DNA of 64,000 nucleotides from Patescibacteria group bacterium. Lineage in GTDB: Bacteria > Patescibacteriota > Patescibacteriia > PEXW01. Position numbers and translations under genes: made by a program. The DNA is taken from positions 9,978 through 73,977 of the forward strand of contig JBAZBR010000002.1 of the NCBI GenBank assembly GCA_041671325.1, written 5' to 3'. Of this stretch, positions 1 to 64,000 are shown in pieces. Below the pieces are notes generated by a model. That model was not told the origin of the DNA. It searched no databases and saw only the letters and a program-made list of their open reading frames with translations. Numbering within the stretch: position 1 is the stretch's first letter; every line of letters starts with the position of its first letter.

Positions 1-2
1 AC

Positions 3-284
3 CTCCCTTGGGGCTATGACTCCAAGAGTGATCCAGCTAACCAGCACAGTTATAACCATCAATACCGCTTTGGCGCTTCATCCGGAAAATGCTACAAGTC
101 TGGCGAAGGTGAGTTTGCCAGCAACCCATTAGTCAAAGGCCATGAGTATTGCGTAGCCAAGCCAAAAATCCAAATCCAGGATAATTGGGAATGGTGCAAT
201 GGCGGCCGATGCATTGGCAGTTTCCCGTCAACTGATCCAGTTTTTTGGAAGGCTTTTGGAGGCAGCATCATCGTGATCCAGTAA
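3..284 (+). CDS. 3' end of a 5'-truncated gene, 93-aa Cys-containing C-terminal fragment (...CYKSGEGEF...CNGGRCIG...IVIQ*). Hypothetical, likely the first gene of the downstream operon.
   Basis: Open frame from the window edge to TAA at 282-284. The provided ORF track does not list it. Same strand as the gene at 301, 16 nt upstream of it. Confidence 0.3.
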   Translation, partial: LPWGYDSKSDPANQHSYNHQYRFGASSGKCYKSGEGEFASNPLVKGHEYCVAKPKIQIQDNWEWCNGGRCIGSFPSTDPVFWKAFGGSIIVIQ

Positions 285-300
285 AATAAATCAAAAATTA

Positions 301-3300
301 ATGTTAAACCGATTAAGATTAATGTTGAATTGGCTTAAAAAGAATCCTGCTAAAGGCAGTCTTTTGGTTTTGCCAATCATTGCCGTCTTGGTTTATATCC
401 TGGTTCCGCACTCAGCCAGAGCCGCCATTACTTTTGAAGGCGCGATCGTCGGGGTTTTAGGCTGGATTTTTTCCTTTTTTGTCTACATCCTAGGCAACAT
501 TTTGGTCAAGTTTATTGATTTGCTGGTCTGGGTGGCGCAATATAACGATTTTATCAATGCTGAAGCCGTGAGAGTGGGTTGGACTGTGGTCAGGGACTTG
601 GCCAACATGTTCTTCATCGTCGCTTTGCTGGTAATCTCTTTCGGCACGGTTTTCCGCATCCAGGAATACAGGTACAACCGCTTGCTCTCCAAAGTCATCA
701 TTATGGCGGTGCTGATTAATTTTTCCAAAATGATCGCCGCTTTTTTCATTGATGTTTCCCAAGTCATCATGCTGACTTTTGTCAACGCTTTCAAAGACAT
801 GGCGGCGGGCAATTTGACTTCAGGTTTCGGCATTGATAATATCGTTTCTTTTTCCCAAGACGTGTCTGCCCAAGGCGGGGACATTAGCGTTACTTCCGTG
901 GCTGGCGCCATGTTTGCCGCGGTCATCATGCTTTTTGTGGCCACGGTAGTGGTGGCGATTTTCACCCTATATTTAGTCCAAAGGATTGTCATGCTTTGGA
1001 TCTACATCATCCTTTCGCCCATGGCTTACATGCTTGCGGTTTTCCCAGGCAGTCTGGGTTCTTTTTGGAGCACTTGGTGGCGGGACTTCACCCAATATGT
1101 CATTCGCGGGCCAGTTATTGCTTTTTTCCTTTGGCTGGCATTGACGATCATTTCCTTATCCCAAGCCACCAGCACCGGCACTATTTTAGGCACCAATCCT
1201 AATGAATCACAGGTTGGCCAATTGGGCGGCGGAGTTGACGTGTCTGAACAGCAAAAAGACCTTTCGGCTACTGCCTCCAAGGCCACGACCAGTGCCAATA
1301 TTTTGAATTACCTTATGGCGGTTGGTTTATTGGTGGCCGGGTTAATGCAAACGGCTAAGGCCGGCGGCGCCGCCGGCAGCGTGGCTGGCAAATGGATGGG
1401 GAATTTCCAGAAATGGGGCGGAGCCATGGCCACTTCCCCAATCGGTATGGCCAAAGGCGTACTTAAACGGCCGGCTTATGGCGTAGCTGGCGCGGCTTTG
1501 GGCACTGCCGCCCGCTTGCCTTTGGTTGGCACGACTTTTGGCAAATTAAACGCCCGGATGCAGCGCCAGCGCCAAAGAGCTGAAGAAAAAGATACTGACT
1601 GGATTAATTATGCGGATGAAAGAACCGTGAAGAGATTAGCTTTAGCTCAAATCAATTTGACTGAAGGGGGTAGGAAAGAATCGAAGATTGCCCGGGAAAG
1701 GCTGTTGAAGAAAAATGAATTAAAGAATTATAAAACAGAAGATCAAGACCGGGTGCTTAATGATTATCGCCGGGATATTGGTTATAAAGAAAAAGAGCGA
1801 AGTCATGGCGATTTCCATGTAAGCTATAGGGACAGTTATGGTGGCCAAATTTTGGAAGATGCTTACAGGAAAAATCCATCATTAAGGGGCCGTGGTTATG
1901 CTGGCGCTTCACCAAGTAAGCAAGCGTATTTAGATGCAGAAATGAAGAAATTAGCCCAAAGAATGACGCTTGATGATTTTGCTAAAAGTGAACCAAAATC
2001 CTGGGAAGATAATGCCGCAAATGCCCCTTGGCTAGCTCAAGCCTTACCAATTTTAGATGCACGATTGGGCGCAACAGGAAGTGAATTTCTTCATCGATTT
2101 GACGCAAACGTTCCAGAAAGCGTTAAAGACACGATCAGAACAACTATGGGAGGAAGAGGATATACGACTGCTTTTCAAGAAGAAATTGATCAGGAAATGC
2201 AAAAACGCACTGCTGAACAGGTTGCGGAATATGAAGCCAGAGGTTTGGATTTCCATGAATCCGCTGAATACCGCGCCGCTCCCAAAGGCACTTATTATGA
2301 TAAAAATACCTACGGCTTGAACGAACGCCAGCGCCAGCGCGTGGAAGAAAGGATGAAATTGACCAAAGAACAAGGTGATGCTGATTTAACGGCGGGTATA
2401 TCTATGTTTGCTAAAGGTTCCAGTAATATGCTGGCAGTCGATCAGGATGTGCTTGATAAAGCTGGAATTAAATTAGCCGCTGGCGGCCATGTTAAAGATA
2501 AAAGGCAGCTTACCCAATTAGCCGGGGCTCTAAGTGAAAAATTAAATTCAGACATTACGGATATTGAAGGCCAGATATCGGGTATTGCTCTTGAAGAGGC
2601 TGATATGGAACAGCCAACGGGCATGGATGCTTCGGGCAGGCAAATGACTCAGGCTGACCAAAATCCGCAAAGAATGCAGGAGATTGCCGCCAGGCGTGAA
2701 GCCTTGGAAGCTAAACGGGAAAATTTTGTCCAAGCCAGGAACAGGTTGCAATCGGGAAAAGGCTTGGAAGACATGCAATTCATTAATAAGGATAGTTATG
2801 TCGGCAACCGCTGGAACCTGATTGCGGAAGAAGCGACCCACAAAAAAATGGACCAGATGGATCCAGACGGCAGCTTTAGAAAGGGTTTGATGGGAAACAT
2901 GTCTCCGGAAGAAATCCAGTCCATTACCCAAGCCATGCGCGCCAAGACTGGCGACGAGACCTTGTCTGATGAGCGGGCATTTGAAGAATATTTGACCAAA
3001 GGCTTGGTTAATGTCCGGGGTGAAAAATACGCCGACACCATGCCAGACGCGGTTAAGCTTAAGAGTGGTTTGGCTTTAGATATCAAGCGCCAAGCAGAAG
3101 CTAAAGGCGTGAAAATTTCTATGGCTGGTTTAGAACCCGAAGAGATTGAAGCGCCGGGCAAAGTTGGCGGGGTTTCTTCCCGCTTAGGCGCTTTGGGGCG
3201 CAAAGTTACCCAACCCTACCGTGAAGTTAGAGAAGCCAGCCAAAAATCACAAATTGCCAGAAGCGCGGAAGCAACCATGGCCAGTCAGGAAAAATTAGAC

Positions 3301-4620
3301 CAGTTAAACCAAGAATACACTCAGGCTGAACAGCATACCAAAGCTGAAGAAGACAACCTCAAGCGCCTGCAGACCATTTCTAAAGGCAAGGTGGATAAGC
3401 TGATGGGTGATTATAATTCCTTGAATCAGCAACGGCAAACAACGACAGATCCCAGGCAGGCTTCTGAGTATGCCCGGCAAATGAACGCCATCAACGGCCA
3501 AGTCCAGGCCGAGAAAAATAAAGTTTCGGAGCAGCAAAAACGAGTTGAAGCCAGCCGCCAGAATTTTGCGGAAAAGCAGAAACAATTAAGCTTGCAAAAT
3601 TCATTGACTAAGAAATTTGAAGCCGAACAGGCCGCCAAAGAAGCAGGCTATGCCGCGACCATTCCTGGCCAGAAAAATGAAGTCCAACAGGAAAGAATGG
3701 AAGCTGAAAAAGTTCTGCCCGGCATCAATCAAAAGTTTGAGCAGAAAAAGACGGTGGCAGAAAAAGCCTTTGCTGAGCTGGAAGAATTTCAAAAGGGAAA
3801 AGAGATGAATCCGGAAATTAGAAAAATGCTTAAAGATGCTGAAGCCAGCAGAAAGGGTAAACATAAGAAAACTTTGAAATATCAGCTTGGCAAGGCTGAA
3901 AATCTTGCCTCCGCGATTCCATTTGAGGAGCGATACACTGTTGCGGGGACAGGCAAAGCCGATCCTGAGTTGCAACAAAAAATTAGATCTGCCGCTCAAG
4001 CTCAAGCTGAATTTGAACAAGCTGAACAAGAAAAAGCCAGTCAAGACGCTAAAGTCAATGCTTTGAAGACAAGGGAAGCGCAATTGCAAGGGGCGCAAAA
4101 AGCCGCCAGGCCAGTTGCGCCAAAAGCTGTCCCGCCTCCAGTTGCGCAGCCAGCCGTTTCAAAACCAGCCCCTCGCCAAGCAACCGCAGCTAGAACCGTT
4201 ACTCAACCGGCTGCTAAAGCGCCAGAAAAGTCGGTTGCAGAAGCTGAGGCCCCGGCAACGCCAATATCGGTAGAGCAGGTAAATAGGAATAACACTATTA
4301 TTCACGAAGAAATAAAAGGTGCTATGCCCAAGGCGCCCAGCGATTTACGTGATATATTTAAGGTTAATCCAGCGTCATATGACAATCTTTTAAGGCAAAT
4401 TCCTTTTATGAGAGAGTTGAATAATCGTTTGAGGTTTGGTTTTGAAAAAATGTTCAAAGCTAGTAATGTTTCTGATATTACCCAAGAAGCAATTCGGAAA
4501 CAGCTTGCTAATTTACAAAAACACACTAATAACAATGATAGCGACAGTTATAGGGAAGAATTGAAAAAACTGCATGGATTAATTAGTTCCAATTCCGGCG
4601 GAGCAAGCGAAGAAGAGTAA
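301..4620 (+). CDS. TrbL/VirB6-like polytopic membrane protein (N-terminal ~300 aa with multiple TM helices) followed by a ~1100-aa charged, coiled-coil-rich (K/E/Q/A) C-terminal extension with Pro/Ala-rich tail
   Basis: Multi-TM N-terminus with VirB6-like hydrophobic pattern, then long low-complexity coiled-coil region. Lies in an operon with VirB3/VirB4-like genes. Confidence 0.5.
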   Translation: MLNRLRLMLNWLKKNPAKGSLLVLPIIAVLVYILVPHSARAAITFEGAIVGVLGWIFSFFVYILGNILVKFIDLLVWVAQYNDFINAEAVRVGWTVVRDLANMFFIVALLVISFGTVFRIQEYRYNRLLSKVIIMAVLINFSKMIAAFFIDVSQVIMLTFVNAFKDMAAGNLTSGFGIDNIVSFSQDVSAQGGDISVTSVAGAMFAAVIMLFVATVVVAIFTLYLVQRIVMLWIYIILSPMAYMLAVFPGSLGSFWSTWWRDFTQYVIRGPVIAFFLWLALTIISLSQATSTGTILGTNPNESQVGQLGGGVDVSEQQKDLSATASKATTSANILNYLMAVGLLVAGLMQTAKAGGAAGSVAGKWMGNFQKWGGAMATSPIGMAKGVLKRPAYGVAGAALGTAARLPLVGTTFGKLNARMQRQRQRAEEKDTDWINYADERTVKRLALAQINLTEGGRKESKIARERLLKKNELKNYKTEDQDRVLNDYRRDIGYKEKERSHGDFHVSYRDSYGGQILEDAYRKNPSLRGRGYAGASPSKQAYLDAEMKKLAQRMTLDDFAKSEPKSWEDNAANAPWLAQALPILDARLGATGSEFLHRFDANVPESVKDTIRTTMGGRGYTTAFQEEIDQEMQKRTAEQVAEYEARGLDFHESAEYRAAPKGTYYDKNTYGLNERQRQRVEERMKLTKEQGDADLTAGISMFAKGSSNMLAVDQDVLDKAGIKLAAGGHVKDKRQLTQLAGALSEKLNSDITDIEGQISGIALEEADMEQPTGMDASGRQMTQADQNPQRMQEIAARREALEAKRENFVQARNRLQSGKGLEDMQFINKDSYVGNRWNLIAEEATHKKMDQMDPDGSFRKGLMGNMSPEEIQSITQAMRAKTGDETLSDERAFEEYLTKGLVNVRGEKYADTMPDAVKLKSGLALDIKRQAEAKGVKISMAGLEPEEIEAPGKVGGVSSRLGALGRKVTQPYREVREASQKSQIARSAEATMASQEKLDQLNQEYTQAEQHTKAEEDNLKRLQTISKGKVDKLMGDYNSLNQQRQTTTDPRQASEYARQMNAINGQVQAEKNKVSEQQKRVEASRQNFAEKQKQLSLQNSLTKKFEAEQAAKEAGYAATIPGQKNEVQQERMEAEKVLPGINQKFEQKKTVAEKAFAELEEFQKGKEMNPEIRKMLKDAEASRKGKHKKTLKYQLGKAENLASAIPFEERYTVAGTGKADPELQQKIRSAAQAQAEFEQAEQEKASQDAKVNALKTREAQLQGAQKAARPVAPKAVPPPVAQPAVSKPAPRQATAARTVTQPAAKAPEKSVAEAEAPATPISVEQVNRNNTIIHEEIKGAMPKAPSDLRDIFKVNPASYDNLLRQIPFMRELNNRLRFGFEKMFKASNVSDITQEAIRKQLANLQKHTNNNDSDSYREELKKLHGLISSNSGGASEEE

Positions 4621-4628
4621 TATTTTAG

Positions 4629-4781
4629 CCCCTCTCCTATATAGGAGAGGGTGGCCACTGGCCGGGTAAGGTGGGGAAAAACGTAATCCAATTATTCTGA
4701 GCGCCCTCACCCCCGCTTCCTGCCCACCGTACTTCGTCTGCGAAGGCAGGCGGGCGCGTACCCTCTCCCAGAGGGAGAGGG
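4629..4781. repeat. solo GC-rich palindromic repeat cluster (MITE-like) with the same end motifs as the DUF559 elements
   Basis: Contains cccctctcctatataggagagggtgg, ggtaaggtgggg, ccctcaccc and ccctctcccagagggagaggg. Confidence 0.6.
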
Positions 4782-4835
4782 ATTAAAAAATAAGATTTTT
4801 CGACTTCGCTCGTAAAGACAAATTAAAAAAATAAA

Positions 4836-6188
4836 ATGCCAGATTCCTTATTATTAAAATTTCAAAAGTTACCCGATTTGACCAAATCTCGCGCTTCCGA
4901 CCCGGAAGCCATGCGGGTGCTTGACCAATTGGAAAAAGATTTCAGCTTAAACTTGGCTGAATTAGTCATGCGGGTTTTAGTTAAGGAAGTTGCACCGGAA
5001 AAAATTGACGAAGCTTTGAATTTGCAATATTCAGTCGACAGAACCAAAGCCAAGGAGGTTGCTCAAGCCATGCTGGATCGTCTATTTTTCCATTTTCATC
5101 TCTTGGAATTGCCAGATGTTTCCCAAGACAAATCTAAAGAAGGCGAACCTTTAAAACCCCAAAGCGGGGCAAATCCCTATTTGGTTCATCCAGATGATGA
5201 AAAAGATATTTTAACCCATCAAAAATTTCTGCAAAATCCCCCTGCCCAGACAGTCGATACTGATTTTGAAAAGGTGGTCAACCGGATTGTCCAAATGGAA
5301 AGGCTGCAATTGGATGAGATTACCAAGCGGCGCTTTGAAAAAGTTATTGAATCAAGGCTGGTAGACGTTAGGGATAAATTAGAAACCAGGGATATTCTGG
5401 TCCGATCGGAAAAAATTGGCGGCATGGGTTTTGATGATGCCAGGGCTGAAAGGATTGTTGCTGAATTGGAAAGGGTGGTTGAAGAAATTCACCGTCGGCC
5501 TAAGCCTGTGATTGAAAAACCAAAACCAGCCATTCAACCAAAACCAATTCCTCCTCCACCCCCACCCCCGCCTAAAGTTCAGGTTGATCTGAAACCAAAG
5601 GCCGAAAACGAAATTCCTAAACCAGTTCCGAAACCAGTCATGCCAAAACCACCCGAAATCCAATCAACACCAGTTTCAATTTCTACCATTGAAAAACCAA
5701 AAAAGATTGTGGCGCCGCCACCCTGGTTCAGGCCATCAAATATCCCCGCAGTTGCTCAGCCCAGCCAGCCAGTGCAGTCAGCGGTTACGTTCAAGCCAAA
5801 ACCAATTGCCCCGCCCCAACCCAGCTACCAAGAAATGGTTACCGATGTTCGGGCACCGGTTAAGGTAATGGGCCCGATTGAAGTTTTAGCCAGCCTGACT
5901 TTGGAAGATTTTCGGAGGTTAGGCGTTGACCCAGAAGCCAGAACTAAAAAAATTATTGATGAAATTGAAGCCTTAGGTAAAGATTCTTTTGGCCAAAAAG
6001 CGGCCGGTATCCAAGCTTGGCGAAAATCCCCGACTTTCCAAAATTACCTTCAGATCGGGCAAATGGCCATGGAAAAGAAAGAGGATTTAACTGACATTAT
6101 CCAGTTGTTAAAAGCCCAGGGCAAGCCCTCTTTAGGTACGGATGAATTTGAGGCTATTGGCGCCCTCATGAGGCAATTTAGATTTTAA
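4836..6188 (+). CDS. hypothetical proline-rich protein (PKP/PPPPPPPP tract) with no TM segment
   Basis: 450-aa ORF with ATG start, in operon context. Confidence 0.5.
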   Translation: MPDSLLLKFQKLPDLTKSRASDPEAMRVLDQLEKDFSLNLAELVMRVLVKEVAPEKIDEALNLQYSVDRTKAKEVAQAMLDRLFFHFHLLELPDVSQDKSKEGEPLKPQSGANPYLVHPDDEKDILTHQKFLQNPPAQTVDTDFEKVVNRIVQMERLQLDEITKRRFEKVIESRLVDVRDKLETRDILVRSEKIGGMGFDDARAERIVAELERVVEEIHRRPKPVIEKPKPAIQPKPIPPPPPPPPKVQVDLKPKAENEIPKPVPKPVMPKPPEIQSTPVSISTIEKPKKIVAPPPWFRPSNIPAVAQPSQPVQSAVTFKPKPIAPPQPSYQEMVTDVRAPVKVMGPIEVLASLTLEDFRRLGVDPEARTKKIIDEIEALGKDSFGQKAAGIQAWRKSPTFQNYLQIGQMAMEKKEDLTDIIQLLKAQGKPSLGTDEFEAIGALMRQFRF

Positions 6189-6191
6189 TTT

Positions 6192-6671
6192 ATGATGCAA
6201 TTTGTAGTTCCCCAATTCATTGATGTCGAAGACAAGATTTTAGGGCCTTTAACCGTCCGCCAATTCTTGTTGCTCTTAGCCTGGGGTATTGTAGGTTTTT
6301 TATCCTTCAAGATCATGAGCTTCTTTACCTTCATATTTTTTGCAATTTTTTGGTCGGGTTTTATTTTTCTGCTGGCTTTTATCAAAATCAACGGCCGGCC
6401 TTTCCATTATTTCATCCTTTCAATTTTGCAGACCGAACGCATGCCAAAGTTGCGCATCTGGCATAAGGAAGATACTGAATATGAATTCCGTTTTGCGGCC
6501 GCCAAGGCCTTAAAACCAAAAACCCCGATAGCCCAAAAGCAGCCCCTCACCGCTTCCCGACTGACCGAACTTTCCTTAGTCGTAGATACTGGCGGCGTTT
6601 ATGATGAAACCGGCGATGTGGTGGCTGAAACTTTAAAAAATTCCAATGGCAAATACAGACCGACAAATTAA
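6192..6671 (+). CDS. PrgI/VirB3-like small T4SS membrane protein
   Basis: N-terminus MMQFVVPQFIDVEDKILGPLTVRQFLLLLAWGIVGFLSF matches the PrgI-family pattern (acidic motif, then GPLT..RQF and two TM helices). Directly upstream of and overlapping VirB4. Confidence 0.5.
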   Translation: MMQFVVPQFIDVEDKILGPLTVRQFLLLLAWGIVGFLSFKIMSFFTFIFFAIFWSGFIFLLAFIKINGRPFHYFILSILQTERMPKLRIWHKEDTEYEFRFAAAKALKPKTPIAQKQPLTASRLTELSLVVDTGGVYDETGDVVAETLKNSNGKYRPTN

Positions 6672-7326
6672 ACTCAAAGCCCCATCAACCCAAAAGTTCT
6701 TGGATGTCTGGGAAATCAAGGATGATGTAGTCATCTTGAAAAACGGCACTATCCGGAGCGTGCTTTTGGTTTCTTCCATGAATTTTGCTCTAAAAAGCGA
6801 CGAGGAGCAGGCGGCTGTCATTCAGGCTTACACTCAATACTTGAATATTATCGATTTTCCTTTGCAGATAGTCATCCAATCCAGGAAGTTGAACATTGAC
6901 CCTTATTTGGACAACCTTAAAGTCATTGAGAAAGCCCAAACCAACGAGCTTTTAAAAATGCAAACCCAAGAATACATCACTTACGTCAAAGAGCTGGTTG
7001 AGTTGGCCGATATTATGTCCAAAAGGTTTTACGTGGTCGTGCCTTTTGAACAAATTACCAAGAAGCGCCAAGGCTTTTTCAAGCGCTTGACGACCGTCAT
7101 TTCGCCCACTAACGTCATCCATATCAAGCAAAAAAGGTTTTTGGAAATGCGGGATGACTTGATGAAGCGGGTTGATTTTGTGGTGGATGGGCTTTCCGGA
7201 CTGGGCTTAAAAGCAGTACCCCTGGATACCCAAGGCTTGATTGAACTTTTTTATACGACCTATAACCCGCAAACTTCTGATCAGCAGAAGTTGGGGAATT
7301 TTGAACAATTGAGCGTTGAAAAATAA
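6646..7326 (+). CDS. VirB4/TraC/TrbE-family ATPase, N-terminal (CagE_TrbE_VirB-like) portion, separate ORF
   Basis: N-terminal region typical of Gram-positive-type VirB4. Ends with TAA overlapping the ATG of the next ORF (TAATG). Confidence 0.55.
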   Translation: MANTDRQIKLKAPSTQKFLDVWEIKDDVVILKNGTIRSVLLVSSMNFALKSDEEQAAVIQAYTQYLNIIDFPLQIVIQSRKLNIDPYLDNLKVIEKAQTNELLKMQTQEYITYVKELVELADIMSKRFYVVVPFEQITKKRQGFFKRLTTVISPTNVIHIKQKRFLEMRDDLMKRVDFVVDGLSGLGLKAVPLDTQGLIELFYTTYNPQTSDQQKLGNFEQLSVEK

Positions 7327-9224
7327 TGGCCATTAATTTATCCAAAAAACCCAAGGCAATGCAAGCGGAAACCCTTCCGCCTGTTCAAATTATGACTGAG
7401 GAAGAGGTGCAGCAGCAGTCAGGAATTGAATTGCAACGGAAGCGGGAAATGCTTGAGGCCGAAAGAATTTACCGCCGGGGCGTGGTTTCGGTTAGGGATT
7501 TTATTGCCCCGGCCTCGTTCAAAGTTTCAGCCAAAGAGGTGGAAATCGGCGGCAAGCTAGCCCGAACCATGTTCATCGTCACCTACCCTCGGTATATTGC
7601 CGTGGGTTGGTTTGCCCCAATTATTAATTTGAACGTGCCTTTGGATGTTTCCATGTTTTTCTACCCCGTCGGTTCAGAAGTGGTGCTCAAGCAATTACGC
7701 AATAAGGTAGGCCAATTGGAAGCCCAAATTTTATCAGATGCGGAAAAAGGCGCGCCCCGCGATCCAATTCGGGAAACGGCCTTGCGGGACATTGAACAGC
7801 TCCGCGATAATTTGACCCAAGGTACGGAAAAATTTTTCCAAGTTGCGCTTTATGTAACTCTTTATGGCGATAATAAAGAGGATTTGGACAAGCTCAGCGA
7901 TAAGGTCGAGTCTATGTTTGGCTCTAAATTGGTTTTTAGCAAGCGCGTCCTATACCAGGCTGAGCAAGGTTTTAATTCAACCTTACCCATTGGCAAAGAT
8001 GAATTGCAGGTATATTTCAACATGAATTCTTCGCCAGCGGCCAGCAGTTTCCCTTTTATTTCTTCAGATGTTTCTTCAGACAATGGCATACTTTATGGCA
8101 TTAACCGCCATAATAATTCTTTGATCCTATTTGACCGCTTTAGCCTGCAAAACGCGAATTTTGTGGTTTTTGCCACTTCTGGTGCGGGCAAAAGCTATGC
8201 CGTCAAGTTGGAAATACTCCGTTCGCTCATGGTTGGCACGGATGTTATCGTCATTGACCCTGAAAGGGAATATAAATATTTATCCGATGCGGTTGGCGGC
8301 ACTTATATCAACATCTCCTTGAATTCTGAATCAAAAATCAATCCCTTTGATTTGCCTCGGGCGGTTGGCGGCGCGGAAAAACCAGCAGACATCATCCGGG
8401 CCGCGGTCATTACTTTAAAAGGCATGTTGCGGCTTATGCTAGGCACCGTAACTCCAGAGGAAGATTCAATCATCGATCGGGCCTTGATTGAAACCTATGC
8501 CAAAAAAGACATAACTGCCGAATCCGATCTGACTACGGTTGAACCGCCATTGATGGCGGATTTCCAAGAGGTTTTATCCGGCATGGTTGGCGCTGAAGGC
8601 ATAACTGAAAGGATTAAAAAATACACCGAAGGCACCTTTTCCGGCCTCTTTAACAGTCCCACCAATATTGAACTCAGGAACCAGTTAGTCACCTTTTCCG
8701 TAAGGGATTTGGAAGATGAATTAAGGCCGATTGGCATTTCCATCATCGTCTCTTATATTTGGAATGTAGTCAGGTCGCAGCTGAAAAAGAGGATTTTGGT
8801 TATTGATGAAGCCTGGTGGCTGATGCAGAACGAAGATTCGGCCAAATTCATTTATGCTTTGGTTAAACGCTGCCGGAAATATTATTTGGGTGTCACGACC
8901 ATAACCCAAGACGTGAATGATTTCTTGCGTTCGCCCTATGGCCAGGCCATTGTCACTAATTCGGCTTTGCAGCTGCTCATGAAACAGTCGCCCGCGGGCA
9001 TTGATATGATCGCCAAGACTTTCATGCTGACCCAAGGTGAAAAATATTTATTGCTGGAAGCCGCGGTTGGCGAAGGTATATTTTTTGCCGGGCCCAAGCA
9101 TGCGGCCATAAAAGTCGTGGCTTCGTACACAGAAGACCAAATAATCACCTCTGACCCCAGGCAGCTTTTGGAAATCGAGGCGGCCAAAAAGGAATTTAAT
9201 GAAAGCAATCCCCAATCCAGTTAA
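7326..9224 (+). CDS. virB4: VirB4/TraC/TrbE-family T4SS ATPase, C-terminal ATPase portion
   Basis: Walker A FATSGAGKSY. VIDPEREY and VIDEAWW (Walker B-like) motifs. Architecture typical of VirB4. Confidence 0.8.
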   Translation: MAINLSKKPKAMQAETLPPVQIMTEEEVQQQSGIELQRKREMLEAERIYRRGVVSVRDFIAPASFKVSAKEVEIGGKLARTMFIVTYPRYIAVGWFAPIINLNVPLDVSMFFYPVGSEVVLKQLRNKVGQLEAQILSDAEKGAPRDPIRETALRDIEQLRDNLTQGTEKFFQVALYVTLYGDNKEDLDKLSDKVESMFGSKLVFSKRVLYQAEQGFNSTLPIGKDELQVYFNMNSSPAASSFPFISSDVSSDNGILYGINRHNNSLILFDRFSLQNANFVVFATSGAGKSYAVKLEILRSLMVGTDVIVIDPEREYKYLSDAVGGTYINISLNSESKINPFDLPRAVGGAEKPADIIRAAVITLKGMLRLMLGTVTPEEDSIIDRALIETYAKKDITAESDLTTVEPPLMADFQEVLSGMVGAEGITERIKKYTEGTFSGLFNSPTNIELRNQLVTFSVRDLEDELRPIGISIIVSYIWNVVRSQLKKRILVIDEAWWLMQNEDSAKFIYALVKRCRKYYLGVTTITQDVNDFLRSPYGQAIVTNSALQLLMKQSPAGIDMIAKTFMLTQGEKYLLLEAAVGEGIFFAGPKHAAIKVVASYTEDQIITSDPRQLLEIEAAKKEFNESNPQSS

Positions 9225-9239
9225 ATCTTAAAAAATAAT

Positions 9240-9836
9240 ATGTCAAAAAAGCTATTAATCATTCTTGCTGGAGCCGTAATTATTACCCTTGCCCTTTTAG
9301 TTTTATTATTCGTTTGGCAAAAGAAGGCGCCTAGCAACACTAATGCCAAAAATACCAATGCCAAAATCCCCAATATCAACACGGTGATTGTCAACCAAAA
9401 CTCAAACCAGAACGCAAACACCCAGCCAGTTGATTCAAATATCAATGACAAGCTTACAGTCCAGCAAGTTGCCCGGAGTTTCGCCGGTATATACGGAAGT
9501 TTTTCCACCCAAAATGATTTTCAGAATATCACTGATTTGTATTTTTACATGACCCCGCAACTGAAAGCCCAGCAAGAGGGCTATGTCGCCACCGAAAGGC
9601 AAAACCGCAAAGATAATTCTCTGTATCGGGGCATCACTTCGGAAGTCCGGATTGTAAATTTGGAAAGTTTTGACGCCCAAAACAAGACCGCGACCGTTAA
9701 AATCTCCTTGCAAAGAGTCGAATCAAGCGGCAGCACCAGCGAGAGTACCAATTATTACCAGGACATCACTTTAAGTTTTGAAAAACAGGATGGCGTCTGG
9801 AAAGTCGGCAAAATTGTTTGGGGGCCTAAGCAATAA
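9240..9836 (+). CDS. bitopic membrane protein with N-terminal TM, Asn-rich linker and C-terminal NTF2-like domain. Possible VirB8-like T4SS component.
   Basis: TM helix at aa 6-26. C-terminal ~120 aa resembles an NTF2-like fold. Position immediately after VirB4. Confidence 0.35.
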   Translation: MSKKLLIILAGAVIITLALLVLLFVWQKKAPSNTNAKNTNAKIPNINTVIVNQNSNQNANTQPVDSNINDKLTVQQVARSFAGIYGSFSTQNDFQNITDLYFYMTPQLKAQQEGYVATERQNRKDNSLYRGITSEVRIVNLESFDAQNKTATVKISLQRVESSGSTSESTNYYQDITLSFEKQDGVWKVGKIVWGPKQ

Positions 9837-9844
9837 TAGCTATT

Positions 9845-10558
9845 ATGGCAACTGCACAAGAAAATCAGCGATTAAGTGCGTTGACGCAAAGTAGTATAGT
9901 AAATAAAAGATTACAGGATGATATTTCAAAATTGACCAAGACGGATTTTCCCACGTGGGATGCGGCCCAAAGCGAACAAGGCAGGATGCAGATGGATTCA
10001 ATTATGGACAGGCAGACAAATAACAGAAGTTCAATACGTACTTCAGCTGATCAGCAAAAACAGGAACAAGGCAGGCTTTCAAGCCGTTTGAAACAATTAC
10101 GCAATATTAGAAAACAGTACGTTGATCAATTAGCCGCCAGCCCGATGGCCGAAGCCGTTACAGTCGCAAACCAGGCTTGGGCAAAGCAAGTGGATCTTTG
10201 GCAATCAGGCTTGGCTATTGGGGTTTGGGGTTTTGATATTGTGGTTTCGGATTGGCTTTTTATTTTGATTTGGCTGGCCAGGGTTTTTTCTCCTCTATTG
10301 CCCAAGCCGCGAGGGTTGCAGATTGTCCCGAGTTATAGCCTGAGAACCATGGGTGGCATTGGCACGGCCATCAGCCACGCCGGGACTGCCTTTTTTGCCG
10401 GGATTTGCTACTTAATCATCATTGTTTTTGTCGGGATAATCGCTTGGTTTGTCATGCAAATAGTCAATGGGAGCTTTTTGGAAAAAATTCAGGCGCTCTA
10501 TTATTTATTTACAGGCCCGTTGACGCCAATTTATGATGTGTTACAAAGCGCTTTATGA
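9845..10558 (+). CDS. hypothetical membrane protein with N-terminal coiled-coil and C-terminal 3-4 TM helices
   Basis: ORF with 4-nt overlap to the next gene. Hydrophobic C-terminus. Confidence 0.45.
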   Translation: MATAQENQRLSALTQSSIVNKRLQDDISKLTKTDFPTWDAAQSEQGRMQMDSIMDRQTNNRSSIRTSADQQKQEQGRLSSRLKQLRNIRKQYVDQLAASPMAEAVTVANQAWAKQVDLWQSGLAIGVWGFDIVVSDWLFILIWLARVFSPLLPKPRGLQIVPSYSLRTMGGIGTAISHAGTAFFAGICYLIIIVFVGIIAWFVMQIVNGSFLEKIQALYYLFTGPLTPIYDVLQSAL

Positions 10559-11754
10559 AGCAGTTTAAATTACTAATCATATTTTTTTTCGCCATTGCCG
10601 CTTTTTTATTTTCCCAACCGGTAAAAGCGGCTCTGGTGAGTTGTGATGAAAACGCAAAAGATTCAAATGGCAACTACATGAATGCTGGGCAAATTGAGCT
10701 GAAATGGATCCATGTCCAATTGCCCATTCCCGGGGTTACGGCGAATTGCGTTGATGACCAAGGCAAGAGCGTGGCCTATATCCAAGACCTCGGAGCCTAT
10801 ATTGCCGGCATGTATAAGTGGTTTTCCGGCGCCATTGGCATCCTGGCCGCCGTCATGGTCATGTACGGCGGGATAAAATGGATGGTGGCCGCGGGCAACC
10901 GCAGCCGAGTCCAAGACGCCAAAGAAACGGTTTTTACCGCCCTTATCGCCGTGGTAATTGCCCTCGGTTCTTATCTCTTGCTTTTTGTCATTAACCCAAA
11001 ATTAGTCAACTTACGGCCGCCAGCCTTGAGCACGGTCAAGCCAGTTTTGCAGAGCTTTGCCATGTGCCCGACCTTTAAAATTTGCCTATCCGGAACTAAC
11101 AAAGGCCAAGCCTGCGTCTTAGACACGGCCTGCGGGGCGCCGGCTAATTCCGGCGCTTGCGACTATGCCGTGGACGTGGGGACGGATATAGAACCAACAT
11201 GCGGCAATGAATACACTTATCGGGAAAAAGCCACGGGTTCTGGCACGTGTCGTGGTTCAGTCTGCCATGATAAGGACAAAAATGTCACTAATGATGTTTG
11301 TACGCTTGGCACCTGGAAGGACTCTGTTTTTTTGCCCAAGGCAATTGGTGGGACTTCTTGGGGCTGTACATCACCCGTACGACAATGCGAATCCATTACC
11401 GATGATAACGGTTCGGCGGCAGATTGTTCGCAATTTAGCATTGCCGGAAAAGGTAAGTGTGCTTGGATAGATTATCCTATGCTTGATCCAAAATCTGATG
11501 GTTGTTATTGGTTCCCAGTGCTTGAATGCGAACAGGGATATGAACGAGTTGGGTGTGATATATGTAATAATTCCGAACCGTTTGTCATTACTCAGTGTAA
11601 TCTTCAGCGTTGTTCCGAAGGGAGACTTTCAAAATGTATTTCGACTCAAGGAGAAATAGTATATTCTAATGATCTAACCCCAGACAAAAAAAATTGTAAG
11701 TCTATTTGTTGTAGAAAAGTTGGCGATACTGACTTAAAATGTTCAGCCCAATAA
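10555..11754 (+). CDS. secreted Cys-rich protein containing a TrbC/VirB2-like T4SS-pilin hairpin (two hydrophobic helices, MYGGIKWMVAAGN motif) and a ~240-aa C-terminal domain with about 28 cysteines
   Basis: Signal peptide MKQFKLLIIFFFAIAAFLFSQPVKA. Pilin-like helix-loop-helix at aa ~78-152. Paralogous to aa 170-245 of the gene at 13696. Confidence 0.55.
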   Translation: MKQFKLLIIFFFAIAAFLFSQPVKAALVSCDENAKDSNGNYMNAGQIELKWIHVQLPIPGVTANCVDDQGKSVAYIQDLGAYIAGMYKWFSGAIGILAAVMVMYGGIKWMVAAGNRSRVQDAKETVFTALIAVVIALGSYLLLFVINPKLVNLRPPALSTVKPVLQSFAMCPTFKICLSGTNKGQACVLDTACGAPANSGACDYAVDVGTDIEPTCGNEYTYREKATGSGTCRGSVCHDKDKNVTNDVCTLGTWKDSVFLPKAIGGTSWGCTSPVRQCESITDDNGSAADCSQFSIAGKGKCAWIDYPMLDPKSDGCYWFPVLECEQGYERVGCDICNNSEPFVITQCNLQRCSEGRLSKCISTQGEIVYSNDLTPDKKNCKSICCRKVGDTDLKCSAQ

Positions 11755-11802
11755 TATAGATTTATTCCTTATCGCCTGGATTTTTAATGCTATTATGAAT
11801 AT

Positions 11803-13059
11803 ATGAACCGTCGAACCTTAGTAATCCTTGCCTTTATAATCGGGGTTATTGCCATCGGTTTTGTTTTGTATATCATGTTTTTCAAACCCTTGCCCCCAGC
11901 CGTCAACCAGAATGGCAACCTTAACACTAATTCGGTTTTGCCTAATATAAACGGCAATGTCAATCGGCCCCAAAATGTTAATGGCGGCTTGCCAAATATC
12001 AATACTGCAAATGTTAATAAGCCCACGGCTAATGTGAATGCCGGTCCGGCAGTCATTGCTGATGGCGGGGATACCCAAGTAAAGACTTTGATTTCCGCGA
12101 ATGCTTTTGACACGGTTATTGATGCCAAAGGCAATTTGCGCTACTACGATAAAGCCTCTGGCCAATTTTTCAAACTTGACGAAAACGGGAATTTAATCGC
12201 CTTGTCCCAAGTCAAGTTTCCTGAAGCCGAAGATATTGCCTGGTCGCCCAGCCGGAGCCAGGTCATAGTCAGTTTTCCGGATGATTCCAAAATCTTTTAT
12301 GATTTTGAAAATAAAAAACAGGCGACTTTGCCCAAAGAAGGCCAAGATTTCAGTTTTGATCCCACTGGCACGCAGATTGCATTCAAGTACAATGCCGCCA
12401 ATGAAGCTGACCGTTTTTTGGTGGTGTCCAGCCCAGACGGCAGTTCCATAACCCCAATTGAACCTTTGGGTGAAAACGGGAGCAGGGTCCAAGTCAACTG
12501 GTCGCCTAACAACCAAGTCATTGCCACTTATTCTCCAGGCCTGAATGATACTAGCCAGGAAGTGCTTTTAGTCGGCAAAAATGGCGAAACTTTTAAATCC
12601 ATAGCCACAGCTGGCCGGGGTTTTGAAGGCACATGGTCTTCTAATGGCCAGCAAATGTTATATAGCGTTTATAATGCCCAAACAAACTATAATCCCACTT
12701 TGTATATAGTAAATGCCCAAGGCGATGCCGCCGGTACGAATAACCGGCCTTTGGAAATTAACACCTGGTCTGACAAATGCACTTTTAACAAGGCCGGCAC
12801 CTCGATTTATTGCGCCGTGCCTGACACTTCAAGTTTACCGGCGGGCAGCGGGATTTACCGTAACCAGGCAAACAACACCACGGATTCTTTTTATTCAGTC
12901 GACCTTTTAACCGGGGCTAAGAACAAGTTAGCCGTGCCAGTTGGGTCTGATGGCAGCCGCCAGTTTTCCGCTAAAAACCTGTGGCTTTCGGCTGATGGCA
13001 GCACTTTATATTTTACCGACGGCCCCACTGGCAAGGTTTTAGAGATGAAAATCCATTAA
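11803..13059 (+). CDS. membrane-anchored PD40/TolB-like beta-propeller protein with Asn-rich linker
   Basis: N-terminal TM. Repeated WSP/WSPN/WSSNG-type propeller blades. Confidence 0.5.
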   Translation: MNRRTLVILAFIIGVIAIGFVLYIMFFKPLPPAVNQNGNLNTNSVLPNINGNVNRPQNVNGGLPNINTANVNKPTANVNAGPAVIADGGDTQVKTLISANAFDTVIDAKGNLRYYDKASGQFFKLDENGNLIALSQVKFPEAEDIAWSPSRSQVIVSFPDDSKIFYDFENKKQATLPKEGQDFSFDPTGTQIAFKYNAANEADRFLVVSSPDGSSITPIEPLGENGSRVQVNWSPNNQVIATYSPGLNDTSQEVLLVGKNGETFKSIATAGRGFEGTWSSNGQQMLYSVYNAQTNYNPTLYIVNAQGDAAGTNNRPLEINTWSDKCTFNKAGTSIYCAVPDTSSLPAGSGIYRNQANNTTDSFYSVDLLTGAKNKLAVPVGSDGSRQFSAKNLWLSADGSTLYFTDGPTGKVLEMKIH

Positions 13060-13066
13060 AACTAGT

Positions 13067-13699
13067 ATGCAAAAAAGGGAAAATATTTTTTTTCTGATCT
13101 TCGGTGGCCTAGCCGTGCTGGTTTTGGTTGTCCTAATGATAAACACTTTTAGCACGAAAAAGGTGATAAAAGATTTATCCCCAAGGATTTTCAGCACCGA
13201 TCCCTATTTAGGCAAGTCCAATGCCAAGGTTACTTTAGTCATTTTTACGGACTTTGAATGCGAATATTGCCGGGCAGAAGTGCCGATTTTAAAAAGCCTT
13301 ATGGCCAGCAATCAAAATTCCGTCAAATTGGTATATAAAGATTATCCTTTAAGCATCCACAAAAACGCCAGGCGGGCGGCGGAAATTGCCAGGTGCGCCC
13401 AAGACCAAGGCGGCGGCCAGGGAAAATTTTGGGCCATGCATGACCAATTGTTCCAGAACCAGGATACTTTGGGCGCTTTAGATTTAGAGAAAATAAGCAA
13501 AGACGTGGACATTGATTCGGCCAAATTAAAGGCTTGTTTGGACTCCCAAGCTGCGGCTAAACGCATTGATGATAATATTGCTGAAGGCCAGCGCTTGAAT
13601 GTTACGGAAACCCCGACGCTTTTTGTGAATGAAAGGCGGATTACCGGCTTGAATGAAGAATCAGTCATCCAAACTTATATTAACCATGTATTGCAATGA
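13067..13699 (+). CDS. DsbA-family thiol:disulfide oxidoreductase (thioredoxin fold, CEYC active site), membrane anchored
   Basis: FTDFECEYCRAEVP CxxC motif. DsbA-like length. N-terminal TM. Confidence 0.7.
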   Translation: MQKRENIFFLIFGGLAVLVLVVLMINTFSTKKVIKDLSPRIFSTDPYLGKSNAKVTLVIFTDFECEYCRAEVPILKSLMASNQNSVKLVYKDYPLSIHKNARRAAEIARCAQDQGGGQGKFWAMHDQLFQNQDTLGALDLEKISKDVDIDSAKLKACLDSQAAAKRIDDNIAEGQRLNVTETPTLFVNERRITGLNEESVIQTYINHVLQ

Positions 13700-15057
13700 A
13701 AGTCTTGAGGCTTTTATTTTTATCAGCATTTTTATTAACGGGACTTTTGGCATTTCCAGGTAATGGAAAAGCTGGTTGCTGCCTTTGCGGGAATTTAAAT
13801 GACGACAATTTTCAATGTCTAATAAATGTTACTGAGGCCGAGTGCAATTCTTGCGGTAATTTCCCCCATCCGTTTTATGAGACCAATGATGCCTGTACGA
13901 ATTTTTGCGCCAAGCCAGTTGATGTTAGTTTAAAAAATTGCTGTGTTTATACGGGCAAGATAGATAAATTAGTAAAGGAATGCAAAGCCGTCCAGGATGA
14001 AACTTCCTGCCAGACAGGTGAATTTGAAATTAACCGGAAAGAATATATTGCCCAGGATTGCGCCAAACAGCCCCAATGCAGTTTAATCGGATCAAAGTAT
14101 GTAGCAGAAAAAAAATCAGACATATATTTCAAGCCCCAGGTTTCTTTGCTTGGTTCAAAATTTATCGCTGGTGAGGAAATTGTCATAACCGGCAATACTT
14201 TAGGCGAATACATTGCCGCCTTTTACGTCTTTTTTGTTTCAGCAATTGCTATTTTGGCTGCGGTCATGATTATGTATGGAGGCATTAAATGGCTGGTGGC
14301 TGGCGGCAATCGTGGCCAAGTCCAAAATGCCAAAGAGCAGATTACTTCAGCGATTATCGGCTTATTAATCGCTTTTGCCGCTTATCTATTATTGCTTTCC
14401 ATCAGCCCAAAATTGGTCAAGTTTACCAGCCTGAATATAACCAGCATCAAACCAATTGAGCAGGCCATAAATAAGCAAGAAATCGCTTATGGTTCAAAGG
14501 GCAACCCCTTGGGAAAAGCTACTATGTCAAAAACTTGGTACGAAAACGTAAAAGCCAAATATGGCTCATTTGTTGCCACAGCAGCAAAAAATACCGGTAT
14601 TGATGAGAATTTAATTTACGCCATAATGTTCGTGGAATCTGGTGGGCAACCCAATTTGTCATCTGAAGCGGGCGCTTGCGGCTTAATGCAATTATTGCCG
14701 GCAACTGCCAGCCAAGTCATGAAAACCGGAGTCTCCTGTTCTGATTTATACAACCCTTCATTTGGGATTGCGGCGGGCGCGGCTTACTTGGCACAGCTTA
14801 AGGAGGATACTTGCCCTGATCATGCCATGAAAAAAGACGAGAGTATTGTTTCCTGCACGCCCAGCTTAACCAAGTGTACGGATGGCGATTTAATGTTTGT
14901 GATTGCGGCATATAACGGCGGCCAAGGGGCTAATTGCAGCAGCGTAGATTGTCCAGGCCAGACCTGGTGGGAATGTCCGGTTAATACTGGTTATCAGCAA
15001 ACCAGGGATTATGTCATAAAAGTCCAGAACAATTTGAAAATAATTAGTGATTATTAG
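13696..15057 (+). CDS. secreted fusion protein with an N-terminal Cys-rich domain, a TrbC/VirB2-like pilin hairpin, and a C-terminal SLT-type lytic transglycosylase (VirB1-like)
   Basis: Signal peptide. About 20 Cys in aa 27-135. AILAAVMIMYGGIKWLVAGGN pilin-like hairpin. SLT motifs IYAIMFVESGG and ACGLMQL. Confidence 0.65.
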   Translation: MKVLRLLFLSAFLLTGLLAFPGNGKAGCCLCGNLNDDNFQCLINVTEAECNSCGNFPHPFYETNDACTNFCAKPVDVSLKNCCVYTGKIDKLVKECKAVQDETSCQTGEFEINRKEYIAQDCAKQPQCSLIGSKYVAEKKSDIYFKPQVSLLGSKFIAGEEIVITGNTLGEYIAAFYVFFVSAIAILAAVMIMYGGIKWLVAGGNRGQVQNAKEQITSAIIGLLIAFAAYLLLLSISPKLVKFTSLNITSIKPIEQAINKQEIAYGSKGNPLGKATMSKTWYENVKAKYGSFVATAAKNTGIDENLIYAIMFVESGGQPNLSSEAGACGLMQLLPATASQVMKTGVSCSDLYNPSFGIAAGAAYLAQLKEDTCPDHAMKKDESIVSCTPSLTKCTDGDLMFVIAAYNGGQGANCSSVDCPGQTWWECPVNTGYQQTRDYVIKVQNNLKIISDY

Positions 15058-15059
15058 GC

Positions 15060-16397
15060 ATGCCAAAAATTGAAACAATTTATTCATGCTCAAACTGTGA
15101 TGCGCAATTCCCCAAGTGGCTGGGTCGCTGCCCTGAATGCGGCAGTTGGGGGACTGTGGAAGCAGCCGGGCCAAAACCCGCAGCTGCCCATCAAGCCATA
15201 AAAGGCAAGCCAGGCCAAACCCAAAATTTTGAAAGCATTTTAAGCGAGCATATCCAAAGGGTAACAAGCGGAATTGAGGAATTTGACCGGACTATTGGCG
15301 GTGGGATTGTGCCGGGTTCTTTAATTTTGCTTGGCGGTGAACCAGGCATCGGCAAATCAACCTTGGCTTTGCAAATTACTTCTGGCTTAAAAGGCCAAGT
15401 TTTGTATGTGTCTGGGGAAGAATCTGCCAACCAGGTCAAATTGAGATATGAGCGCCTGAAAATAGAAGCTTCACAGGTTAATTTCCTGCCAGCAACGGAT
15501 TTACCCACGGTCTTAGCTACTTTGGAAGCGGAAAAACCAAGTTTGGCTGTAATTGATTCTATTCAAACAGTTTTTGACCCAACCTTGCCGTCAGAAGCTG
15601 GTTCCATTGTCCAAGTCAGGGTAGCTTGCGTCAAGCTTATGGAAGTCGCCAAGCGCCTACATATCCCGCTAATTTTAATCGGCCATGTGACCAAAGAAGG
15701 TTCAATTGCCGGTCCTAGGGTCTTGGAACATTTAGTTGACTGTGTTTTGACTATGGAAGGTGATCCTTACCATGCTTATCGTTTGTTGCGCGCCACCAAG
15801 AACCGGTTTGGGCCAACTGATGAGGTGGGGGTTTTTGACATGGCAGAATCTGGCTTGGTTGAGGTTAAAAATCCTTCAGCCAGGTTTCTGGCCGAACGGG
15901 ATGCCCAGATCAGCGGTTCCAGCGTGGTGCCGATAATTGAAGGCACCCGGGTTTTTCTTTTGGAAATCCAAGCCTTGGTTTCCACCACGGTTTTTGGCTA
16001 TCCCCGCCGGGTGACTTCAGGTTTTGATTTGAATCGCTTGCAACTATTATTGGCAGTTCTAACCAAAAGATCAGGCTTGGCTTTAGGTAACCAAGACGTG
16101 CATTTAAATATTGTTGGCGGTTTTAAAGTGGATGAACCAGCCGCAGACTTGGCAGTTTGCCTGGCCGTTGCTTCGTCTTTAAGCAATAAACCCCTACCGC
16201 CGTTATTAGCTGCGGTGGGTGAAGTTGGTTTAGGCGGGGAGATCCGGAGCGTGGCGAATTTTGAACGCCGGGTTGCGGAAGTGGAAAAGCTGGGTTTTAA
16301 AACTTTAATTGCCCCCCAAAACTCAAAATCTGGCAAATCTAAAATAGAAATAATTACGGCTAGGTCAATAATTGACGCCTTAAAATTCATTAAATAA
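15060..16397 (+). CDS. radA: DNA repair protein RadA/Sms
   Basis: C4 zinc finger CSNCDAQFPKWLGRCPECGSW. Walker A GGEPGIGKST. KNRFG motif. Lon-like C-terminal domain. Confidence 0.9.
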   Translation: MPKIETIYSCSNCDAQFPKWLGRCPECGSWGTVEAAGPKPAAAHQAIKGKPGQTQNFESILSEHIQRVTSGIEEFDRTIGGGIVPGSLILLGGEPGIGKSTLALQITSGLKGQVLYVSGEESANQVKLRYERLKIEASQVNFLPATDLPTVLATLEAEKPSLAVIDSIQTVFDPTLPSEAGSIVQVRVACVKLMEVAKRLHIPLILIGHVTKEGSIAGPRVLEHLVDCVLTMEGDPYHAYRLLRATKNRFGPTDEVGVFDMAESGLVEVKNPSARFLAERDAQISGSSVVPIIEGTRVFLLEIQALVSTTVFGYPRRVTSGFDLNRLQLLLAVLTKRSGLALGNQDVHLNIVGGFKVDEPAADLAVCLAVASSLSNKPLPPLLAAVGEVGLGGEIRSVANFERRVAEVEKLGFKTLIAPQNSKSGKSKIEIITARSIIDALKFIK

Positions 16398-16401
16398 AAA
16401 T

Positions 16402-16426
16402 AGGACGGCCTGTGAGGGTCCGTCCT
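16402..16426. terminator. bidirectional rho-independent-like hairpin between convergent genes (radA and the 119-aa gene)
   Basis: aggacggcc-tgtga-gggtccgtcct stem-loop flanked by A/T-rich runs on both sides. Confidence 0.45.
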
Positions 16427-16450
16427 AATAGAAATATTGCCGTAATTGAC

Positions 16451-16810
16451 TCAGGCTAGTTCCGCTGGTTTGAGCAGGTCTCGAGGGTCAAACGTGCCAG
16501 CCATAAAGCCCAATTTGATACCATAGTCGTTAAGATCTACGGTAGCACTTTGACCATGAAAAAGGGCCTTTTGAACACGACCAGTCGGTCCGCACAAATG
16601 GTCTGGGAAGCCATGGTCATCAACAGGCATCCCGCATATTTTGCATGCCCTCAAATCACAAGCATATCGACCAGTCGTAACCTGGCCAATTATTACCGGA
16701 AACTGCTGGCACAAATGCGGGACCTGTTGTTGCCGAGTCTTGAAGTCGGGATGTAGTCTTACTGAAGAAATCAGTTTCCCAACCTCTGAATTTCCAGTAA
16801 ATTTACACAT
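16451..16810 (-). CDS. hypothetical Cys/His-containing small protein (119 aa)
   Basis: ORF with GGAGAG SD-like sequence 5 nt upstream of ATG. No recognisable family. Confidence 0.4.
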   Translation of the reverse strand: MCKFTGNSEVGKLISSVRLHPDFKTRQQQVPHLCQQFPVIIGQVTTGRYACDLRACKICGMPVDDHGFPDHLCGPTGRVQKALFHGQSATVDLNDYGIKLGFMAGTFDPRDLLKPAELA

Positions 16811-17203
16811 AGACTCTCCGATTTTGGTGTTTTTCCTAGTTTAACCTGTCTTCCTTTTTTCGGAGAGTGGCGGTTAAGGTGAAAAGAGCACTAAAACCTC
16901 CTCCTTTAACAATCCATTGCACTTGCCCTTCCTTTACCAAGCTAAAATGCCTTTTTTAAGAAATAAACCATGAAAAATTTGGCCTTATTTAAAGGCAGGG
17001 TTCTTCTTTCAAAGGGCAATTTTAGACTGATAATTCATTTTAGGTTCAGAATTGCTTCGGTGTCAAACCCAAGGTTCGGTCTGGAAAATCCTAGAGATAA
17101 AAAATGTAAAAAAGCCCTGTCCGGAGACGGGACTTCAATTTTTGTGGCGAAAACGAAAAGCCCGGTGGAGTACACCGAGCTTTGCCCGAAAGAAACATTT
17201 CCC

Positions 17204-17542
17204 TTAGGCCAGTTTTTCGCGCTGAAGCTGCAGGCGCGATCTCAACAGGCGAATGAGGATTGGGATACATGCACCGACCAGCATAAATATCCAGAGAGGG
17301 TGCTGAGGGGACAAATTGAATAAGCAATATCCAATACCGTAGGAGACGGCTCCGATTATCGTGCCGATCAAGGCGAGGATGATCAGGGTGATAACGCCAA
17401 GGAAACCGTCGATGGAGTTCCCGAAGAAAAGGCCAATTATGGAACCGACGATAAGGCCGATCCAAATCATCTGCTCCCAAAACAGACCAAAGATTAGTCC
17501 GACGATCGCCCCGATAAAGAGGTACAACAGCAAACGACGCAT
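17204..17542 (-). CDS. small glycine-zipper membrane protein (GxxxG-rich, 3 TM)
   Basis: Strong RBS AAGGAG 7 nt upstream of ATG. Repeated IVGxIxGLxxG motifs. The overlapping 161-aa ORF in another frame looks like off-frame Arg/Pro-rich translation. Confidence 0.5.
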   Translation of the reverse strand: MRRLLLYLFIGAIVGLIFGLFWEQMIWIGLIVGSIIGLFFGNSIDGFLGVITLIILALIGTIIGAVSYGIGYCLFNLSPQHPLWIFMLVGACIPILIRLLRSRLQLQREKLA

Positions 17543-17629
17543 GGCAAGCTCCTTTTTTATATAACCTAATTGTCAAACATCAAACGGTAAAGGTTATCAA
17601 AATAACTTGTTTTTGTCAACCCAAAAAGC

Positions 17630-19693
17630 CTATTCCGGGTGGATTAATAAGCCTTTTGCCTCAACAATGGTTTTTAAATACGAATTCACGTTTAATTCAG
17701 GGTCAGTTGATAACAATTTTTGGGCCGTTTCCTTGGTTTCTTCAATCAATTGTTTATCAGTGAGTCTAGCCACTTTAAAGGGCTGGAAGCCGCTTTGCAG
17801 CTCACCCCAGAGTTCACCCGGGCCACGCCGGTTCAAGTCTTCTTCAGCTAAAGCAAACCCGTCCATTAGCTTTGTCATGACTTTCAAACGCTCCAAGGTT
17901 TCTGGATCTTCGGAGCTGGTTGCCAAATAACAGATGCTTGGCAAGGCGGCCCGGCCAATGCGGCCGCGGAATTGGTGGAGCTGGGCCAAGCCAAAACTGT
18001 CGGCGCCTTCAATCAGCATGACCGTGGCATTGGGAATGTCTATGCCGACTTCAACCACGGCTGTGGCCACCAAAACATTGGTTTTGCCTTCAGAAAAAGC
18101 CGTCATAGCATTTTCTTTTTTGTCAGTGGATAATTTGCCGTGGATTAGGCCGACGTTAATTTTATTAAAAATTCCATTTTTCAATTTTTTAAATTCTTCC
18201 ACGGCTGACTTGATGCCAGCCGGGTCAGTTTCAATCCGGGGGCAGATTATGAAGGCTTGTTCGCCCTGTTCTACTCTTTCCAAAATTTTAAAATACGCTT
18301 CATCCCGGTTCCGGTCATCCAAGAGTTTGGTGGCGATAGGTTTTCTTTCTTTGGGCAAATGCGGGATTTGGGAAATGGAAAGGTCGCCCCAGACTGTCAA
18401 GGCTAAGGTCCGGGGAATGGGCGTGGCAGTCAAGGACAGGAAATGCGGAATGCCAATTTGGCTTTTGGAACGCATAATTTTTCTTTGTTCTACGCCAAAC
18501 CGGTGCTGTTCATCCACAATAACTAAAGCTAATTTGGCAAATGTAACATTTTTAGAAATCAAAGCGTGCGTGCCAATGACCAAATCAATTTGATGGTCGG
18601 CTAATTGTTTTAAAAAAATGGGCTTGCTAAGAGCTTTCTCCCCAATATTGGTTTTCCGGCTGGTGCGGGTAAATAATGCCACGCGCGTGCCAAAAGGCGA
18701 TAACAACTTTGAAAGTTTTTCAAAATGCTGGCGAGCCAGGATTTCCGTCGGCGCCAGATATGCAGTTTGGAAGCCAGCTTTAACCACATTTAAAATCGCA
18801 ATGGCGGCAACTACGGTTTTGCCTGAACCCACGTCGCCTTCTAAAAGCCGGTTCATAGGGTAGGGCTTGTCCATATCCTGCAAAATATCCCAGGCAGACC
18901 TTTTTTGGCCAGGAGTCAAGATAAAAGGCAATTTCTGGACAAAACTTACGGTTTCTTCCTGGTGGAAAGGAATCCTGACACTGGGACTTTTTTCAATTTT
19001 CTGTCTTTCCTTTAAAACTGCCAAATGCACAATTAACAATTCCTCAAAAGCCAAACGTCTTTTAGCCGCGGCAATGTCCTCAAAGCTTTTGGGTTGGTGA
19101 AGGAGTTTTAAAGCTAAATTGCCATTGATTAAACTATGTTTTTGCTCCAGATCAACGGGTAATAATTCTGGCAAATAGCTAGCTAAAGGCAGGGTTTGGT
19201 CAATGAAATTTCTTAACTGTTTTTGCGTCAGGCCATCAGTTAAAGGATAAATTGGGATAATTCCGGCAGCATTCAAGGGGTTATCGCGCTTTTCCCAAGC
19301 TGGGTTCATTAAGGTGGTGCCAAAATAGTTATGTTCAACCTTACCAGCCAGCCAAAGATTTTCGCCGGGAATGAGGATTTTTGCCAAATAGGGTTGGTTA
19401 AACCAAACTACTTTTAAAGAACCAGATTCATCAGCAATAATAGCTTCCACCACCAACATCCTCTTCCGTTTTTGCGCCCGGCGGGAGCTTATCAGTTGCA
19501 GTTTGCCCCTGACCGAAACCGTGGCGTTGCCTTTGATATCAGAAATTTTTTCTACTCGGGTCAAATCCTCATACCTATAAGGCAAATGCCAAATTAAATC
19601 CTGGCAAGTTTGGATTTTCAAACGTTTCAAACGGCTGGCCATGGTCGGGCCAACCCCGGCTAATTCCTTAATGGGCGAATTAAAAACAAGCAT
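17630..19693 (-). CDS. recG: ATP-dependent DNA helicase RecG
   Basis: 687 aa. GDVGSGKT Walker A. DEQHRFG DEAH-box. Wedge and helicase domains in the RecG pattern. Confidence 0.9.
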   Translation of the reverse strand: MLVFNSPIKELAGVGPTMASRLKRLKIQTCQDLIWHLPYRYEDLTRVEKISDIKGNATVSVRGKLQLISSRRAQKRKRMLVVEAIIADESGSLKVVWFNQPYLAKILIPGENLWLAGKVEHNYFGTTLMNPAWEKRDNPLNAAGIIPIYPLTDGLTQKQLRNFIDQTLPLASYLPELLPVDLEQKHSLINGNLALKLLHQPKSFEDIAAAKRRLAFEELLIVHLAVLKERQKIEKSPSVRIPFHQEETVSFVQKLPFILTPGQKRSAWDILQDMDKPYPMNRLLEGDVGSGKTVVAAIAILNVVKAGFQTAYLAPTEILARQHFEKLSKLLSPFGTRVALFTRTSRKTNIGEKALSKPIFLKQLADHQIDLVIGTHALISKNVTFAKLALVIVDEQHRFGVEQRKIMRSKSQIGIPHFLSLTATPIPRTLALTVWGDLSISQIPHLPKERKPIATKLLDDRNRDEAYFKILERVEQGEQAFIICPRIETDPAGIKSAVEEFKKLKNGIFNKINVGLIHGKLSTDKKENAMTAFSEGKTNVLVATAVVEVGIDIPNATVMLIEGADSFGLAQLHQFRGRIGRAALPSICYLATSSEDPETLERLKVMTKLMDGFALAEEDLNRRGPGELWGELQSGFQPFKVARLTDKQLIEETKETAQKLLSTDPELNVNSYLKTIVEAKGLLIHPE

Positions 19694-19750
19694 GTCTTAA
19701 TAATACACTACTTAATCCTTTGCACGAATTTAACAGCCAAAATTAGTTAG

Positions 19751-20143
19751 CTAGGTTTTTAATATGGCTTGGGCAGGGCAATTTGAGATGGCGGTTTGGA
19801 GCGCTGTTGAGCCTAAATTGTCCTCTGTTAAGACCGTTGCTTTACCCGTCCTTGGGTCTAAGGCAAAATGCTCAGGGTCAGTGCGCGTACACCTGCCGCA
19901 ACCAACGCAATTTGGGCTTATCATCAATATGGCTTCATCATCAGCATTATTGTTTGACGGTAGGTTTAGGTTGGTATTGCTTGCGCCATCATCAGACGCG
20001 TTGAGGGCTTCCTGGTTGTCTTGGTTAAGATTATTAGCGGTTTGTTGTTCTTTTTTACCAGCACAACCCGTTAAGACTATGGTGGATAAAACTGGGAATA
20101 AGACGGTTATAAAGGTTTTTTTTGTTTTATTTTTCATAAGCAT
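19751..20143 (-). CDS. lipoprotein with C-terminal single-cluster ferredoxin-like domain (CVGCGRC...CP)
   Basis: Signal peptide plus lipobox LTGC. Asn/Asp-rich linker. Fer4_13/15-like motif ISPNCVGCGRCTRTDPEHF...ISNCPAQAI. Confidence 0.5.
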   Translation of the reverse strand: MLMKNKTKKTFITVLFPVLSTIVLTGCAGKKEQQTANNLNQDNQEALNASDDGASNTNLNLPSNNNADDEAILMISPNCVGCGRCTRTDPEHFALDPRTGKATVLTEDNLGSTALQTAISNCPAQAILKT

Positions 20144-20465
20144 TTTTTTTCAGAGTTAATAAATAATACTTAATGTGCCAGCTGAAATGAAACAGCGCTA
20201 CGATGGCAAAAGCGATGCCGAATTCCACATGAACCCAAAGAAGTTTGGGATACCAAGATAACTTAAACTTTTGGTCAATACTGATGGCCAGGATCAAGCC
20301 AAACAAACCCGAAAAACCGGCAAATAAGGCCAAAATGATATTCCAGATTTTTCTGTTTCTAGACAGCTGACATCTTTTTGTTTTGACCAAAATAGTTGTG
20401 GCGAAATAAGCCAGCAAAACTAAAAGGATTATGGGTAAGGCATGATAATTGTTCATATTAATCAA
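20127..20465 (-). CDS. hypothetical small polytopic membrane protein (3 TM), likely co-transcribed with the ferredoxin-like lipoprotein
   Basis: Hydrophobic profile. 17-nt overlap with the downstream gene. Confidence 0.45.
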   Translation of the reverse strand: MINMNNYHALPIILLVLLAYFATTILVKTKRCQLSRNRKIWNIILALFAGFSGLFGLILAISIDQKFKLSWYPKLLWVHVEFGIAFAIVALFHFSWHIKYYLLTLKKNAYEK

Positions 20466-20598
20466 GAGTATTAAATCAACCTTTGTTTTTGCTTAGAATA
20501 AACTTTGTACATAAAAAATTGAAAAACCGTCGGAGGAGTTTCGGTAAATTAATTAAAATTTAATCACACGTCAATTCGAGTGGTTTTTTGGGGATGGT

Positions 20599-20868
20599 TT
20601 AAATTTCGGATTTAGTAAAATATTCTATCAGCATGGTACGTATTGTCGTTTTACCTTTTGCTGTTTTGAAGTATTTTTCCCTTCGTAGTGCATCATATTT
20701 ATTGGCATAAGCTTCAAAAAAAATTAAATCAAATGGTATACGCGGTTTTGTGGACGGAACCTTGCCTGAATTGTGCTGAATGAGTCGGTTAAATACATTA
20801 TCCGTAAAACCGATATAAAGACGTTTATCGCGCTTGCTTTGTAAAATGTAAACATAGAAATATTTCAT
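20599..20868 (-). CDS. stand-alone GIY-YIG nuclease family protein (90 aa)
   Basis: MKYFYVYILQS...LYIGFTDNVFNRLIQHN GIY-YIG motif. The ORF-track version (to 21018) reads through the tRNA; the internal Met at 20868 was chosen as start. Confidence 0.7.
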   Translation of the reverse strand: MKYFYVYILQSKRDKRLYIGFTDNVFNRLIQHNSGKVPSTKPRIPFDLIFFEAYANKYDALRREKYFKTAKGKTTIRTMLIEYFTKSEI

Positions 20869-20905
20869 AACATTTATAGTCAATGCAATGCACTGGGTGG
20901 CGGAG

Positions 20906-20927
20906 CCATGCACCGTACGGTGCATGG
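20906..20927. repeat. 20-bp perfect palindrome CATGCACCGTACGGTGCATG fused to the CCA end of tRNA-Ser(GCT). A second copy at 23039-23058 is fused to the tRNA-Ser pseudo-copy.
   Basis: Identical 20-mer at both loci, each immediately 3' of ...CTCTCCGCCA. Confidence 0.6.
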
Positions 20928-21016
20928 CGGAGAGTAGAGGATTCGAACCTCTGCGGGACTTTTTAGATCCCCGCGGTTTAGCAAACCGCTGCCTTAAGCC
21001 GCTCGGCCAACTCTCC
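20926..21016 (-). tRNA. tRNA-Ser (anticodon GCT), type II with long variable arm, CCA encoded
   Basis: GGAGAGTTGGCCGAGCGG...anticodon loop TTGCTAA...GGTTCGAATCC...ACTCTCCGCCA. Cloverleaf folds manually. Confidence 0.8.
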
Positions 21017-21159
21017 ACGGATCATCATGAACTTCACCCTTCGCATCCTCGCATTTGCGAGTTTGCTTCGGGTTTCGTTCGTGTGCTCCTCTCCCCATTG
21101 ATACCAAAGGTATCAATGGGGACCCCTAAAATAAATATTACAAAAGATTCATCCAGAAG

Positions 21160-21168
21160 TGCTATACT
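21160..21168 (+). promoter_or_regulatory. extended -10 element (TGcTATACT) 9 nt upstream of ATG of the 21178 gene, suggesting a leaderless or near-leaderless transcript
   Basis: TGnTATACT match. No SD between it and the ATG. Confidence 0.3.
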
Positions 21169-21177
21169 ATACCCAGT

Positions 21178-21681
21178 ATGGAACAGCGTACCAATGAATC
21201 CGAATCTATTCAAGACCAGATACTTTTAGAATGGGAATTCCCCTCTTTTGAAAAGCATAAACGGGGCATAGTCTGGTATTTGGTAATGCCGGTTATTTTT
21301 CTTGCGCTTTTAATTTGGACCATAATCATAAAAAATTTCCTTTTCTCAATAATCATAATCTTAATAGGGATTATCCTGGGTTCAAAAGAGTTTGTTCAGC
21401 CCCAAAGGGTAAAATTTTCAATTAAAGAATCTGGCATAATAATTGATGATAAATTTTACCGTTTTCGGGAATTTGATAAGTTTTGGATTGCCTATGAACC
21501 GCCAGAAATTAAAGTTTTGTACTTAGAATTTAAAACCGGGCTGAGGACAAATTATTCAATCCCTTTATTGGATCAAAATCCGCTTAAAGTCAGGACAATT
21601 TTGCAAAAATACATACTTGAAGATTTGGAAAGGGAAAGCGAAGATTTAACTGACCGTCTTGCCAGGCTTTTTAAGTTTTAA
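21178..21681 (+). CDS. hypothetical membrane protein (2 TM) with C-terminal soluble domain
   Basis: 167-aa ORF with ATG start. Confidence 0.5.
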   Translation: MEQRTNESESIQDQILLEWEFPSFEKHKRGIVWYLVMPVIFLALLIWTIIIKNFLFSIIIILIGIILGSKEFVQPQRVKFSIKESGIIIDDKFYRFREFDKFWIAYEPPEIKVLYLEFKTGLRTNYSIPLLDQNPLKVRTILQKYILEDLERESEDLTDRLARLFKF

Positions 21682-21829
21682 TTAACCTTGCGTGAATATT
21701 CAGGATATGGTACGAAAGTAAGGTTAGATTTTGTGCATTTATTAATTATTTACGCGCTCGTAGTCCCGTCCTCGACTTGCTAAATAAATTAAATCCCTTA
21801 AAAATCAGCATTAGAGAAAATTATTGTGC

Positions 21830-21906
21830 GCGCTCGTAGCTCAGCTGGATAGAGCGCAAGCTTGCGGAGCTTGAGGTCACAGGTTCAACTCCTGTCGAGC
21901 GCACCA
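21830..21906 (+). tRNA. tRNA-Arg (anticodon GCG as folded; anticodon assignment moderately certain), CCA encoded
   Basis: GCGCTCG-TA-GCTCAGCTGGATAGAGC-G-CAAGC-TTGCGGA-GCTTG-AGGTC-ACAGGTTCAACTCCTGT-CGAGCGC-A-CCA. Perfect acceptor and T arms. Confidence 0.7.
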
Positions 21907-22285
21907 CGCGTCAATCCTTGCGTCGGATTACGTGTGCTCATATTTATGAGCCCACTCCCCGCCTGCCTTCGCCAGACGAAGTACGGCGGACAGGCACCCT
22001 CTGCAAGGTTGCCGCTTTTCCTCATCCCGCCGTATGGCGGGACGTGCTCCTCCCCCTCGACTACGCTCGGGGTCGTGCGCGCCTCATTCGCGAGGCGTGT
22101 AAGCAGCCCGCTTACCCCAAATTTTCGATGATAATTTGGGGATCCCTTCTAATGATTTTATAAGCGTGCCGCTTTCCCCATTTCATCTTTGATGAAATGG
22201 GGATCCTAAAATTTGGAACCCTTAATAACTTAACCGCTATGTCGATTTTTCTCGCACTCAAGTTTTGCCGTGCGGAGTCATTAGT

Positions 22286-22314
22286 ATTGACAAAACAAGA
22301 AAATCCTGCTATCT
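22286..22314 (+). promoter_or_regulatory. sigma70-like promoter TTGACA-17nt-TATCTT upstream of the 22371 gene
   Basis: Hexamer and spacing match. Confidence 0.4.
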
Positions 22315-22370
22315 TTTAGCATTAACTGTAATTTCAGTAATTTTCTTTCTAACTTGATAGGAGGTCAACA

Positions 22371-22634
22371 ATGGGCTCGCAAAACGCAATGGTGGCTCTG
22401 CGTCGTGGGGAAGAGCTAGATTTAGGAGGCGTCCGAGTTAAGGCGGTTATGATCTCAGACGGAACTTTGGCCGAGGTTAAAGAGGGAGACCTATATGTTG
22501 CTGAACGCAACACTGGCCCTCATTTGCTGATAGCGGCCAAGATAGTGCCTCCTGGTCACGGAGGCTTTATTGTGCCAACAACGCCGGATTACGCTTTCGA
22601 TATCTGTGATTGCGTGGCGGTTGTCGAAGCCTAA
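22371..22634 (+). CDS. hypothetical small protein (87 aa), orphan gene with its own promoter, strong RBS (AGGAGGT) and terminator
   Basis: GGAGG 6 nt upstream of ATG. Terminator hairpin immediately downstream. Confidence 0.45.
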   Translation: MGSQNAMVALRRGEELDLGGVRVKAVMISDGTLAEVKEGDLYVAERNTGPHLLIAAKIVPPGHGGFIVPTTPDYAFDICDCVAVVEA

Positions 22635-22647
22635 CGCCCAGTCCCTA

Positions 22648-22686
22648 CCCGCCAGATTTTTTAGTCTGGCGGGTTTTCTCTTTTTA
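22648..22686 (+). terminator. rho-independent terminator (cccgccagat-tttttag-tctggcggg followed by a T-run)
   Basis: 9-bp GC stem plus TTTTCTCTTTTT. Confidence 0.6.
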
Positions 22687-22805
22687 TTTCAAGGTAAATG
22701 ATTTATCATACATTTACTGTTCACCGAATAGATTAGCCTGAGTCGGCTCTAAATTGGAGGCGTGCGAGAGTGGTTTAATCGGATGGTCTTGTCCTGCAGC
22801 GTGGC

Positions 22806-22893
22806 GGAGGGTTGGCCGAGTGGTCTATGGCGACGGTCTTGAAAACCGTTAGGGCGCAAGTCCTCGTAGGTTCGAATCCTACACCCTCCGCCA
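22806..22893 (+). tRNA. tRNA-Ser (anticodon TGA), type II, CCA encoded
   Basis: GGAGGGTTGGCCGAGTGG...CTTGAAA anticodon loop...GGTTCGAATCC...ACCCTCCGCCA. Confidence 0.85.
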
Positions 22894-22963
22894 CGAGTCG
22901 GGATCCCGCAGTCCTATATAAAAGATTTCTAAGAGCGGGAAAAACCCTGCCTGCCGGCAGGCA

Positions 22964-23040
22964 GGCGTTAGTGCGCAAGTCCTCGTAGGTTCGCCTGCCC
23001 GCCAAAGCGAAGCGTCGGCAGGAATCCCTCTCTCTCCGCC
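22964..23040 (+). pseudogene. tRNA-Ser 3'-half pseudo-copy: anticodon-stem 3' side, variable arm and T arm, with a 29-nt hairpin insertion (22993-23021) in the T-loop and an acceptor 3' end, CCA and trailer matching those of tRNA-Ser(GCT)
   Basis: 21-nt identity gcgcaagtcctcgtaggttcg with 22855-22875. The 3' end CTCTCCGCCA plus the palindrome CATGCACCGTACGGTGCATG is identical to the 3' end and trailer of the tRNA at 20926-21016. Confidence 0.5.
23004..23034 (+). repeat. direct repeat R0 (aaagcgaagcgtcggcaggaatccctctctc). Imperfect copies R1 at 23773-23827 and R2 at 24404-24446 bracket the UDG-like and lipoprotein genes.
   Basis: 26/31 identity between R0 and R1. R1 and R2 share ctgg(t/c)gc(a/g)gtaaactggc(t/a)attg(t/c)a(a/g)a(g/a)cgaagcgt. 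Confidence 0.5.
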
Positions 23041-23124
23041 ATGCACCGTACGGTGCATGACTCCGCAAGGACAATTTAGTATCGGATGACCCACGTGTCT
23101 CAAAAATTAAATTAAAAGAGATCT

Positions 23125-23691
23125 ATGAATAAAGAAATTCATAACTGTTTAAATATTCAATCAAAGCCACTTTCTTTCTTTTTTCAGAAAGGGTCGAGTA
23201 CTTTAGGCAAGAAAGTCCTTATACTTGGTGAATCTTTGGCAAGAAACGGCTGGTTAGAGTCAGGAAGGGCATTTTATAGTTTACAAAATAAGATTGTCCC
23301 AACCGGCAAACGCTTAAATGAAGAGCTATTGCTAATTCATATGACCCTTGAAGAATGTGCTTTTACAGAGATTGCAAAATGTTATATTAGTAGCAATCGA
23401 AAAAGGCTTGTAGAGTGCGGGTCTTTATGTGCTAGACACCTTCTGGAACAAATACATCACAATAAACCAAAGGTAATTTTATCCTTGGGGGTAGTTACAA
23501 AAGATATTCTGGAATCAACCTTTCAAACTAAATTACAAATGGGTAAGGCGAGTGAAGTTGTTTATAAAACCAAAAAATACTTACTTTTACCACTATTCCA
23601 CCCATCACCAGCAAACCCATTTGGGCATGCAAAAAATATCACAATAATTAATCGTAATAAAAATACACTAAAAAAATTAATTGGAGAGTAA
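23125..23691 (+). CDS. uracil-DNA glycosylase superfamily protein (family 4/5-like; motifs ILGESLARNGW and LFHPSPANP), low-GC gene
   Basis: UDG motif A/B analogues. N-terminal Cys pairs. Visibly more AT-rich than neighbouring genes. Confidence 0.45.
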   Translation: MNKEIHNCLNIQSKPLSFFFQKGSSTLGKKVLILGESLARNGWLESGRAFYSLQNKIVPTGKRLNEELLLIHMTLEECAFTEIAKCYISSNRKRLVECGSLCARHLLEQIHHNKPKVILSLGVVTKDILESTFQTKLQMGKASEVVYKTKKYLLLPLFHPSPANPFGHAKNITIINRNKNTLKKLIGE

Positions 23692-23847
23692 CCCCACGTC
23701 TCTCTTGTCTAATTTTAAACAACATAAAACCGGCTCAGCACCTGTTTTATGAAAATAAATTTTAAGCCACTGCTGGTGCAGTAAACTGGCTATTGTAAAG
23801 CGAAGCGTCGGCGGGAAGCCTTCTCTTTCAGTAACCGTAATTTAGCC

Positions 23848-23876
23848 TTGACAATAAGTCAAAATAGATTTATATT
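23848..23876 (+). promoter_or_regulatory. canonical sigma70 promoter TTGACA-17nt-TATATT upstream of the lipoprotein gene
   Basis: Perfect -35, 17-nt spacer, 5/6 -10. Confidence 0.5.
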
Positions 23877-23917
23877 TGTTTGAAAACATTTGTTCATTTT
23901 TTGACAAGGAGAAGAAC

Positions 23918-24316
23918 ATGTATCGTACGCGCGTGGCCAGCATAACGCTGGTGTTGCTGTCCGTAATGACTTTTTACGGATGTTCAATATTTCAGTCGGA
24001 TCCAATTTGGCGTTCGAATGATGGGCAAGTGTCGCTAAATATTGACAGCTTGGTGACTGCCGGGATGATCTCTGAGCAGCACCTAGCCAAGGGACTGCCC
24101 ACGGCTGACGGGATCTTTGACCAGTACAGTGTTGTACTGCCCCTTGATCGCGATGGAAACCTCAAACTAAGCATGGAAGACGTGGCATTGATTGATCGGG
24201 TTAAGGAGGCGTACGAAATTCAGGCCAAAACCATGAGGATCTACAATTGGCAAACCTGGAGAAACCAGAATGGGACAATACTGGGTGTAAGCTATTTCGT
24301 TGGCTCAAGGATCTAG
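23918..24316 (+). CDS. hypothetical lipoprotein (signal peptide plus lipobox ...TFYGC)
   Basis: RBS AAGGAGAAG upstream of ATG at 23918 (internal Met of the track ORF starting 23876). Terminator downstream. Confidence 0.5.
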   Translation: MYRTRVASITLVLLSVMTFYGCSIFQSDPIWRSNDGQVSLNIDSLVTAGMISEQHLAKGLPTADGIFDQYSVVLPLDRDGNLKLSMEDVALIDRVKEAYEIQAKTMRIYNWQTWRNQNGTILGVSYFVGSRI

Positions 24317-24336
24317 TCTTGCTTTTAAGTCAAACA

Positions 24337-24366
24337 AAAAAGCGGAGCAACAAGCCCCGCTTTTAT
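24337..24366 (+). terminator. rho-independent terminator (aaagcgg...ccccgcttt plus TTTT)
   Basis: Stem-loop followed by a T-run. Confidence 0.5.
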
Positions 24367-24512
24367 ATTGCCTGATTTATGGGTCGAAAAATTTAAACTA
24401 CTACTGGCGCGGTAAACTGGCAATTGCAGAACGAAGCGTTAAGGGGAATTTTTAAGATCCCGCCGCATGGCGGAGCTACGCCCCCTGCCATCGTTTTGCG
24501 TTTTTACTATAA

Positions 24513-25727
24513 TTACCTGGTAATAACCCTTCGGAAAGTCGGAACGGCTATGGCAATCATGACTAAGCCGAAGATGGACAAGATTAACACTTCAGTCCAA
24601 ACCGAACTTAAGCCCGCCCCCAAAACAATTACTTTGCGCAAAGCCGTGGCTTCATAAGTCAAGGGAATGGCTTTTGAGATGTATTGCATGACGTGCGGCA
24701 TTTGTTGGATGGGGAAGAAAGTGCCGGAGAGGAACATCATGGGGAATTGCAAAGTCATCATGATGCTCATGGCTGTTTCTTGGGCCGTGGCCACTGCCGA
24801 AACCAAAATACCAATGCCCATAAAGGCAAAGACGCCTAAAAATAAAAGTAAAATCATGACCAGCCAATTGCCATAAACATGCACGCCGAATATCAGGATT
24901 GCCAAGAGCAGGACAATCATGCCTTGGACCATGCCGCGGGCAGTTTGGGCAAAGGCTTTGCCTAAGATAATTGATAAGCGCGAGATTGGCGCGATCAATA
25001 AGCCATCCATCGTGCCCGATTCCTTTTCCCTGGAAACCGAAACAGCCAAGCCAGTCATAACCGACATCATAACGATTAGCGCCATAATGCCAGGAGCAAT
25101 GAACTGGAAGTAGTTAGTTTTACCCGGAATCAAATTATCAATTTTGGATTGGATGGGCTGGATGATTGTTGCCGGATCCAAATTTGCCATTTGCGGATTG
25201 ACTTTACCCGTGAGCTTGATAATCTCCCCAATCTTGGTTTCAGCAACACCGGTGGACATGCTATTGACTACCTGCTGAATCATTTGTGTCAGGATGGAAG
25301 AAATTTGCGGATTAGATTGGTCGGGGATGATGCTAATCTCGGCAGTTGTATTGTTTAGAACATTTTGGGAAAAGTCCGCTGGAATGAAAATGCCGCCATT
25401 AATTTTTTGGTCTTTTATAGCTTTTTTAATTGCTTCATTGTCAGGATAAATTTTGATGGTAAAAACTTTTTCATCGTTGGAGATTTTCATGTCTGAAAAA
25501 ACCTGGACTAAAGTTTGGCTAATTTGCCCCTGGTCCTGGTTGGCAATGCCCATGGGGATGTTTTTTAGGGAGTTTTCCGAGGGGTAAATGAAACCAGTCA
25601 TGATCATCATAAAAACCGGCATGATTATAAAGAATATTAATTGCATCCGGTCTCGGGAAAAATCAACCAAGTCTTTAGAAGCGATCCGCAAGCTGTCTTT
25701 AAGGGTCGTAAAAAAATTATTTTTCAT
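24513..25727 (-). CDS. ABC-2 family transporter permease
   Basis: 404 aa. N-terminal TM, large extracytoplasmic loop, C-terminal 5 TM bundle typical of ABC-2. Confidence 0.75.
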   Translation of the reverse strand: MKNNFFTTLKDSLRIASKDLVDFSRDRMQLIFFIIMPVFMMIMTGFIYPSENSLKNIPMGIANQDQGQISQTLVQVFSDMKISNDEKVFTIKIYPDNEAIKKAIKDQKINGGIFIPADFSQNVLNNTTAEISIIPDQSNPQISSILTQMIQQVVNSMSTGVAETKIGEIIKLTGKVNPQMANLDPATIIQPIQSKIDNLIPGKTNYFQFIAPGIMALIVMMSVMTGLAVSVSREKESGTMDGLLIAPISRLSIILGKAFAQTARGMVQGMIVLLLAILIFGVHVYGNWLVMILLLFLGVFAFMGIGILVSAVATAQETAMSIMMTLQFPMMFLSGTFFPIQQMPHVMQYISKAIPLTYEATALRKVIVLGAGLSSVWTEVLILSIFGLVMIAIAVPTFRRVITR

Positions 25728-25740
25728 ATTAAGTTAGTGG

Positions 25741-26547
25741 TTATCGGACTCGGGATTTTGCCCCAAATATATGGTCGCTAACAGAAGAAACATCTCCGTG
25801 GGTTTCTTCACGCATGTCCCGGCCAGTTAAAGCCAGGAAAACATCTTCCAAGCTGGCGTTTGGTTTCTGATTGGCTTTTTTTAGATTAGCGGGCGTGTCA
25901 ACCGCGATTATTCTGCCGTGGTCAATTATGGCGATAGTATCCGAAAGTTCATCAGCTTCAGGCATGATATGGGTGGTTAAAATCACAGTAACGCCGTGAG
26001 CATGGAGATCTTTGATAAAATCCCTAATCGAACGGGAAGTTTGCGGATCCAGGCCTAAAGTCGGTTCGTCCAGAAACATCACTTCTGGCTCGGTTAAAAG
26101 CGCCCGGGCAATATTAACCCTTTGCTTCATGCCCGTGGAAAAAGTCCCGACCATTTTATCTTGCCATTTATCCATTTCCAGGGTTGTTAACCATTTTTCC
26201 GCGCGTTCTTGAGCCGTGCTTTTGGGAATATGGTAAAGCTTGCCGAAAAATTTCAAGTTTTCTAACGCAGTCAGGCGATCATAAAGAATTATTTTTTCAG
26301 CCACCAAACCAATATGTTCTCGGACGTCGCCAGCCTGGGTTGTAATATTATGCCCGGCAACAAAGGCTTGGCCAGAAGTCGGTCGGATTAAAGTGGTTAA
26401 CATGCGAATGGTGGTGGATTTGCCCGCACCGTTCGGCCCTAAAAAACCGAAGATTTCGCCTTTTTTTACCTTGAAGCTGATGTTGTCTACAGCCGTAAAT
26501 TCTTTGAATTTTTTGGTTAAGTTGCTTACTTCAATGACGTTTTCCAT
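25741..26547 (-). CDS. ABC transporter ATP-binding protein
   Basis: Walker A GPNGAGKST. Signature/Walker B region FLDEPTLGLDP. Q-loop and H-motif present. Confidence 0.85.
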   Translation of the reverse strand: MENVIEVSNLTKKFKEFTAVDNISFKVKKGEIFGFLGPNGAGKSTTIRMLTTLIRPTSGQAFVAGHNITTQAGDVREHIGLVAEKIILYDRLTALENLKFFGKLYHIPKSTAQERAEKWLTTLEMDKWQDKMVGTFSTGMKQRVNIARALLTEPEVMFLDEPTLGLDPQTSRSIRDFIKDLHAHGVTVILTTHIMPEADELSDTIAIIDHGRIIAVDTPANLKKANQKPNASLEDVFLALTGRDMREETHGDVSSVSDHIFGAKSRVR

Positions 26548-26555
26548 ATTTTTTA

Positions 26556-26807
26556 TTAAGCTAATTTACCTTTCATTTGCTGTTTGAACTTGGAAATATT
26601 CTTAGTGAAACTTGAAGCCATTTTTTCCAAAACGCTGTCTAATTCAAAAGCCCGGATGATGTGTATGACTCGGCCATGGCCAAAGAAGATGAATTCCTCG
26701 TTTGGTTTAATATCCAAGGCCTTGCGGGCTTTGGCTGGGATAACAATCTGGCCGCGCTGGCCCATGGTACCAGAGCCGTATATAAACATTTTTGGGGGAT
26801 TAAACAT
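26556..26807 (-). CDS. AbrB/MazE/SpoVT-family swapped-hairpin DNA-binding protein (putative regulator or antitoxin-like) upstream of the ABC exporter
   Basis: GQRGQIVIPAKARKALDIKPNEEF motif. Start taken at an internal Met; the ORF track begins at 26828. Confidence 0.5.
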   Translation of the reverse strand: MFNPPKMFIYGSGTMGQRGQIVIPAKARKALDIKPNEEFIFFGHGRVIHIIRAFELDSVLEKMASSFTKNISKFKQQMKGKLA

Positions 26808-26936
26808 ATATTTTTGCTTTAATAACAAAAATCATACTTTTCATACATTTCATACCTTAGCTTATGCCAAAAATACTGTCAAGCATAGAAATATTGAATA
26901 ATTTACTGTCATAGTCCTAATTGGTAGAATTAATTC

Positions 26937-27395
26937 ATGAAAAAAGAACAAAAAGCCTGGTTTCAGGTTTCGCTTAAGGTTTTATTAGTCAATTCTCGGG
27001 GCAAAATTTTAATTCTTAAAGCTGCTAAGAGTGGCTCATTCCAAGGCTATTATGATTTGCCCGGCGGCAGGATTAATGTTGGGGAAATTAAAAAACCAAT
27101 CGCAGGTTTAATTAGGAGGGAAATAAAAGAAGAAGTTGGAGAAATTAAGTATGAATTACAACCAACGCCTGTCGCCTTTGGCAGACACGTAATACCTGCC
27201 AAGTTCAATTCAAGCAAAAAGCCAATAAATGTCTTTTATGTGTTTTTTATTGCTAAGTATAAAGGCGAGAAAATAAAAATCAGTCGAGAGCATCAGGGTT
27301 TTAAATGGGTCAACTTGAGTAAAATAAAACTTGAAAAATATTTCAAATCAGGGATTTTAGAGGGAGTAAAAAAATATACCTCCTCTCCTATATAG
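26937..27395 (+). CDS. NUDIX hydrolase
   Basis: Nudix box LPGGRINVGE...REIKEEVGE. Confidence 0.75.
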   Translation: MKKEQKAWFQVSLKVLLVNSRGKILILKAAKSGSFQGYYDLPGGRINVGEIKKPIAGLIRREIKEEVGEIKYELQPTPVAFGRHVIPAKFNSSKKPINVFYVFFIAKYKGEKIKISREHQGFKWVNLSKIKLEKYFKSGILEGVKKYTSSPI

Positions 27396-27497
27396 GAGAG
27401 GAGCCCCCGGCCGCGGGGGCAGGTGAGGTTGGCTAATAAACTTACTCATTTTTTTCAGAGTACCCTCACCCCAAACCCTCTCCCAGAGGGAGAGGGG
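27381..27497. repeat. solo GC-rich palindromic repeat cluster (MITE-like)
   Basis: Contains ctctcctatataggagagg, gcccccggccgcgggggc, aggtgaggttgg, ccctcacccc and ccctctcccagagggagaggggg. Confidence 0.6.
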
Positions 27498-27515
27498 GAA
27501 GAAAAGCCGCCTTAT

Positions 27516-27677
27516 TCAGGCGGCTTTGGGCTTTCCTAGGTTTGATAAACCCCGGTAAAGTTTTAGGGCAAGGACCTTGATAAAGTCGCCAGTGATTAGC
27601 GTTAGTAAGTCATAGATTGCCAGTAGGATCAGAATCCCTAAAACCAAGCCGACTGTTTTTAGTGCAATGTCCCACAT
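27516..27677 (-). CDS. small hydrophobic protein (53 aa, MWDIALKTVGLVLGILILLAIYDLL...) not in the ORF track
   Basis: GGGAGGT SD 5 nt upstream of ATG. Stop codon embedded in a terminator-like hairpin (27499-27525). Downstream of comFC on the same strand. Confidence 0.35.
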   Translation of the reverse strand: MWDIALKTVGLVLGILILLAIYDLLTLITGDFIKVLALKLYRGLSNLGKPKAA

Positions 27678-27742
27678 TTTTTACCTCCCCGATTTTTTTG
27701 ATTTTCTAAAGGAATTATAATTTAAATTAGCCTATCAGTCCA

Positions 27743-28399
27743 TTACCCCCTAGCTACGGTAATTCCAATAATCGGCACTTGGCTGAATTTCCGAATCGCC
27801 AAAGCGGCTTCTAAAAAAGTTGAGCCGGTAGTGGTAACATCATCAAGTAAAATTATTCTCTTTGCATTAATATCGCTTTGATAAACAAAAGCTTCTTTAA
27901 GGTTTGTTCGTCTTTCTTCGCCAGTACATTCCACCTGGGGTTTGGTGTTGCGGATTCGCTTGAGGTTTTGATTGGTCGGAATATTAAATTCCCTAGATAA
28001 TTTTTTTGCCATTAACTCGCTTTGGTTAAAGCCGCGTTCCCTTTGGCGGGTCGGGTGCAATGGAATGGGGATTAACTCGTCATCGGGTACGAAAAAATTT
28101 TGTAAGTTTGATATAAGCCATTCAGCCAAGATGTCGCTGACTGAAAAAATCCCGTCATATTTCAAGGCGTGGATTAATTTTTGGACTAAAGGTTCATCAA
28201 AATTCGCCACGGTTACCGTGGTTTGGATTGGCTCGGGCCCGGGCGTGGCCTTTAATTCAATTTTGACTTTGGCTAAACAATCAGCACAAGCAATCATCCC
28301 AATTCTTTTGCAGCCCAAACACCTTAAAGGCGCAATGGCATCCAAGATAAATTTACCGCCTAAATCAAATTGCTGGCGGAATTTTTGGATGATTGCCAT
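27743..28399 (-). CDS. comFC: ComF-family protein (ComFC-like phosphoribosyltransferase-fold competence protein)
   Basis: N-terminal Cys4 (CLGCKR...CADCL). PRTase motif ILLDDVTTTGSTF. Confidence 0.75.
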   Translation of the reverse strand: MAIIQKFRQQFDLGGKFILDAIAPLRCLGCKRIGMIACADCLAKVKIELKATPGPEPIQTTVTVANFDEPLVQKLIHALKYDGIFSVSDILAEWLISNLQNFFVPDDELIPIPLHPTRQRERGFNQSELMAKKLSREFNIPTNQNLKRIRNTKPQVECTGEERRTNLKEAFVYQSDINAKRIILLDDVTTTGSTFLEAALAIRKFSQVPIIGITVARG

Positions 28400-28406
28400 T
28401 AGTTTT

Positions 28407-30887
28407 TTAATTTATGGAAAAACCTGACTTTATGGCATTAACCTTGATAGTCGCGCCTTTTTTAAAGCGGTTTTCCAAAATTCCGCGCGATAAAGGATTT
28501 TCTATTTCCTCTTGAATGACTTTGCGGATAGCCCGGGCGCCTTGTTCTGGGGAAAAACCGATTTCCGCAATCCGGCTGATGGCCGAAGGTGAAATTTTTA
28601 GTTTGTAACCCTGGGCTTCGGCCAGTTTTTGGAGTTCAGTCATATGCAAAAGCACAATTTCCTTGACGTCTTTGGGCGTCAAAGACCGGAAAACAATAAC
28701 CTTATCAATGCGGTTCAAGAATTCTGGCCGGAATTGTTCACGTAATTGCCCAGTTACTTGCTGGCTGATTTCCTGAAATTTTTGTTCCGCCTTTTTCTTT
28801 TCGTCTTTTTCTGCCAGTTCAAAACCAACTTTGGCAGACTGGTTCAAGCTTTGCAAACCGACATTGGAAGTGAAAATGATTATAGTATTTTTGAAATTAA
28901 CCTGCTTGCCCGTGGCATCAGTTAAATGCCCGTCTTCCAATACCTGCAAAAGCAGATTGAAAACATCTGGATGGGCTTTTTCCACCTCATCAAAAAGCAC
29001 CACGGAATATGGCTTGCGGCGGATGGGCTCAGTCAATTTACTGCCTTCTTTGTAACCGACATAGCCAGCTGGGGCGCCAATGAGTTTGGTCACATTAAAG
29101 CTTTCTCCAAACTCGGACATATCAACCCTGACAAGCGCGTTTTCATCTTCAAAAACCTCTCGAGCCAGGACTTTGGCCATTTCGGTTTTGCCTACGCCTG
29201 AAGGCCCCATGAAGATAAATGAGCCAATTGGCCGATTGTGATTTCTTAAGCCCACCCTGGAGCGCCTAATGGCGTCTGCAATGGCTTTAACGGCTTCGGT
29301 TTGGCCGATAATATGCTTTTTGAGGTTTTCTTCCAGGTGTAAAAGCCGGTTTCTTTCTTCGCTGACCAAATCTTTTAAAGGCACGTTAGTGATGCGGTGG
29401 ACTACGTCAGCCACATCAGCGCGGTGAATTGTGGCCAGATTTTTACGGCCCTTTTCCATGGCAATAAAATTTGCCAACTTATTCTTAAGTTTTTCTCCCG
29501 ACATTTTTAAATTTATTGCTTCTTCAAACCTCTCATCCATAACAGCTTCGTTTTTTTGCTTCTCAATTTCCTTCAGCTGGTTTTCCAGCAGCCTTTGTTT
29601 TTTTGCCAAAACCGTGCCGCCAGCCTCAACCTTGCGCTTGGCTGCCGCCTCATCAATCAGGTCAATGGCTTTATCGGGCAAGAATTTGTCCTGCAAATAC
29701 CTTTCTGAAAGCTCAACCGCAGACTCAATCGCCTCATCAGTGATTTTTACGGCATGGAATTTTTCGTAATTAGCCTTTAAGCCTTGGAGGATTTGCTTGG
29801 TTTCATCCAAACTTGGCTCATTAATAATAATCGGTTGGAAGCGGCGTTCCAGGGCCGCGTCAGATTCAATATGCTTGCGGTATTCATCCAAGGTAGTGGC
29901 GCCGATGACGCGCAGTTCGCCCCTGGCTAAGGCTGGTTTCAAAATATTGGCGGCGTCCATAGAGCCTGAAGCCGAACCCGCGCCAATAATGGTGTGGATC
30001 TCATCAATAAAAACAATTATATTTGGGTCAGCCGTGATTTCGTCTATCAGCTGTTTGAGGCGGGATTCAAATTCCCCGCGGTACATGGTGCCAGCCACAA
30101 TCAGCGATAAGTCCAGCCTTAAGATTTTTTTGCCAATTAAGATTTCGGGCACATCGCCATGGATTATTTTTTTGGCCAGCCCTTCCACAATGGCGGTTTT
30201 GCCCACGCCGGGATCGCCCAGCAAGACCGGATTATTTTTTGTCCGGCGTGAAAGGATATGGATGAGCCTTTCCAATTCCTGTTTCCTGCCAATAACCGGG
30301 TCAATTTTAGTTTGCAATTTTTCATCAGTTAAGTCTGTGGCGAAAAAGTCCAAGGCCGGGGTTTTGGAATTCTTTTTCTCGCCAGTTTCATCTTCAGTCT
30401 TTTCTTCTTCAAATAGTTCAGTGATGTCAGGAAATTTGGTGGTGGAACGCAAGACCATGGTCACTTGGCTTAAAATTTCCTCGGGGTTGAAACTTTGTTC
30501 TTTCCACATCCTGGCCATGAACGCGCTTTCAAGTTTTAACAAGCCGTAAAGCAGATGTTCGGTGCCAATGTAACGGTGGTTGAATTTGGCGGCAATGATG
30601 GCGCTCTTTTCAATGGCGGTTTTGCTTTCCGTAGACAAGGTGGGTTTGCTGGCTGCAGTTGGATTGTCCATGCCGCCATCGCGCAGTTGTATGGCTTGGC
30701 GGATGAGATCCAATTTCAGGCCGGTTTTCAGCAAAATTTCATAGGCAATAGAGCCTTTTTGCAAGCCCAAAGCGTACAATAAATGCTCCGGTCCAATGGC
30801 TTTAGCCCGGTTGCCAGCCGCAAAATTCGTGGCCTTGTTCAAAACCTCTTTTAAGTGGGTGGTGAATTTATTCAGAATAGGCGGCAT
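28407..30887 (-). CDS. clpC: Clp-family AAA+ chaperone (ClpC/ClpB-type, two AAA modules, Clp_N repeats)
   Basis: Clp_N domains. Walker A GDPGVGKT and GPSGVGKT. Short inter-domain linker consistent with ClpC length (826 aa). Confidence 0.85.
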   Translation of the reverse strand: MPPILNKFTTHLKEVLNKATNFAAGNRAKAIGPEHLLYALGLQKGSIAYEILLKTGLKLDLIRQAIQLRDGGMDNPTAASKPTLSTESKTAIEKSAIIAAKFNHRYIGTEHLLYGLLKLESAFMARMWKEQSFNPEEILSQVTMVLRSTTKFPDITELFEEEKTEDETGEKKNSKTPALDFFATDLTDEKLQTKIDPVIGRKQELERLIHILSRRTKNNPVLLGDPGVGKTAIVEGLAKKIIHGDVPEILIGKKILRLDLSLIVAGTMYRGEFESRLKQLIDEITADPNIIVFIDEIHTIIGAGSASGSMDAANILKPALARGELRVIGATTLDEYRKHIESDAALERRFQPIIINEPSLDETKQILQGLKANYEKFHAVKITDEAIESAVELSERYLQDKFLPDKAIDLIDEAAAKRKVEAGGTVLAKKQRLLENQLKEIEKQKNEAVMDERFEEAINLKMSGEKLKNKLANFIAMEKGRKNLATIHRADVADVVHRITNVPLKDLVSEERNRLLHLEENLKKHIIGQTEAVKAIADAIRRSRVGLRNHNRPIGSFIFMGPSGVGKTEMAKVLAREVFEDENALVRVDMSEFGESFNVTKLIGAPAGYVGYKEGSKLTEPIRRKPYSVVLFDEVEKAHPDVFNLLLQVLEDGHLTDATGKQVNFKNTIIIFTSNVGLQSLNQSAKVGFELAEKDEKKKAEQKFQEISQQVTGQLREQFRPEFLNRIDKVIVFRSLTPKDVKEIVLLHMTELQKLAEAQGYKLKISPSAISRIAEIGFSPEQGARAIRKVIQEEIENPLSRGILENRFKKGATIKVNAIKSGFSIN

Positions 30888-30957
30888 AGTTGGAAAAATG
30901 TAACATTTTAAGAGTCTTCAGTCAATTATAATTTACATTTATTAAGGTCTGGTTATT

Positions 30958-30995
30958 ACAAAGAAAAAAGGCGCGGTTCCGTGAGGAGGCGCCTT
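30958..30995 (-). terminator. rho-independent terminator for htpX (aaggcgc...gcgcctt followed by a T-run on the minus strand)
   Basis: 7-bp GC-rich stem. TTTTTCTT follows on the minus strand. Confidence 0.45.
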
Positions 30996-31267
30996 TAATA
31001 CAAGAACTATATTAAAGCGCGTTTCAAATGAAGATACATATTACGCGCAAATTTTTATTTTTTGTTTTTCGAGGAAGTAATAAATACTTACTCTACATAA
31101 GCATTATAGCGCAAAAAAAGCTTTTTGTCAAAGGTGGATGGGGAGAAAGAAGAGATAAGGAGATTAGGAGTAGAAGAGCTTGAAGAGAAAGAGGAGCTAA
31201 TGAAGAGCGCTAGAATCAAATGGGAAAAAAGGAGTGAAGTTTTTTTGGCTTTTTTGCTCCCTAGCTC

Positions 31268-32167
31268 TTACATGCTCTTTAAAATTTTAATCCTTTCCTC
31301 AATTGGGGGATGGGTGGAAAAAAGTTTGCCCAAACCTTTGGCATGTACTGCGCCAAAAGGGTTAGCGATAAACAAATGCGCTGTGGCATTGCTGGGCTTG
31401 CGGAGTTTTTCGTCTTGCGTCCCAATTTTTTCCAAAGCCTTGGCCAAGCCTTCGGGATAGCGGGTCAGCTGGGCGCCTGAAGCGTCAGCCAGAAATTCCC
31501 TTTTCCTGGAAACTGCTAGCTGAATTAAGGTTGCGGCAATTGGCGCCAAGATGGAAAGGATAATGCCGATAAGCAAAAAGATCATGCCGATATTCCCACC
31601 GCCTCGGTCGCTGCTGGACCGGCGGCCGCCAAAGAAATTTATCCGGATAAACCAGTTGGCCAGCAAACTGATTATGCCGACCAGGACAGCCACCAAAGTC
31701 ATGAACCGAACATCGTAATTGCCAATATGGGAAAGTTCGTGCGCCAAGACCCCCTCCAATTCCTCGTTTTCCAAATTTTCAATGGCACCTTGGGTTACAG
31801 CCAGAGAAGCATGCTGAGGATCCCGGCCAGTGGCAAAGGCGTTAATCATGACTTCGGGCATAACGTAAACTTTGGGCATGGGCAAGCCCGCAGTGATGCA
31901 CAGATTTTCTATCATTCTTATCAAGTAAGGATTGTCTTCTTTGATGGCTGGAATGGCCCCATTGGTCCAAAGGGCAATTTTGTCCCCGCTATAATAACCG
32001 ATTAAAGTCATGATAACGGAAAAAATAATTGCCAAAATTACATAGGCTGGCCCGGATGCATAAGCGCGACTGAAAACATAAGCCAAGCCGATGATTATAA
32101 TGATGAAAATTCCTATTAAAAAGACACTTCGGCGTTTGTTGGAGGAAATTTGGGTGTAAGTAGTCAT
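31268..32167 (-). CDS. htpX: zinc metalloprotease HtpX (M48 family)
   Basis: HELSHI (HExxH) motif. 4 TM helices. Typical length. Confidence 0.85.
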   Translation of the reverse strand: MTTYTQISSNKRRSVFLIGIFIIIIIGLAYVFSRAYASGPAYVILAIIFSVIMTLIGYYSGDKIALWTNGAIPAIKEDNPYLIRMIENLCITAGLPMPKVYVMPEVMINAFATGRDPQHASLAVTQGAIENLENEELEGVLAHELSHIGNYDVRFMTLVAVLVGIISLLANWFIRINFFGGRRSSSDRGGGNIGMIFLLIGIILSILAPIAATLIQLAVSRKREFLADASGAQLTRYPEGLAKALEKIGTQDEKLRKPSNATAHLFIANPFGAVHAKGLGKLFSTHPPIEERIKILKSM

Positions 32168-32215
32168 AGGGTTTTAGTATATACCAACAACATTAACAAT
32201 ATATACAAGAAGTGA

Positions 32216-32532
32216 ATATATTTTATTCCCTCTCCCTCTGTCCAGGGCTGATTTTGTTTTTCTAATCGTAATATTTTTGGCTAACCTCCCCCAAACCCCC
32301 TCCTTGGTAAGGAGGGGAAGGCTGGTTCTTAAACTCCTCCCCTTGCCAAGGGGAGGGTTTGGGTGGGGTCACAATTCTCGCGATAACTGAGGAAATTCCG
32401 ATTACGTAAATAGAACCACAATTTCAATTCATGGGGGTTCAGTAATTTCCTTTGTTTCCTGGCAAGAGGAGTAATTTTTTTCATGCTTGCTAACCTCACC
32501 CTCAATCCCTCTCCTTTATAGGAGAGGGAGGG
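32216..32532. repeat. cluster of related GC-rich palindromes between lemA and htpX
   Basis: Contains ccccctccttggtaaggagggg, cctccccttgccaaggggagg, ggtgggg and cctcaccctcaatccctctcctttataggagagggaggg. Confidence 0.55.
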
Positions 32533-32573
32533 TTGTTTGGTTATTTAGCTGACTATCACCAACTTGCTAATTA

Positions 32574-33128
32574 CTAAAATTTAACCTCGACCGGGTTCTT
32601 GGCAGCCTCTTCAGCCAGTTCAAAGAACTCACGTTTTTGGAAGTGGAAGGTTGAAGCAATCATATTGGTCGGGAAGGTCTCGATCTTGATGTTCAAGTCC
32701 CGGACATTGCCATTATAGAACCTGCGGGCGGCCTGGATTTTGTTTTCCGTATCGGAAAGTTCGTCCTGGAGCTTGGCAAAGTTTTCATTGGCTTTTAAAA
32801 TCGGGTAATTTTCCGCTACTGCAAAAAGGGATTTCAAGGTGTCAGTCAGCATGTTTTCGGCTTTGGCTTTGTCTGCCATGCCATTGGCGCCCATGGCTGC
32901 GGCCCGCGCCTGGGTGACTTTTTCAAATAATTCCCGTTCGTGGGTGGCATAGCCCTTGACCGTGTTCACCAAATTCGGGATCAGGTCATATCTCCTTTTT
33001 AATTGCACATCAATGTCTGACCAGGCTTCCTGGGTCTGGTTCTTGAGTTTGACCAAGTGGTTATAAGTTGCCCAAAGCCAGAGAATGGCAATGGCAATTA
33101 TCGCGATGATTATATAAATTATGGCCAT
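32574..33128 (-). CDS. lemA: LemA family protein
   Basis: N-terminal TM plus conserved LemA core (RYDLIPNLV...). Adjacent to htpX, as is common. Confidence 0.8.
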
Positions 33129-33157
33129 AAGTTTTTAAATTATTTAAGAATTATTTT

Positions 33158-33667
33158 TTAAGGATAGATTAGCATGCTGACTTTTTGCGCATTTACCGTG
33201 TCAGCGCTGGTGTCTTTGGTCAAGATGACGACATTCAAACCGACCTTGAGGTCGCTTTGTTTAATGGCGACGCCATCGCCAAAGCCGTTTTTGGGAATGG
33301 AGCGAAAATCCAGTTTCCGGATAAGCGTGTCTTTGGAAATATTCGCGGTCAAAGTCCGGGCGGTTTCACCAGAGGCGATCTGGATTTCTACGCTGTCTTT
33401 TGAAACTTTGGTGATTTTTCCGGAAATGGCAATGGTCTCCGGTTTTGTTGAAGTTCCGGTATTGCTGTTTAAGGCCGTTGAATTGGAATTTTTTGAAGAG
33501 CTCGAACCGGTTTCAGAATTATTTTTGCCATACCAAAAACCTGCAAAAGCGAAAATCGCCAACAAAAGGAAAACCGCGATAGTGGCGATAATAGCGCGTT
33601 GCTGGGGGGTTTGAAAATTTGATTTTGTTGCAACCATATTTTTATTGTTTACCTTGATTTTGGACAA
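33158..33667 (-). CDS. hypothetical bitopic membrane protein with Ser/Thr/Asn-rich linker
   Basis: 169-aa ORF with a TM helix at aa ~27-47. Confidence 0.45.
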   Translation of the reverse strand: MSKIKVNNKNMVATKSNFQTPQQRAIIATIAVFLLLAIFAFAGFWYGKNNSETGSSSSKNSNSTALNSNTGTSTKPETIAISGKITKVSKDSVEIQIASGETARTLTANISKDTLIRKLDFRSIPKNGFGDGVAIKQSDLKVGLNVVILTKDTSADTVNAQKVSMLIYP

Positions 33668-33745
33668 TACCTTTTGGATATTGTATAATAACTATTGCCC
33701 AGTATAGTTGAAAACGGGTAAATCCGCAAATAAACTAATAAAAAT

Positions 33746-35599
33746 ATGCAAAACCATCCTAAAAGCCAAAACGCCTTTCCTCGTTGGTTGGGCTATTGCC
33801 TGATTGCCATTCTGGTGGTCTTTTTTGGTATTGGTTTGAAAACTGTCTTTGCGGCTTTTAATGACCCAACTTGCGATCCGCTTACTAGCCCAGGCACCTG
33901 TAATACCAAACCGCCAATTTTTACACAAACCGATCCTGCAGGCGCTATTCAAACCATAGAAACTCCGTTGACCATTGGGGCAACCGGCGGAATTTCAGAA
34001 GATTTGAATTTATATGGAAGCATTATTCTTAATGAAAACGGGCAGAACCTAAGGACAAATGGATATGCCAGTGGCACCGTTGCACCGATTAATGTTTCAA
34101 ATTCCGGTTCATTTTATACCATCGTTTCAAATGCATCAGAAGCAACCGGAGCCGCTTATTCAGCTAGCGCTTCTGGTTATGCGACCGGGCTTCTTGCAAA
34201 TTCCATCAATGGGACTGCTTTATACGCAATTACAACTGGCGAGGGGTATGGCTTACGAATTGATTATTCCGGTACAACCACAGCCCTTAAGATTAATGCT
34301 TCTGGCAAGCAGGCCATGAATATTACAGGCGACTCAATTTTAACTGGCAATGCCAATATTACAGGCGCTTTAACAGTTGGGTCAATAACCGTTGGTGGTC
34401 AAAGTTTGACTGGGAACGAAAAAACTTTAACCGGGGTAATTCCATCTGCTACTCTTCCAGCCTATGGCGAATTGGTTATTCCCTTAAAAAGCGTGGCATT
34501 TAATAACAGTAATTATCGACTAACCAGTCTGCAAATTTTATATTCTAAAACAGCAACACCGCCAGCTAATACTTATTGGTATCAATTCCCGGTTGATTCA
34601 ACAAAACTCAAATATCAAGAATGCAATAATACTGGCTTAGGGACTTTTGTTGGTAATTTAACTTTGACCAATCCTTTATCTGATGCGACAAATGTTAGGG
34701 TTAAACTTACTTATTCTACAGATGCTGTGAATTGCGCTTCAGACAATTCCGCGCCGCTAGCCCCGATTATTTCTGTTACGCCTACGCCCTACGCAAATGG
34801 AGGCAAAAATTATGTAAAAGGATTGCCAACCCTAAATGTAACCGCTTCAGACCCAGAATCGGATATAACAGAAGTGACAATTTATGCTAACGCTGTTTTG
34901 GTAGCTACCTGTAGCATGAGTCCGTGTAGTTATACCTATGCTTCAGTACCAACAACTAAACAGACAATTACCGCAACGGCGAAATCCGGTGCTGCTGAAA
35001 TTTCACCAACTGCGACTTATATTTTTTCTCCTGATAATTATGGGCCGATCATAACCGCATTTAGCGCTCCAGCAGCAACTGTTAGCAGTCAAACCAATAT
35101 ATCAGTTCAAATTTCTGAAAATTTAAGCGGTGTTAAAATGGAAAGTGGTAAATATACCGGAGTCAGATTGTATCTTTGTCCAGGAGCTACTTGTACAGTG
35201 GGTGCTGGTACTGAACTGAAAGATTTTACTACAAACGATTTTGCTCAATCAACTGATGATACTTACTGGAAGATTAATTGGAACACAACTGCTTTTGTTA
35301 ACGGTACTTATACCATACTTGCAACCGCAGTTGATAATGTGGGGAATATAGCAACGGTTCCACCCTCAATTGTTAATTCCAAGACTATAGCAATAAGCAA
35401 TGTGCCTATTTGTGGTATTGCTGGCGCTTGTTATACAATTCCCAATTCAACAGAGCATAAAACGTCATGTTGCACTAACACTTGTTATGACCCAATAGTT
35501 AAAGGTTGTTGTGCTGGAGCAACTTATGATTTAAGTTCGGAATGTTGCTATAGTAATGTCGTTCATCCAATTGCTTATTGCAGTTGTCCAGGTTGTTAA
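33746..35599 (+). CDS. large secreted protein (617 aa) with a fibre-like Gly/Thr/Ala-rich region, Ig-like domains and a Cys-rich C-terminal module
   Basis: N-terminal TM/signal. Big-like beta-rich repeats. About 14 Cys in the last 60 aa. Confidence 0.5.
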   Translation: MQNHPKSQNAFPRWLGYCLIAILVVFFGIGLKTVFAAFNDPTCDPLTSPGTCNTKPPIFTQTDPAGAIQTIETPLTIGATGGISEDLNLYGSIILNENGQNLRTNGYASGTVAPINVSNSGSFYTIVSNASEATGAAYSASASGYATGLLANSINGTALYAITTGEGYGLRIDYSGTTTALKINASGKQAMNITGDSILTGNANITGALTVGSITVGGQSLTGNEKTLTGVIPSATLPAYGELVIPLKSVAFNNSNYRLTSLQILYSKTATPPANTYWYQFPVDSTKLKYQECNNTGLGTFVGNLTLTNPLSDATNVRVKLTYSTDAVNCASDNSAPLAPIISVTPTPYANGGKNYVKGLPTLNVTASDPESDITEVTIYANAVLVATCSMSPCSYTYASVPTTKQTITATAKSGAAEISPTATYIFSPDNYGPIITAFSAPAATVSSQTNISVQISENLSGVKMESGKYTGVRLYLCPGATCTVGAGTELKDFTTNDFAQSTDDTYWKINWNTTAFVNGTYTILATAVDNVGNIATVPPSIVNSKTIAISNVPICGIAGACYTIPNSTEHKTSCCTNTCYDPIVKGCCAGATYDLSSECCYSNVVHPIAYCSCPGC

Positions 35600-35739
35600 T
35601 TAACTAATAAATTGGATAATTAAAATACCGTTCTAGTAACAAAGGGGCGGTATTTTGTTATTTCCCAATAAAAGTTGACTTTTTGTTGATTTGATGGTAC
35701 AATATAAATGTTTGTAAACATAAAAAACTAACAATTCGG

Positions 35740-38700
35740 ATGCAAAAATCTCACCTATTAAATACAAAGGTAAGAGCTTGGCTAATTATGGCCGTGGCTT
35801 TTTTTACGTTATCGGTTTTCCTGCCCAAAGCGCTTTTAGCGGCCTTGACCAGCCCTTCAATCGTCGTGGGCGGAGACCAATATGCAAATGACAGTTCATT
35901 AGGCAAGATTTCCCAAAGAAATTGGCGGAGCGAAAACCAAAAAAGCCGAAAGATTGTTTATGTTAATCCTAATGATAAGACCCCGACTTTATTTGCTGGT
36001 TACGTTAACGAAGACAGCACGGCCTGCGCGAATACGGTCGATGGCGGGGTGACAATCAAAAGATGCAGACTGGAATTTAAAATGAGCATTGACAACGGCA
36101 TGACTTGGTCCCAAGCGATTTCCAGCTCCCAAACTTGGTTAGATATCGAAGTTATTAATTCAGCCATTGATCCGACCTTAACTAATTATTCGCCTGAGTT
36201 TTCAATAATATTAAGCCCGAACAACCAAGACATTTGGGTGGCGTATAAAACATATAGCACTGATATTAATAACAATATTAGTTTTGGCCAGGAATCTCAA
36301 ATCGCTAAATTGACCTGGGATGCCAGTACCAGCAAATGGAAAATCGGGACAATAAGAAAACCGTCAGTACCAATAGCGCCAACAGTGCCGAATATTAATA
36401 CAGAAACTAATGGCTGGTGTAATTATTATTCGACTTATAGAACGTCTTTGCCAACCGTATTTGTAGAGAATTTAAGTGATGGAACGGAAAGGGTTTGGGC
36501 AATACTACAATGTTTAAGTCTTCACGGCCCAGCCCCTGCATACCATTCGCATGAATATTACCCGATTTATAATGATGATTTTTCCAATTCTAATGATTGG
36601 ACAGTGGCAAAAAGTGGAGGCTCACCGCTACAAATAGAATACGATAATTATCCTAATCCCCCTGGCACTTATGGATATGCCCCGCCAAAAATGACCTTTA
36701 TTCCCCTCGGTAGCAATAAATTGCCAAGTATTATAAGTGCAAGAGAGCAATTTGTTGCTGGGGAAAATCCTTGCGTAAAGATATTTACTAAAAATAATGA
36801 TATAAGCGCGGATAGTTGGACAGCAACCTATAAATGCGCGGTTAGTGTTGTACCGGAAAAAGATACAAAACTTTTTGATTTTTCTATTGCGGCTTACCCA
36901 ACGTCTACAGACCAGTCCCGATTTGTAGTTGCCTATGAGGGTGGATATGATGTTGCCAGTGGAGGTGCAATAAGTTATGAAAATAAAACCAGGATAAGAA
37001 GCTGTTTATTTACGAATAGTGGTACCAGTGGTTGCAAAGCCGCCATTATTAGCGGATCGAATTTTTTTACTAACGCCTATTCGCCGTCCGTGGGTTTTTT
37101 TAACAGCAAAGCGTTTATTGCTCTACGGGATTCAGGCACTGGAAATTTGATAACCAGCGAAGAAAGTGCTGATTATTCTACTTGGCCACCGGCAGATTAT
37201 ACTTGGGTAGACGCATCTTCACATTCGTCTTCAGCCACGACCCAGACTCCCAGCGTTCCAGTTTATGTTTATGACGGGAAAATAACTTTGAATTCCGGAC
37301 TCTGGCCAATTATGTGGCTTCAAACAAATAATAAAAAAGTAGTTTTCTCTGAAAACATAGGAGGCACAGTAATCGGCCCGAATTTGCCGGCTTATCCAGT
37401 GCTGGGCTGGGGCTGGTCATCAAATTTCGGCTGGTTATCCTTAAATTGCGTAAATAGAATTTCATCAGACCTAAATGTTATTCCAAATTGTAATCCTGCT
37501 TATGGCGTCGGGGTGGGGATTGCCAGTTCAAATGTTCCAGCTGGCAATGCTTTTTCCGCGCCTGATGGCTACCCTTTGGGCGGTTATGCCTGGTCATCCA
37601 ATGCTGGCCTGGTTTCTTTTGAAAGAAAAGACAGCGTTAATAGCACAAATAATCCATATGGAAACCCGGCGAACCTGCCCTATAACAATAGCGCCAATGC
37701 CAATGACCCAATTATTAAATATGATACAACTGCCCAAAAAATCCATGGCTGGGGCAGGTTTTTGAACCTTTGTAATTTTGACAATACTTCAAAATGCAAA
37801 GATAAAGAGAAAGGCTGGTTGAAAATGCAGGGCTATTGGCTAAAACCCGGAGTAAAATGTGCAATTTTTCATAATACTAATAATACTGTTACTTTTTCTA
37901 ATGCGTTTCCTGGTGGTTGTACAGATTATGCTAAATTCGATATTGGCGGCGGTATTATCGTAGTTGACGGCGATTATTATCAATATACAAGCAGAGTTAG
38001 CAATAAATTAAACGGAATTTCACCGAATATTGGCCTAGCGCCTGATGATAGGGTCGACGACATGGTTTACGCGGCAAGCGGCACTGATCCAGATGATCCC
38101 CCTGGTTGCACTGGGAGTGCGTGCAGACTCAATGGCGGCCCATACGGCGTCCAAGCTTTTTGGAACGGTTCAAATTATGAATTCAGTGGCTGGGGCTGGA
38201 GCGATGATTATGGCTGGATTGCCTTCAGGCCATTGATCTTTGTGGGCTATGCCTGGATGGAATCTTTATTCGGCAATATTTATTCAGGAGGGGCAATCAG
38301 TTTGCCCAAGCCGGAAAACAAGTCTGGCACGCCAATTATGTGCGATTACAATAACGATGGAGTGGCAGAATCAGAATGCGTGGTCAGTACTTACCGGATT
38401 GAAGCTGGCGGAAACATTTCAACTTTTAACCCGCCTGGCACTTCTTACACAACCAAACTGCCAACTTCGGGATACGGTGGAAATTTCGGACCGGAAAACC
38501 GTCTATTGGGAAATCTGGAAAATTTTTTTGATTCAAACCTTTTAACCACAGGATCAGGAAACGCAGACCTATATTCTTTAAACACTAGCGAATCGACCGT
38601 GGTTTACCGGAATGCCCTGGGCAAACTGGATTTGACTGGTTTGATCAGTTATAGTGATTCAAATCTTATTAATTATTTTTATGAAACTGATCCTTCAACT

Positions 38701-39666
38701 GCTAAACAAATCAAGCTTGGTTTAAATCGTTTTGGCAATACAGTATGGGAAAATGTCATTTTGCCAGAAAGTAATATACCATCAGGCGGTTGGACCACAT
38801 CTTTGCTGGGAGGCTTAAGTACTTTTGGTAAATGGCAGGACAACCACCCAACCCTAGAATCATTTCAAAATGAAGTTGTGCATATCACTACTGACCTGAC
38901 AATTGACGGCGGATCTGGGGTATGGGCATCAAAAGCAGGCGATTGGACATCGGCTGCGGGCGGAACCCTGACCATATCAGGGGCAACTGGAAACTTTTCA
39001 ACCCCTGCTGACCCGGCAACTGGTAGTAGTCCACCATTACAAAAAGCTCTTTGTTCAACCTGTGCTTTGGTAATTGATCCAAATACAGCTAATGAAGAAT
39101 ATGTTTCTTATACTTCATTTTCAGGTTCAACTTTTAATGGGGTGAGAACTATTAATGGCATCAAAACTCATTCTGGCGCACCAATCGTCAGGTCAGCCTG
39201 GAGATTACCCTATACTTCTGGTGAAGCTAATGCGCAAACAGTTACATTTGTAGTGGACGGAAACTTGAATATTAATTATAATATAATTGGATCAAACCCA
39301 TCGAATCCACAAAAAATTCGTGATCTACCGACCGTTGCTTTTATCGTCAAAGGCAACGTGAATATTGACCCAGCAGTCAATAAAGTGACGGGCGCATTCG
39401 TTGCTTTAGGCCCAGCCAGTCAATTTAACACTGGTAATGACTATGGCTATTGTCCGCAGGGTACTGCGCTTGGCGTTATCTGCAATCCCCTGGAAGTTGT
39501 GGGCTTGGTTATGGCAAAGAGCTTTAGCTTGGAAAGGTATGGAGCTAAAGACTTGTCAAAACCCGGGGAAAAATTTGTTTACGATTCCAGTTTGTTCTTA
39601 AACCCACCGCCTGGCCTTAATGATTTAAGCAAAGCCTTGGCTAACCCAACCCGAACTCAACCTTAA
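35740..39666 (+). CDS. giant secreted protein (1308 aa) with repeated GWGWS..GW(L/I) motifs. Ends 5 nt before pilM, so probably co-transcribed.
   Basis: Signal peptide. Internal repeats LGWGWSSNFGWLSLNC, GGYAWSSNAGLVSF and SGWGWSDDYGWIAFRP. No recognisable enzymatic motifs. Confidence 0.5.
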   Translation: MQKSHLLNTKVRAWLIMAVAFFTLSVFLPKALLAALTSPSIVVGGDQYANDSSLGKISQRNWRSENQKSRKIVYVNPNDKTPTLFAGYVNEDSTACANTVDGGVTIKRCRLEFKMSIDNGMTWSQAISSSQTWLDIEVINSAIDPTLTNYSPEFSIILSPNNQDIWVAYKTYSTDINNNISFGQESQIAKLTWDASTSKWKIGTIRKPSVPIAPTVPNINTETNGWCNYYSTYRTSLPTVFVENLSDGTERVWAILQCLSLHGPAPAYHSHEYYPIYNDDFSNSNDWTVAKSGGSPLQIEYDNYPNPPGTYGYAPPKMTFIPLGSNKLPSIISAREQFVAGENPCVKIFTKNNDISADSWTATYKCAVSVVPEKDTKLFDFSIAAYPTSTDQSRFVVAYEGGYDVASGGAISYENKTRIRSCLFTNSGTSGCKAAIISGSNFFTNAYSPSVGFFNSKAFIALRDSGTGNLITSEESADYSTWPPADYTWVDASSHSSSATTQTPSVPVYVYDGKITLNSGLWPIMWLQTNNKKVVFSENIGGTVIGPNLPAYPVLGWGWSSNFGWLSLNCVNRISSDLNVIPNCNPAYGVGVGIASSNVPAGNAFSAPDGYPLGGYAWSSNAGLVSFERKDSVNSTNNPYGNPANLPYNNSANANDPIIKYDTTAQKIHGWGRFLNLCNFDNTSKCKDKEKGWLKMQGYWLKPGVKCAIFHNTNNTVTFSNAFPGGCTDYAKFDIGGGIIVVDGDYYQYTSRVSNKLNGISPNIGLAPDDRVDDMVYAASGTDPDDPPGCTGSACRLNGGPYGVQAFWNGSNYEFSGWGWSDDYGWIAFRPLIFVGYAWMESLFGNIYSGGAISLPKPENKSGTPIMCDYNNDGVAESECVVSTYRIEAGGNISTFNPPGTSYTTKLPTSGYGGNFGPENRLLGNLENFFDSNLLTTGSGNADLYSLNTSESTVVYRNALGKLDLTGLISYSDSNLINYFYETDPSTAKQIKLGLNRFGNTVWENVILPESNIPSGGWTTSLLGGLSTFGKWQDNHPTLESFQNEVVHITTDLTIDGGSGVWASKAGDWTSAAGGTLTISGATGNFSTPADPATGSSPPLQKALCSTCALVIDPNTANEEYVSYTSFSGSTFNGVRTINGIKTHSGAPIVRSAWRLPYTSGEANAQTVTFVVDGNLNINYNIIGSNPSNPQKIRDLPTVAFIVKGNVNIDPAVNKVTGAFVALGPASQFNTGNDYGYCPQGTALGVICNPLEVVGLVMAKSFSLERYGAKDLSKPGEKFVYDSSLFLNPPPGLNDLSKALANPTRTQP

Positions 39667-39670
39667 AAAT

Positions 39671-40801
39671 ATGCCGATTTTTTCTTCAAAACAAAGCTAT
39701 TTAGGCATTGATATTGGCGGTTCAGCCATTAAGCTGGTTGAAATTAAACCGATTGCCAACCGGCCGACTTTGGTTACCTATGGTTTTGCGGAAAAACGCA
39801 GTGACTTGCTTAAAAGCACCTTAGGCGAAGAAATGAAAGCCATAATCGCGGCCATAAAACAGGTGGTTGAAGCCAGTCGTGCCAGTTCCAGGCTAGTAGT
39901 CAGCGCTTTGCCCAGTTTTACGGTTTTCAGCTCAATAATTTCCCTGCCGCAGATGTCAAAAAAAGAATTAATGTCAGCCGTAAAATGGGAAGCGAAAAAA
40001 TTTGTGCCCATGCCGGTTGAAGAAATGATTTTGGACTGGGAAGTCTTGAAAGATGATACCTTGGCGGCCAAGGTGGCAGGCGTGAACGCGCAAGGTACGG
40101 TAACCAAGGACGCAAACCTGCCTTCGCCGGAAGTGGCCGGCAAAAACAGCGCCAAAGACCTGAAGGTTTTACTGACTGCCGCGCCAAAAAATTTGGTCCA
40201 AAAATACATGGAGATTTTCAAAGCCGCTGATTTGCAACTGGTGGCTTTGGAAACTGAAGCTTTTTCTTTGGAAAGGTCGTTAATCGGCCATGACAAGGCG
40301 CCCATCATGATTGTGGATATTGGCGCGGTGGCTTCCAATATCGTAGTCTTCAGCGAAGGCATTCCCATGCTGACCCGCTCCATCGATGTCGGCGGCGATA
40401 CTATTACAAAAACCATAGCCAGCACCCTAAGGGTCAGCCCAGATCGGGCCGAACAGTTTAAGCGGGATTTTTTCATTGCCACCCAAGGCATGACTGACAG
40501 CAATATCCCCAAGGCCATTGAGTTTGTGGTTAATTCCATAACCAACGAGATTAAATACGTCCTGAATCTTTACCAGAACCAGGGCACTGGCCGGAATATT
40601 GAAAAAATTATTCTTTCCGGCGGCTCGGCTTTCCTGACCAATTTGCCCGAATACTTCACGAAAATTTTAAATATCCAAACTTATATTGGCGATCCCTGGG
40701 CCAGGGTTTCTTACCCGGTGGAATTAAAGCCGGTTTGGGATGAAATTGGGCCCAGATTTGCGGTTGCCGTAGGCTTGGCCTTAAGGCAATTAGGAAGTTA
40801 A
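39671..40801 (+). CDS. pilM: type IV pilus assembly ATPase-like protein PilM (actin/FtsA fold)
   Basis: LGIDIGGSAIKLVE N-terminus. Length and motifs in the PilM pattern. Confidence 0.85.
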   Translation: MPIFSSKQSYLGIDIGGSAIKLVEIKPIANRPTLVTYGFAEKRSDLLKSTLGEEMKAIIAAIKQVVEASRASSRLVVSALPSFTVFSSIISLPQMSKKELMSAVKWEAKKFVPMPVEEMILDWEVLKDDTLAAKVAGVNAQGTVTKDANLPSPEVAGKNSAKDLKVLLTAAPKNLVQKYMEIFKAADLQLVALETEAFSLERSLIGHDKAPIMIVDIGAVASNIVVFSEGIPMLTRSIDVGGDTITKTIASTLRVSPDRAEQFKRDFFIATQGMTDSNIPKAIEFVVNSITNEIKYVLNLYQNQGTGRNIEKIILSGGSAFLTNLPEYFTKILNIQTYIGDPWARVSYPVELKPVWDEIGPRFAVAVGLALRQLGS

Positions 40802-40804
40802 CTT

Positions 40805-42148
40805 ATGGAGTCAGAAATAAATTTGCTTCCAGAAAAGGATAAACAATTAAAACGAGAAGCCAAGCCGAAAGCTCCGGAAATTGAAATGACTCAGCCAAAG
40901 GATAGGGTTTTTTCTGAACATGTTGTCCCGGCGAGCGGCTTAGTTGAGTTTTTTAAGAATTTGTTTGGCAAGAAAGACCAATTAATCATCAAAAAAGGGC
41001 ATGAAAAGCTAGAACCGCCCGAGCCAAAGAAGTCGGTGTTAACGCCAGCCGCGCCAATTGGGCCAGTGACCAGAATAGAAGCTATGGCTAGCCGGGTGAC
41101 TATGCCCCCGCCTCCGCCAGTGCCAGTTCAGTTGAAACCGCAAAGCCAAAACCAGGCAAAATCCACGGCAACTTCTGCTAAGCCAGGTTTTTTCCATAAA
41201 TTTTTGAATAAAATTGAGGGCATACCAGAAAAACCAGCGCCAAAACCAAGCAAAAATATTGAAGATAAGAATATCCTTCCGTCCAGGCCAACTCAACCTC
41301 CTCCTCAACAGCCAGAATATCGGCCAGAAACCCCCTTACCCGCCAGAAAACCAGTTTGGACCCCGCCTCCGCCTCCTGCTGTTATGGTTAATGCACCCGA
41401 ATCCCAAGCCAGTACGCTAAACAAATTGCCGCCAGTGCCGCTCCCGCCCAGAAAACCAGTTACGGATTCCGGCGAAGCGGTTAGGGAAGTAACCAAGGGC
41501 AAACAGCGGCCAGAACCTAGCCCAGTTATGGGCTTGGGTCTGAATGTCAACTTAGTGCCTGAAGAGTACCAAACTAAAACCGGACCGAAGTTAAAAGTTT
41601 ATTTTGCATTAACAATATTAATCCCGATATTAATAATTGCGGGAATGTCTTTTGGCTTGTGGATATATACTAAGAACGTTCAAAATAAAATTTCAAAAAT
41701 AAATGACGAATTGCAATTGGTAAAAACCCAAATTGAATCCATTACCACCGGGACTTTGACGTATGCGCAGGCCTTGCAGCAAAAAACCAGCAGCCTGAAC
41801 ACGGTTTTAAACCAGCATGTTTATTGGGACAAGTTTTTTATGTATTTGGAAAAATACACCCTACCGTCGGTAAGCTACCAGAATATGTCGGTGGATATTA
41901 CCGGAGGTGTGAGCTTATCCGCCACCACAAAAACTTTTGATGATGTTGGCCGGGAATTATTGATCCTAAAACAGGCTGCGGATTTTGTGAATGAAGTTAC
42001 CATCACTTCAGCCGTTAAAGCTAGTATTGCAAATCCTTTAGCCGCCAATCCGCCTGACCAGAAAGTAGAACAAAAAACCGAGGAAGTGGTTAATTTTTCC
42101 ATTGCTTTGAAAGTTAAGCCGGAAATTTTCTTTAAAAGATCTAAGTAG
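40805..42148 (+). CDS. PilN-like pilus assembly protein with a ~260-aa Pro-rich cytoplasmic N-terminal extension
   Basis: Single TM (aa ~265-290) followed by a PilN-like periplasmic domain. Position after pilM. Confidence 0.5.
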   Translation: MESEINLLPEKDKQLKREAKPKAPEIEMTQPKDRVFSEHVVPASGLVEFFKNLFGKKDQLIIKKGHEKLEPPEPKKSVLTPAAPIGPVTRIEAMASRVTMPPPPPVPVQLKPQSQNQAKSTATSAKPGFFHKFLNKIEGIPEKPAPKPSKNIEDKNILPSRPTQPPPQQPEYRPETPLPARKPVWTPPPPPAVMVNAPESQASTLNKLPPVPLPPRKPVTDSGEAVREVTKGKQRPEPSPVMGLGLNVNLVPEEYQTKTGPKLKVYFALTILIPILIIAGMSFGLWIYTKNVQNKISKINDELQLVKTQIESITTGTLTYAQALQQKTSSLNTVLNQHVYWDKFFMYLEKYTLPSVSYQNMSVDITGGVSLSATTKTFDDVGRELLILKQAADFVNEVTITSAVKASIANPLAANPPDQKVEQKTEEVVNFSIALKVKPEIFFKRSK

Positions 42149-42156
42149 AAAATTCA

Positions 42157-42759
42157 ATGCGTATTAGTCTTAAAAAAATAACCAGCTTCATTGCCGAACA
42201 CTTGTCAATAATCGGCAAGATAGTTGCTTTTATTATCCTGATAATCGGCATATTATTTTTAGTCGTACCCCAGTATCAGAAGGCCAGGGGATTAGCCGGT
42301 GTAGATTACACCTATAAAAAAACCCAACTCGAAAACGAAACACAATATAGAGACAGCTTGTTTGAGTTGAGAAATAGCTTAAACAAAATCCCCCAAGAGG
42401 ACATTGACCGAATTTCCTTGATAATTCCTAAAGGCAAGGATATCCCGGGCATATTCAAGCAGATGGAGGGATTTGCTAAATCAGTGGGCATGACCCTGCA
42501 ATCAGTTTCGATTTCTGATGGTGGGCTAGCAACCGGTTCAACCGCAAGCGCAGCGGCAGGAAATGCCAGCCAAGTTAAAACTCTTTCAATTTCCGTGGTT
42601 TTGGGCGGTTCAATGAATTATAGCCGAATGAAAGATTTCTTGAACACTTTAGCCAAACAGGCTCCGATATTGGATCTAACCAGCATTTCATATTCTCCTG
42701 CCACCAGCGCGGTACCCACTACGTATAGCTTTTCCTTTCGTTCGTATTATTTTCAATAA
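42157..42759 (+). CDS. PilO-like pilus assembly protein
   Basis: N-terminal TM, coiled-coil, and C-terminal domain. Operon position pilM-N-O. Confidence 0.5.
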   Translation: MRISLKKITSFIAEHLSIIGKIVAFIILIIGILFLVVPQYQKARGLAGVDYTYKKTQLENETQYRDSLFELRNSLNKIPQEDIDRISLIIPKGKDIPGIFKQMEGFAKSVGMTLQSVSISDGGLATGSTASAAAGNASQVKTLSISVVLGGSMNYSRMKDFLNTLAKQAPILDLTSISYSPATSAVPTTYSFSFRSYYFQ

Positions 42760-42764
42760 ATATT

Positions 42765-43910
42765 ATGCTTGTCCAAAAGCAAGCCACAAAAAATTTACGT
42801 AATTACTTATTAATCGGCGGGATTATCCTAGTCTTATTGCTGGGGTATTTAGTTTATCAAAAAATGTCCAATTCTAACCAGGATTTGTCAGGAGATTCAG
42901 GGGGTGCAAAAAGACAAGCCTTGCCAAAAGATTTTGGCCAGAAGCTTTTTAAAGATCCAAGATTTTATGACCTAAAGCCAATTGCTGGGACTGAATTGGT
43001 CCAACAGGCAATGGTAACAACCCTTTCAACATTATTGCCCGCGCCAGAGAATTTTCAGGCATTTGACATGCAAAGCGGCGGTCGAATTATTTTTTCCTGG
43101 GTAAGGCCAGCTCTGGCCGAAGAAGCCACCAGTTTTAGGATTGTTAAAGGCCAAGAGAATTCTGCAAAAAATATTATTTCTTTAAAACCCGAAGAGACAA
43201 GCTTTGAATATTCATCGGCCACCAACAACGCAAAAGAAAGTTATTTCGGATACTATGTCAAGGAAGAAATACTCAGCCAAAGCCCCCAAATCTTGAGTCA
43301 GGACGGCCAAATTGGCGGAAGCATTAGGATTGCCATGTATCAGAATAGTGCAACATTAAGCTGGGCCAATCCTGATAATTCTGGGCTTAAGGCCATAGAA
43401 ATATTTCGTTCAGACAAAATCGGGTCTTTGGGAAGATTATTGGTAAATTTGGAAAATAATATTACGGAATATGAGGACAGTGATTCCGGCCCAGGACTGT
43501 ACTATTATACGGTTATTTGGGTTGGGAATGTCACTTTGGGCGAGAAGAGTCCAGCGGTAATTCAAGCAACGGACTCAAGCGCGCCAAGCGCTCCCCAAGC
43601 ACTTTCGGTAAAGTATATTCCTGAATCAAATAATATCGAATTAAGCTGGCAACCTTCTGCCTCAAGCGATGTCATAAGCTATGAAATTTATAAGTCAGAA
43701 ATACAAAATACTTTAGGTATAAATATCAGCACTATTGAAGTCCCAACAAATCAAGATGTTTCAAAAAATTCCCTTAATTATCTGGATGAATCCGTCCAGC
43801 CGAATAAGAAATTTTATTACAGCGTGGTGGCAGTAGACAGTTCTGGAAACAAATCTACCCAACAAACCCTTGGCGTTCCGGGAAATTCTAATCCTTTTGG
43901 CGAACAATGA
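42765..43910 (+). CDS. membrane-anchored protein with fibronectin type III-like domains (possible PilP-type or secretin-replacing accessory protein of a monoderm T4P)
   Basis: N-terminal TM. FN3-like PSAPQALSVKYIPESNNIELSWQP...YYSVVAVDSSGNKS. Confidence 0.45.
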   Translation: MLVQKQATKNLRNYLLIGGIILVLLLGYLVYQKMSNSNQDLSGDSGGAKRQALPKDFGQKLFKDPRFYDLKPIAGTELVQQAMVTTLSTLLPAPENFQAFDMQSGGRIIFSWVRPALAEEATSFRIVKGQENSAKNIISLKPEETSFEYSSATNNAKESYFGYYVKEEILSQSPQILSQDGQIGGSIRIAMYQNSATLSWANPDNSGLKAIEIFRSDKIGSLGRLLVNLENNITEYEDSDSGPGLYYYTVIWVGNVTLGEKSPAVIQATDSSAPSAPQALSVKYIPESNNIELSWQPSASSDVISYEIYKSEIQNTLGINISTIEVPTNQDVSKNSLNYLDESVQPNKKFYYSVVAVDSSGNKSTQQTLGVPGNSNPFGEQ

Positions 43911-45670
43911 GCTTAAGCCCAAATCAAATAAATATTCGGGATATTGGCTCGGTGCTTTTGGCAAAAGGCCTGATTAACAAAGAGCAATATGCCCAAGCGG
44001 AAAAACAAGCCCGCCAAAAACGCGTGCCGGTTAATGTTATTTTGGAAGAGAAAGGCTTGGTTAAAGACGAAGACCTGGCAAGGGTCCGGGCTGAAGTTTT
44101 CCAGATTCCCTACGTGGACCTTCATGGCCGGGTAATTTCTACAGAGCTTTTGAATATTGTCCCGAGGGAAATTGCCAGAAATTACCAAATGGTGGCGTTT
44201 GCCAAAGAAGGCCGCAAAATAAGCGTGGCTTTGCTTGACCCCGCTAATTTTCGGGCTTTAGAAGCCATAGAATTCATTGCTCGGAATAGTAATTTCATAA
44301 TTGATTATTACGTCTCGTCTTTTGCCTCAATTGGCAGCATTTTAAAGCAATATGCCAGCTTATCCGCCGAAGTTGAAGAAGCTTTAGCGGCGTCCGGGCC
44401 CAGGGAAAAGCCAAAAATCAGCGCCCTTGATGAAATTGCCTTGGCCGACAAGGGCATTGAAGAAGTCATCAAGACTGCCCCGGTTTCCAAAATGGTGGCA
44501 GTTATCTTGAGGCACGCCATTGAAGGCGGCGCTTCGGATATCCATATTGAACCCAGCGCTGAAGGTTCACGGGTAAGGTACAGGGTAGACGGCATTTTGC
44601 ATACCTCAATCAAATTACCGCCATACGTGCATGCCTCAATTGTTGCCAGGATTAAGGTTATTTCCAATTTGAAGCTGGATGAAACCAGGCTGCCGCAGGA
44701 CGGCCGTTTCCATACCGAAGTTGACGGTAAATCCATTGACTTGCGTGTTTCAACGCTGCCCCTGATGAATAACGAAAAGGTGGTAATGAGAATTTTGGAT
44801 TCCTCTTCCCAGCATTTGAACCTGGATGACCTGGGCTTTATCGCCCGGGAAAAGGAAGTTTTGATAAAATGCCTGGAATCAACCCAGGGCATGGTTTTAA
44901 GCACTGGCCCAACCGGTTCAGGCAAATCCACTACCTTATATACCTTGCTAGGCATGATCAATACCGAAGATATTAATATCGTCACTTTGGAAGACCCGGT
45001 TGAATACCATATGGAAGGCGTGAATCAATCGCAAATCAATCCTGAGGTTGGCCTGACTTTTGCCAATGGCTTAAGGTCCATCTTGCGGCAAGACCCGGAT
45101 GTGGTCATGGTTGGCGAAATCCGCGATACCGAAACCGCGGAATTGGCTGTCAACGCCGCCTTGACTGGACACTTAGTTTTTTCCACTTTGCACACCAATG
45201 ACGCGTTTGGCGCCATCCCGCGCTTGATTGACATGAAAGTTGAACCATTCTTGATTTCTTCCTCTTTATCGACTATCGTTGCCCAGCGTTTGGTCAGAAG
45301 AATCTGTGAACACTGCAAGGTAATAGAGGAGGTTCCGGAAGCAACCAGGCAGGAAGTTTTGGAAACCCTTAAAAAGGCCGCAAAATCTGCTTTTCCAAAA
45401 GACTTTTCATTGGATAAACCTTTAGTTTTCCATAGGGGCAAGGGTTGCATTCGCTGCGGTAATAGCGGGTACAAAGGCCGCATGGTCGTGGCTGAAGTTT
45501 TGGAAGTAACCGAAGAGCTTCAAATAATAATTAACAGTGGCTCCAAACTGCAGGATATAAAAGCCGAAGCAAAAAGACAGGGTGTCTTGACCATGAAAGA
45601 AGACGGTTTTGTAAAAGCTTGCGTAGGCTATACCTCTATTGAAGAGGTTTTGCGGGCCACGCAAGAATAA
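43907..45670 (+). CDS. pilB: type IV pilus assembly ATPase PilB (GspE family)
   Basis: GspE N-domain. Walker A GPTGSGKSTT. Asp box. Cys4 motif CEHCK...CIRCGNSGYKG. Confidence 0.9.
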   Translation: MSLSPNQINIRDIGSVLLAKGLINKEQYAQAEKQARQKRVPVNVILEEKGLVKDEDLARVRAEVFQIPYVDLHGRVISTELLNIVPREIARNYQMVAFAKEGRKISVALLDPANFRALEAIEFIARNSNFIIDYYVSSFASIGSILKQYASLSAEVEEALAASGPREKPKISALDEIALADKGIEEVIKTAPVSKMVAVILRHAIEGGASDIHIEPSAEGSRVRYRVDGILHTSIKLPPYVHASIVARIKVISNLKLDETRLPQDGRFHTEVDGKSIDLRVSTLPLMNNEKVVMRILDSSSQHLNLDDLGFIAREKEVLIKCLESTQGMVLSTGPTGSGKSTTLYTLLGMINTEDINIVTLEDPVEYHMEGVNQSQINPEVGLTFANGLRSILRQDPDVVMVGEIRDTETAELAVNAALTGHLVFSTLHTNDAFGAIPRLIDMKVEPFLISSSLSTIVAQRLVRRICEHCKVIEEVPEATRQEVLETLKKAAKSAFPKDFSLDKPLVFHRGKGCIRCGNSGYKGRMVVAEVLEVTEELQIIINSGSKLQDIKAEAKRQGVLTMKEDGFVKACVGYTSIEEVLRATQE

Positions 45671-45706
45671 CCATTGATCTCATTAAATCTCCATAATCAG
45701 TAATTT

Positions 45707-46153
45707 ATGCCAAACCAAATGACGAAAAAAAGCGATAGCCGCAAGAATCACGCTGAAAATGCCAAGAAACCCGCCCACGAATTGGGCAAGAAAACCATAC
45801 TTCTGGTGGAGGATGACACGTTTTTAGCTGGAATGTATGTGACTAAACTGGAACTGGAAGGCTTCCGGGTTTTGCTGGCCAGTGATGGCGAACAGGCCGT
45901 GGTTTTAGCCAAAAAAGAAATTCCAAATATCATGCTTTTGGACATTATTTTGCCCAAGAAAAGCGGTTTTGAAGTATTGCAAGAGATAAAAGCCAGTGCT
46001 TCAACCAAGAATATTCCGGTTATACTCCTAACCAACCTCGGCCAGAAAGAAGATGTCCAAAAAGGCTTAAAATTAGGGGCAGTTGATTATTTAATCAAGG
46101 CGCATTTCATGCCTTCCGAAGTCGTGGCCAAAGTTAAGAGATTAGTGAAGTGA
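45707..46153 (+). CDS. single-domain response regulator (CheY-like receiver, PilH/PilG-like position)
   Basis: LLVEDD...D57-like LLDIILP...K at the expected positions. Confidence 0.8.
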   Translation: MPNQMTKKSDSRKNHAENAKKPAHELGKKTILLVEDDTFLAGMYVTKLELEGFRVLLASDGEQAVVLAKKEIPNIMLLDIILPKKSGFEVLQEIKASASTKNIPVILLTNLGQKEDVQKGLKLGAVDYLIKAHFMPSEVVAKVKRLVK

Positions 46154-46285
46154 TGAATTTAAAAACGTCTTTGCGGGGAAGTGCCCATGTCACTGACGAC
46201 GCAATCCCATTAAATAAAAGACCAAGTAAGTTAAACAGTGGGATTGCCACGTCGCTCCGCTCCTCGCAATGACATATAATAAACG

Positions 46286-47359
46286 ATGCTTACCTCTGAA
46301 CAACAATCTATTACTAGAATTTTAACTCAAGCCATTCAATACCGGGCTTCAGATGTTCATTTGGTTCCAGGCAATCCGCCAGTTTTAAGGGTGGACGGCA
46401 AATTAATGCAGTTGGATCAGGAAATGATAATCAGCGCGGACCTGCTAAAAAGTTATATTGAATCAATCTTGAATCCTGAACAATTAAAGATCCTGGAGCA
46501 AGACAGGGACTTGCGTACGACCATAGCTTTAGAAGGCAAACTCCGTTTCAGGCTTATTGCTATTTACCAAAAAGGCGGTTTGTCTTTGGATATGCGCTAT
46601 ATCCCAGAAGTTATTCCAACTATTGCCGAACTGGGCTTGCCTAAGGAAGTAGAGAATTTTGCCCAAGCTCCGCATGGCTTGATTTTAGTTTCCGGACCCT
46701 TTGGCTCCGGCCGAACCACAACCTTGGCGGCCATGCTTAATTTAATAAACCAAGAAAGGGTTTGCCACATCATCACCATTGAGAAGCCAATTGAGTATTT
46801 ATTGGCCGGACAAAAAAGCATTATTGAACAAAGAGAGGTTGGCGTTGACGTCAAGAATATTGAACATGCTTTAAGCCTGATTGAATCTGAAGATGTGGAC
46901 GTGGTAGCGGTTTCCGAATTAGAAAACGATTCAGATATTCAGGCCTGCGTGAAGATTTTGCACAGCGGCCGGCTGATTCTGGCCACCCTAACTGCTGATT
47001 CCTCAACCCAGGCTTTAGAAAGGCTGGTAAACGCTTTTCCAGCGGAGAGTCAGTCGACGGTCAGTAAAAATATTTCCGACGCCATTCAAGGCATTATCAA
47101 TTTACGGCTAGTCCCCAGGATTGGCGGCGGCCGGGTTTTAGTTTCGGAAATTTTTTCGCCGACCAGCGCTTCCCGGGCGGTAATTAGGGACAGGCAATTC
47201 ATGCAATTGGCCAACACCATTCAAACCTCAAGGGTGGAAGGCATGATTTCCTTGGACCGTTCCTTGGCTGAGATGGTCAGGGTTGGCGATGTGAAAATTG
47301 AAGACGCGGAAGCCGTTTCAATTGATCCCCAAAACTTAAGACAAATGATAAACCGATAA
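46286..47359 (+). CDS. pilT: twitching motility ATPase PilT
   Basis: Walker A GPFGSGRTTT. PilT-length hexameric ATPase motifs. Confidence 0.85.
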   Translation: MLTSEQQSITRILTQAIQYRASDVHLVPGNPPVLRVDGKLMQLDQEMIISADLLKSYIESILNPEQLKILEQDRDLRTTIALEGKLRFRLIAIYQKGGLSLDMRYIPEVIPTIAELGLPKEVENFAQAPHGLILVSGPFGSGRTTTLAAMLNLINQERVCHIITIEKPIEYLLAGQKSIIEQREVGVDVKNIEHALSLIESEDVDVVAVSELENDSDIQACVKILHSGRLILATLTADSSTQALERLVNAFPAESQSTVSKNISDAIQGIINLRLVPRIGGGRVLVSEIFSPTSASRAVIRDRQFMQLANTIQTSRVEGMISLDRSLAEMVRVGDVKIEDAEAVSIDPQNLRQMINR

Positions 47360-47362
47360 TTT

Positions 47363-48571
47363 ATGGCAATTTTTGACTACCGGGCAAAAAATTTTCAGGG
47401 CCAGACAGTCGAAGGGGCGGTAGTCGCGCCTTCTGACGCGGTTGCTTACGATACGCTTAGGGAAAAAAGCTTGACCATAATTTCCCTGAAAGAACGCCCC
47501 AAAGGCGACAAAATTTTTGGTACGAACTTGTTTAAAAAAGTCAGCGTCAAAGAGCAGGTAATTTTCGCCAGGCAATTATCAGTTATGATCTCGGCGAATG
47601 TGCCTATAGTCAGGGCCTTAAGGATTTTAGTCCGGCAAACCAAGAATGTTAATTTCAAGATGATCCTTTCGGATATCCTGGATGAGGTTGATGGCGGCGC
47701 CAGGCTATCCATGGCCCTGGCTCGGTATCCCCAAGTTTTTAACACTTTTTTCGTGTCCATGATTAGGTCTGGCGAAACCACTGGCAAACTGGATGAGGTT
47801 TTAGTTTATCTGGCCGACCAAAAGGAAAAAGATTATGGGATTACCAGCCGGGTCAGGGGCGCGTTCATATATCCGGCTGTGGTTTTGTTTGCCGTGCTGG
47901 CCGTGGGCGTGGTCATGGTGGTTTTTGTCCTCCCAAAATTGCTGACAATTTTCACCGAAGGAGGCGCTGAACTCCCCTTAACGACAAAAATGTTGATAGG
48001 CATCAGTAATTTTGTGACCCATCAGTGGTATGTAGTAATTTTGATCATTTTGGCAGCAACTGTGGCTTTTATTTGGTGGAAGCGGACGCCCGGCGGCAGA
48101 AATGCTTTGGATGAAATAAAGCTGCGGATGCCGATTGCGGGCAGGATTTTCACCATGATTTACTTGACCCGCCTTGCCAGGTCATTATCCACGCTTTTGG
48201 GCTCGGGCGTGCCAATCTCCCAGGCTTTGTCAATTACGGCAGAGGTGGTTGGCAACCATGCTTACCAAAGGATAATCGAAAAAACCATCCGCGAAGTGGA
48301 AGACGGAAATTCCATAACCACGGTTTTCATCAAAAGCAAGCAAGTGCCTTTAATGCTTTCCCAAATGATGGCCGTGGGCGAGCAATCCGGCCAGCTGGAT
48401 CAAGTTTTGATGAAAGTCGCCCAATTTTATGAAAATGAGCTGGATGGCCTGGTCAGGAACCTCGTTTCATTGATTGAACCTTTAATCCTGCTCTTAATGG
48501 GCGTCGGCGTCGGCTTTATGGTTTCTTCCATCTTATTGCCGATTTACAACGTCGGCAATGCGATTAATTAG
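47363..48571 (+). CDS. pilC: type IV pilus platform protein PilC (GspF family)
   Basis: Two GspF repeats, 3 TM, typical length. Confidence 0.85.
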   Translation: MAIFDYRAKNFQGQTVEGAVVAPSDAVAYDTLREKSLTIISLKERPKGDKIFGTNLFKKVSVKEQVIFARQLSVMISANVPIVRALRILVRQTKNVNFKMILSDILDEVDGGARLSMALARYPQVFNTFFVSMIRSGETTGKLDEVLVYLADQKEKDYGITSRVRGAFIYPAVVLFAVLAVGVVMVVFVLPKLLTIFTEGGAELPLTTKMLIGISNFVTHQWYVVILIILAATVAFIWWKRTPGGRNALDEIKLRMPIAGRIFTMIYLTRLARSLSTLLGSGVPISQALSITAEVVGNHAYQRIIEKTIREVEDGNSITTVFIKSKQVPLMLSQMMAVGEQSGQLDQVLMKVAQFYENELDGLVRNLVSLIEPLILLLMGVGVGFMVSSILLPIYNVGNAIN

Positions 48572-48653
48572 GTCTATTGTCATTCCGACCGAGTCTTTAT
48601 TATAAAAAGACGAACGGTAATCCTCAAATTAATGAGAAGATAGTGCTAACGAA

Positions 48654-49380
48654 TCCTCTCCTCACAGAAGAGGATGCCGGAGGCAGGAGGGGTTTGTGGT
48701 AAATATGCAAGAAATTAGCATAAAAAGAGCCAGGCAATTACGAAAAAAATTAACACCATCAGAAGTAAAAATGTGGTCATTATTGCGGAATAAGCGATTT
48801 CTTAATTATAAATTTTACCGTCAGTTTCCTGTGGGACCATATATTACAGATTTTTGCTGTCGGAGCAGGAAGCTAATAATAGAAATTGACGGGGGTGGCC
48901 ATGCCATTCAGAAACAGAGTATAAAAGACGAATATAGAAATAAATATTTAGTTAAATGCGGATTTCGCGTGATGAGAATCTGGTCCAATGAGCTGTTTAG
49001 TAACATTGACGGGGTAATGGAAGGGGTTTTAATAGAATTGCAAAAACAATAAATCTATTTGCCTTTGATCATTCCCCTCACCCGGCCTACGGCCACCCTC
49101 TCCCAGAGGGAGAGGGAGATAAAGAACGGTTCCTCTCCTCCGCCAGAGGCGGACAGGCAGAAGGAGAGGGGGTAGTTGAATAGTCCTCTCCTCACAGGAG
49201 AGGATGCCGGAGGCAGGAGAGGTTCATGGTTATTATATAAGAAGCCATTATTAAGTAAGACAGACAATTATTATAAGTTCAATAGAATTAGAAAAAAACA
49301 ACAGACTTTCTTGATTTTCAAACACCTCCCTCACCCGGCCTACGGCTACCCTCTCCCGCCAGGGGAGAGGGAGGAATAGG
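48654..49380 (+). mobile_element. DUF559 element 1: a DUF559 gene preceded by a palindromic 5' module and followed by a cluster of GC-rich palindromes. The unit is bracketed by 51-bp imperfect direct repeats (48654-48704 and 49184-49234).
   Basis: Direct repeats tcctctcctcacag[a/g]agaggatgccggaggcaggag[g/a]gg... Inverted motif pair ggtgagg/cctcacc and cctctcc/ggagagg at both ends. Confidence 0.5.
48705..49052 (+). CDS. DUF559 domain protein (Vsr-like PD-(D/E)xK endonuclease fold), copy 1
   Basis: Conserved (Y/F)DFCC...IE(I/V)DGG(G/Q)H...(I/F)W(S/N)N(E/D) pattern shared with the copies at 53121 and 61073. Confidence 0.75.
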   Translation: MQEISIKRARQLRKKLTPSEVKMWSLLRNKRFLNYKFYRQFPVGPYITDFCCRSRKLIIEIDGGGHAIQKQSIKDEYRNKYLVKCGFRVMRIWSNELFSNIDGVMEGVLIELQKQ

Positions 49381-49611
49381 TAAAATACTAGTCAAAAACC
49401 AAAAAATCTGCTATACTAATTACATATCCTTGTCGTGGCTGGCGGGCCCACCAATGCATTCTAAAGTGCTTCGGTGGGTGAATCCCTTAATTGGGACTTG
49501 TCCTCCAAAGCCCTTAATTGGGCAAAGGAGGGGATGGGTGATTCAGTACTGATCACTGATCCCCAACAAAACCCGCTTTCCTCGCTTAACATTGAAGGGA
49601 GGTGACAGATA
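49381..49611 (+). promoter_or_regulatory. long structured 5' leader upstream of the major pilin gene, containing several hairpins and a duplicated cccttaattggg motif
   Basis: No ORF. Hairpins cccacc...ggtggg, ggac-tt-gtcc and gggga...tcccc. Possible -10 tatact at 49418-49423. Strong RBS at the 3' end. Confidence 0.3.
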
Positions 49612-50121
49612 ATGACAAAAAGAAAAGGTTTTACTTTAATTGAATTGTTGGTGGTTATTGCCATCATCGGTATTCTGTCAGCCGTGGGTTTGATCGCGCT
49701 TAATGGCGCTCGAGAAAAAGCCCGTGACTCACAGAGAAAGAGCGATTTGGGCCAATTGAGAACCGGTTTGGCTTTGTATTATGATACTTATAATAATTTT
49801 CCAACAGCTGCAACAGCGATAGCGGCCGATTATGTTAACGGTGCAGGACTCGCGCTTGATGCGGGATTGGTTGCTACAGACCAGAAATTTATTTCAAAAT
49901 TACCGAACATGCCAAGCACTTCAGATACTGGCACAGCACGCCAATATATGTACCAAACCTGCGGTGTGACTGCTGCAACCGACTATATACTTTACGCTGG
50001 CTTGGAAAGACCTAAGGATACTGGAGCTTATTGGACATTAAGCTATAGCCAAGGCGTTGCTTGTGAAGCAACTTCTTTTAGTTGTGCAGTAGGCGCTGCC
50101 TCCACTGTAACTTGTTTGTAA
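49612..50121 (+). CDS. pilA: type IV pilin (major pilin candidate), prepilin leader MTKRKG|[16 protein letters not shown]
   Basis: Class III signal. Strong RBS AAGGGAGGTG. C-terminal Cys pair. Confidence 0.8.
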
Positions 50122-50224
50122 TCTGTTAATATAGCTAATATAACAATCAAAAAGGGCCATTTAGGCTCTTTTTGATTTAATAGCCAGATTTCCCAAATAG
50201 AATAATTTATTATAATCTTAAGTA

Positions 50225-50713
50225 ATGAAAAAGAGTACGAATCAGAATTCGGGCTTCACCCTAATAGAATTATTAATAGTGATTGCTATTATCGGTATTT
50301 TAACGGCAATTGGTTTAATTGTTTTAAGCAATAGCCGTGAACGAGCCAGAGACATTAAACGCAAAACGGATTTAAATAGCGTCAAATTGGGTTTGGAGTT
50401 GTATTTTGACAGCTTTAATGCTTACCCCTCTCAAGACACTTTTTTGGGTTTTAGTAATGCAACCGGGGCTGGAAATTTGGTTTACGATTCATTAGTTGGC
50501 AACGCAAAATTTATTAGTAGCTTGCCACAAACACCTTTAGCCGGCGAATTGTATTATTATCGGTCATGCGTGCCTGCAGGCCAAACTGGCTATACAGATT
50601 ACACACTCTATTCGCGCTTGGAGCAACCCACAGTTCCAGGGAATTTTTGGATAATTAGCAAGAGTAAAGCCACTAGCCAGGAAGTAAATTCAGTTAATTG
50701 TCCCCAAACTTAG
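50225..50713 (+). CDS. type IV pilin paralogue (MKKSTNQNSG|[16 protein letters not shown])
   Basis: Class III signal peptide. Conserved alpha1 region similar to the 49612 gene. Confidence 0.8.
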   Translation: MKKSTNQNSGFTLIELLIVIAIIGILTAIGLIVLSNSRERARDIKRKTDLNSVKLGLELYFDSFNAYPSQDTFLGFSNATGAGNLVYDSLVGNAKFISSLPQTPLAGELYYYRSCVPAGQTGYTDYTLYSRLEQPTVPGNFWIISKSKATSQEVNSVNCPQT

Positions 50714-50718
50714 AGAAT

Positions 50719-52446
50719 ATGAAAGTTAAAAGAGAGGCGGTTTTGCCGATTGTTCTAGGCTTTGCGTTTTTTGTGACCAACACTTTTGCTGGCGACTCGA
50801 CGCCGTGGGTGGAAGGGTTTTTGGGAATCCTGACAATTCTTTTATTGCTTTTTAGCCGTCAAAATCTTGGTTTTGGTCAGGACTGGTTCTCTCCTTGGCG
50901 GTGGTTTTTAATTTTAATTGTATTTTTTTCTCTAACCGTGCCTTTCGCCGGTGACAAATATCAAGCCTTGAGAACCTGGATATATTGGTTCATTTCCGCT
51001 GTTTTTTTCTTAAGTGCCTGGTCAATAGACCGGCAATACCGGAAAAAAATGTTGTTAATCATGGTTTGGATTGCGGGAGCCGGCAGCTTATGGGCGATTG
51101 TCAATTTTATAAGCGTGCCCGGTTTAGATAGAGCCGGGGGCTTTTTTAAAAATGCCAATGCCTTAGGGGGTTACTGCGTATTGACCCTGCCTTTGGCTAT
51201 TGCCTTGATATTTGAAACAAAGCGATTGACTAGAATAAGCATTTTGATTTCTTCTGTGAGCATTGCTATTTCTTTAATTTTAAGTTTTTCGGTTACGGGA
51301 TTTGTAGCATTGGTAGGGGTATTAATCTTTGTTCTTGTTATTTGGCGAAAAAACATTAAAAGAAAATGGTTTTTACTTACGGGGGGGGTAATTATTGGCT
51401 TAATCGTTGTGGGCGTTGGCATACGTTTTTTTCAAACCCATTCTTTTAAAACGGCGGTTCGATTAGATAAGATAATTTCCCAAACGCATTTTAAGTCCAG
51501 TTTTACGCAACGTTGGCAATTTAACGCCGTTGCATTTGCTATGTTTAAAAAACATCCAATCGTTGGGATTGGTTTGGGTAATTATCAGCAAGCGTTTTCT
51601 CAGTACGCAAATTCGCGCTTGGAACAGCCACGCTATGTTCACAACGCCTATTTAGAGATTTTTACTGAAACCGGAATATTGGGAGGGTTAGCATTTTTAA
51701 TCATTATAATTTCATTAGCAACTGCGACTGTGCGGACTTACCAAAAATCCGAAATTGATAAAATTTTAATTTTTGGAGCTGGTATGGGCTTGCTGGCTTC
51801 AGCTTTGAATGCATTTGTTGATTTTGGCTGGCATTTTCCTGGAATCTGGGTCGGTTTTTGGATTATTTCCGGTTTAGTTTTATTGCCTGTACAAAATAAG
51901 GCAACACCGTTAAAGTCTGGTTTAATTGCTAGTTTATTTATTATTTTAGGAGGCTTGGTTCTTATCCGGGGCCTGGGTGTTGTGGCCAGTTATACCTATT
52001 TTGCCAGAGCCGAACGTTTGGTTGAGCAAGGTGAAGACCAACAAGCCATTCCGAATTTTCAAAAAGGGTTAAAATATGATCCAGATCCCGTGAGAATGAC
52101 AAACTTGGCAACCTCATTATGGTTGAGACATAACTCTCAAGCCGATGCTTTGATAAGAGCTGAAGAACAAGTTAATCAAGCCTTGAAGTGGTCAAAAATA
52201 AACTACACAACGTATTTGGTTCAGGCGCGTATAGCTTTAGCTAATAAAGATTATGCAAAAACCCGCATTAGTTATGAAAAAATGCTGGAGATTGACCGCC
52301 ATTTTCATCCTGACGCAACCGCGGAATTCGTTAATTTTTTACGCTTTCAAAAAGATTTCACAAAAGCCGACGCGATTGTTAAAGAGGCCGAAAAAGCTTA
52401 TAAAGATATTCTAAAACCAGGCGAGAGCTTGTTTAAGCGGCTGTAA
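50719..52446 (+). CDS. O-antigen ligase (Wzy_C)-like polytopic membrane protein with C-terminal TPR region. Putative pilin O-glycosyltransferase.
   Basis: About 10 TM helices with a large loop. TPR-like C-terminus. Immediately downstream of pilin genes. Start taken at MKVKRE (the ORF track starts at 50698). Confidence 0.55.
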   Translation: MKVKREAVLPIVLGFAFFVTNTFAGDSTPWVEGFLGILTILLLLFSRQNLGFGQDWFSPWRWFLILIVFFSLTVPFAGDKYQALRTWIYWFISAVFFLSAWSIDRQYRKKMLLIMVWIAGAGSLWAIVNFISVPGLDRAGGFFKNANALGGYCVLTLPLAIALIFETKRLTRISILISSVSIAISLILSFSVTGFVALVGVLIFVLVIWRKNIKRKWFLLTGGVIIGLIVVGVGIRFFQTHSFKTAVRLDKIISQTHFKSSFTQRWQFNAVAFAMFKKHPIVGIGLGNYQQAFSQYANSRLEQPRYVHNAYLEIFTETGILGGLAFLIIIISLATATVRTYQKSEIDKILIFGAGMGLLASALNAFVDFGWHFPGIWVGFWIISGLVLLPVQNKATPLKSGLIASLFIILGGLVLIRGLGVVASYTYFARAERLVEQGEDQQAIPNFQKGLKYDPDPVRMTNLATSLWLRHNSQADALIRAEEQVNQALKWSKINYTTYLVQARIALANKDYAKTRISYEKMLEIDRHFHPDATAEFVNFLRFQKDFTKADAIVKEAEKAYKDILKPGESLFKRL

Positions 52447-52489
52447 ATAATAATTAGTCAAAGTCAAGTTTATATAATATAATTACTTT

Positions 52490-52903
52490 ATGATGAAAAA
52501 AGGTATTGGCATGATCGGTATTGTTTTAATTAGCTTAGCCTTTTTGCTGGTCATCTTTTTTGGTTTAAGGATTATTGGTGCCGAAAGGGCGAAAACTAGG
52601 GATGCCCAAAGGGTGGCTGATATGGCCAGAATCCAAGTCGGGTTTATGGCGCTTTTCAATCGCACTGCCAGCTATGCCCAGGCTGCGCAGAATGGCTGTG
52701 ATGCGGTCGGTAGTCCGGTTCGGGTGTGTAACTTGGCCCAGGATTTTCCAAGCGTAAAGAATTTTAAAGACCCCAAAGGCACAGAATATTTGGTTTCTAA
52801 AGTCCCGGACGCCACCACTTACGAAATAACTTTTTCTTTAGAAGTTGGCGCCACGGGTTTGGCAAAAGGCAAACATACCCTAACCCCGGCGGGAATAAAA
52901 TAA
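52490..52903 (+). CDS. pilin-like protein with N-terminal hydrophobic helix but no canonical G|FTLIE prepilin cleavage motif
   Basis: Post-helix region ERAKTRDAQRVADMARIQ parallels [17 protein letters not shown] of the true pilins. Cys pair near the middle. Confidence 0.45.
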   Translation: MMKKGIGMIGIVLISLAFLLVIFFGLRIIGAERAKTRDAQRVADMARIQVGFMALFNRTASYAQAAQNGCDAVGSPVRVCNLAQDFPSVKNFKDPKGTEYLVSKVPDATTYEITFSLEVGATGLAKGKHTLTPAGIK

Positions 52904-53039
52904 AATTTTTGAAAAGCAAGATTGCCGCGCTTCCTTGTAAGAGCGAGGTCGCTCGCAATGACCGATCTTTAATCAACCGTCTTTGCGAGTCCCGCAGCCG
53001 CGGCAGGGACGGGAAAGGAGGGAGAAAGTAAGGCAATGG

Positions 53040-53505
53040 TTATATTTATCCTCCTCTCCGCCTTTTAGGGGGAGAGGATGTCCCGAGCAAAGTCGAGGGA
53101 CAGGTGAGGTGGTAAGTATTATGAAACTGAAACCATTAACCATAAAAGCAAAGAGGCTTAGGCAAAGGCAAACTCCGCAAGAAGTAAAATTATGGTCAAG
53201 ACTTAAAAACAGACAATGCTCTGGCTATAAATTTAGGCGGCAAGTACATCTAGGCAAGTATATTGTTGATTTCTATTGTCCAGAGAAAAAATTTATTGTT
53301 GAAGTTGATGGGGGTCAGCATAGTCATGAACGATTTTCTAAGCGTGATTCATTTAGGAGTAATTATCTGAAAAACCAAGGATGCAAAGTTATCCGATTTT
53401 GGAACAATGATATTGATTCAAATTTAGAAGGTGTTTATCAAGTAATTCTTGATTTTCTAAGTTCCCCCTCACCTCTATCTCCTCTCCCGCGAGAGGAGAG
53501 GAGGA
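53040..53505 (+). mobile_element. DUF559 element 2, with a 5' palindromic module (53040-53120) and a 3' palindromic module (53464-53505)
   Basis: Same architecture as element 1. ggacaggtgaggtgg 5' and ccctcacc...ctcctctcccgcgagaggagagg 3'. Confidence 0.5.
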
Positions 53506-53516
53506 ATGAAAGGTAA
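53121..53516 (+). CDS. DUF559 domain protein, copy 2
   Basis: Start at ATG 53121 with AGGTGAGGTGG SD-like sequence. Conserved DUF559 motifs. Confidence 0.75.
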   Translation: MKLKPLTIKAKRLRQRQTPQEVKLWSRLKNRQCSGYKFRRQVHLGKYIVDFYCPEKKFIVEVDGGQHSHERFSKRDSFRSNYLKNQGCKVIRFWNNDIDSNLEGVYQVILDFLSSPSPLSPLPREERRNER

Positions 53517-53535
53517 AGTTTAATTAAAATAAAAA

Positions 53536-54303
53536 ATGAACATAATTGCTTACATATTTATTTTTCTCCTCGGCCTCTGCATTGGCAGTTTTTTAAATGT
53601 GGTGATTTTGCGCTTGCCCAAGAAAAAGAAATTTTTGAAATTAAACCAAAGGTCAAAATGTCCAAAGTGCCGGCACGCTTTGCGTTTTTTGGATTTGGTT
53701 CCGCTTTTTAGTTTTCTATTTCTGAAATTCCGCTGCCGATATTGCCACAAAAAAATCAGCTGGCAATATCCTTTGGTGGAATTTTTAACCGCGCTGTTTT
53801 TTGCCTTAATTTTTTGGCAATACGGTTTGACTTGGGTAGCATTGATTGGCTTTATTGGCGCAGGGTTTTTAATGGCTTTAGCTTTTATTGACGGAAAATT
53901 CCAAATTGTCCCAGACAGCATAAGCCTGCCAGGAATAATTATAATTTTAGTATTGCAGCTTTTGACCAATTTTAAAGATTGGCAAAGCTTGCTTCTTGGC
54001 TTGCTACTTGGCTCAACCTGGTTTTTACTGCAGTGGGTGGTTTCCAAAGGCAAATGGGTGGGTAGCGGCGATATCCGCATTGGTGCTTTATTAGGAGTAT
54101 TCTTGGGTTTCTGGGGTACTGCCTTGGCGCTTTTCGCTTCCTATTTTATGGGCAGCCTCTGGGCAATATATTTGCTTTCCAGAGGCAAAGCCAAGTTAAA
54201 AAGCAAGATCCCCTTTGGCGTGTTTTTGGGGATTTTTGGCATTTTAGCCTTTATTTTTGGGCCTGAAGTGGTATCCTGGTATAAGGGGATTATCGGTTTG
54301 TAA
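53536..54303 (+). CDS. pilD: prepilin peptidase PilD (A24 family)
   Basis: N-terminal CxxC...CxxC zinc module. Multiple TM. Conserved Asp-containing motifs. Confidence 0.85.
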   Translation: MNIIAYIFIFLLGLCIGSFLNVVILRLPKKKKFLKLNQRSKCPKCRHALRFLDLVPLFSFLFLKFRCRYCHKKISWQYPLVEFLTALFFALIFWQYGLTWVALIGFIGAGFLMALAFIDGKFQIVPDSISLPGIIIILVLQLLTNFKDWQSLLLGLLLGSTWFLLQWVVSKGKWVGSGDIRIGALLGVFLGFWGTALALFASYFMGSLWAIYLLSRGKAKLKSKIPFGVFLGIFGILAFIFGPEVVSWYKGIIGL

Positions 54304-54340
54304 ATCCAGCACCACTTTTCAACAAAACATTAAAAAATTC

Positions 54341-55243
54341 ATGGCTAAATTGAAAAAAGGATTTTCAATCCTGGAAATATTAGTGACTATAGGCATCACT
54401 GCGCTCCTAATGGGCGTGGTCATTGGCAATTACCGCCGGGGCGGCGATGACAGTATTTTGGAAAAAGAAATCAACTTGCTTATGACCAGAGTTAGGCTGA
54501 CCCAGGAACAGACTGCCGGCGGGACAACCGGAAAATATTGCGAAAATCCAAATTATGGCAAAACTTGCAGTGTAGATTCGGATTGTCCTTCATCAACAAC
54601 TTGTTTGGAGGCTGATACGCCAAAAGGCGGTTATGCAATAGTTTTTAATTGTGACCCGAGTTATCAGTGGGGTTTGGATTATCCAAAAATGGACGTAATG
54701 GATGATGTAACCGAAACCAATACTACCCCTTATTTTATTTTTGGCGATAGGCTTTCCTGTAATTCTAATTGTTTTAATAATTTAAATTTTGATTGGTCTT
54801 ATATAGACTCTGATGGCCTGATAACTCTGATAAATTCTTCTCCTATGATAAACCCTCCTACCATAGGAGACACCCTGGTTAATACTTATGAGCTGGATAA
54901 TAAATTAGTGTTTAAAGATTTGCAGATAGTTTCCTCTAATTTAGAAATGTATTCTTGTAAATCAATTAATTTGTCAGATTTGAGAGGGAGGCCGGTTCCA
55001 GACCACGGTGTTGTTCCCGCGGAGTATCCCTTACAAGCGACAATCAGGTTTAAACCGCCAGACGGCAGGCAATTGGAAATTACTGATGGCGTTAGGACAC
55101 AAACACCTGGCGGAAATAATTGGCAGAAAGTAAGCGTAATGTTCGGCTTAAAAGACCGGAATACGGATTGCAAAATCGTGTCAATTAGCAAAGACGGATT
55201 TATTACTAAAGATAATGATCCGAATTGCAGTTTTGAGAGTTAA
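54341..55243 (+). CDS. minor pilin-like protein (MAKLKKG|FSILEILVTIGITAL)
   Basis: Class III signal at ATG 54341. The ORF track starts at 54257, upstream of the likely start. Confidence 0.75.
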   Translation: MAKLKKGFSILEILVTIGITALLMGVVIGNYRRGGDDSILEKEINLLMTRVRLTQEQTAGGTTGKYCENPNYGKTCSVDSDCPSSTTCLEADTPKGGYAIVFNCDPSYQWGLDYPKMDVMDDVTETNTTPYFIFGDRLSCNSNCFNNLNFDWSYIDSDGLITLINSSPMINPPTIGDTLVNTYELDNKLVFKDLQIVSSNLEMYSCKSINLSDLRGRPVPDHGVVPAEYPLQATIRFKPPDGRQLEITDGVRTQTPGGNNWQKVSVMFGLKDRNTDCKIVSISKDGFITKDNDPNCSFES

Positions 55244-55298
55244 TTTCTAAAAGTTAAAAAATAATTAATAAACAAAGAAATAGACAATTAAAGAGTTT

Positions 55299-55405
55299 AT
55301 CCAGCACCACTTTTCAATAATACGCTATAAATATCACTATGAATTTTGACCAGAAAAAAATCAATAACCAGCACGAAAGACCTTTTTTGAAAAGTGGTGC
55401 TGGAT
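55299..55405. repeat. perfect 19-bp inverted repeat (atccagcaccacttttcaa ... ttgaaaagtggtgctggat) flanking the start codon and leader-coding region of the minor pilin gene
   Basis: Exact reverse complements at 55299-55317 and 55387-55405. Further copies at 54304-54322, 57847-57863 and 57955-57974/57978-57997. Confidence 0.7.
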
Positions 55406-56343
55406 TTACCTTGATTGAAACCCTGGTAGCGATGGGGATTATGCTGGCTTTATTGTCCGTGATTTTGGCGAATTACCGGCGGGGCAATGATGACAGCGTC
55501 TTAAACCGGGAAACCGCAATGTTAATGTCTAATATCAGGTTAGCACAGGAAGAAACCGCGGCTGGCCAAATTTTACGTTTTTGCACTACTAATATTGGGC
55601 AAACCTGTAAAACCGATTCAGATTGTCCGACGGGCGATACCTGTAATCCAACCCAAGAAACTCCTAAAGGTGGATATGGGATTGTTTTAGGTTGCAAGAA
55701 TGGTACTGTTGTGGGTACGACGTTGCCGTGGATTGAGCATGGGGTGGATATCAGTAACCCGAATAATCCAAATGCTTATTTTTTATACGGTGATAACCTG
55801 AGCTGTGTTGGCTCAACAGCGTACAATTCTTGCTTTCCGATGAATCCTTTACTTTATAACCCCAATGGTCCGACTTCATATGACAGGAGAATTGGCAGCT
55901 GGCAAACTGGTGAGAATTATGGTGATACTTTGGAAAAAGAAGTAGTATTGAATGATAAAGTTAAGATTAAAGATTTTAAATTAACCAGGGGAACTGATTC
56001 AAACCTGACTTATTATACATGCGATGTATCGAATACTGGTCTTAGCGCAGATCATTATTCCCCTTGGAGCCTGTCCGGTGCTATTATTCCAGGAATTAAT
56101 ACTGTTGTTCCAGCAAATTATCCTTTGCAATTATATATCAATTTTTCTCCGCCTACTGGCAGACAAACATACATCTCTGATAATATTGAATATTTTTTGC
56201 CTGGCGGACCTAACTTGACAGACATCTGGCTTAAAGCGGAAATTATGCTGGGGGTAAAAAACCGTGATACTGACTGCCAGGTTGTTACTGTTACTAAAGA
56301 GGGCATGATCAGCCGGTCAGTCGATGCGGATTGTAAATTTTAG
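55339..56343 (+). CDS. minor pilin-like protein with long leader (MNFDQKKINNQHERPFLKSGAG|FTLIETLVAMGIM)
   Basis: Class III signal. Possible alternative TTG start at 55387 giving the leader MKSGAG. Confidence 0.75.
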   Translation: MNFDQKKINNQHERPFLKSGAGFTLIETLVAMGIMLALLSVILANYRRGNDDSVLNRETAMLMSNIRLAQEETAAGQILRFCTTNIGQTCKTDSDCPTGDTCNPTQETPKGGYGIVLGCKNGTVVGTTLPWIEHGVDISNPNNPNAYFLYGDNLSCVGSTAYNSCFPMNPLLYNPNGPTSYDRRIGSWQTGENYGDTLEKEVVLNDKVKIKDFKLTRGTDSNLTYYTCDVSNTGLSADHYSPWSLSGAIIPGINTVVPANYPLQLYINFSPPTGRQTYISDNIEYFLPGGPNLTDIWLKAEIMLGVKNRDTDCQVVTVTKEGMISRSVDADCKF

Positions 56344-56355
56344 GTTTTAATTAAA

Positions 56356-57456
56356 ATGAATTTTTTTGGCTTAAAAAAGAAAACCCATAAAGGCCAGACC
56401 CTCTTAGAAGCCATCATCGCCATTGGCGTGATTATGACTGGCGTAATTGGCTCTTTGGTTTTGGTTACCACGACCATAAAGCTTGGCCGGACAAACCAAG
56501 ACCGGGTCATTGCCCAAAATCTGGCCAGGGAAGGCATGGAATTGGTTTATAATCTCAGGAATTCCGCAACCCTAATGGGCATTGAATCGCCCTATATAAG
56601 CTGGGATTATTTTTTATACAAAAAAAAATCAAAAGCGGTCTTAGGCTATAAGGAATATTATGATATTGCCACTGGAGAAGGGACAGAATCTAGTCCTTGT
56701 GTTAACGCGCCAGATGTTAGTTCTAATGATAATAAACTGAATGACTGTGATGCAATAGTTATTGAAAAATACTTATTTGAACCACCAAATATTTTGCCTC
56801 CGATTTGTGAAGATTATCAATATCCCGTCCCAGGTACACCGCCCTATACAACAACTCCTTGTGATTTTAATGGCGATGACAAATTGAACATTACTGATGT
56901 GGTTTGGCTAATTAATTATATATATAGAAATTCTTACATTATGGCCTATGGCGGTTATCCGCAAATTTTGACAACTGTTGCCGGGAGCATTAAGCCTTAT
57001 GAAAAAATAGATTTTAATCAAGACAACAGCACTTTATTTTTTATCGGCACTGATCCGCTAGCAAATATTCCCGCAGCTTGGGAAGCCCCAACGGTTGATG
57101 ATCCTAACCTGATTGAAAAGAGAAGCCGGGTTTATAAATATAACAATACTTACACTCAAAATGTCCTTCCAGATACTACCCCTGGATTGGAAAAGACAAA
57201 ATTTTACCGCATGATAACCCTGCAATCTGTTTGCCGCGGAACACACAATGGTACTCCTGACACCACTGTTTTACTGCCAGTAGACTCAGTTCTCAATTGC
57301 TACGACTACGTGAGAACACAGGTTTGGAATGTTGCTGACGCTAACACCGTAAAAAAAGTCGGGATTTTAGCAAATGTTGAAGTTCGCTGGTCAACAGCCT
57401 TGAGTCCAACCAATGTCAAATACCAAGAATTTATTTACGATTGGATTAATTTTTAA
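56356..57456 (+). CDS. PilV-like minor pilin (leader ...KKTHKG|QTLLEAIIAIGV) carrying a dockerin-like Ca-binding repeat (DFNGDDKLNITDVVWLINYIY)
   Basis: PilV-type N-terminus. Dockerin type-I-like repeat. Confidence 0.6.
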   Translation: MNFFGLKKKTHKGQTLLEAIIAIGVIMTGVIGSLVLVTTTIKLGRTNQDRVIAQNLAREGMELVYNLRNSATLMGIESPYISWDYFLYKKKSKAVLGYKEYYDIATGEGTESSPCVNAPDVSSNDNKLNDCDAIVIEKYLFEPPNILPPICEDYQYPVPGTPPYTTTPCDFNGDDKLNITDVVWLINYIYRNSYIMAYGGYPQILTTVAGSIKPYEKIDFNQDNSTLFFIGTDPLANIPAAWEAPTVDDPNLIEKRSRVYKYNNTYTQNVLPDTTPGLEKTKFYRMITLQSVCRGTHNGTPDTTVLLPVDSVLNCYDYVRTQVWNVADANTVKKVGILANVEVRWSTALSPTNVKYQEFIYDWINF

Positions 57457-57494
57457 TCCCGCGCCAATTCATTTGAACGCTTAAACTGCCAACC

Positions 57495-57575
57495 ATGAAT
57501 TTTTACCGGCAAAAAATTGACAATCAACAAAAAAGACTTTCATTGAAAAGTGGTACGGGATTAATAAATGACTAG
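57495..57575 (+). pseudogene. decayed copy of the minor-pilin 5' module (MNFYRQKIDNQQKRLSLKSGTGLIND*), truncated after the leader
   Basis: Nucleotide similarity to 55339-55410 and 57886-57960. Stops after 26 codons. Confidence 0.45.
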
Positions 57576-57885
57576 ATTTGAAAAATGTATTTTGTCTATT
57601 TATTACGAAGCAAGAAAAATAAAGCAATTTACATTGGCTCCACCAATAATTTAAAATTGAGACTACGACAGCACAATAAAGGACTAGTGTTTTCAACAAA
57701 AAGATATATGCCTTGGGAATTAGTATATTATGAAGCATATAATAACGAAGGCCAAGCCCGTTTGCGGGAAAAGAGGCTTAAATACAATGGTAATGCTATT
57801 AGAGAATTAAAAAGAAGAGTTGGGTTGTGATAATTACATGGGTTTACCCAGCACCACTTTCCATAAAAATAATTAATAATAATTA
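57576..57885 (+). mobile_element. GIY-YIG nuclease gene inserted between tandem copies of the pilin 5' module
   Basis: Flanked by homologous leader-module copies at 57495-57575 and 57886-57960. Confidence 0.45.
57585..57830 (+). CDS. stand-alone GIY-YIG nuclease family protein (81 aa), paralogue of the 20599 gene
   Basis: MYFVYLLRSKKNKAIYIGSTNNLKLRLRQHN GIY-YIG motif. Confidence 0.7.
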   Translation: MYFVYLLRSKKNKAIYIGSTNNLKLRLRQHNKGLVFSTKRYMPWELVYYEAYNNEGQARLREKRLKYNGNAIRELKRRVGL

Positions 57886-57978
57886 ATGAGATTTTACTTG
57901 AAAAATATCCAAAATCACAAAAAAAGACTTTTTTTGAAAAAAAAGGTGGGATTTATCCAGCACCACTTTTCATTCCGA

Positions 57979-58743
57979 ATGAAAAGTGGTGCTGGATTCA
58001 CGCTTATTGAGGTCATTATTGCCATGGCGGTTTTTTCCGTTGCTATGGTTTTGGCAACCGCCACTTTTGTCTCTTTTGTCCAAAGCCAAAGAAGGACCAT
58101 TACCCAGCAGGAAATGCAAAATGATGCCCGCTCAGCCATTGAGGAAATCGCCCAGGTCTTAAGGGAAGGCGTGGTTGATTATGCTTATTATTCTACCAAT
58201 TTTACAGAACCAATTGAAAAAACCATACTTTTTGATTCTCTTGATGGCACGGGAAAAAAATGTTTGGCAATCCGGAGCGCTTTGAATGAATATTATTATT
58301 ATAAATTAGACGGCGGGGTAATAAAAAAATATTTTTCAGCTAGCCCTATCAGCACTTCTTGCGTTGGCGGCACGAACTGGTCGGTTGTAACACCAGAAAA
58401 TTTAACCATAACCAATTTCACTTTTTTAATCACCCCTTCCCAAAACCCATTTCAGGGTAAATCTTACCAAGCATGCGGAACCCCGGGGGCTCCGACTGCC
58501 TGCACCGAATGGGGGACTTATTGCAATGAAGATGGTAGTATCGATTGTGCTTACCAAAAAGGGACTTCCTGTTATTGCGTACCAAAAGTTTATGGTGATT
58601 TAATCCCTTTGCACCCAAAAGTCACTTTCAGTTTGACCGTATCCAGGAAAGCCAACCAGACCACGCTTTCAGAAACCTACCAAACCACCATAACCAGCCG
58701 GGTCTATAAGAATTTTGACCTTTTAAACCGCTATGCGCCTTAA
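57979..58743 (+). CDS. PilW-like minor pilin (MKSGAG|FTLIEVIIAMAVF). An alternative upstream start at 57886 would give a 41-aa leader.
   Basis: Class III signal. The start codon lies in the stem of a perfect 20-bp hairpin. Confidence 0.7.
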   Translation: MKSGAGFTLIEVIIAMAVFSVAMVLATATFVSFVQSQRRTITQQEMQNDARSAIEEIAQVLREGVVDYAYYSTNFTEPIEKTILFDSLDGTGKKCLAIRSALNEYYYYKLDGGVIKKYFSASPISTSCVGGTNWSVVTPENLTITNFTFLITPSQNPFQGKSYQACGTPGAPTACTEWGTYCNEDGSIDCAYQKGTSCYCVPKVYGDLIPLHPKVTFSLTVSRKANQTTLSETYQTTITSRVYKNFDLLNRYAP

Positions 58744-60019
58744 TATTTCCCACAGAAAAAAAGCTAAGAAATCAGCCAATCAAGAAAATAAAGGCATAAC
58801 TCTGCTAGTTTCTTTATTGGTTATGTCAGTGGTGGTGGCGATTGGCATTACCATCAGCACGGTAGTGGTCTCCCAGGTGAAAATTAATTTAGTCGTTACC
58901 CAAGGCCACCAGAATTATTATATCGCCGAATCAGGCATTGAAAACGCTTTAGAGACGTTAAAAGAAAAAAAAGGCGGCACGATTGCAGAAGCCTTAACAG
59001 CCATACAAAGTTTAGTTTTTCCGTCTGGCAGCGATATAACCGCCGATTTAACAAAAAGCGATAGTCTTTCCGGCGGCCAGACCGTACCCACAGAACTTAA
59101 GGAAAATAGCAGTGCGTTTATTGATTTATATGATGTAGACGCAAGTTTGTCCTCGATTGGGATAGATCCTCCAGTTTTTTGCGTTTATGGCGAGTCTACT
59201 GATGAAGAAGCTCCTTATAAAGATAACGAGGTTATGGAAGTTACTTGGATTGCCTGGTCAGAAAATTTGGAGGTTTCCGCGCCGCAAAAAGCCTTAGTCG
59301 CCCATTCAAATTTCAGTGATCCGTCTGGCTGTGCTCCTTATGGCGGTCAGGCAATAGATTTAACTTATTTTTTTTCGGCATTTACGTATACTGGGTCATT
59401 AGCTGGTTTTAGGTTTAAGGTGACTGCCTTAAAACCACCCGGTCCACCAACTCCAGGCGATGGGGATATCAAGAATTTTAAAGTTTATACGTCTCCAACA
59501 GATTTAAGCACGCAAATCCAGGTCAAATCCGTCAGTAATTACGCCGGCCAAACCCAGGCTTTGGTTGCCACTTTCCCTTGGTCAACCCCCCTTTCTTCGT
59601 TTTATGATTTTGTGATTTTTAGTGAAGAGGATTTAAAAAAAGAGTTATCTGTTTCCGTAGACCAAACAATTAAGAAATTTGGGCCATATCCGGCAGTGAG
59701 TAGTCCCATTAGTGACGTGGCTTTTGTTGGCTGCGACAGCTCGCCATGCCAATATTATATTCGTTTGTTAAGAGCTGACGCTAAAACTTGGGGTGAGTTT
59801 GATATTACTACCAGTGGTGCCGCATCTGGCACAGAGCCACAAACAATTATAGTTACATCGAATATTACTAGCTGTATTGTTAGAAATTATTATACTTTTA
59901 GTACTGCTTCTGGAAACACTATTACTTTTAGCGCTATCCCCGCAGATGGTCCAACACAATACGAGCTTATTTCCAAAGCCACTTTTATAGATCCTAGCGA
60001 AACATATTGCCCAACCTAG
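58733..60019 (+). CDS. PilX-like pilus assembly/minor pilin protein
   Basis: PilX_N-like hydrophobic N-terminus KGITLLVSLLVMSVVVAIG. 10-nt overlap with the upstream gene. Confidence 0.5.
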   Translation: MRLNISHRKKAKKSANQENKGITLLVSLLVMSVVVAIGITISTVVVSQVKINLVVTQGHQNYYIAESGIENALETLKEKKGGTIAEALTAIQSLVFPSGSDITADLTKSDSLSGGQTVPTELKENSSAFIDLYDVDASLSSIGIDPPVFCVYGESTDEEAPYKDNEVMEVTWIAWSENLEVSAPQKALVAHSNFSDPSGCAPYGGQAIDLTYFFSAFTYTGSLAGFRFKVTALKPPGPPTPGDGDIKNFKVYTSPTDLSTQIQVKSVSNYAGQTQALVATFPWSTPLSSFYDFVIFSEEDLKKELSVSVDQTIKKFGPYPAVSSPISDVAFVGCDSSPCQYYIRLLRADAKTWGEFDITTSGAASGTEPQTIIVTSNITSCIVRNYYTFSTASGNTITFSAIPADGPTQYELISKATFIDPSETYCPT

Positions 60020-60024
60020 CAAAT

Positions 60025-60924
60025 TTAATTTTCAAGCGGATAAATAAAATCCGTGGAAATGGTTTTGCCTTGCACCAGGACTTTTAGGGCATGGTATTTG
60101 GGCTTGAATAAGCCGCCCAAAGCGCTCTGGGGCAATTGGCCGCCGCCGCCAGTGACTATGACTGGTACGCTTTTAGTCACCTTGCCTTGGCTGTCTTTGG
60201 CCAAAGCCATAGTAAAGTCAAAGTAATTATGGATATGCCCGGTAAAAATTTGGTTAGGCGGGTATTTGGCCAAAATCGCCAGGAACTTAGCGTTGCTGGC
60301 AGTTGAGGTTTTGGTTTCGTCGTCGCCTAGAATCGAAGCTAAAGGATAATTAAAAGGCCGGTGATAAGCCAAAACCAGCACTGAATTTTTTAATTTATTT
60401 TTAGCGTAATCCGCCAGGTCATTTTCCAGCCAGGCAAGTTCGGTTTCCTCAAAGCCGATTTTACGGTTGGAATTATCCAGCAAAACCAGGTGGATATTTT
60501 CTATATCAACTGCTTGCCATCTTGGCCCGACTTGCCCTGTCCAAATGCCCCCATTTTGGTCTTCGGCCAAATCGTGGTTGCCAGGAATATAATAGATGGG
60601 AATTTTTAAGCCCAAATTGGCATGAAGTTTTTTTAAACTTTCGAATTCTGCCTGGGTGCCATTTTCCGTGGCATCACCCACATGCAACAAGAATTTTATT
60701 TCGGGATCTTTGGCAATTTGTCCAATCAGGCCTGTGTATATGGAATTTTCACCTTCATTATCGCCAATGACGGCAAAAGCCAAAGGTTTTTCTTTGGTTT
60801 TTAAGAGTTGAAAATTAGTTAAATCCTGGAAATTAACCTTAATGGGTTTCCAGAGGTTGAAGAGCATTAGCATAGCCAAGCTAACAATCAACACCAAGCC
60901 TGAAATGCGGTATACTGGTTTCAT
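60025..60924 (-). CDS. calcineurin-like metallophosphoesterase, membrane-anchored or secreted
   Basis: GDNEG, HVGD, GNHD and GHIH metal-binding motifs. Start taken at ATG 60924; the track uses TTG at 60942. Confidence 0.75.
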   Translation of the reverse strand: MKPVYRISGLVLIVSLAMLMLFNLWKPIKVNFQDLTNFQLLKTKEKPLAFAVIGDNEGENSIYTGLIGQIAKDPEIKFLLHVGDATENGTQAEFESLKKLHANLGLKIPIYYIPGNHDLAEDQNGGIWTGQVGPRWQAVDIENIHLVLLDNSNRKIGFEETELAWLENDLADYAKNKLKNSVLVLAYHRPFNYPLASILGDDETKTSTASNAKFLAILAKYPPNQIFTGHIHNYFDFTMALAKDSQGKVTKSVPVIVTGGGGQLPQSALGGLFKPKYHALKVLVQGKTISTDFIYPLEN

Positions 60925-61002
60925 AGTAATGGAAGCATACAAGAAAATTTATTTATTTTCCAGAAATTATAGAATATAATTATTCGGAATTTATACTAAT
61001 TA

Positions 61003-61450
61003 TTCCCTCTCCTCTGGCAGGAGAGGGAATCCCGCCAAATGGCGGGATGGGTGAGGAGGAAAACAATTATACATGAGAAAAATATTAACCAATAGAGCAA
61101 GGGTATTTCGAAAAAAACAAACTTCATCAGAGGCTATTTTGTGGCAAAATTTAAGAAATAAGAAACTATTAGGATATAAATTTTATCGGCAATACCCAAT
61201 TAATAACTATATTGTTGATTTTTGTTGTCCGATTAAACGGTTAATCATTGAAGTTGATGGTGGCGGTCATAATTATGACGAACAAAAAGCTAAAGATGAG
61301 ACCCGTGATATTTTTTTAAAAAAACAAAAATTTTATGTTTTAAGGTTTTGGAGTAACGATATTCATAAAAATTTATCCGGAGTAATGGAGACAATTTTTG
61401 ATTTTTTATCCCCCCTCTCCTTTGGTTCCTCCCCCGCATAAGGGGGGAGG
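61003..61450 (+). mobile_element. DUF559 element 3, with a 5' palindromic module (61003-61059) and a 3' palindromic module (61411-61450)
   Basis: ccctctcctctggcaggagaggg, cccgccaaatggcggg and gggtgaggagg at the 5' end. ccccctctcc...cccccgcataaggggggagg at the 3' end. Confidence 0.5.
61073..61441 (+). CDS. DUF559 domain protein, copy 3
   Basis: Conserved DUF559 motifs (YIVDFCCP, IEVDGGGH, RFWSND). Confidence 0.75.
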   Translation: MRKILTNRARVFRKKQTSSEAILWQNLRNKKLLGYKFYRQYPINNYIVDFCCPIKRLIIEVDGGGHNYDEQKAKDETRDIFLKKQKFYVLRFWSNDIHKNLSGVMETIFDFLSPLSFGSSPA

Positions 61451-61489
61451 AAAAATTGAATATCGCTTTGCCTTAAATAAGGTAGATAA

Positions 61490-63511
<2,022 letters not shown>

Positions 63512-63527
63512 GATATAATCAAGGTAT

Positions 63528-63809
63528 ATGCAGCTTTCTGAACAAGATATCGAGCATTTAGCCAAGTTAGCCAGGCTAAATCTGGATAAAACAACTGAAC
63601 AAAAATTTGCCGAGCAGTTGTCTCGGGTCATTGATTATGTTGAGGTGATTAATAATGAACAAATTACAGACGAGGAAAAAAAAGAGTTTGGGGGTTTAAG
63701 TCCAATTGAATTTCGAACTGACAAGCCAGGCGAATCGGATATTAAAAATTTAGAAAAACTGCCGCCTAAAAAAGAAGGTAAATATATCGTTTCACCACCC
63801 TTGACTTAA
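63528..63809 (+). CDS. gatC: Asp-tRNA(Asn)/Glu-tRNA(Gln) amidotransferase subunit C
   Basis: Typical GatC N-terminus (MQLSEQDIEHLAKLARLNL) and length (93 aa). Followed by gatA. Confidence 0.85.
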   Translation: MQLSEQDIEHLAKLARLNLDKTTEQKFAEQLSRVIDYVEVINNEQITDEEKKEFGGLSPIEFRTDKPGESDIKNLEKLPPKKEGKYIVSPPLT

Positions 63810-63810
63810 A

Positions 63811-64000
63811 ATGGAAATTAAGCTTTTAACTATTGACCAGCTTCAAGAAGCCTATGCCTCGGGCGAGCTTTCGGTTGAAGCGGTGGTAAGCGCATATTTA
63901 GACTCCATAACCCATCAAGATTCCAAGATCGGCGCTTATTTAGAGATTTTAGGCGATCAGGCCATTAAGCGCGCAGAAGAGTTAGATGATAAGCTGCAAA
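63811..64000 (+). CDS. gatA: amidotransferase subunit A, N-terminal fragment (runs off the window)
   Basis: ATG at 63811, 2 nt after the gatC stop. Typical GatA N-terminus. Confidence 0.75.
   Translation, partial: MEIKLLTIDQLQEAYASGELSVEAVVSAYLDSITHQDSKIGAYLEILGDQAIKRAEELDDKLQ

Follow-up and report, generated by a model that had tools for sequence, protein, structure and literature searches.

Does a short array downstream of a tRNA-Ser gene in a Patescibacteria (CPR) chromosome represent a gene-cassette system, or is it the scarring that recombination leaves at tRNA genes? Here, a short sequence derived from tRNA-Ser, present in three diverged copies, flanks a gene for DNA repair and a rare gene for a secreted protein, within an analysed stretch of 64,000 nucleotides (the window). 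A preliminary description had read the arrangement as cassette-like, with two horizontally acquired genes captured at a tRNA-proximal hotspot. Ordinary recombination scarring at a tRNA hotspot, rather than a gene-cassette system, is the most likely explanation.

Three diverged direct repeats

The array is delimited by three direct repeats:

23004-23036, + strand: R0, the right half of a T-loop insert plus a tRNA-like 3′ end, 88% identical to 23797-23829
23741-23829, + strand: R1, a composite whose left ~70 nt are common to R2 and whose right 33 nt are common to R0
24371-24448, + strand: R2, the most diverged copy, placed by repeat comparison and gapped alignment

Without gaps, R1 and R2 align over 61 nt (23757-23817 and 24388-24448) at 77% identity, and gapped alignment carries the similarity leftwards to 23741 and 24371. 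This 61-mer has 47 matching positions against at most 40 in 30 dinucleotide shuffles of positions 20000-26000, and the 33-mer joining R0 and R1 has 29 against at most 25; with matches above those of every shuffle, the direct repeats first reported from the sequence are real and not due to chance. The motifs said to be common to all three hold for the R1-R2 and R0-R1 pairs, but not for R0 and R2 compared directly, whose overlap is just CGAAGCGT and is not significant, so that R0 and R2 are connected only via the composite R1. The cores of the repeats read AAGCGAAGCGTCGGCRGGAA and CTGGYGCRGTAAACTGGCWATTG.

Within the DNA compared, the R motif was not found beside other cargo: beyond these three places the motifs do not recur in the 64-kb window, and no further copies of R1 or R2 occur in more than 40 related loci or in viral contigs. 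A dispersed repeat family of the REP or MITE type was rejected on the same grounds. An attC-like or structured-RNA nature of R1 and R2 was likewise set aside, as folding z-scores on both strands range from -0.3 to +1.2, no stable or common structure is found and Rfam gives no match even at E<=5. The R arms are not the native 3′ flank of the UDG gene bracketed by R0 and R1, being dissimilar to the sequences that flank UDG in 11 relatives, and an attP-like R1 is not favored by the homology of R0 and R1 into the right flank, which 41% of shuffles equal in score. A 12-nt near-repeat around the UDG ORF (23089 and 23693) is about at chance level by estimate and absent from relatives. A GC-rich hairpin (24457-24473) follows R2 and is also present at 22024-22040.

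Derivation of the repeats from tRNA-Ser

The DNA upstream of the array holds several pieces of tRNA-Ser genes and associated elements:

20599-20871, - strand: gene for a small putative GIY-YIG nuclease, 90 aa (PF01541 at 8.5e-16; GC 0.326)
20900-20944, strand not assigned: 3′ end of tRNA-Ser(GCT) with trailer hairpin CATGCACCGTACGGTGCATG, an inverted copy of 23022-23066
22756-22791, + strand: 5′ half of a tRNA-Ser, spanning acceptor GGAGGCG through anticodon loop (...CTTG), read from the sequence
22806-22893, + strand: intact tRNA-Ser(TGA), called by ARAGORN and Rfam (RF00005, 60.5 bits)
22946-22965, strand not assigned: perfect 20-nt palindrome CCTGCCTGCCGGCAGGCAGG in the spacer, read from the sequence
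22966-23041, + strand: 3′ part of a chimeric pseudo-tRNA-Ser, comprising variable arm and T-arm 5′ side, insert, AATCC, foreign acceptor 3′ strand and CCA

The 5′ half, the intact tRNA-Ser(TGA) and the chimeric 3′ fragment stand in a row, with the 5′ half ending 14 nt upstream of the intact gene. Over 22 nt, this half matches the tRNA-Ser(TGA) of one related locus (L020) at 100% and the tRNA-Ser(GGA) of another (L010) at 95%. The chimeric fragment begins as a 96% copy of the intact gene (22966-22993 against 22847-22874, 28 nt) that runs to GGTTCG, where a 29-nt insert (22994-23022) interrupts the T-loop; AATCC, a different acceptor 3′ strand and CCA follow, and the terminal 17-20 nt exactly match those of tRNA-Ser(CGA) in L017 and tRNA-Ser(GGA) in L043. 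Neither ARAGORN nor Rfam calls this fragment as a tRNA. R0 lies within it, and the R units are accordingly tRNA-derived.

The breakpoints fall at particular positions of the tRNA: the 5′ half stops in the anticodon loop, the 3′ fragment begins in the 3′ strand of the anticodon stem, and the insert follows GGTTCG in the T-loop. By analogy, these would be classical att positions; Williams (2002) reportedly sorted att sites in tDNA into sublocation classes at the anticodon loop, the T-loop and the 3′ end. An inverted repeat (I1) of 45 nt and 89% complementarity relates the end of tRNA-Ser(GCT) to the end of the pseudo-tRNA, and the trailer hairpin occurs in two exact copies against 0 expected. 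The GIY-YIG gene lies directly downstream of tRNA-Ser(GCT). The spacer palindrome is also found in L019, L022 and at 56 sites in viral contigs, but was rejected as a unique universal element because the viral matches are partly the convergence of GC-rich hairpins; none of 50,697 cultured phage genomes contains it exactly, and its plasmid matches are at chance level.

The bracketed genes

Between the repeats lie two genes of dissimilar character:

23125-23691, + strand: UDG-superfamily gene, 188 aa (PF03167 at 8e-12)
23848-23876, + strand: near-consensus sigma-70 promoter TTGACA-17-TATATT, scoring 11/12
23918-24316, + strand: signal-peptide (putative lipoprotein) gene, 132 aa, with a dockerin/EF-hand-like DRDGN motif; GC3 0.586
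24338-24364, + strand: hairpin resembling a two-way terminator at the 3′ end of the signal-peptide gene, 11-pair stem

Judged from its sequence, the first product is a UDG-superfamily member and a divergent relative of family 4, with putative glycosylase function. It resembles family 4 in matching the Pfam superfamily model (45.8 bits, gathering cut-off 24.3), in having family 4 UDGs as its best solved relatives (4zbx at 1.9e-13, 1ui0 and 1vk2) and in conserving GES(L/P)A and HPSPANP, which we take to be family-4-type motifs. It differs in falling far below the NCBIfam family-4 cut-offs (TIGR00758, 40 vs 125 bits; NF040953, 39 vs 250 bits), and its homologues with a named source are all from CPR. 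A phage origin of the gene was rejected, there being no relatives in IMG/VR viral contigs. The ORF had been singled out as AT-rich, and its GC3 of 0.270 is indeed the lowest of 50 window ORFs (GC 0.337; means 0.428 for GC and 0.442 for GC3, GC3 sd 0.08); four others are nearly as AT-rich, namely the GIY-YIG gene, the NUDIX gene and the ORFs at 21178-21681 and 20127-20465. Formal calculation thus finds a heterogeneous composition, with the UDG and signal-peptide genes as opposite GC3 outliers (0.27 and 0.59 vs a mean of 0.44).

The second gene was previously described as encoding a lipoprotein, of which the signal peptide and the Cys stand but the lipobox (FYGC) is imperfect. A word-indexed search of close relatives returned only the protein itself, and an exhaustive HMMER search of 1.84 billion representatives found six remote relatives, placing it in a very rare family rather than among ORFans. 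Its promoter is as unusual as first claimed, being one of only 4 sites in the window that score at least 11/12 on both strands taken together. A second promoter-like site lies at 24485-24513, so that such sites follow both R1 and R2, at spacings of 18 nt vs 36 nt. The terminator-like hairpin was scored by the tool on the - strand, and on the + strand a TTTTAT follows it by visual reading.

Conserved linkage and recurrent tail copies in related loci

Of 24 CPR loci, 16 have a tRNA-Ser gene upstream of the UDG gene on the same strand, even at protein identities as low as 37%; by chance, far fewer than one such locus would be expected. The tRNA-Ser genes concerned carry three different anticodons. 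This gene order is kept in distant relatives, and therefore at least one of the two "units" is not a simple insertion. The proposal that both genes are horizontally acquired cargo accordingly fails for the UDG gene, with its conserved linkage and CPR homologues, and survives for the signal-peptide gene only in that it is the better candidate for a lineage-specific insertion. The UDG gene is best explained as a long-standing tRNA-Ser neighbour in CPR that is bracketed by repeats only in this lineage, and it is not demonstrably cargo.

Copies of the tRNA tail recur 100-260 nt downstream of tRNA-Ser in L010, L017, L020, L022, L026 and L033. Counted from the related loci, 6 of 21 tRNA-Ser genes have such copies vs 1 of 15 other tRNAs. 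Each copy matches its own tRNA, and spacer segments are common between genomes; the copies lie between tRNA and UDG, never after UDG, and no repeats flank UDG in these relatives. At L017, an insert follows GGGTTCG in the T-loop, within an 86-nt direct repeat that flanks tRNA-Ser(CGA). Because similar tail copies recur in six related CPR loci, a recombination hotspot at tRNA-Ser is supported, and the tRNA-proximal hotspot named in the preliminary description is upheld by the tRNA-Ser pieces in a row, the derivation of the repeats from a tRNA 3′ end and these tail copies.

No integrase, recombinase or transposase family is present in the window ORFs scanned (the scan left out three very large ORFs, 301-4620, 7326-9224 and 35740-39666), in agreement with the initial reading. 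Nor does any integrase family recur near the related UDG genes, among 97 flank ORFs from 19 loci; the flanking genes are housekeeping genes. The close relatives sampled (L001-L003) are 99.9% identical, and the next are too distant for a presence/absence comparison. Synteny with relatives stops exactly at R2 and at the stop of the ABC permease gene; since relatives diverge immediately past the permease, synteny through it is uninformative on cassettes and was discarded as a test. A comparison of UDG with DnaG identity between L010 and L019 (56% vs 35%) was also tried as a sign of horizontal transfer and is not decisive, because evolutionary rates differ.

The locus illustrates neatly that tRNA genes are hotspots of rearrangement even in CPR genomes that are tiny and poor in integrases, and it is a caution that a repeat-bracketed gene need not be cargo. 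More interesting than the array itself are the strong and previously unremarked tRNA-Ser linkage of a CPR-specific UDG family and the finding that tail copies of tRNA-Ser, with junctions in the T-loop, recur among CPR lineages.

Proposed history of the array

The best reading of the array, to which we assign a probability of about 45%, is that serial recombination at tRNA-Ser left att-type scars that have since decayed. The array would be a field of scars at this hotspot, in which R0, R1 and R2 are progressively diverged copies of a ~35-70-nt unit made up of a flanking arm and the part of a tRNA-Ser gene from T-loop to 3′ end. Such units would be of the duplicated attachment-site type left by site-specific insertion into a tRNA gene. 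Serial insertions at the T-loop/3′ region would each have left a displaced tRNA tail, and the recombinase genes, along with most of the incoming DNA, would have been lost to subsequent decay; likeness to tRNA appears to fall with distance, from a recognisable R0 through R1 to R2. The segment between R1 and R2, with its promoter, gene and terminator, would be the most plausible surviving insertion. Both a site-specific recombinase as the cause and the order of events are what we infer from this layout.

Several observations stand against the scar reading. The "elements" would be no larger than 0.6-0.8 kb, R1 and R2 share 77% identity, not near-identity, and have no copies elsewhere in the DNA compared, and the fragment holding R0 is a chimera instead of a faithful duplicate of the neighbouring tRNA tail. 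The homology of R0 and R1 does not extend to the right flank, the place of UDG beside tRNA-Ser is conserved, and integrases are absent from the window ORFs scanned and from 19 related UDG loci.

Alternative explanations

An integrase-independent origin is rather unlikely, though the main alternative, and the lack of integrases in the scanned window ORFs and in relatives' flanks agrees with it. Homologous or microhomology recombination and template switching among tandem tRNA-Ser paralogues and GC-rich hairpins would have produced the repeats, with the universal GGTTCGAATCC T-loop as microhomology and the bracketed genes as bystanders. An intact tandem of tRNA-Ser(TGA) and tRNA-Ser(CGA) stands upstream of UDG in L025 and L026, and the window fragments could therefore be decayed paralogues; in the L020 fragment, two compensatory pair changes preserve a perfect T-arm, as expected of a former functional paralogue, and L017 carries a 72-nt, 100% identical duplicate of the tRNA 5′ part. 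The pseudo-tRNA itself joins two tRNA-Ser types within the T-loop, and the 45-nt inverted copy links its end to tRNA-Ser(GCT). Breaks made by small GIY-YIG nucleases might have been the trigger, their genes adjoining tRNA-Ser in the window as well as in L023, and in L090 adjoining a tRNA fragment, but these 90-aa proteins lack a DNA-binding domain and their nuclease role is putative. Such a process hardly explains why copies of one unit surround two unrelated, compositionally opposite genes 0.6-0.8 kb apart, and no decayed UDG duplicate is traceable between R1 and R2.

A working cassette capture, in which the R units are sites for a recombinase encoded elsewhere, both genes travel as single-gene cargo and UDG habitually targets tRNA-Ser as a passenger, is improbable. 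The R-gene-R-gene-R layout recalls it, as does the occurrence of UDG beside tRNA-Ser with three different anticodons, and the GC3 of UDG is below that of its neighbours in the window, L010 (0.40 vs 0.59-0.76), L017 and L019, as is its overall GC in L037 (0.30 vs 0.41). However, relatives have tail copies only upstream of a UDG without flanking repeats, L010 and L019 share the synteny tRNA-Ser(GGA)-UDG-...-DnaG, and UDG has no relatives in viral contigs. Of the "cassette-like" label, the single-gene units between repeats are retained, but the repeats have no attC-like fold, no stable or shared hairpin and no other copies, and the second unit has, unlike typical cassettes, its own promoter, together with a terminator. 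A broader form of the idea, small-scale gene capture on tRNA-Ser in CPR, seems equally doubtful: sites derived from the T-loop and 3′ end (the R units, and the tails in at least six other genomes) would serve an unrecognised enzyme for single-gene insertion or exchange, with UDG as a mobile passenger, a habit that would account for its linkage to three tRNA-Ser anticodons. A recombinase with its gene elsewhere might fill this role, or it might fall to DNA breaks from the mini GIY-YIG nucleases encoded next to tRNA genes. Should the linkage and tail copies reflect active targeting, they would suggest that CPR bacteria exchange genes by a route not yet recognised. Least credible is that the repeats are selected cis elements, such as protein-binding sites, 3′-UTR or processing signals or tRNA-like decoys on a tRNA-Ser-UDG transcript. 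R1 and R2 each start just past a gene's 3′ end and ahead of a promoter-like site, tail copies follow their own tRNA's sequence across genomes, and no promoter was detected between tRNA and UDG, so that co-transcription is possible. The folding z-scores of -0.3 (R1) and +0.5 (R2), with differing predicted structures, the lack of an Rfam match, the absence of the R arms from the UDG flanks of the relatives compared and the unequal promoter spacing all argue against such a function.

Comparison with known systems

The array shares with integron cassettes (attC) a succession of single-gene units, each followed by a ~60-70-nt repeat. It differs in having no intI in the ORFs scanned, no attI and no Pc, and in repeats that are tRNA-derived and are neither imperfect palindromes nor stably folded; the R1-R2 unit has its own strong 11/12 promoter and terminator, whereas integron cassettes are mostly promoterless.

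Integrative elements at tDNA offer a closer likeness, in that incomplete copies of the 3′ portion of an intact tRNA stand downstream of it, breakpoints lie at the anticodon loop and T-loop, and the intervening DNA is compositionally atypical. Fragments of tRNA genes are known to arise when elements integrate (PMC9897764). As for the hallmarks of a tRNA-targeted island, the window has an intact tRNA at one boundary and atypical composition, but no integrase beside the tRNA among the ORFs scanned, and its far-boundary repeat is a 28-nt, 96% copy followed by a tRNA-like 3′ end of a different tRNA-Ser type rather than half of a clean attL/attR pair. The segments are also under 1 kb, the nearest fragment combines two tRNA-Ser types and carries a 29-nt insert in its T-loop, and UDG is a conserved tRNA neighbour, not an island gene.

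Tandem accretion of islands at one tDNA, with att-flanked remnants that lack an integrase (CIME-like), for which Asn tDNA hotspots in Klebsiella provide a comparison (PMC4891358), differs in its scale of tens of kilobases rather than hundreds of bases; the repeats here are only 77-88% identical, and any mobility is putative. The likeness lies in serial att-like repeats downstream of a single tRNA, with no recombinase between them and a similarity to the tRNA that decays with distance.

Direct repeats R0, R1 and R2 and their tRNA-Ser setting

The array of three short direct repeats beside tRNA-Ser(TGA) is real and beyond chance. The region in and around it holds the following features of the window:

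20599-20871 (-), small GIY-YIG gene
21178-21681, 167-aa ORF
21907-22210 and 24457-24490, GC-rich hairpin repeats downstream of tRNA-Arg
22287-22674, self-contained unit between tRNA-Arg and tRNA-Ser: promoter, 87-aa ORF, 12-pair terminator
22756-22791, tRNA-Ser 5' half, ending in the anticodon loop
22806-22893, intact tRNA-Ser(TGA), then a 72-nt spacer
22946-22965, perfect 20-nt palindrome CCTGCCTRCCGGCAGGCAGG within that spacer
from 22966, tRNA-Ser 3' part, starting in the 3' strand of the anticodon stem (96% to intact tRNA-Ser(TGA), 28 nt)
23004-23036, R0
23125-23691 (+), UDG gene
23741-23829, R1
23918-24316 (+), 132-aa signal-peptide gene
24371-24448, R2

The repeat search identified two pairs, R0/R1 (23004-23036 versus 23797-23829, 33 nt, 88% identity) and R1/R2 (23757-23817 versus 24388-24448, 61 nt, 77% identity), both of which score above all 30 dinucleotide-shuffled versions of the 6-kb region, with 29 matches against a shuffle maximum of 25 and 47 against 40, respectively. 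In gapped alignment, the R1/R2 homology reaches 23741 and 24371, directly behind the 3' ends of both genes. R0 consists of the right half of a T-loop insert and a tRNA-like tail, R1 adds a left arm to the R0 content, and R2 retains the left arm with a more decayed core. R0 and R2 overlap directly in CGAAGCGT only, and the three repeats are therefore connected via the composite R1. The repeats, AT-rich UDG ORF and promoter of the preliminary description all exist, and a motif search of the window confined the R motifs to these sites. Rfam returned no match for R1 or R2.

R0 sits within a field of tRNA-Ser debris. The tRNA-Ser 3' part carries a 29-nt insert in its T-loop after GGTTCG and ends in AATCC, the acceptor 3' strand and CCA of another tRNA-Ser type, its last 17-20 nt being identical to the tails of tRNA-Ser(CGA) and tRNA-Ser(GGA) in two related loci (L017 and L043). 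Together with the trailer hairpin CATGCACCGTACGGTGCATG, this end forms a 45-nt inverted copy (89%; 20900-20944 versus 23022-23066) of the tRNA-Ser(GCT) 3' end with its trailer, and the small GIY-YIG gene follows this tRNA. The inverted arms enclose 2.1 kb containing the 167-aa ORF (weak, sub-threshold DUF5673 match), tRNA-Arg, the 87-aa ORF and tRNA-Ser(TGA), and could mediate inversion of this segment.

Several further elements occur in this area. The unit at 22287-22674 has the promoter TTGACA-17-TATCTT with an extended TG, and its 87-aa ORF has the highest GC in the window (0.527), forms a 90% cluster by itself and matches nothing in Pfam or NCBIfam. Two GC-rich hairpin repeats (22100-22145 versus 22161-22206, 72%) both terminate in GGGGATCC, and the hairpin ATCCCGCCGYATGGCGG at 22024 recurs at 24457. 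The palindrome CCTGCCTRCCGGCAGGCAGG recurs in CPR loci (L022 2281-2301 and 2335-2356; L019 570-591 and 2269-2290) and at 56 sites in 47 IMG/VR viral-contig stretches (L049-L095) of GC 0.33-0.70, including the extra arm of a tRNA-Met (L079), the D-loop of a tRNA fragment (L090) and a similar position in L051; no exact copy was found in 50,697 cultured phage genomes, and convergence of GC-rich hairpins may account for part of the recurrence. Small GIY-YIG genes (~80-90 aa) immediately adjoin tRNA-Ser in the window and in L023 (2219-2530, -), where the gene is seemingly broken by a stop; another lies where the anticodon loop of a tRNA fragment is broken (L090 553-816), and the second window copy (57582-57827, +) has no tRNA close by.

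The UDG gene and its linkage to tRNA-Ser

The UDG ORF is a member of PF03167, appearing from sequence to be divergent and family-4-like, with 4zbx and 1ui0 as the nearest solved structures and scores below NCBIfam cut-offs. A word-indexed search identified 66 homologues (best 72% identity), all CPR where a source is named, and no homologues were found in viral contigs. tRNA-Ser with anticodon TGA, CGA or GGA lies upstream of UDG, on the same strand and within 3 kb, in 16 of the 24 fetched UDG-homologue loci with enough flank (the window at 22806-23691, L010, L011, L013, L017-L020, L022, L025, L026, L032, L033, L035, L036 and L043), against roughly 0.2 loci expected by chance if five tRNA-Ser genes per ~1-Mb genome are assumed. 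A CPR-specific UDG family is strongly linked to tRNA-Ser, and this gene order, conserved in distant relatives, counts against the earlier proposal that UDG is horizontally acquired cargo. Genes between the two and farther out vary across loci, with HD, NUDIX, DNA-alkylation repair and DnaG as recurrent neighbours; no integrase family occurred in two or more loci among the flank ORFs profiled. Literature on related topics, the linkage itself not being queried, yielded no description of it.

As previously described, the gene is AT-rich, its GC3 of 0.270 being the lowest among 50 window ORFs. GC3 is also below that of the neighbours in L010 (6001-6567; 0.40 versus 0.59-0.76), L017 (1858-2412) and L019 (4001-4561), as is overall GC in L037 (4001-4513), leaving room for horizontal exchange within CPR; in L013, UDG composition is not lower than that of its neighbours. 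The AT-richness could stem from such exchange or from gene-specific codon bias. The tRNA-Ser(GGA)-UDG-...-DnaG synteny common to L010 and L019 argues for vertical descent in those two. Genomes in which UDG is the more AT-rich differ among themselves in GC content. A candidate UDG-flanking repeat, CCCACGTGTCTC (23089-23100) and CCCACGTCTCTC (23693-23704), was rejected, being near chance by rough estimate and absent in relatives.

The signal-peptide gene

The 132-aa gene has the second-highest GC3 of the 50 ORFs (0.586), and its promoter, TTGACA-17-TATATT, is indeed rare: the 64 kb contain four sites that match at 11/12 positions or more, this one included. No close relatives of the protein were found, and six remote ones were identified among 1.84 billion representatives. 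The homologue in locus L047 (137-544) is also a stand-alone promoter-gene-terminator unit (TTGACA-17-TATAGT), without R-like repeats. The protein and its few relatives have a W-x-S-x-DG...LP(L/I)DRD(G/K)(N/D) motif resembling dockerin/EF-hand calcium loops, matched by two large repeat proteins too. A promoter-like CTGCCA-17-TATAAT (10/12) at 24485-24513, 36 nt past R2, reads into the convergent permease gene from its 3' end and could be a remnant of another unit.

Origin of the array

Six related loci (L010, L017, L020, L022, L026 and L033) have partial copies of the tRNA-Ser 3' portion at 100-260 nt downstream of the gene itself, amounting to 6/21 tRNA-Ser genes versus 1/15 other tRNAs. All these copies are upstream of UDG, and no UDG-flanking repeats were found in other loci. 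Spacer segments are common to several genomes, and each tail agrees with its own tRNA. In L017 (1380-1838), a 100% duplicate of the first 72 nt of tRNA-Ser(CGA) stands 204 nt upstream of the gene and is joined after GGGTTCG to a 66-nt insert that reappears with the tRNA tail downstream, directly before UDG (86-nt direct repeat, 95%), the junction falling in the T-loop in both. In L004 (3016-3938), a group of two tandem tRNA-Asn genes and a third tail fragment, which sits next to the orthologous ABC permease gene, has long direct repeats on both sides (76 nt at 88%, plus further blocks). In these genomes, tRNA genes, tRNA-Ser above all, are hotspots of rearrangement.

The window comes from the chromosome of a CPR (Patescibacteria) bacterium. 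Three near-identical assemblies (99.9% identity), named Patescibacteria group bacterium at NCBI, carry the UDG protein together with its neighbours; via the ABC permease, the closest genomes found are Patescibacteria MAGs (70-76% protein identity). On either side of the array, at 4836-16397 and 39671-58743, lie a type IV secretion-like cluster with PrgI, T4SS pilins and SLT and a cluster of type IV pilus genes, neither with a relaxase or integrase, and the window also carries RadA, RecG, ClpB and DNA ligase. The reported lack of an integrase was borne out for the window ORFs scanned by profile search, among which integrase, recombinase and transposase families are all absent.

We tentatively favor (probability about 0.45) a reading in which successive recombination events in the T-loop/3' region of tRNA-Ser would have left the R units as decayed att-type scars, UDG would be a flank gene already resident at tRNA-Ser, and the unit of promoter, gene and terminator that R1 and R2 enclose would be an insertion that survived. 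In the main alternative, possible though less probable, the same pattern would have arisen without an integrase, tandem tRNA-Ser paralogues and GC-rich hairpins serving as partners in recombination and template switching; breaks by tRNA-adjacent GIY-YIG nucleases might be the trigger. An active cassette system with a mobile UDG is unlikely, and that the repeats are functional cis elements is slightly less likely still. The array is not integron-like. R1 and R2 have no significant or common secondary structure on folding.

Of the proposed capture of cargo at a tRNA hotspot, the role of UDG as cargo is not borne out, but the setting stands: the array is a lineage-specific case of a known phenomenon, tRNA-fragment repeats at a tDNA hotspot.

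Follow-up and report, generated by a model that had tools for sequence, protein, structure and literature searches.

geneB, the first gene of a type IV pilus gene string in an ultra-small Patescibacteria (CPR) bacterium, very likely encodes a part of the pilus system, since genes of its family nearly always stand just ahead of those for type IV pilus assembly. This family, designated here the GW-motif/NPPPGL family, is previously undescribed. The DNA analysed, hereafter the window, is a stretch of 64,000 nt, and all coordinates are window positions.

Organization and predicted transcription of the locus

Two large open reading frames precede pilM on the + strand, as an earlier reading of the sequence alone had stated (the sequence-only reading): geneA, of 617 aa (33746..35599), and geneB, of 1308 aa (35740..39666). 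The TAA stop codon of geneB occupies positions 39664-39666 and the ATG of pilM begins at 39671, with 4 nt in between (5 nt had been given). pilM (39671-40801; TIGR01175 match, 8.5e-58) is followed, all on the + strand, by a PilN-like gene (40805-42148), a PilO-like gene (42157-42759) and a gene for an fn3 membrane protein (42765-43910), as seen in Pfam/NCBIfam scans, and then by pilB (43907-45670; T2SSE match, 1e-130), a response regulator gene (RR; 45707-46153), pilT (46286-47359) and pilC (47363-48571). Also on the + strand are two major-pilin-like genes with the N_methyl motif (49612..50713) and the gene for the prepilin peptidase PilD (53536-54303). Five minor-pilin-like genes come next on this strand, at 54257-60019, the final one being PilX_N-like. 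With its two pilins, PilD and five minor pilins the pilus cluster is complete; no PilY1 homologue was found in it. The minor pilin genes belong to the same co-directional cluster as geneB, 15 kb downstream, and geneB itself adjoins pilM. From pilM through pilB the intergenic gaps are -4 to 8 nt, and the order pilM/PilN/PilO/fn3 is kept in all related loci.

A promoter-like site (TGGACA-17-TATAAT, 11/12; 33661..33689, +) precedes geneA and is also kept in two related loci, L001 and L002. An intrinsic-terminator-like hairpin lies 3′ of geneA (35622..35663, +); it came from RNA folding (13-bp stem, 9-nt loop, GUUAUUU) and is invisible to a simple scanner because its loop exceeds 8 nt. In L001, an equivalent hairpin with a T-run stands directly after the geneA orthologue. 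The 140-nt gap between geneA and geneB contains this hairpin and U-tract, and then a promoter-like site for geneB and the pil operon (TTGACT-17-TACAAT, with an extended -10 TG; 35675..35703, +). In the form TTGACT-17-TGgTA[CA]AAT, the latter is present in five loci, the window together with L001, L006, L007 and L011, and is kept in these four although the proteins are only 31-45% identical. A terminator-like site was sought in the 4-nt gap between geneB and pilM, and none was found. We propose that geneB is the first gene of a geneB-pilM-pilN-pilO-fn3-pilB unit read from its own conserved sigma-70-type promoter, and geneA appears to be transcribed separately, by its own promoter and terminator. 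The proposal that both genes are co-operonic with pilMNO-pilB thus stands for geneB and falls for geneA, which is parted from geneB by the terminator hairpin and the second promoter.

The GW-motif/NPPPGL family and its linkage to pilM

Homologues of geneB were searched with a single sequence (aa 109-1308). Word-indexed searching gave two matches, and with a 26-sequence geneB profile it returned the query's own cluster only. At least 289 clusters belong to the family delimited by the core of geneB, and the C-terminal module is the only part common to ~270 further clusters, in which it is always C-terminal; no relative of the family was found in Pfam, NCBIfam or the PDB. The hallmarks of the family, as defined in the present analysis, are a signal peptide, at least one hairpin motif of the type GWxWSxxxGW[IL]S[LF], a YRNALGKLD-type middle (YxNxLGKxD), a C-terminal module of ~160 aa ending in NPPPGL and a gene directly before pilM, all of which are seen in the geneB of the window. 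The GW motif is carried by 74 of the 82 complete family proteins and in 96/96 proteins at most 25 aa separate the end of the conserved module from the C-terminus, whilst protein length runs from 132 to 1471 aa (median ~608). The core (aa 540-1308 in geneB) is conserved across CPR classes, with one copy per locus; the family was detected in part of the CPR only, and no Saccharibacteria were among its matches.

Twenty-four GTDB loci were retrieved via two motifs in the middle of geneB, without reference to the pil genes. In all 23 that have downstream sequence, pilM-N-O-(fn3)-pilB-RR-pilT-pilC comes directly after the geneB homologue, among them the loci of Ca. Parcubacteria, Kerfeldbacteria, Buchananbacteria and Portnoybacteria, with a PilM of only 45-51% identity. 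An independent scan of metagenomes by the C-terminal pattern [SA]ExIIYDGR, likewise made with no regard to pil genes, gave 73 evaluable loci, and in 71 of these pilM starts no more than 700 nt downstream of the geneB homologue. Genome and metagenome loci taken together, the homologue stands right before pilM and on the same strand in 94/96, usually at a distance of tens of nt.

These counts bear on the view that geneA and geneB code for generic surface proteins of the CPR, of the S-layer or host-contact kind, brought close to the pil genes by small-genome collinearity. A gene for LemA, a protein unlikely to be pilus-related, is also kept a few kb upstream across classes, so synteny here reaches beyond functional units, and the separate promoter and terminator of geneA agree with this view as well. 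However, the genes between LemA and geneB differ in number, size and family, no terminator separates geneB from pilM, and the same-strand position directly before pilM, in independently retrieved loci, is a linkage far tighter than general collinearity. We consider a generic surface role for the pair very improbable. The assertion that both proteins are coupled to the pilus genes and are not generic is well supported for geneB, by the linkage of its family to pilM and by its place in a packed gene string with its own promoter; it does not extend to geneA, with its separate promoter and terminator.

geneA, a clade-restricted protein

The N-terminus of geneA has a basic n-region, a hydrophobic h-region and an AXA-like site, VFA|AF (signal peptide, aa 1-36), followed by a G/T/A-rich, fibre-like region (~aa 60-225), one or more all-beta Ig-like regions and a Cys-rich C-terminus. 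Signal sequences had been claimed for both proteins, and in both the features of Sec-type signal peptides are present, the calls having been made by inspection. In contrast to the pilins, geneA has neither an N_methyl match nor a Gly-1/Glu+5 pattern at its N-terminus. The Cys-rich module (35411..35596, +) holds 12 Cys within aa 556-617 (62 aa), about seven of them conserved, and not 14 in 60 aa as first counted. The Ig-like domains that had been described are borne out in part: there is one marginal match to Big_7 (aa 357-410; E 2.9e-5, 25.1 bits against a gathering cutoff of 24.1), and the NCBI label of an identical protein reads 'Ig-like domain-containing protein [Patescibacteria group bacterium]', but the AlphaFold model, built on a 3-sequence alignment, has a pLDDT of 42.5 and is unusable, so it cannot confirm an Ig-like fold. 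No enzyme family in Pfam or NCBIfam matches geneA.

Word-indexed searching found three matches to geneA, and a PDB sequence search nothing below E ~0.4. An HMM of the N-terminal 130 aa finds the clade of the window only; conservation of the geneA family across the CPR was rejected on this basis, and the fibre-like proteins that occupy the geneA position in loci of the Buchananbacteria type are analogues by position alone. A phage origin was rejected for geneA and likewise for the geneB core, as neither had a tblastn match among 50,697 phage records. In locus L007, two unrelated genes sit between geneA and geneB. Given these two insertions, the clade restriction, the separate promoter and terminator and the presence of LemA, itself unlikely to be linked to the pilus, in its neighbourhood, the association of geneA with the pilus is only positional, and the argument from transcriptional coupling fails for it, because it has its own promoter and terminator. 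geneA is best explained as a clade-restricted, rapidly diverging, putatively secreted surface protein of fibre/Ig-like/Cys-knot type.

Sequence architecture and predicted fold of geneB

geneB begins with a Sec-type signal peptide (aa 1-35; 35740..35844, +), formed by a basic n-region, a hydrophobic h-region and an AXA-like site, LLA|ALTSP, which in orthologues takes the canonical form AxA|ALTSP; conservation extends over the mature N-terminus, ALTSPxxVVxG, and geneB is probably secreted. It has no N_methyl match and no Gly-1/Glu+5 pattern, and so does not carry a class III pilin signal; the true pilins of the cluster do match N_methyl. A beta-propeller-like domain follows (aa ~37-540; 35848..37359, +), predicted by AlphaFold and Foldseek, which is the least conserved part of the protein and contains a conserved sialidase-type Asp-box, SIDNGMTW (aa 116; 36085-36108, +).

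Three copies of a Trp/Gly motif come next, as had been noticed (at least three): GWGWSSNFGWLSL (aa 556-568; 37405..37443, +), predicted to form a beta-hairpin, GYAWSSNAGLVSF (aa 615-627; 37582..37620, +) and GWGWSDDYGWIAF (aa 817-829), the last being followed by the degenerate GYAWMESLFGNIYS (aa 836-849; both within 38188..38286, +), in a region where the family consensus is PWLxTxxGxIY. The degenerate copies are two in number, at aa 670 and 836. Not one of 10,000 shuffles of the geneB protein gives even a single strict motif; moreover, the motif is absent from every other ORF of the window and is invariant in an orthologue of 45% identity. The conserved C-terminal module (aa ~1151-1308; 39190..39663, +), which is putatively made of beta-strand rungs, ends in LFLNPPPGLNDLSKALANPTRTQP and is the signature of the family. 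Identity to relatives is 22-40% in the propeller, 39-48% in the GW region, 26-51% in the middle and 45-70% in the C-terminal module.

geneB matches 0 Pfam families at E<=0.1. PDB sequence searches with geneB and three family profiles returned nothing below E ~0.4. The AlphaFold model (aa 109-1308, 16-sequence alignment) is mediocre, with a mean pLDDT of 55.6 and a pTM of 0.41; pLDDT is mostly 50-85 in the propeller region and below 50 in the GW region. The structure prediction and fold search called for by the sequence-only reading were thus informative for the geneB propeller alone. With this N-domain, Foldseek against the PDB returned only 5-7-bladed propellers, including the GH43 enzyme 3a71 (E 1.3e-6), sialidases, Seh1 and CyRPA, at target-normalised TM-scores of 0.26-0.5 and 9-13% identity; against viral structures the model gave just low-TM tail-fibre noise.

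Since propeller glycosidases (3a71, 2w38, 8t24 and 4yz2) head the structural matches to the N-domain and geneB has an Asp-box, geneB could be a secreted glycoside hydrolase, with a sialidase- or GH43-like propeller, that attacks host envelopes and is perhaps exported via the pilus-like machine, working as a secretion system. However, TM-scores are low, the non-enzymatic propellers Seh1, CyRPA and LGI1 score equally, no glycosidase, BNR or Sialidase family in Pfam or NCBIfam matches geneB, a FRIP-type motif was not seen on inspection, and the propeller is missing from most family members. We regard such an activity as highly improbable. The earlier statement that neither protein has enzymatic motifs is upheld by the Pfam and NCBIfam scans, in which geneB, like geneA, matches no enzyme family; geneB does bear one sialidase-type Asp-box, in a propeller fold supported at low TM in a model of pLDDT about 55, and the box is structural in nature rather than catalytic.

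The C-terminal module may be compared with ice-binding-like beta-helix domains (pAdhesive_15, DUF7305, choice-of-anchor A), which share its rung pattern, G-x-G-T-I-x-V-x-G-D-L-x-I. The geneB module matches pAdhesive_15 (PF20597) at E 0.016 and 15.5 bits, below the cutoff of 23.8 bits; among the family modules, weak matches to pAdhesive_15 were seen in 6/27 and to DUF7305 (PF23981) in 5/27 (best E ~7e-5), and one of 78 family members matches choice-of-anchor A (TIGR04215). Most members are unmatched, however, and both the NPPPGL tail and the strictly C-terminal placement set the geneB family apart. These sub-threshold matches weakly suggest a resemblance at the fold level only. A literature search on the pAdhesive and DUF7305 domains yielded nothing useful.

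A possible pilus-associated adhesin, or a part of the envelope

The architecture of geneB, with variable N-terminal propeller or lectin-type modules and a conserved C-terminal module, leads us to infer a role in adhesion or at the pilus tip, and not a structural one in the envelope. Other family members carry Laminin_G_3, F5/8 type C, sialidase N-terminal lectin, DUF4215 or choice-of-anchor A domains, which are of carbohydrate-binding or adhesive types; a match to TafC was set aside as not relevant, being due to a laminin-G-like domain in one member. Between the window and L001, identity is 91% for PilM, 89% for PilB, 89% for PilC, 52% for PilN, 59% for PilO, 45% for geneB and 35% for geneA; geneB diverges faster than the cytoplasmic machine, as fits a surface-exposed protein.

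In Pseudomonas, Neisseria and Myxococcus, the non-pilin protein PilY1/PilC serves type IVa pili as tip adhesin and priming factor (PMC7541494). Like geneB, it is large (~1000-1500 aa), has a Sec signal peptide, is not a pilin, is encoded within a type IVa pilus cluster that has minor pilins, and combines a beta-propeller with one conserved end and one variable, adhesive end, the adhesive character being presumed for geneB. The two differ in that there is no sequence homology, the Pfam PilY1/PilC domain being unmatched by geneB; that the polarity is inverted, geneB having a variable N-terminal propeller and a conserved C-terminal module of beta-strand rungs; that geneB heads the pilMNO operon, whereas PilY1 genes lie among those for minor pilins; and that geneB comes from a monoderm-like CPR bacterium. 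A second comparison is with PilX2 of Nanosynbacter lyticus TM7x (Saccharibacteria), a large protein that resembles pilins and carries a propeller of seven blades at its C-terminus (PMC11623550, PMC12206443). Its signal peptide is non-canonical (non-PilD), and it has been proposed as a host-binding type IV pilus adhesin in Saccharibacteria (PMC11623550). Both are propeller-bearing CPR proteins with non-PilD signal peptides, PilX2 being pilus-associated and geneB tied to the pilus by gene linkage. However, PilX2 is described as having a pilin-like lollipop fold and is encoded in a pilin locus, whereas geneB lacks an N-terminal methylation motif, has its propeller at the N-terminus, and bears GW motifs and the NPPPGL C-terminal module.

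geneB is best explained as a Sec-secreted, non-pilin component of the type IVa pilus system of this bacterium. Its conserved C-terminal module may dock it to a partner that does not vary, which could be the tip complex of minor pilins or the periplasmic PilNO/fn3 assembly, while the lineage-variable N-terminal part, a beta-propeller in geneB and lectin-type modules in other members, would bind glycans on a target or host cell. geneB would then act in the manner of PilY1/PilC of classical type IVa pili, as an adhesin and possibly a priming factor, without homology to them. Propeller function, docking and adhesion are all deduced, and we hold this specific mechanism to be nearly, though not quite, an even proposition.

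Against the adhesin reading stands the position of geneB with the pilMNO alignment subcomplex and not, as for PilY1, with the minor pilins. The main rival takes geneB for a structural envelope part of the pilus machine, a cell-wall or S-layer anchor or a conduit, with a role like that of PilQ/TsaP/FimV-type proteins in diderms; its GW hairpins would bind the cell's own wall polymers and its C-terminal module would contact PilN, PilO or fn3. The homologue always adjoins pilM-N-O and not the minor pilins, it is single-copy, and its core is kept across CPR classes; such a near-obligatory linkage of a single gene to pilM would be no less fitting for a structural part of the machine than for an adhesin. 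PilQ and its partners, encoded by pilMNOPQ in diderms, are likewise contiguous with pilM-N-O and extracytoplasmic, and secretins pair a conserved C-terminal domain with variable N-terminal domains, as geneB does. Gram-positive bacteria have cell-wall-binding repeats of a Gly-Trp aromatic hairpin style, which the hairpins of geneB resemble in style only. However, no secretin, AMIN, LysM, SLH, CW_binding or GW/SH3 Pfam match was found in geneB, secretin and AMIN domains were not found in 78 family members (Pfam, NCBIfam), and geneB lies upstream, not downstream, of pilMNO. To our knowledge, the CPR envelope has no outer membrane. The wide range of lengths (about 480 to over 1400 aa), the lectin-type modules and the fast-evolving propeller would be unexpected in a structural component, and geneB diverges faster than PilN and PilO. 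Weighing these points, we think an envelope-anchoring role somewhat unlikely.

Implications for CPR pili

The CPR/Patescibacteria account for much of bacterial diversity, and their cultivated members live on host cells, to which they are attached. Among the devices for this attachment, type IV pili have the best support (PMC10633639, PMC11623550). The geneB family, which accompanies pilM in ~98% of the loci retrieved through geneB and has neither a database model nor a structure, is a concrete candidate for the part of the CPR pilus that touches the host outside the Saccharibacteria, or for a new envelope part of a monoderm-type CPR pilus machine. It also gives a well-defined object to structure prediction, complex modelling, metatranscriptomics and, in organisms open to genetics, knock-outs. 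Tentatively, the GW-motif/NPPPGL family may be an unrecognised core type IV pilus subunit across a large part of the CPR and the functional counterpart of PilY1, with a C-terminal module that plugs into the minor-pilin tip complex and swappable N-terminal modules (a propeller, ConA-like, discoidin and Cys-rich repeats are known in the family) that set the choice of host cell in these episymbionts. The variable N-terminal end could mark host specificity and, if the family is indeed the PilY1 counterpart, the host range of uncultivated Parcubacteria-type CPR might be readable from one gene.

Gene layout of the type IV pilus cluster

Two large open reading frames lie where the sequence-only reading had described them in this stretch of a Patescibacteria (CPR) metagenome-assembled genome (MAG): geneA (33746..35599, + strand), coding for 617 aa, and geneB (35740..39666, + strand), coding for 1308 aa. 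pilM (TIGR01175, 8.5e-58) begins at 39671, 4 intervening nt after the geneB stop, and is followed by the genes for a Pro-rich PilN-like protein, a PilO-like protein, an fn3 membrane protein and PilB, then by those for a response regulator, PilT and PilC. Beyond PilC come the genes for two pilins, for an O-antigen-ligase-like protein and for PilD, and then those for five minor pilins (54257-60019). All genes of the cluster are on the + strand, and the region from about 35.7 to 60.0 kb is a complete type IVa pilus cluster. The closest loci among those retrieved with geneB patterns are from MAGs of Ca. Kerfeldbacteria and Parcubacteria.

The PilN-like protein (40805..42148, + strand; 447 aa), for which no Pfam match was found, has a Pro-rich N-terminal extension of ~230 aa before its membrane helix; the extension is poorly conserved, aa 237-445 being the only part that aligns in more distant loci. 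A minor-pilin-like protein (56356..57456, + strand) matches dockerin type I (E 4.6e-8), a module of the calcium-binding or cohesin-binding type that is unusual on a pilin. Directly 3' of two major-pilin-like genes (starting at 49612 and 50225), a Wzy_C O-antigen-ligase-like protein with TPR repeats is encoded (50698..52446, + strand), a candidate TfpO-type enzyme for the O-glycosylation of pilin. In and near the cluster, DUF559 endonuclease-like ORFs occur at three places (48654-49372, 52983..53516 and 61073..61441). The one that lies between pilC and a pilin gene is bordered by short palindromic repeats, TCCTCTCC..GGAGAGGA and CCCTCTCCC..GGGAGAGGG; 32506-32532 is a further site of this group. 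Together, these ORFs and palindromes resemble a small family of mobile or repeat elements. A further very large ORF, the third (301..4620, + strand; 1439 aa), gave no Pfam match; its N-terminal third is a multi-pass membrane region, and its long tail is a Glu/Lys/Gln-rich coiled coil. It codes for a membrane protein, possibly a VirB6/TrbL-like type IV secretion component, rather than for a secreted adhesin.

geneB, and not geneA, appears to head the pil operon

Both genes had been taken to be co-operonic with the pil genes. In the 140-nt gap between geneA and geneB, however, is a predicted terminator (35622-35663), a 13-bp hairpin with a U-rich tract after it, and 3' of the hairpin is a promoter-like sequence, TTGACT-17-TACAAT, with an extended -10 TG (35675-35703). 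The same hairpin with its T-run and the same promoter flank the gap in L001, a related locus whose geneA and geneB proteins share only 35% and 45% identity with those of the window, and where palindromes similar to those at the DUF559 ORF fill and enlarge the gap (3040-3210 of L001). The geneB promoter is kept in five loci in all, and geneA has a conserved promoter of its own (TGGACA-17-TATAAT, 33661-33689). Moreover, in the related locus L007, the geneA-like and geneB-like genes stand apart, with two unrelated ORFs (286 and 348 aa; 7237..9462) inserted between them, and are thus separable. Between geneB and pilM, where a separating promoter and terminator would have spoken against the sequence-only reading, a scan of the window sequence found no terminator-like site, and the intergenic gaps from geneB to pilB are of -4 to 8 nt. 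Taken together, these features suggest a monocistronic geneA, and a pil operon that begins with geneB and may contain internal promoters. Transcriptional coupling to the pil genes is therefore likely for geneB, but the argument fails for geneA, given its own promoter and the terminator-like hairpin.

Sequence features and domain architecture of the geneB family

By inspection, the N-termini of both proteins show a basic n-region, a hydrophobic core and an AXA-like cleavage site, in line with the signal sequences reported for them, and geneB orthologues have a canonical AxA↓ALTSP site. The three copies of the Trp-rich GW motif, GWxWSxxxGW[IL]S[LF], that the first reading had noticed in geneB are at aa 556, 615 and 817, and degenerate copies are found twice more, at aa 670 and 836. 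When the protein was shuffled 10,000 times, not one match to the strict motif arose, and none of 5,000 shuffles reaches the four occurrences of its core, G[WY]xW; the motif is absent from the other ORFs of the window, in every frame, and its three copies are invariant in an orthologue of 45% identity. Between Cys residues at aa 868-880 (38341-38379) is an Asp/Asn-rich loop, MCDYNNDGVAESEC, and many relatives have NCxNDFDGDGxxE after the first GW motif; by eye, both resemble DxDxDG calcium-binding loops. The function of PilY1 is calcium-dependent.

Word-indexed searches with geneB returned one relative only; 289 came from an exhaustive HMMER run against 1.84 billion cluster representatives. About 17 of these are full-length (1270-1415 aa); the others (proteins of 125-1714 aa) have in common only the last ~140-160 aa, always at their own C-terminus, and most carry GWAWSENYGWISLNC-type motifs directly after the signal peptide. 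The family consensus runs from the signal peptide through two to five GW hairpins, PWLxTxxGxIY, NATYxI and YxNxLGKxDxxGL to a rung-like terminal module, GxGTIxVDGDLxIN...SVAWIVKGDVxI...GxFIVLG...LxVxGLxxARxFxFxR...PAExIIYDGRLxANPPPGLxDFxKxLP. Pfam, NCBIfam and PDB sequences cover no part of this consensus, and a literature search did not find a paper describing the family, which is uncurated and appears to be specific to part of the CPR. Likeness of the C-terminal module to ice-binding-like adhesive beta-helices is below threshold only (pAdhesive_15, DUF7305 and choice-of-anchor A).

The ~500-aa N-terminal domain is an addition in the clade of the window. The AlphaFold model of geneB is mediocre (mean pLDDT 55.6, mostly 50-85 in this domain), and compared with the PDB the domain matches beta-propellers only (GH43, sialidases, WD40 proteins and CyRPA; E down to 1e-6, target TM up to 0.5). 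These matches agree with the single conserved sialidase-type Asp-box, SIDNGMTW (aa 116), which qualifies, for geneB, the statement that the proteins lack enzymatic motifs, although it is a structural and not a catalytic motif; an enzyme role for the propeller is among the less likely readings. Identity to relatives increases from the N- to the C-terminus (22-40% in the propeller, 39-48% in the GW region, 26-51% in the middle region and 45-70% in the C-terminal module), and some family members occasionally carry extra modules of lectin type (Laminin_G_3, F5/8 type C, sialidase N-terminal lectin domain).

The geneB family is linked to pilM

Two peptide patterns, both from the middle of geneB, served as the only queries for genome loci in 185,579 species genomes. 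In all 23 loci with downstream sequence, the family gene directly precedes pilM-pilN-pilO-(fn3)-pilB-RR-pilT-pilC-pilins, including Buchananbacteria- and Portnoybacteria-type loci in which PilM identity is as low as 45-51% and the family protein, of ~600 aa, has no propeller. An independent scan of JGI metagenomes with a pattern from the C-terminal module, [SA]ExIIYDGR, gave 80 loci, 73 of them evaluable (at least 600 nt downstream); a pilM start is found within 700 nt downstream in 71 of the 73, and at 953 nt in one more. The conserved module is C-terminal in 96/96 proteins, the GW motif is present in 74 of 82 complete proteins, and every fetched locus has one copy of the family gene. LemA, a few kb upstream, is loosely collinear, with intervening genes that vary in number and kind; the linkage to pilM is far tighter, and geneB is very probably part of the pilus system, mere neighbourhood with the pil genes being a less likely explanation.

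geneA and a surface-fibre slot

An NCBI entry, 'MAG: Ig-like domain-containing protein [Patescibacteria group bacterium]', has the same sequence as the geneA protein; the Ig-like domains attributed to this protein come down to one Big_7 match, just above threshold. Its tail has 12 Cys in 62 aa, about 7 of them conserved, and not 14 in 60 as first counted. Relatives occur in the window's clade only, in 1-2 copies per locus, and their place is invariably between geneB and a small conserved gene. Common to them are a signal peptide and a mature N-terminus (AF-x-x-P-x-C-D-P...P-I/L-F) of striking conservation; after these come a G/T/A-rich region that contains quasi-repeats, then an all-beta region and, last, a Cys-rich tail.

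In more distant CPR this position is taken by secreted fibre-like proteins, one to three in number, which are unrelated and often have ends rich in Cys; what seems to be conserved upstream of the pil operon is thus a 'surface-fibre slot', with changing occupants. In Buchananbacteria-type loci (L015, 2648..8593, and equivalents in L017-L029), the one to three proteins upstream of the family gene are of 370-1260 aa, typically with a mature N-terminus AW-x-EP-x-x-PP-x-GN-x-x-x-PLN, 'GNVGIGT'-type repeats and, in many, Cys-rich ends; they have no detectable homology to geneA. The slot may point to a related function, for instance in host contact, but does not count as evidence of pilus association.

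A possible PilY1-like role for geneB

The proposal that both proteins are pilus-associated adhesins, tip or surface proteins gains support for geneB, as regards the link to the pilus, from its linkage to pilM (23/23 and 71/73), and loses its transcriptional basis for geneA. geneB is neither a pilin nor a secretin; we classify it as a non-pilin accessory protein or adhesin of type IV pili, from an uncurated family. A CPR precedent for a propeller-bearing host-binding protein is PilX2 of Saccharibacteria, which has a non-canonical signal peptide and is required for efficient host binding (PMC11623550). In its presumed manner of working geneB would be closest to PilY1/PilC, although it lacks the defining sequence feature of that family and its domain polarity is opposite. 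The cluster of the window has five minor pilins and no PilY1 homologue, which leaves the PilY1 role vacant.

Between the window and L001, geneB (45% identity) diverges faster than any machine component (PilM, 91%; PilB, 89%); geneA is at 35%. The main rival reading makes geneB a structural part of the envelope that would anchor the pilus or guide it through the wall or S-layer. This would suit a gene adjoining those for the PilMNO alignment proteins, but agrees less well with a family that varies in size, shuffles modules and diverges fast, and we consider it rather unlikely. A PilY1-like adhesin mechanism, with a conserved docking end and a variable binding end, is our tentative preference, at somewhat less than even confidence. 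The secreted non-pilin type of the protein, its contiguity with pilMNO, the conserved promoter and the near-obligatory pilM partner argue for such a division of labour, as do the conserved C-terminal and variable N-terminal ends, the fast divergence and the occasional lectin-type modules. In a PilY1-like mechanism, the conserved C-terminal module of geneB would dock to an invariant partner in the pilus or its machine, and the variable N-terminal part would attach to glycans on the surface of the target cell, perhaps together with the aromatic GW hairpins.

Follow-up and report, generated by a model that had tools for sequence, protein, structure and literature searches.

How do small nuclease-type genes come to lie, several times in one locus, between inverted palindromic sequences? 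We addressed this question in a window of 64,000 nt (the whole stretch of DNA analysed) from a Patescibacteria group bacterium (GCA_041671325.1 JBAZBR010000002.1:9978-73977). An earlier note, written from the sequence alone, had described three diverged DUF559 genes with inverted ends in a type IV pilus locus and proposed a lineage-specific selfish element with gene-less, MITE-like derivatives.

DUF559 genes and their end modules

Three ORFs in the window match PF04480 (DUF559) at E 2e-33 to 4e-37, scoring 115-127 bits where the gathering cutoff is 20.6, and the 41-50% pairwise identity of their products bears out three diverged genes. Their matches to NCBIfam PRK09767 (84-98 bits) fall under the equivalog cutoff of 218, and the proteins are therefore members of the DUF559 family rather than YcjD equivalogs. 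Residues D50, E61, D63, H67, D76 and R92 (gene-2 numbering) are invariant in 39 sequences, the window's three included, and the conserved acidic/His core D...ExDGxxH of the Vsr-like PD-(D/E)xK fold is present in the window proteins. The family profile matches PDB 3HRL (E 4e-36) and the homing endonuclease I-Bth0305I (PDB 3R3P, E 1e-4). For gene 1 and its counterpart in the relative L085, dN/dS is 0.11; this low value, the invariant residues and the structure-profile matches argue that the window gene is functional. The core of the element is thus a predicted nuclease gene of ~110 aa (DUF559; YcjD-family, Vsr-like PD-(D/E)xK). A Vsr very-short-patch repair endonuclease was rejected because Pfam gives DUF559, not Vsr, and there is no linkage to a Dcm-type cytosine methyltransferase. 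A known anti-phage defence system was also rejected, as PADLOC returned weak, domain-level similarity to the nucleases of DpdF, Hhe and mREase_II (E 1e-6 to 5e-8) and the partner genes are absent. The pilus setting was confirmed by T2SSE, T2SSF, N_methyl pilins and an A24 peptidase at the locus, and the neighbours of the DUF559 genes are pilus genes, a phosphoesterase and ligA.

Upstream of each gene lie two hairpins, one with C-rich and G-rich arms (A) and a second, short one (B), followed by a G/T-rich segment (Y'), and downstream these parts recur in reverse-complement order, so that all three genes have the inverted palindromic modules on both sides that had been claimed for them (Table 1). 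The unit spans from outer hairpin edge to outer hairpin edge. Each module runs C-rich arm, loop, G-rich arm, a variable short hairpin or 2-3 nt, and a G/T-rich third segment. Perfect polypyrimidine/polypurine hairpins number 14 in the window vs 0 in 50 composition-preserving shuffles. As single-stranded DNA, most window modules fold with z-scores of -4 to -6.4; the upstream hairpin of gene 1 is imperfect (z -1.4), and the two ends of element 3 differ in subtype (CTCTCC left, CTCCCC right).

Table 1. Positions of DUF559 units, their parts and related copies in the window.
Feature	Position	Strand	Parts or basis
Element 1, intact	48655..49116	+	Pfam match, sequence, folds
Element 1, left module	48655-48692		imperfect hairpin A 48655-48673; hairpin B 48676-48684
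Element 1, Y'	48685-48692		AGGAGGGG
Element 1, DUF559 gene	start 48696 (GTG) or 48705 (ATG), end 49052	+	
Element 1, right module	49074-49116		Y CCCCTCACCC; B' GGCCTACGGCC; hairpin CCCTCTCCC-aga-GGGAGAGGG
Extra CCTCTCC...GGAGAGG hairpin	49132..49169	.	nested hairpin in loop; between element 1 and deleted sibling
Internally deleted gene-1-type copy	49184..49371	+	aligned to element 1 and L085 element; direct repeats D2, D3
Element 2, intact	53050..53516	+	Pfam match, sequence, folds
Element 2, left module	53050-53112		hairpin A 53050-53078; hairpin B 53080-53101
Element 2, Y'	53102-53112		AGGTGAGGTGG
Element 2, DUF559 gene	53121-53516	+	
Element 2, right module	53464-53504		overlaps the gene's last codons
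Element 3, intact	61003..61452	+	Pfam match, sequence, folds
Element 3, left module	61003-61059		hairpin A 61003-61029; hairpin B 61030-61047
Element 3, Y'	61048-61059		TGGGTGAGGAGG
Element 3, DUF559 gene	61073-61441	+	
Element 3, right module	61410-61452		different subtype, CCTCCCCC-loop-GGGGGAGG
Decayed element	32334..32529	-	tblastn E 2e-5, matched by 38 queries
Decayed element, upstream end module (gene orientation)	32506-32529		with Y 32492-32501
Decayed element, downstream end module	32334-32368		
Decayed element, DUF559 N-terminus remnant	32375-32484	-	first ~36 codons, MKKITPLARKQRKLLNPHELKLWFYLRNRNFLSY...
Solo module beside decayed element	32283..32317	.	Y AACCTCCCCC; hairpin CCCCTCCTT-ggt-AAGGAGGGG
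Half-hairpin remnant near solo module	32226-32240		
Miniature gene-less pair	4629..4781	.	left module 4629-4676; 27-nt spacer; right module 4704-4781
Miniature gene-less pair	27379..27498	.	hairpin A 27379-27403; hairpin B 27404-27419; Y' 27421-27432
Right part of the preceding pair			30-nt spacer; Y 27463-27472; hairpin 27476-27498

Read as a mirror image, the third segment repeats the G-rich arm, and an A of the arm may appear in it as A or T. Across loci, the mirror match beats the direct match in 116 cases vs 41. In the window modules at 53052, 61003, 32506, 32297, 49096 and 49349 the mirror rule scores 8/8 to 10/10; Y' of element 2 mirrors its arm exactly, and that of element 3 matches 10/10 as a mirror and 7/10 directly. 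Between arm and third segment, the spacer forms a hairpin whose sequence is unrelated between elements. Spacer hairpins that share no sequence, together with the mirror third segment, indicate that module structure is under selection. The mirror arrangement is the one predicted for an intrastrand purine-motif triplex, and each end, when single-stranded, can form a putative hairpin with a laid-back third strand or, alternatively, a G-quadruplex. The suggestion that the palindromes are terminators found no support, as the right modules are followed by A-rich sequence and none by a T-run; they were also not among the terminator-like sites in 48400-61600, and an intrinsic transcription terminator was rejected.

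Deleted copies, empty sites and junctions

In all, the window has three intact and two decayed units (one truncated, one internally deleted) as well as two miniature gene-less pairs, and its module pairs enclose DUF559 or DUF559 remnants and no other cargo. The copy at 49184-49371 has intact modules at both ends and still has its 3' UTR, but lacks ~270 nt of coding sequence; its first ~90 nt can be aligned to element 1, with the start codon changed from ATG to ATA. The gene-less copies noticed earlier are real pairs (4629-4781 and 27379-27498). The right module of the former carries an inserted GC-rich hairpin, and the latter, as single-stranded DNA, gives a fold made up of hairpins A and B, a Y':Y stem and C (z = -6.4). 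By alignment, at least two of the gene-less or decayed copies are deletion derivatives, and the gene-less forms are non-autonomous derivatives.

Comparison with relatives gave the presence/absence differences that the earlier note had asked for. The gene-2 site lacks DUF559 in L084 (74% LigA identity to the window), and at the gene-3 site this relative has a Y1 transposase with different REPs. In L085 and L086, relatives ~80% identical, the gene-2 intergenic region has a gene-1-type DUF559, placed elsewhere than gene 2, and its product is 79-80% identical to gene 1 and 44% to gene 2. These differences support the proposal that gene and inverted ends form a selfish unit. The deletion derivative and the truncated copy in the window speak for mobility as well, as do in-frame insertions in hsdR, metH, prmA, recO and a methylase gene; those in the first four comprise both whole units and gene-less pairs. 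One conserved hsdR site holds an insertion in three distant taxa. The dS of the gene-1 lineage is 0.97, equal to that of neighbouring genes (0.99), and movement of the element is therefore rare. No identical copies were found at different loci, and exact-protein look-ups gave the native context only, which counts against a selfish reading.

The search for target-site duplications was negative at about 50 junction pairs and at an E. coli filled-vs-empty site, where strains differ in having or lacking a BoxC pair, and the empty sites in relatives contain no recognisable target repeat. The term MITE in its classical DDE sense is therefore unfitting; of the earlier claim, origin by deletion stands for 49184-49371 and 32334-32529. 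A classical DDE TIR transposon or MITE was rejected because, although TIRs are present, there is neither a duplication nor a transposase gene.

DUF559 units across phyla and the BoxC/TMECO repeats

We took 80 loci as best matches to the window proteins. Inverted-copy flanks upstream and downstream (z > 4) were found in 57 of the 77 testable loci, which, having been chosen as best matches, are not a random sample of the DUF559 family. About a quarter have no inverted flanks, and this counts against a selfish reading. The bracket architecture surrounds DUF559 in Chloroflexota, Proteobacteria, Nitrospirota, Verrucomicrobiota, Cyanobacteria, Bacteroidota, Patescibacteria and others, and the end module is of the E. 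coli BoxC/TMECO type; the element is not lineage-specific. The TIRs measure 30-70 bp. Polypyrimidine/polypurine hairpins reach a density of 4.23 per kb up to 200 nt from DUF559, vs 0.09 per kb in the remainder of these loci, a 47-fold enrichment. DUF559 protein similarity correlates with TIR similarity (Mantel r = 0.34, 0/2000 permutations), one TIR type recurs in several phyla, and module type follows protein clade. We interpret this co-variation as inheritance of the unit or as recognition of module by protein. Exceptions to the usual polarity, namely inside-out modules at L059, L072 and a Synechocystis plasmid copy and direct-orientation modules in Neisseria, count against a selfish reading.

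BoxC/TMECO are intrastrand-triplex repeats of E. coli and other bacteria, and triplex formation by the E. coli TMECO has been demonstrated in vitro (Holder et al. 2015, PMC4666352); HPG1/HPG2 form a G4-hairpin-duplex switch (Kaplan et al. 2016, PMC5100583). The window modules share with them a C-rich arm, short loop, G-rich arm, short linker and G/T-rich third segment, as well as the triplex block order and mirror symmetry (G*G:C, A*A:T or T*A:T triads, antiparallel to the second block). Both are intergenic and often in inverted pairs, with presence/absence among strains and pairs that collapse to single hairpins. However, the published E. coli consensus, CCCTCNCCC N3-6 GGGNGAGGG N3 GGGNGAGGG (PMC4666352), fits many high-GC DUF559 loci and not the window modules, whose arms are shorter (7-10 nt, CCTCTCC type) in an AT-richer genome and whose linker is 2-22 nt, often with its own hairpin, rather than N3. 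BoxC/TMECO were described as gene-less, with no mobility function found nearby (PMC4666352, PMC5100583), whereas the window pairs enclose DUF559.

In E. coli, strains of phylogroups A, B1 and C, where ycjD is present, have 13-30 TMECO copies, and phylogroup B2, without ycjD, has 0-2. The correlation speaks for a selfish reading. That it reflects one or two evolutionary events, and that the flanks of ycjD itself are degenerate, counts against one.

Known systems and competing explanations

Among known systems, REP/RAYT and REPINs also place one small nuclease-type gene between inverted palindromic repeats, with many gene-less intergenic doublets, no target-site duplication, a chromosomal rather than plasmid-borne location and long vertical persistence (Bertels and Rainey 2011, PMC3116915). 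As in REPINs, inverted repeats flank the DUF559 gene and gene-less inverted doublets are dispersed intergenically. RAYT, however, belongs to the Y1 HUH transposases (PF01797), which both cut single-stranded DNA and rejoin it, whereas for the Vsr-like PD-(D/E)xK fold of DUF559 no joining activity is known. DUF559 also differs in that one genome carries several diverged copies and in that its ends are triplex-type modules instead of GTAG-type REPs. REP/RAYT proper was rejected, the gene between the repeats being DUF559 and not PF01797. In L084, a true RAYT (Y1_Tnp) with its own REPs, of the GTAGGTG type, occupies exactly the gene-3 site.

The Vsr-like (EDxHD) homing endonuclease I-Bth0305I has a related catalytic domain and a selfish life style (PMC3239194; PDB 3R3P), and the insertions at one conserved hsdR site are a further likeness. 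DUF559 units differ in that they reside in no intron or intein, have no additional DNA-binding domain and end in inverted structured modules, and in that their empty sites lack a target repeat. An intron- or intein-encoded homing endonuclease was rejected, since a search of the units against Rfam matched no family, no intron or intein was detected, and the units are free-standing or plain in-frame insertions. Rickettsia palindromic elements are likewise in-frame palindromic insertions, comparable to those in hsdR, metH, prmA and recO here; to our knowledge they carry no gene, whereas DUF559 units add a nuclease domain of ~110 aa. TnsA of Tn7 (PF08722, PMC3424549) is a restriction-endonuclease-fold, PD-(D/E)xK protein that acts at element ends and cuts the transposon 5' ends, and by symmetry a G-rich module stands at the 5' end of each DUF559-unit strand. 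TnsA works with the DDE transposase TnsB and leaves 5-bp target duplications; DUF559 units have neither partner gene nor duplication.

We think it reasonably probable that the unit is a compact selfish element, made of a DUF559 gene and inverted structured ends, with non-autonomous derivatives and nuclease action at the folded ends. The DUF559 protein would be an active nicking nuclease that recognises and nicks folded ends, whether of its own unit or of gene-less pairs, after which host replication or repair would copy or relocate the unit. This logic would resemble that of REP/RAYT and REPINs, or of a free-standing homing endonuclease. We know of no PD-(D/E)xK nickase that can carry out strand transfer alone, which counts against this reading.

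DUF559 could instead be a housekeeping, structure-specific nuclease of DNA repair that processes the triplex, G-quadruplex or hairpin of BoxC-type repeats genome-wide, with the repeats spreading otherwise (replication slippage, recombination) and the gene autoregulated by its own substrate or repeatedly targeted. Strong purifying selection and a dS like that of neighbouring genes would be equally expected of a host-beneficial gene, and to that extent this long vertical persistence counts against the selfish reading. DUF559 is also rare on plasmids (40/72,556 records) and phages (2/50,697), its closest characterised relative, Vsr, is a repair nickase (PMC3424549), and TMECO loci are instability hot spots that might need repair by the cell (PMC4666352). 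We nevertheless regard a host function as unlikely, as it leaves unexplained why modules form precise, fixed-polarity inverted gene ends in many phyla and follow protein clade across them, why 64 kb of a small Patescibacteria genome holds three diverged paralogues and two decayed copies, why the gene is missing in close relatives and in 38% of complete E. coli genomes, and why insertions lie in frame within metH, prmA and recO.

The modules might also act in RNA. Y' lies 3-13 nt before each window start codon and is Shine-Dalgarno-like (AGGAGGGG, AGGTGAGGTGG, GGTGAGGAGG), and it is complementary to Y, with which it forms a stem in the folded gene-less pair. The 5' module, with Y' as ribosome-binding site, and the 3' module would then pair as a transcript panhandle that holds down translation of a possibly toxic nuclease, directs RNase III to process the insert or insulates the host operon, and gene-less pairs would be stand-alone RNA stability or regulatory hairpins. 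No promoter-like site belonging to the window DUF559 genes was found, and they are therefore probably read through from upstream; as FASTKD4 illustrates, RNA can be a substrate of Vsr-like folds (PMC11879112). A panhandle, however, needs complementarity alone, which leaves the mirror rule for Y' and the self-complementary B hairpins unaccounted for. In high-GC lineages Y' is inside the ORF or far from its start, and the lack of an Rfam match or of a terminator-like right module also speaks against this explanation, which we consider improbable as a replacement for the selfish element; an RNA-level role could be an added layer on it.

Least probable, in our view, is that some unlinked factor, or the host's own processes, mobilise inverted triplex-module pairs, with DUF559 as no more than their most frequently trapped cargo. 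In E. coli, gene-bearing pairs are indeed outnumbered by gene-less pairs and solo modules (23 TMECOs vs one ycjD), L099 has gene-less pairs with no DUF559 within 20 kb, and O157:H7 strains, which lack ycjD, keep 10-11 TMECOs, a point that counts against the selfish reading as well. Trapping is hard to reconcile with window pairs that enclose nothing but DUF559 or its remnants, with a hairpin enrichment specific to DUF559 surroundings and with the co-variation of protein and module, and purifying selection is not expected for trapped cargo.

We found no published link between DUF559 and repeats of the BoxC/TMECO type. The recurrence of the gene-plus-repeat unit across phyla suggests that DUF559 may be their missing gene partner.

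DUF559 genes and their inverted end modules in the window

All three open reading frames match Pfam PF04480 (DUF559) with E-values of 2e-33 to 4e-37, and the encoded proteins share only 41-50% pairwise identity. They occupy the spaces between genes of a type IV pilus locus (T2SSE, T2SSF, N_methyl pilins and A24 prepilin peptidase), with gene 3 flanked by a phosphoesterase gene on one side and ligA on the other; the window LigA has a 100% match under the NCBI name "Patescibacteria group bacterium". Reading of the sequence gave one flank plan common to all three genes, each of which we refer to, together with its end modules, as element 1, 2 or 3. Upstream, hairpin A consists of a CCTCTCC-type arm, a loop and a GGAGAGG-type arm. 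Hairpin B, short and different in sequence from copy to copy, directly abuts it and is followed by a G/T-rich segment Y' (AGGTGAGGTGG-like), with the start codon 3-13 nt further on. Downstream the reverse complement is found, in the order Y (CCCTCACC), B' and hairpin. Perfect polypyrimidine/polypurine hairpins number 14 in the window and 0 in 50 shuffles.

DUF559 genes, gene-less units and degenerate units in the window
Feature	Position	Strand	Remarks
DUF559 gene 1	48696/48705-49052		Pfam PF04480 match
DUF559 gene 2	53121-53516		Pfam PF04480 match
DUF559 gene 3	61073-61441		Pfam PF04480 match
Miniature gene-less unit	4629-4781
Miniature gene-less unit	27379-27498
Internally deleted derivative of element 1 type	49184-49371		Directly after element 1; identified by alignment
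Decayed DUF559 unit	32334-32529	minus	Left-type and right-type modules enclose a remnant

The first ~90 nt of the internally deleted derivative, which include the first codons with ATG changed to ATA, align to element 1, as do its 3′ UTR and right module; ~270 nt of coding sequence have been lost in between. The remnant in the decayed unit is a DUF559 N-terminus, MKKITPLARKQRKLLNPHELKLWFYLRNRNFLSY (tblastn E 2e-5), matched by 38 query proteins. What lies between the modules of any pair in the window is therefore DUF559, as a gene or as a remnant, or else a short spacer. The earlier note had described DUF559 genes between inverted palindromic ends, with gene-less copies elsewhere, which is confirmed, and its proposal of a selfish nuclease unit with deletion derivatives was right in kind, as these two copies illustrate. 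Many DUF559 queries also gave a recurrent weak tblastn match at 1856-1954 on the minus strand (best E 3e-4); it lies antisense inside a 1439-aa ORF (301-4620), and we set it aside as a probably spurious remnant.

The ends have features of a folded single strand. DNA folding predicts hairpins A and B with Y' unpaired in the upstream modules of genes 2 and 3 (z = -4.0 and -4.8, respectively), and A, B, a Y':Y stem and C in the gene-less pair at 27379-27498 (z = -6.4). Y' mirrors the G-rich arm instead of copying it directly, with A answered by A or T. Among arms with an asymmetric purine pattern, the mirror reading was better than the direct one in 116 vs 41 cases; in the window the matches were 10/10 vs 7/10 at 61003, 10/10 vs 8/10 at 32506 and 9/9 vs 7/9 at 32297. 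Long linkers between the G-rich arm and Y' are always self-complementary and unrelated in sequence between elements, a pattern of compensatory variation that keeps Y' adjacent to the G-rich arm. Because of these variable self-complementary linkers and the mirror rule of Y', we infer that the ends are designed to fold as a single strand. An antiparallel purine-motif triplex, made when one strand folds back, follows this kind of mirror symmetry, with G*G:C, A*A:T and T*A:T triads, and the same four G-runs of the module could also form a G-quadruplex.

Residues D50, E61, D63, H67, D76 and R92 of DUF559 are invariant across 39 sequences. The family profile matches PDB 3HRL, an N. gonorrhoeae "endonuclease-like protein" (E 4e-36), and 3R3P, the catalytic domain of the Vsr-like homing endonuclease I-Bth0305I (E 1e-4), sequence matches by which we consider the fold settled. 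The bacterial PF04480 family is very large and its structure has been solved (3HRL), and we know of no role for it; a PADLOC search for defence-system membership returned domain-level matches only. In a N. gonorrhoeae chromosome filed as a PLSDB plasmid (L157), the 3HRL gene is flanked by direct ~120-nt repeats at 60-200 and 660-800. Each contains the module CTCTCTCCC tgt GGGAGAGAG cta GAGAGAGGG, the third block being an exact mirror of the second.

Other inverted repeats are present in the window. A small GIY-YIG nuclease gene (57585-57830; PF01541, E 2e-18) lies within 57541-57863 between inverted 20-nt copies (TGAAAAGTGGTGCTGGATT and its complement), a sequence that codes for the conserved N-terminal pilin motif. 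Related repeats occur at 54301-54321, 55296-55316, 55383-55410, 57952-57972 and 57980-58005, every minor-pilin gene of the locus has its own leader-coding 20-mer upstream in inverted form, and 57492-57562 resembles a duplicated pilin 5′ end. Either a second selfish nuclease that uses another hairpin or a set of regulatory hairpins may account for this locus. Another type of conserved intergenic palindrome (gcaagattgc ... gcaatgac; gtcattcc-type) is found at 52918-52962 and 48568-48620, and is shared with relatives of the window organism at the pilin/peptidase gap (L084, 30-100; L085, about 1060-1110). We take it to resemble the widespread 'GCAATGAC'-type repeats of other bacteria. Finally, a 45-nt inverted repeat (20900-20944 and 23022-23066, 89% complementary) encloses ~2 kb with two more tRNA genes, in addition to the tRNA-Ser(gct) whose end one arm overlaps. 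GC falls to 0.37-0.38 on either side, and the repeat may be a tRNA-associated rearrangement or integration scar.

Spread of the unit across bacteria and inside conserved genes

Searching one genome per species with the three window proteins as an alignment yielded 545 confirmed DUF559 relatives. The loci we compared are the best 80 of these 545 matches, not a random sample of the family. They come from Chloroflexota, Alpha-, Gamma- and Delta-proteobacteria, Nitrospirota, Verrucomicrobiota, Cyanobacteria, Bacteroidota, Elusimicrobiota, Patescibacteria and others. When each upstream flank was compared with the reverse complement of the downstream flank, 57 of the 77 testable loci among these best matches exceeded shuffles (z > 4), showing that the unit is pan-bacterial and not specific to one lineage as the earlier note supposed. 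The aligned ends are 30-70 bp long and follow the A-B-Y' plan of the window. At the same loci, polypyrimidine/polypurine hairpins reach 4.23/kb within 200 nt of DUF559 vs 0.09/kb elsewhere, a 47-fold difference. DUF559 was rare on both plasmids and phages.

The modules come in several dialects, for example CCCTCTCCC/GGGAGAGGG/GGGTGAGGG, CCTTCTCCC/GGGAGAAGG/GGATGAGGG, CCCCCCTTT/AAAGGGGGG/GGGGGGATTT and CCCTCCCC/GGGGAGGG/GGGGTGGGG. End similarity correlates with DUF559 protein similarity (Mantel r = 0.34, 0/2000 permutations), and single dialects occur across several phyla. Together this suggests that the gene and its ends travel and evolve as one unit.

At several loci, whole module-DUF559-module units are in-frame, stop-free insertions in conserved genes: hsdR (L073, L075, L013), metH (L079), prmA (L008), recO (L017) and a large methylase gene (L050). 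In hsdR, two cyanobacteria and one Kryptoniota genome have the insertion at the same site, between YYAVNKAVE and GVIWHTQGSGKS. DUF559 identity tracks HsdR identity among these insertions, so the insertion is old and has been inherited together with the gene; gene-less module pairs also lie in-frame inside hsdR. The metH unit adds 165 residues between residues 399 and 403 of E. coli MetH (1K7Y_A), and the prmA unit adds ~175 residues, with inverted ends that are perfect over 47 nt. That the survivors are in-frame and stop-free suggests filtering of in-gene copies for an open reading frame, which in turn requires either numerous insertion trials or a design tolerant of read-through. In a bolder variant of the mobilisation reading given below, in-gene copies would be removed or bypassed at the RNA level by pairing of the two ends. 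Inspection of the prmA junctions showed that taking out the unit delimited by its terminal inverted repeats does not restore the frame: the unit is 3n+1 long and its removal creates a stop codon, so the junction that preceded the insertion is not recovered in this way.

Site polymorphism among relatives

Comparison with relatives bears out the presence/absence differences sought by the earlier note. In L084 (LigA 74% identical) gene order is kept, and ~70 nt without DUF559 lie at the site of window gene 2. At the gene-3 site, L084 carries a Y1 transposase (PF01797, RAYT-like) between GTAGGTG...CACCTAC REPs (9000-9960), and no triplex-type hairpin was found within its 22 kb. This intergenic spot hosts two unrelated nuclease-plus-palindrome systems, DUF559 in the window and the Y1 transposase in L084; another relative, L083, has a GTAGGTG-type REP just upstream of ligA (1-126).

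L085 and L086, whose flanking genes are ~80% identical to those of the window, carry a DUF559 gene in the gene-2 intergenic region, and its product is 79-80% identical to gene 1 and 44% to gene 2. This gene-1-type copy lies upstream of a conserved intergenic block, and window gene 2 lies downstream of it. Between gene 1 and its L085 counterpart, dN/dS is 0.11 and dS is 0.97, compared to a dS of 0.99 for the neighbouring peptidase gene. The gene-1 lineage dates back to the split of the two genomes, has evolved under purifying selection and sits at a different site in each. In more distant relatives DUF559 is absent within 10 kb, and 507 kb contain 8 triplex-type hairpins. Similarity between sibling copies begins and ends at the outer edges of the terminal hairpins. 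Exact-sequence look-ups for recent movement of genes 1 and 2 returned native context only, in data where contigs often break at repeats.

BoxC/TMECO repeats and the nature of the unit

BoxC/TMECO, the intrastrand-triplex repeats of E. coli, have been catalogued as a repeat family for decades; to our knowledge, nobody has explained their origin and spread. The TMECO consensus is CCCTCNCCC N3-6 GGGNGAGGG N3 GGGNGAGGG, with 23 copies in E. coli K-12, five as inverted pairs, and occurrences in >260 genomes (Holder et al. 2015, PMC4666352). TMECOs form a triplex in vitro and are tied to local genome instability, and mobility functions were never found near them (PMC4666352). The sequences also act as a G-quadruplex/hairpin/duplex switch (Kaplan et al. 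2016, PMC5100583), are identical to the classical BoxC repeats (PMC2267715), and occur as 100 such palindromes in Enterobacter sp. 638 (PMC2869309). The window end module is of this already-known type, and the link to a gene is apparently new: neither DUF559 nor ycjD, its E. coli representative, is mentioned in any of these papers, and we found no report tying DUF559 to flanking repeats in the open-access and bioRxiv literature. A connection between a very large uncharacterised family and a classic unexplained repeat family thus appears to be unreported.

In E. coli, the BoxC pair between hrpB and mrcB is missing in many strains (e.g. MS6198 and NGF1), filled and empty sites differing by a clean ~100 nt, and in SF4-1 the pair has collapsed to a single hairpin. 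No target-site duplication was found at these sites, at ~50 junction pairs or at the window copies. The earlier note had proposed such duplications as a check and classed the gene-less copies as MITE-like, an assignment that in the classical DDE sense fails given their absence and the BoxC/TMECO nature of the ends.

Near ycjD (L149; NC_000913 1350200-1352400), TMECO no. 9 lies ~170 nt downstream and a degenerate hairpin sits at the stop codon; a partial duplication of the ycjD 3′ end is also present just downstream. The gene is accessory (3378/5426 complete E. coli genomes), and strains without it, such as NC101 and O157:H7 (L155, L156), have the eefRABCD efflux operon at the exact position, between sapF and fabI. 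This agrees with published work that assigns ycjD to phylogroups A, B1 and C together with ST69 and ST182, and eef to B2, D, E, F and G (PMC12817139). TMECO counts are 13-30 in A, B1 and C strains (K-12 23, IAI1 29, W 30, REL606 20), 0-2 in B2 (CFT073 2, UTI89 1, S88 2), 10-11 in O157:H7 and O55:H7, and 6-15 in 042, UMN026, IAI39, CE10 and SMS-3-5 (Holder Table S7, PMC4666352). We place the last five strains in phylogroups D and F. TMECO number thus peaks in strains that carry the DUF559 gene and falls almost to zero in B2. We regard the association as suggestive, as one or two evolutionary events lie behind it and O157:H7 is a partial exception.

We consider the DUF559 unit to be probably, though by no means certainly, a selfish element. 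More tentatively, DUF559/YcjD may be the long-missing mobilising enzyme of BoxC/TMECO triplex repeats throughout Bacteria, in which case the units would form a new class of mobile element, minimal in size (~0.45-0.55 kb) and driven by a nuclease. We propose that DUF559 is an active nickase that would recognise the folded ends, a single-stranded hairpin with a third strand, and nick there; host replication or repair would then copy or relocate the unit as well as gene-less pairs. Such an element would move without target duplication, give rise to gene-less pairs resembling REPINs (gene-less REP doublets), and be able to settle in-frame inside essential genes.

Three other explanations rank below both of these readings. 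DUF559 could be a host repair nuclease acting on non-B DNA, which we think unlikely. It is less likely still that the flanks act mainly at the RNA level, a reading compatible with a selfish element; Rfam at gathering thresholds returned three tRNAs only, with chance-level matches around element 1 at E ≤ 1, and the terminator alternative raised by the earlier note gained no support, as consensus sites for a terminator or promoter role were not found. Least probable of all would be a DUF559 that is a mere passenger between ends with which it co-varies.

If the link between DUF559 and BoxC is true, it would supply a function for DUF559 and an origin for the BoxC/TMECO repeats. The REP/RAYT system of palindromic repeats and Y1 HUH transposase would gain a second counterpart that differs in mechanism, and a natural protein that reads non-B DNA structures would become available. 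The idea is directly testable in E. coli K-12, with ycjD and 23 TMECOs, and the in-frame copies in metH, prmA, recO and hsdR bear on gene annotation and on the tolerance of proteins for inserted domains.
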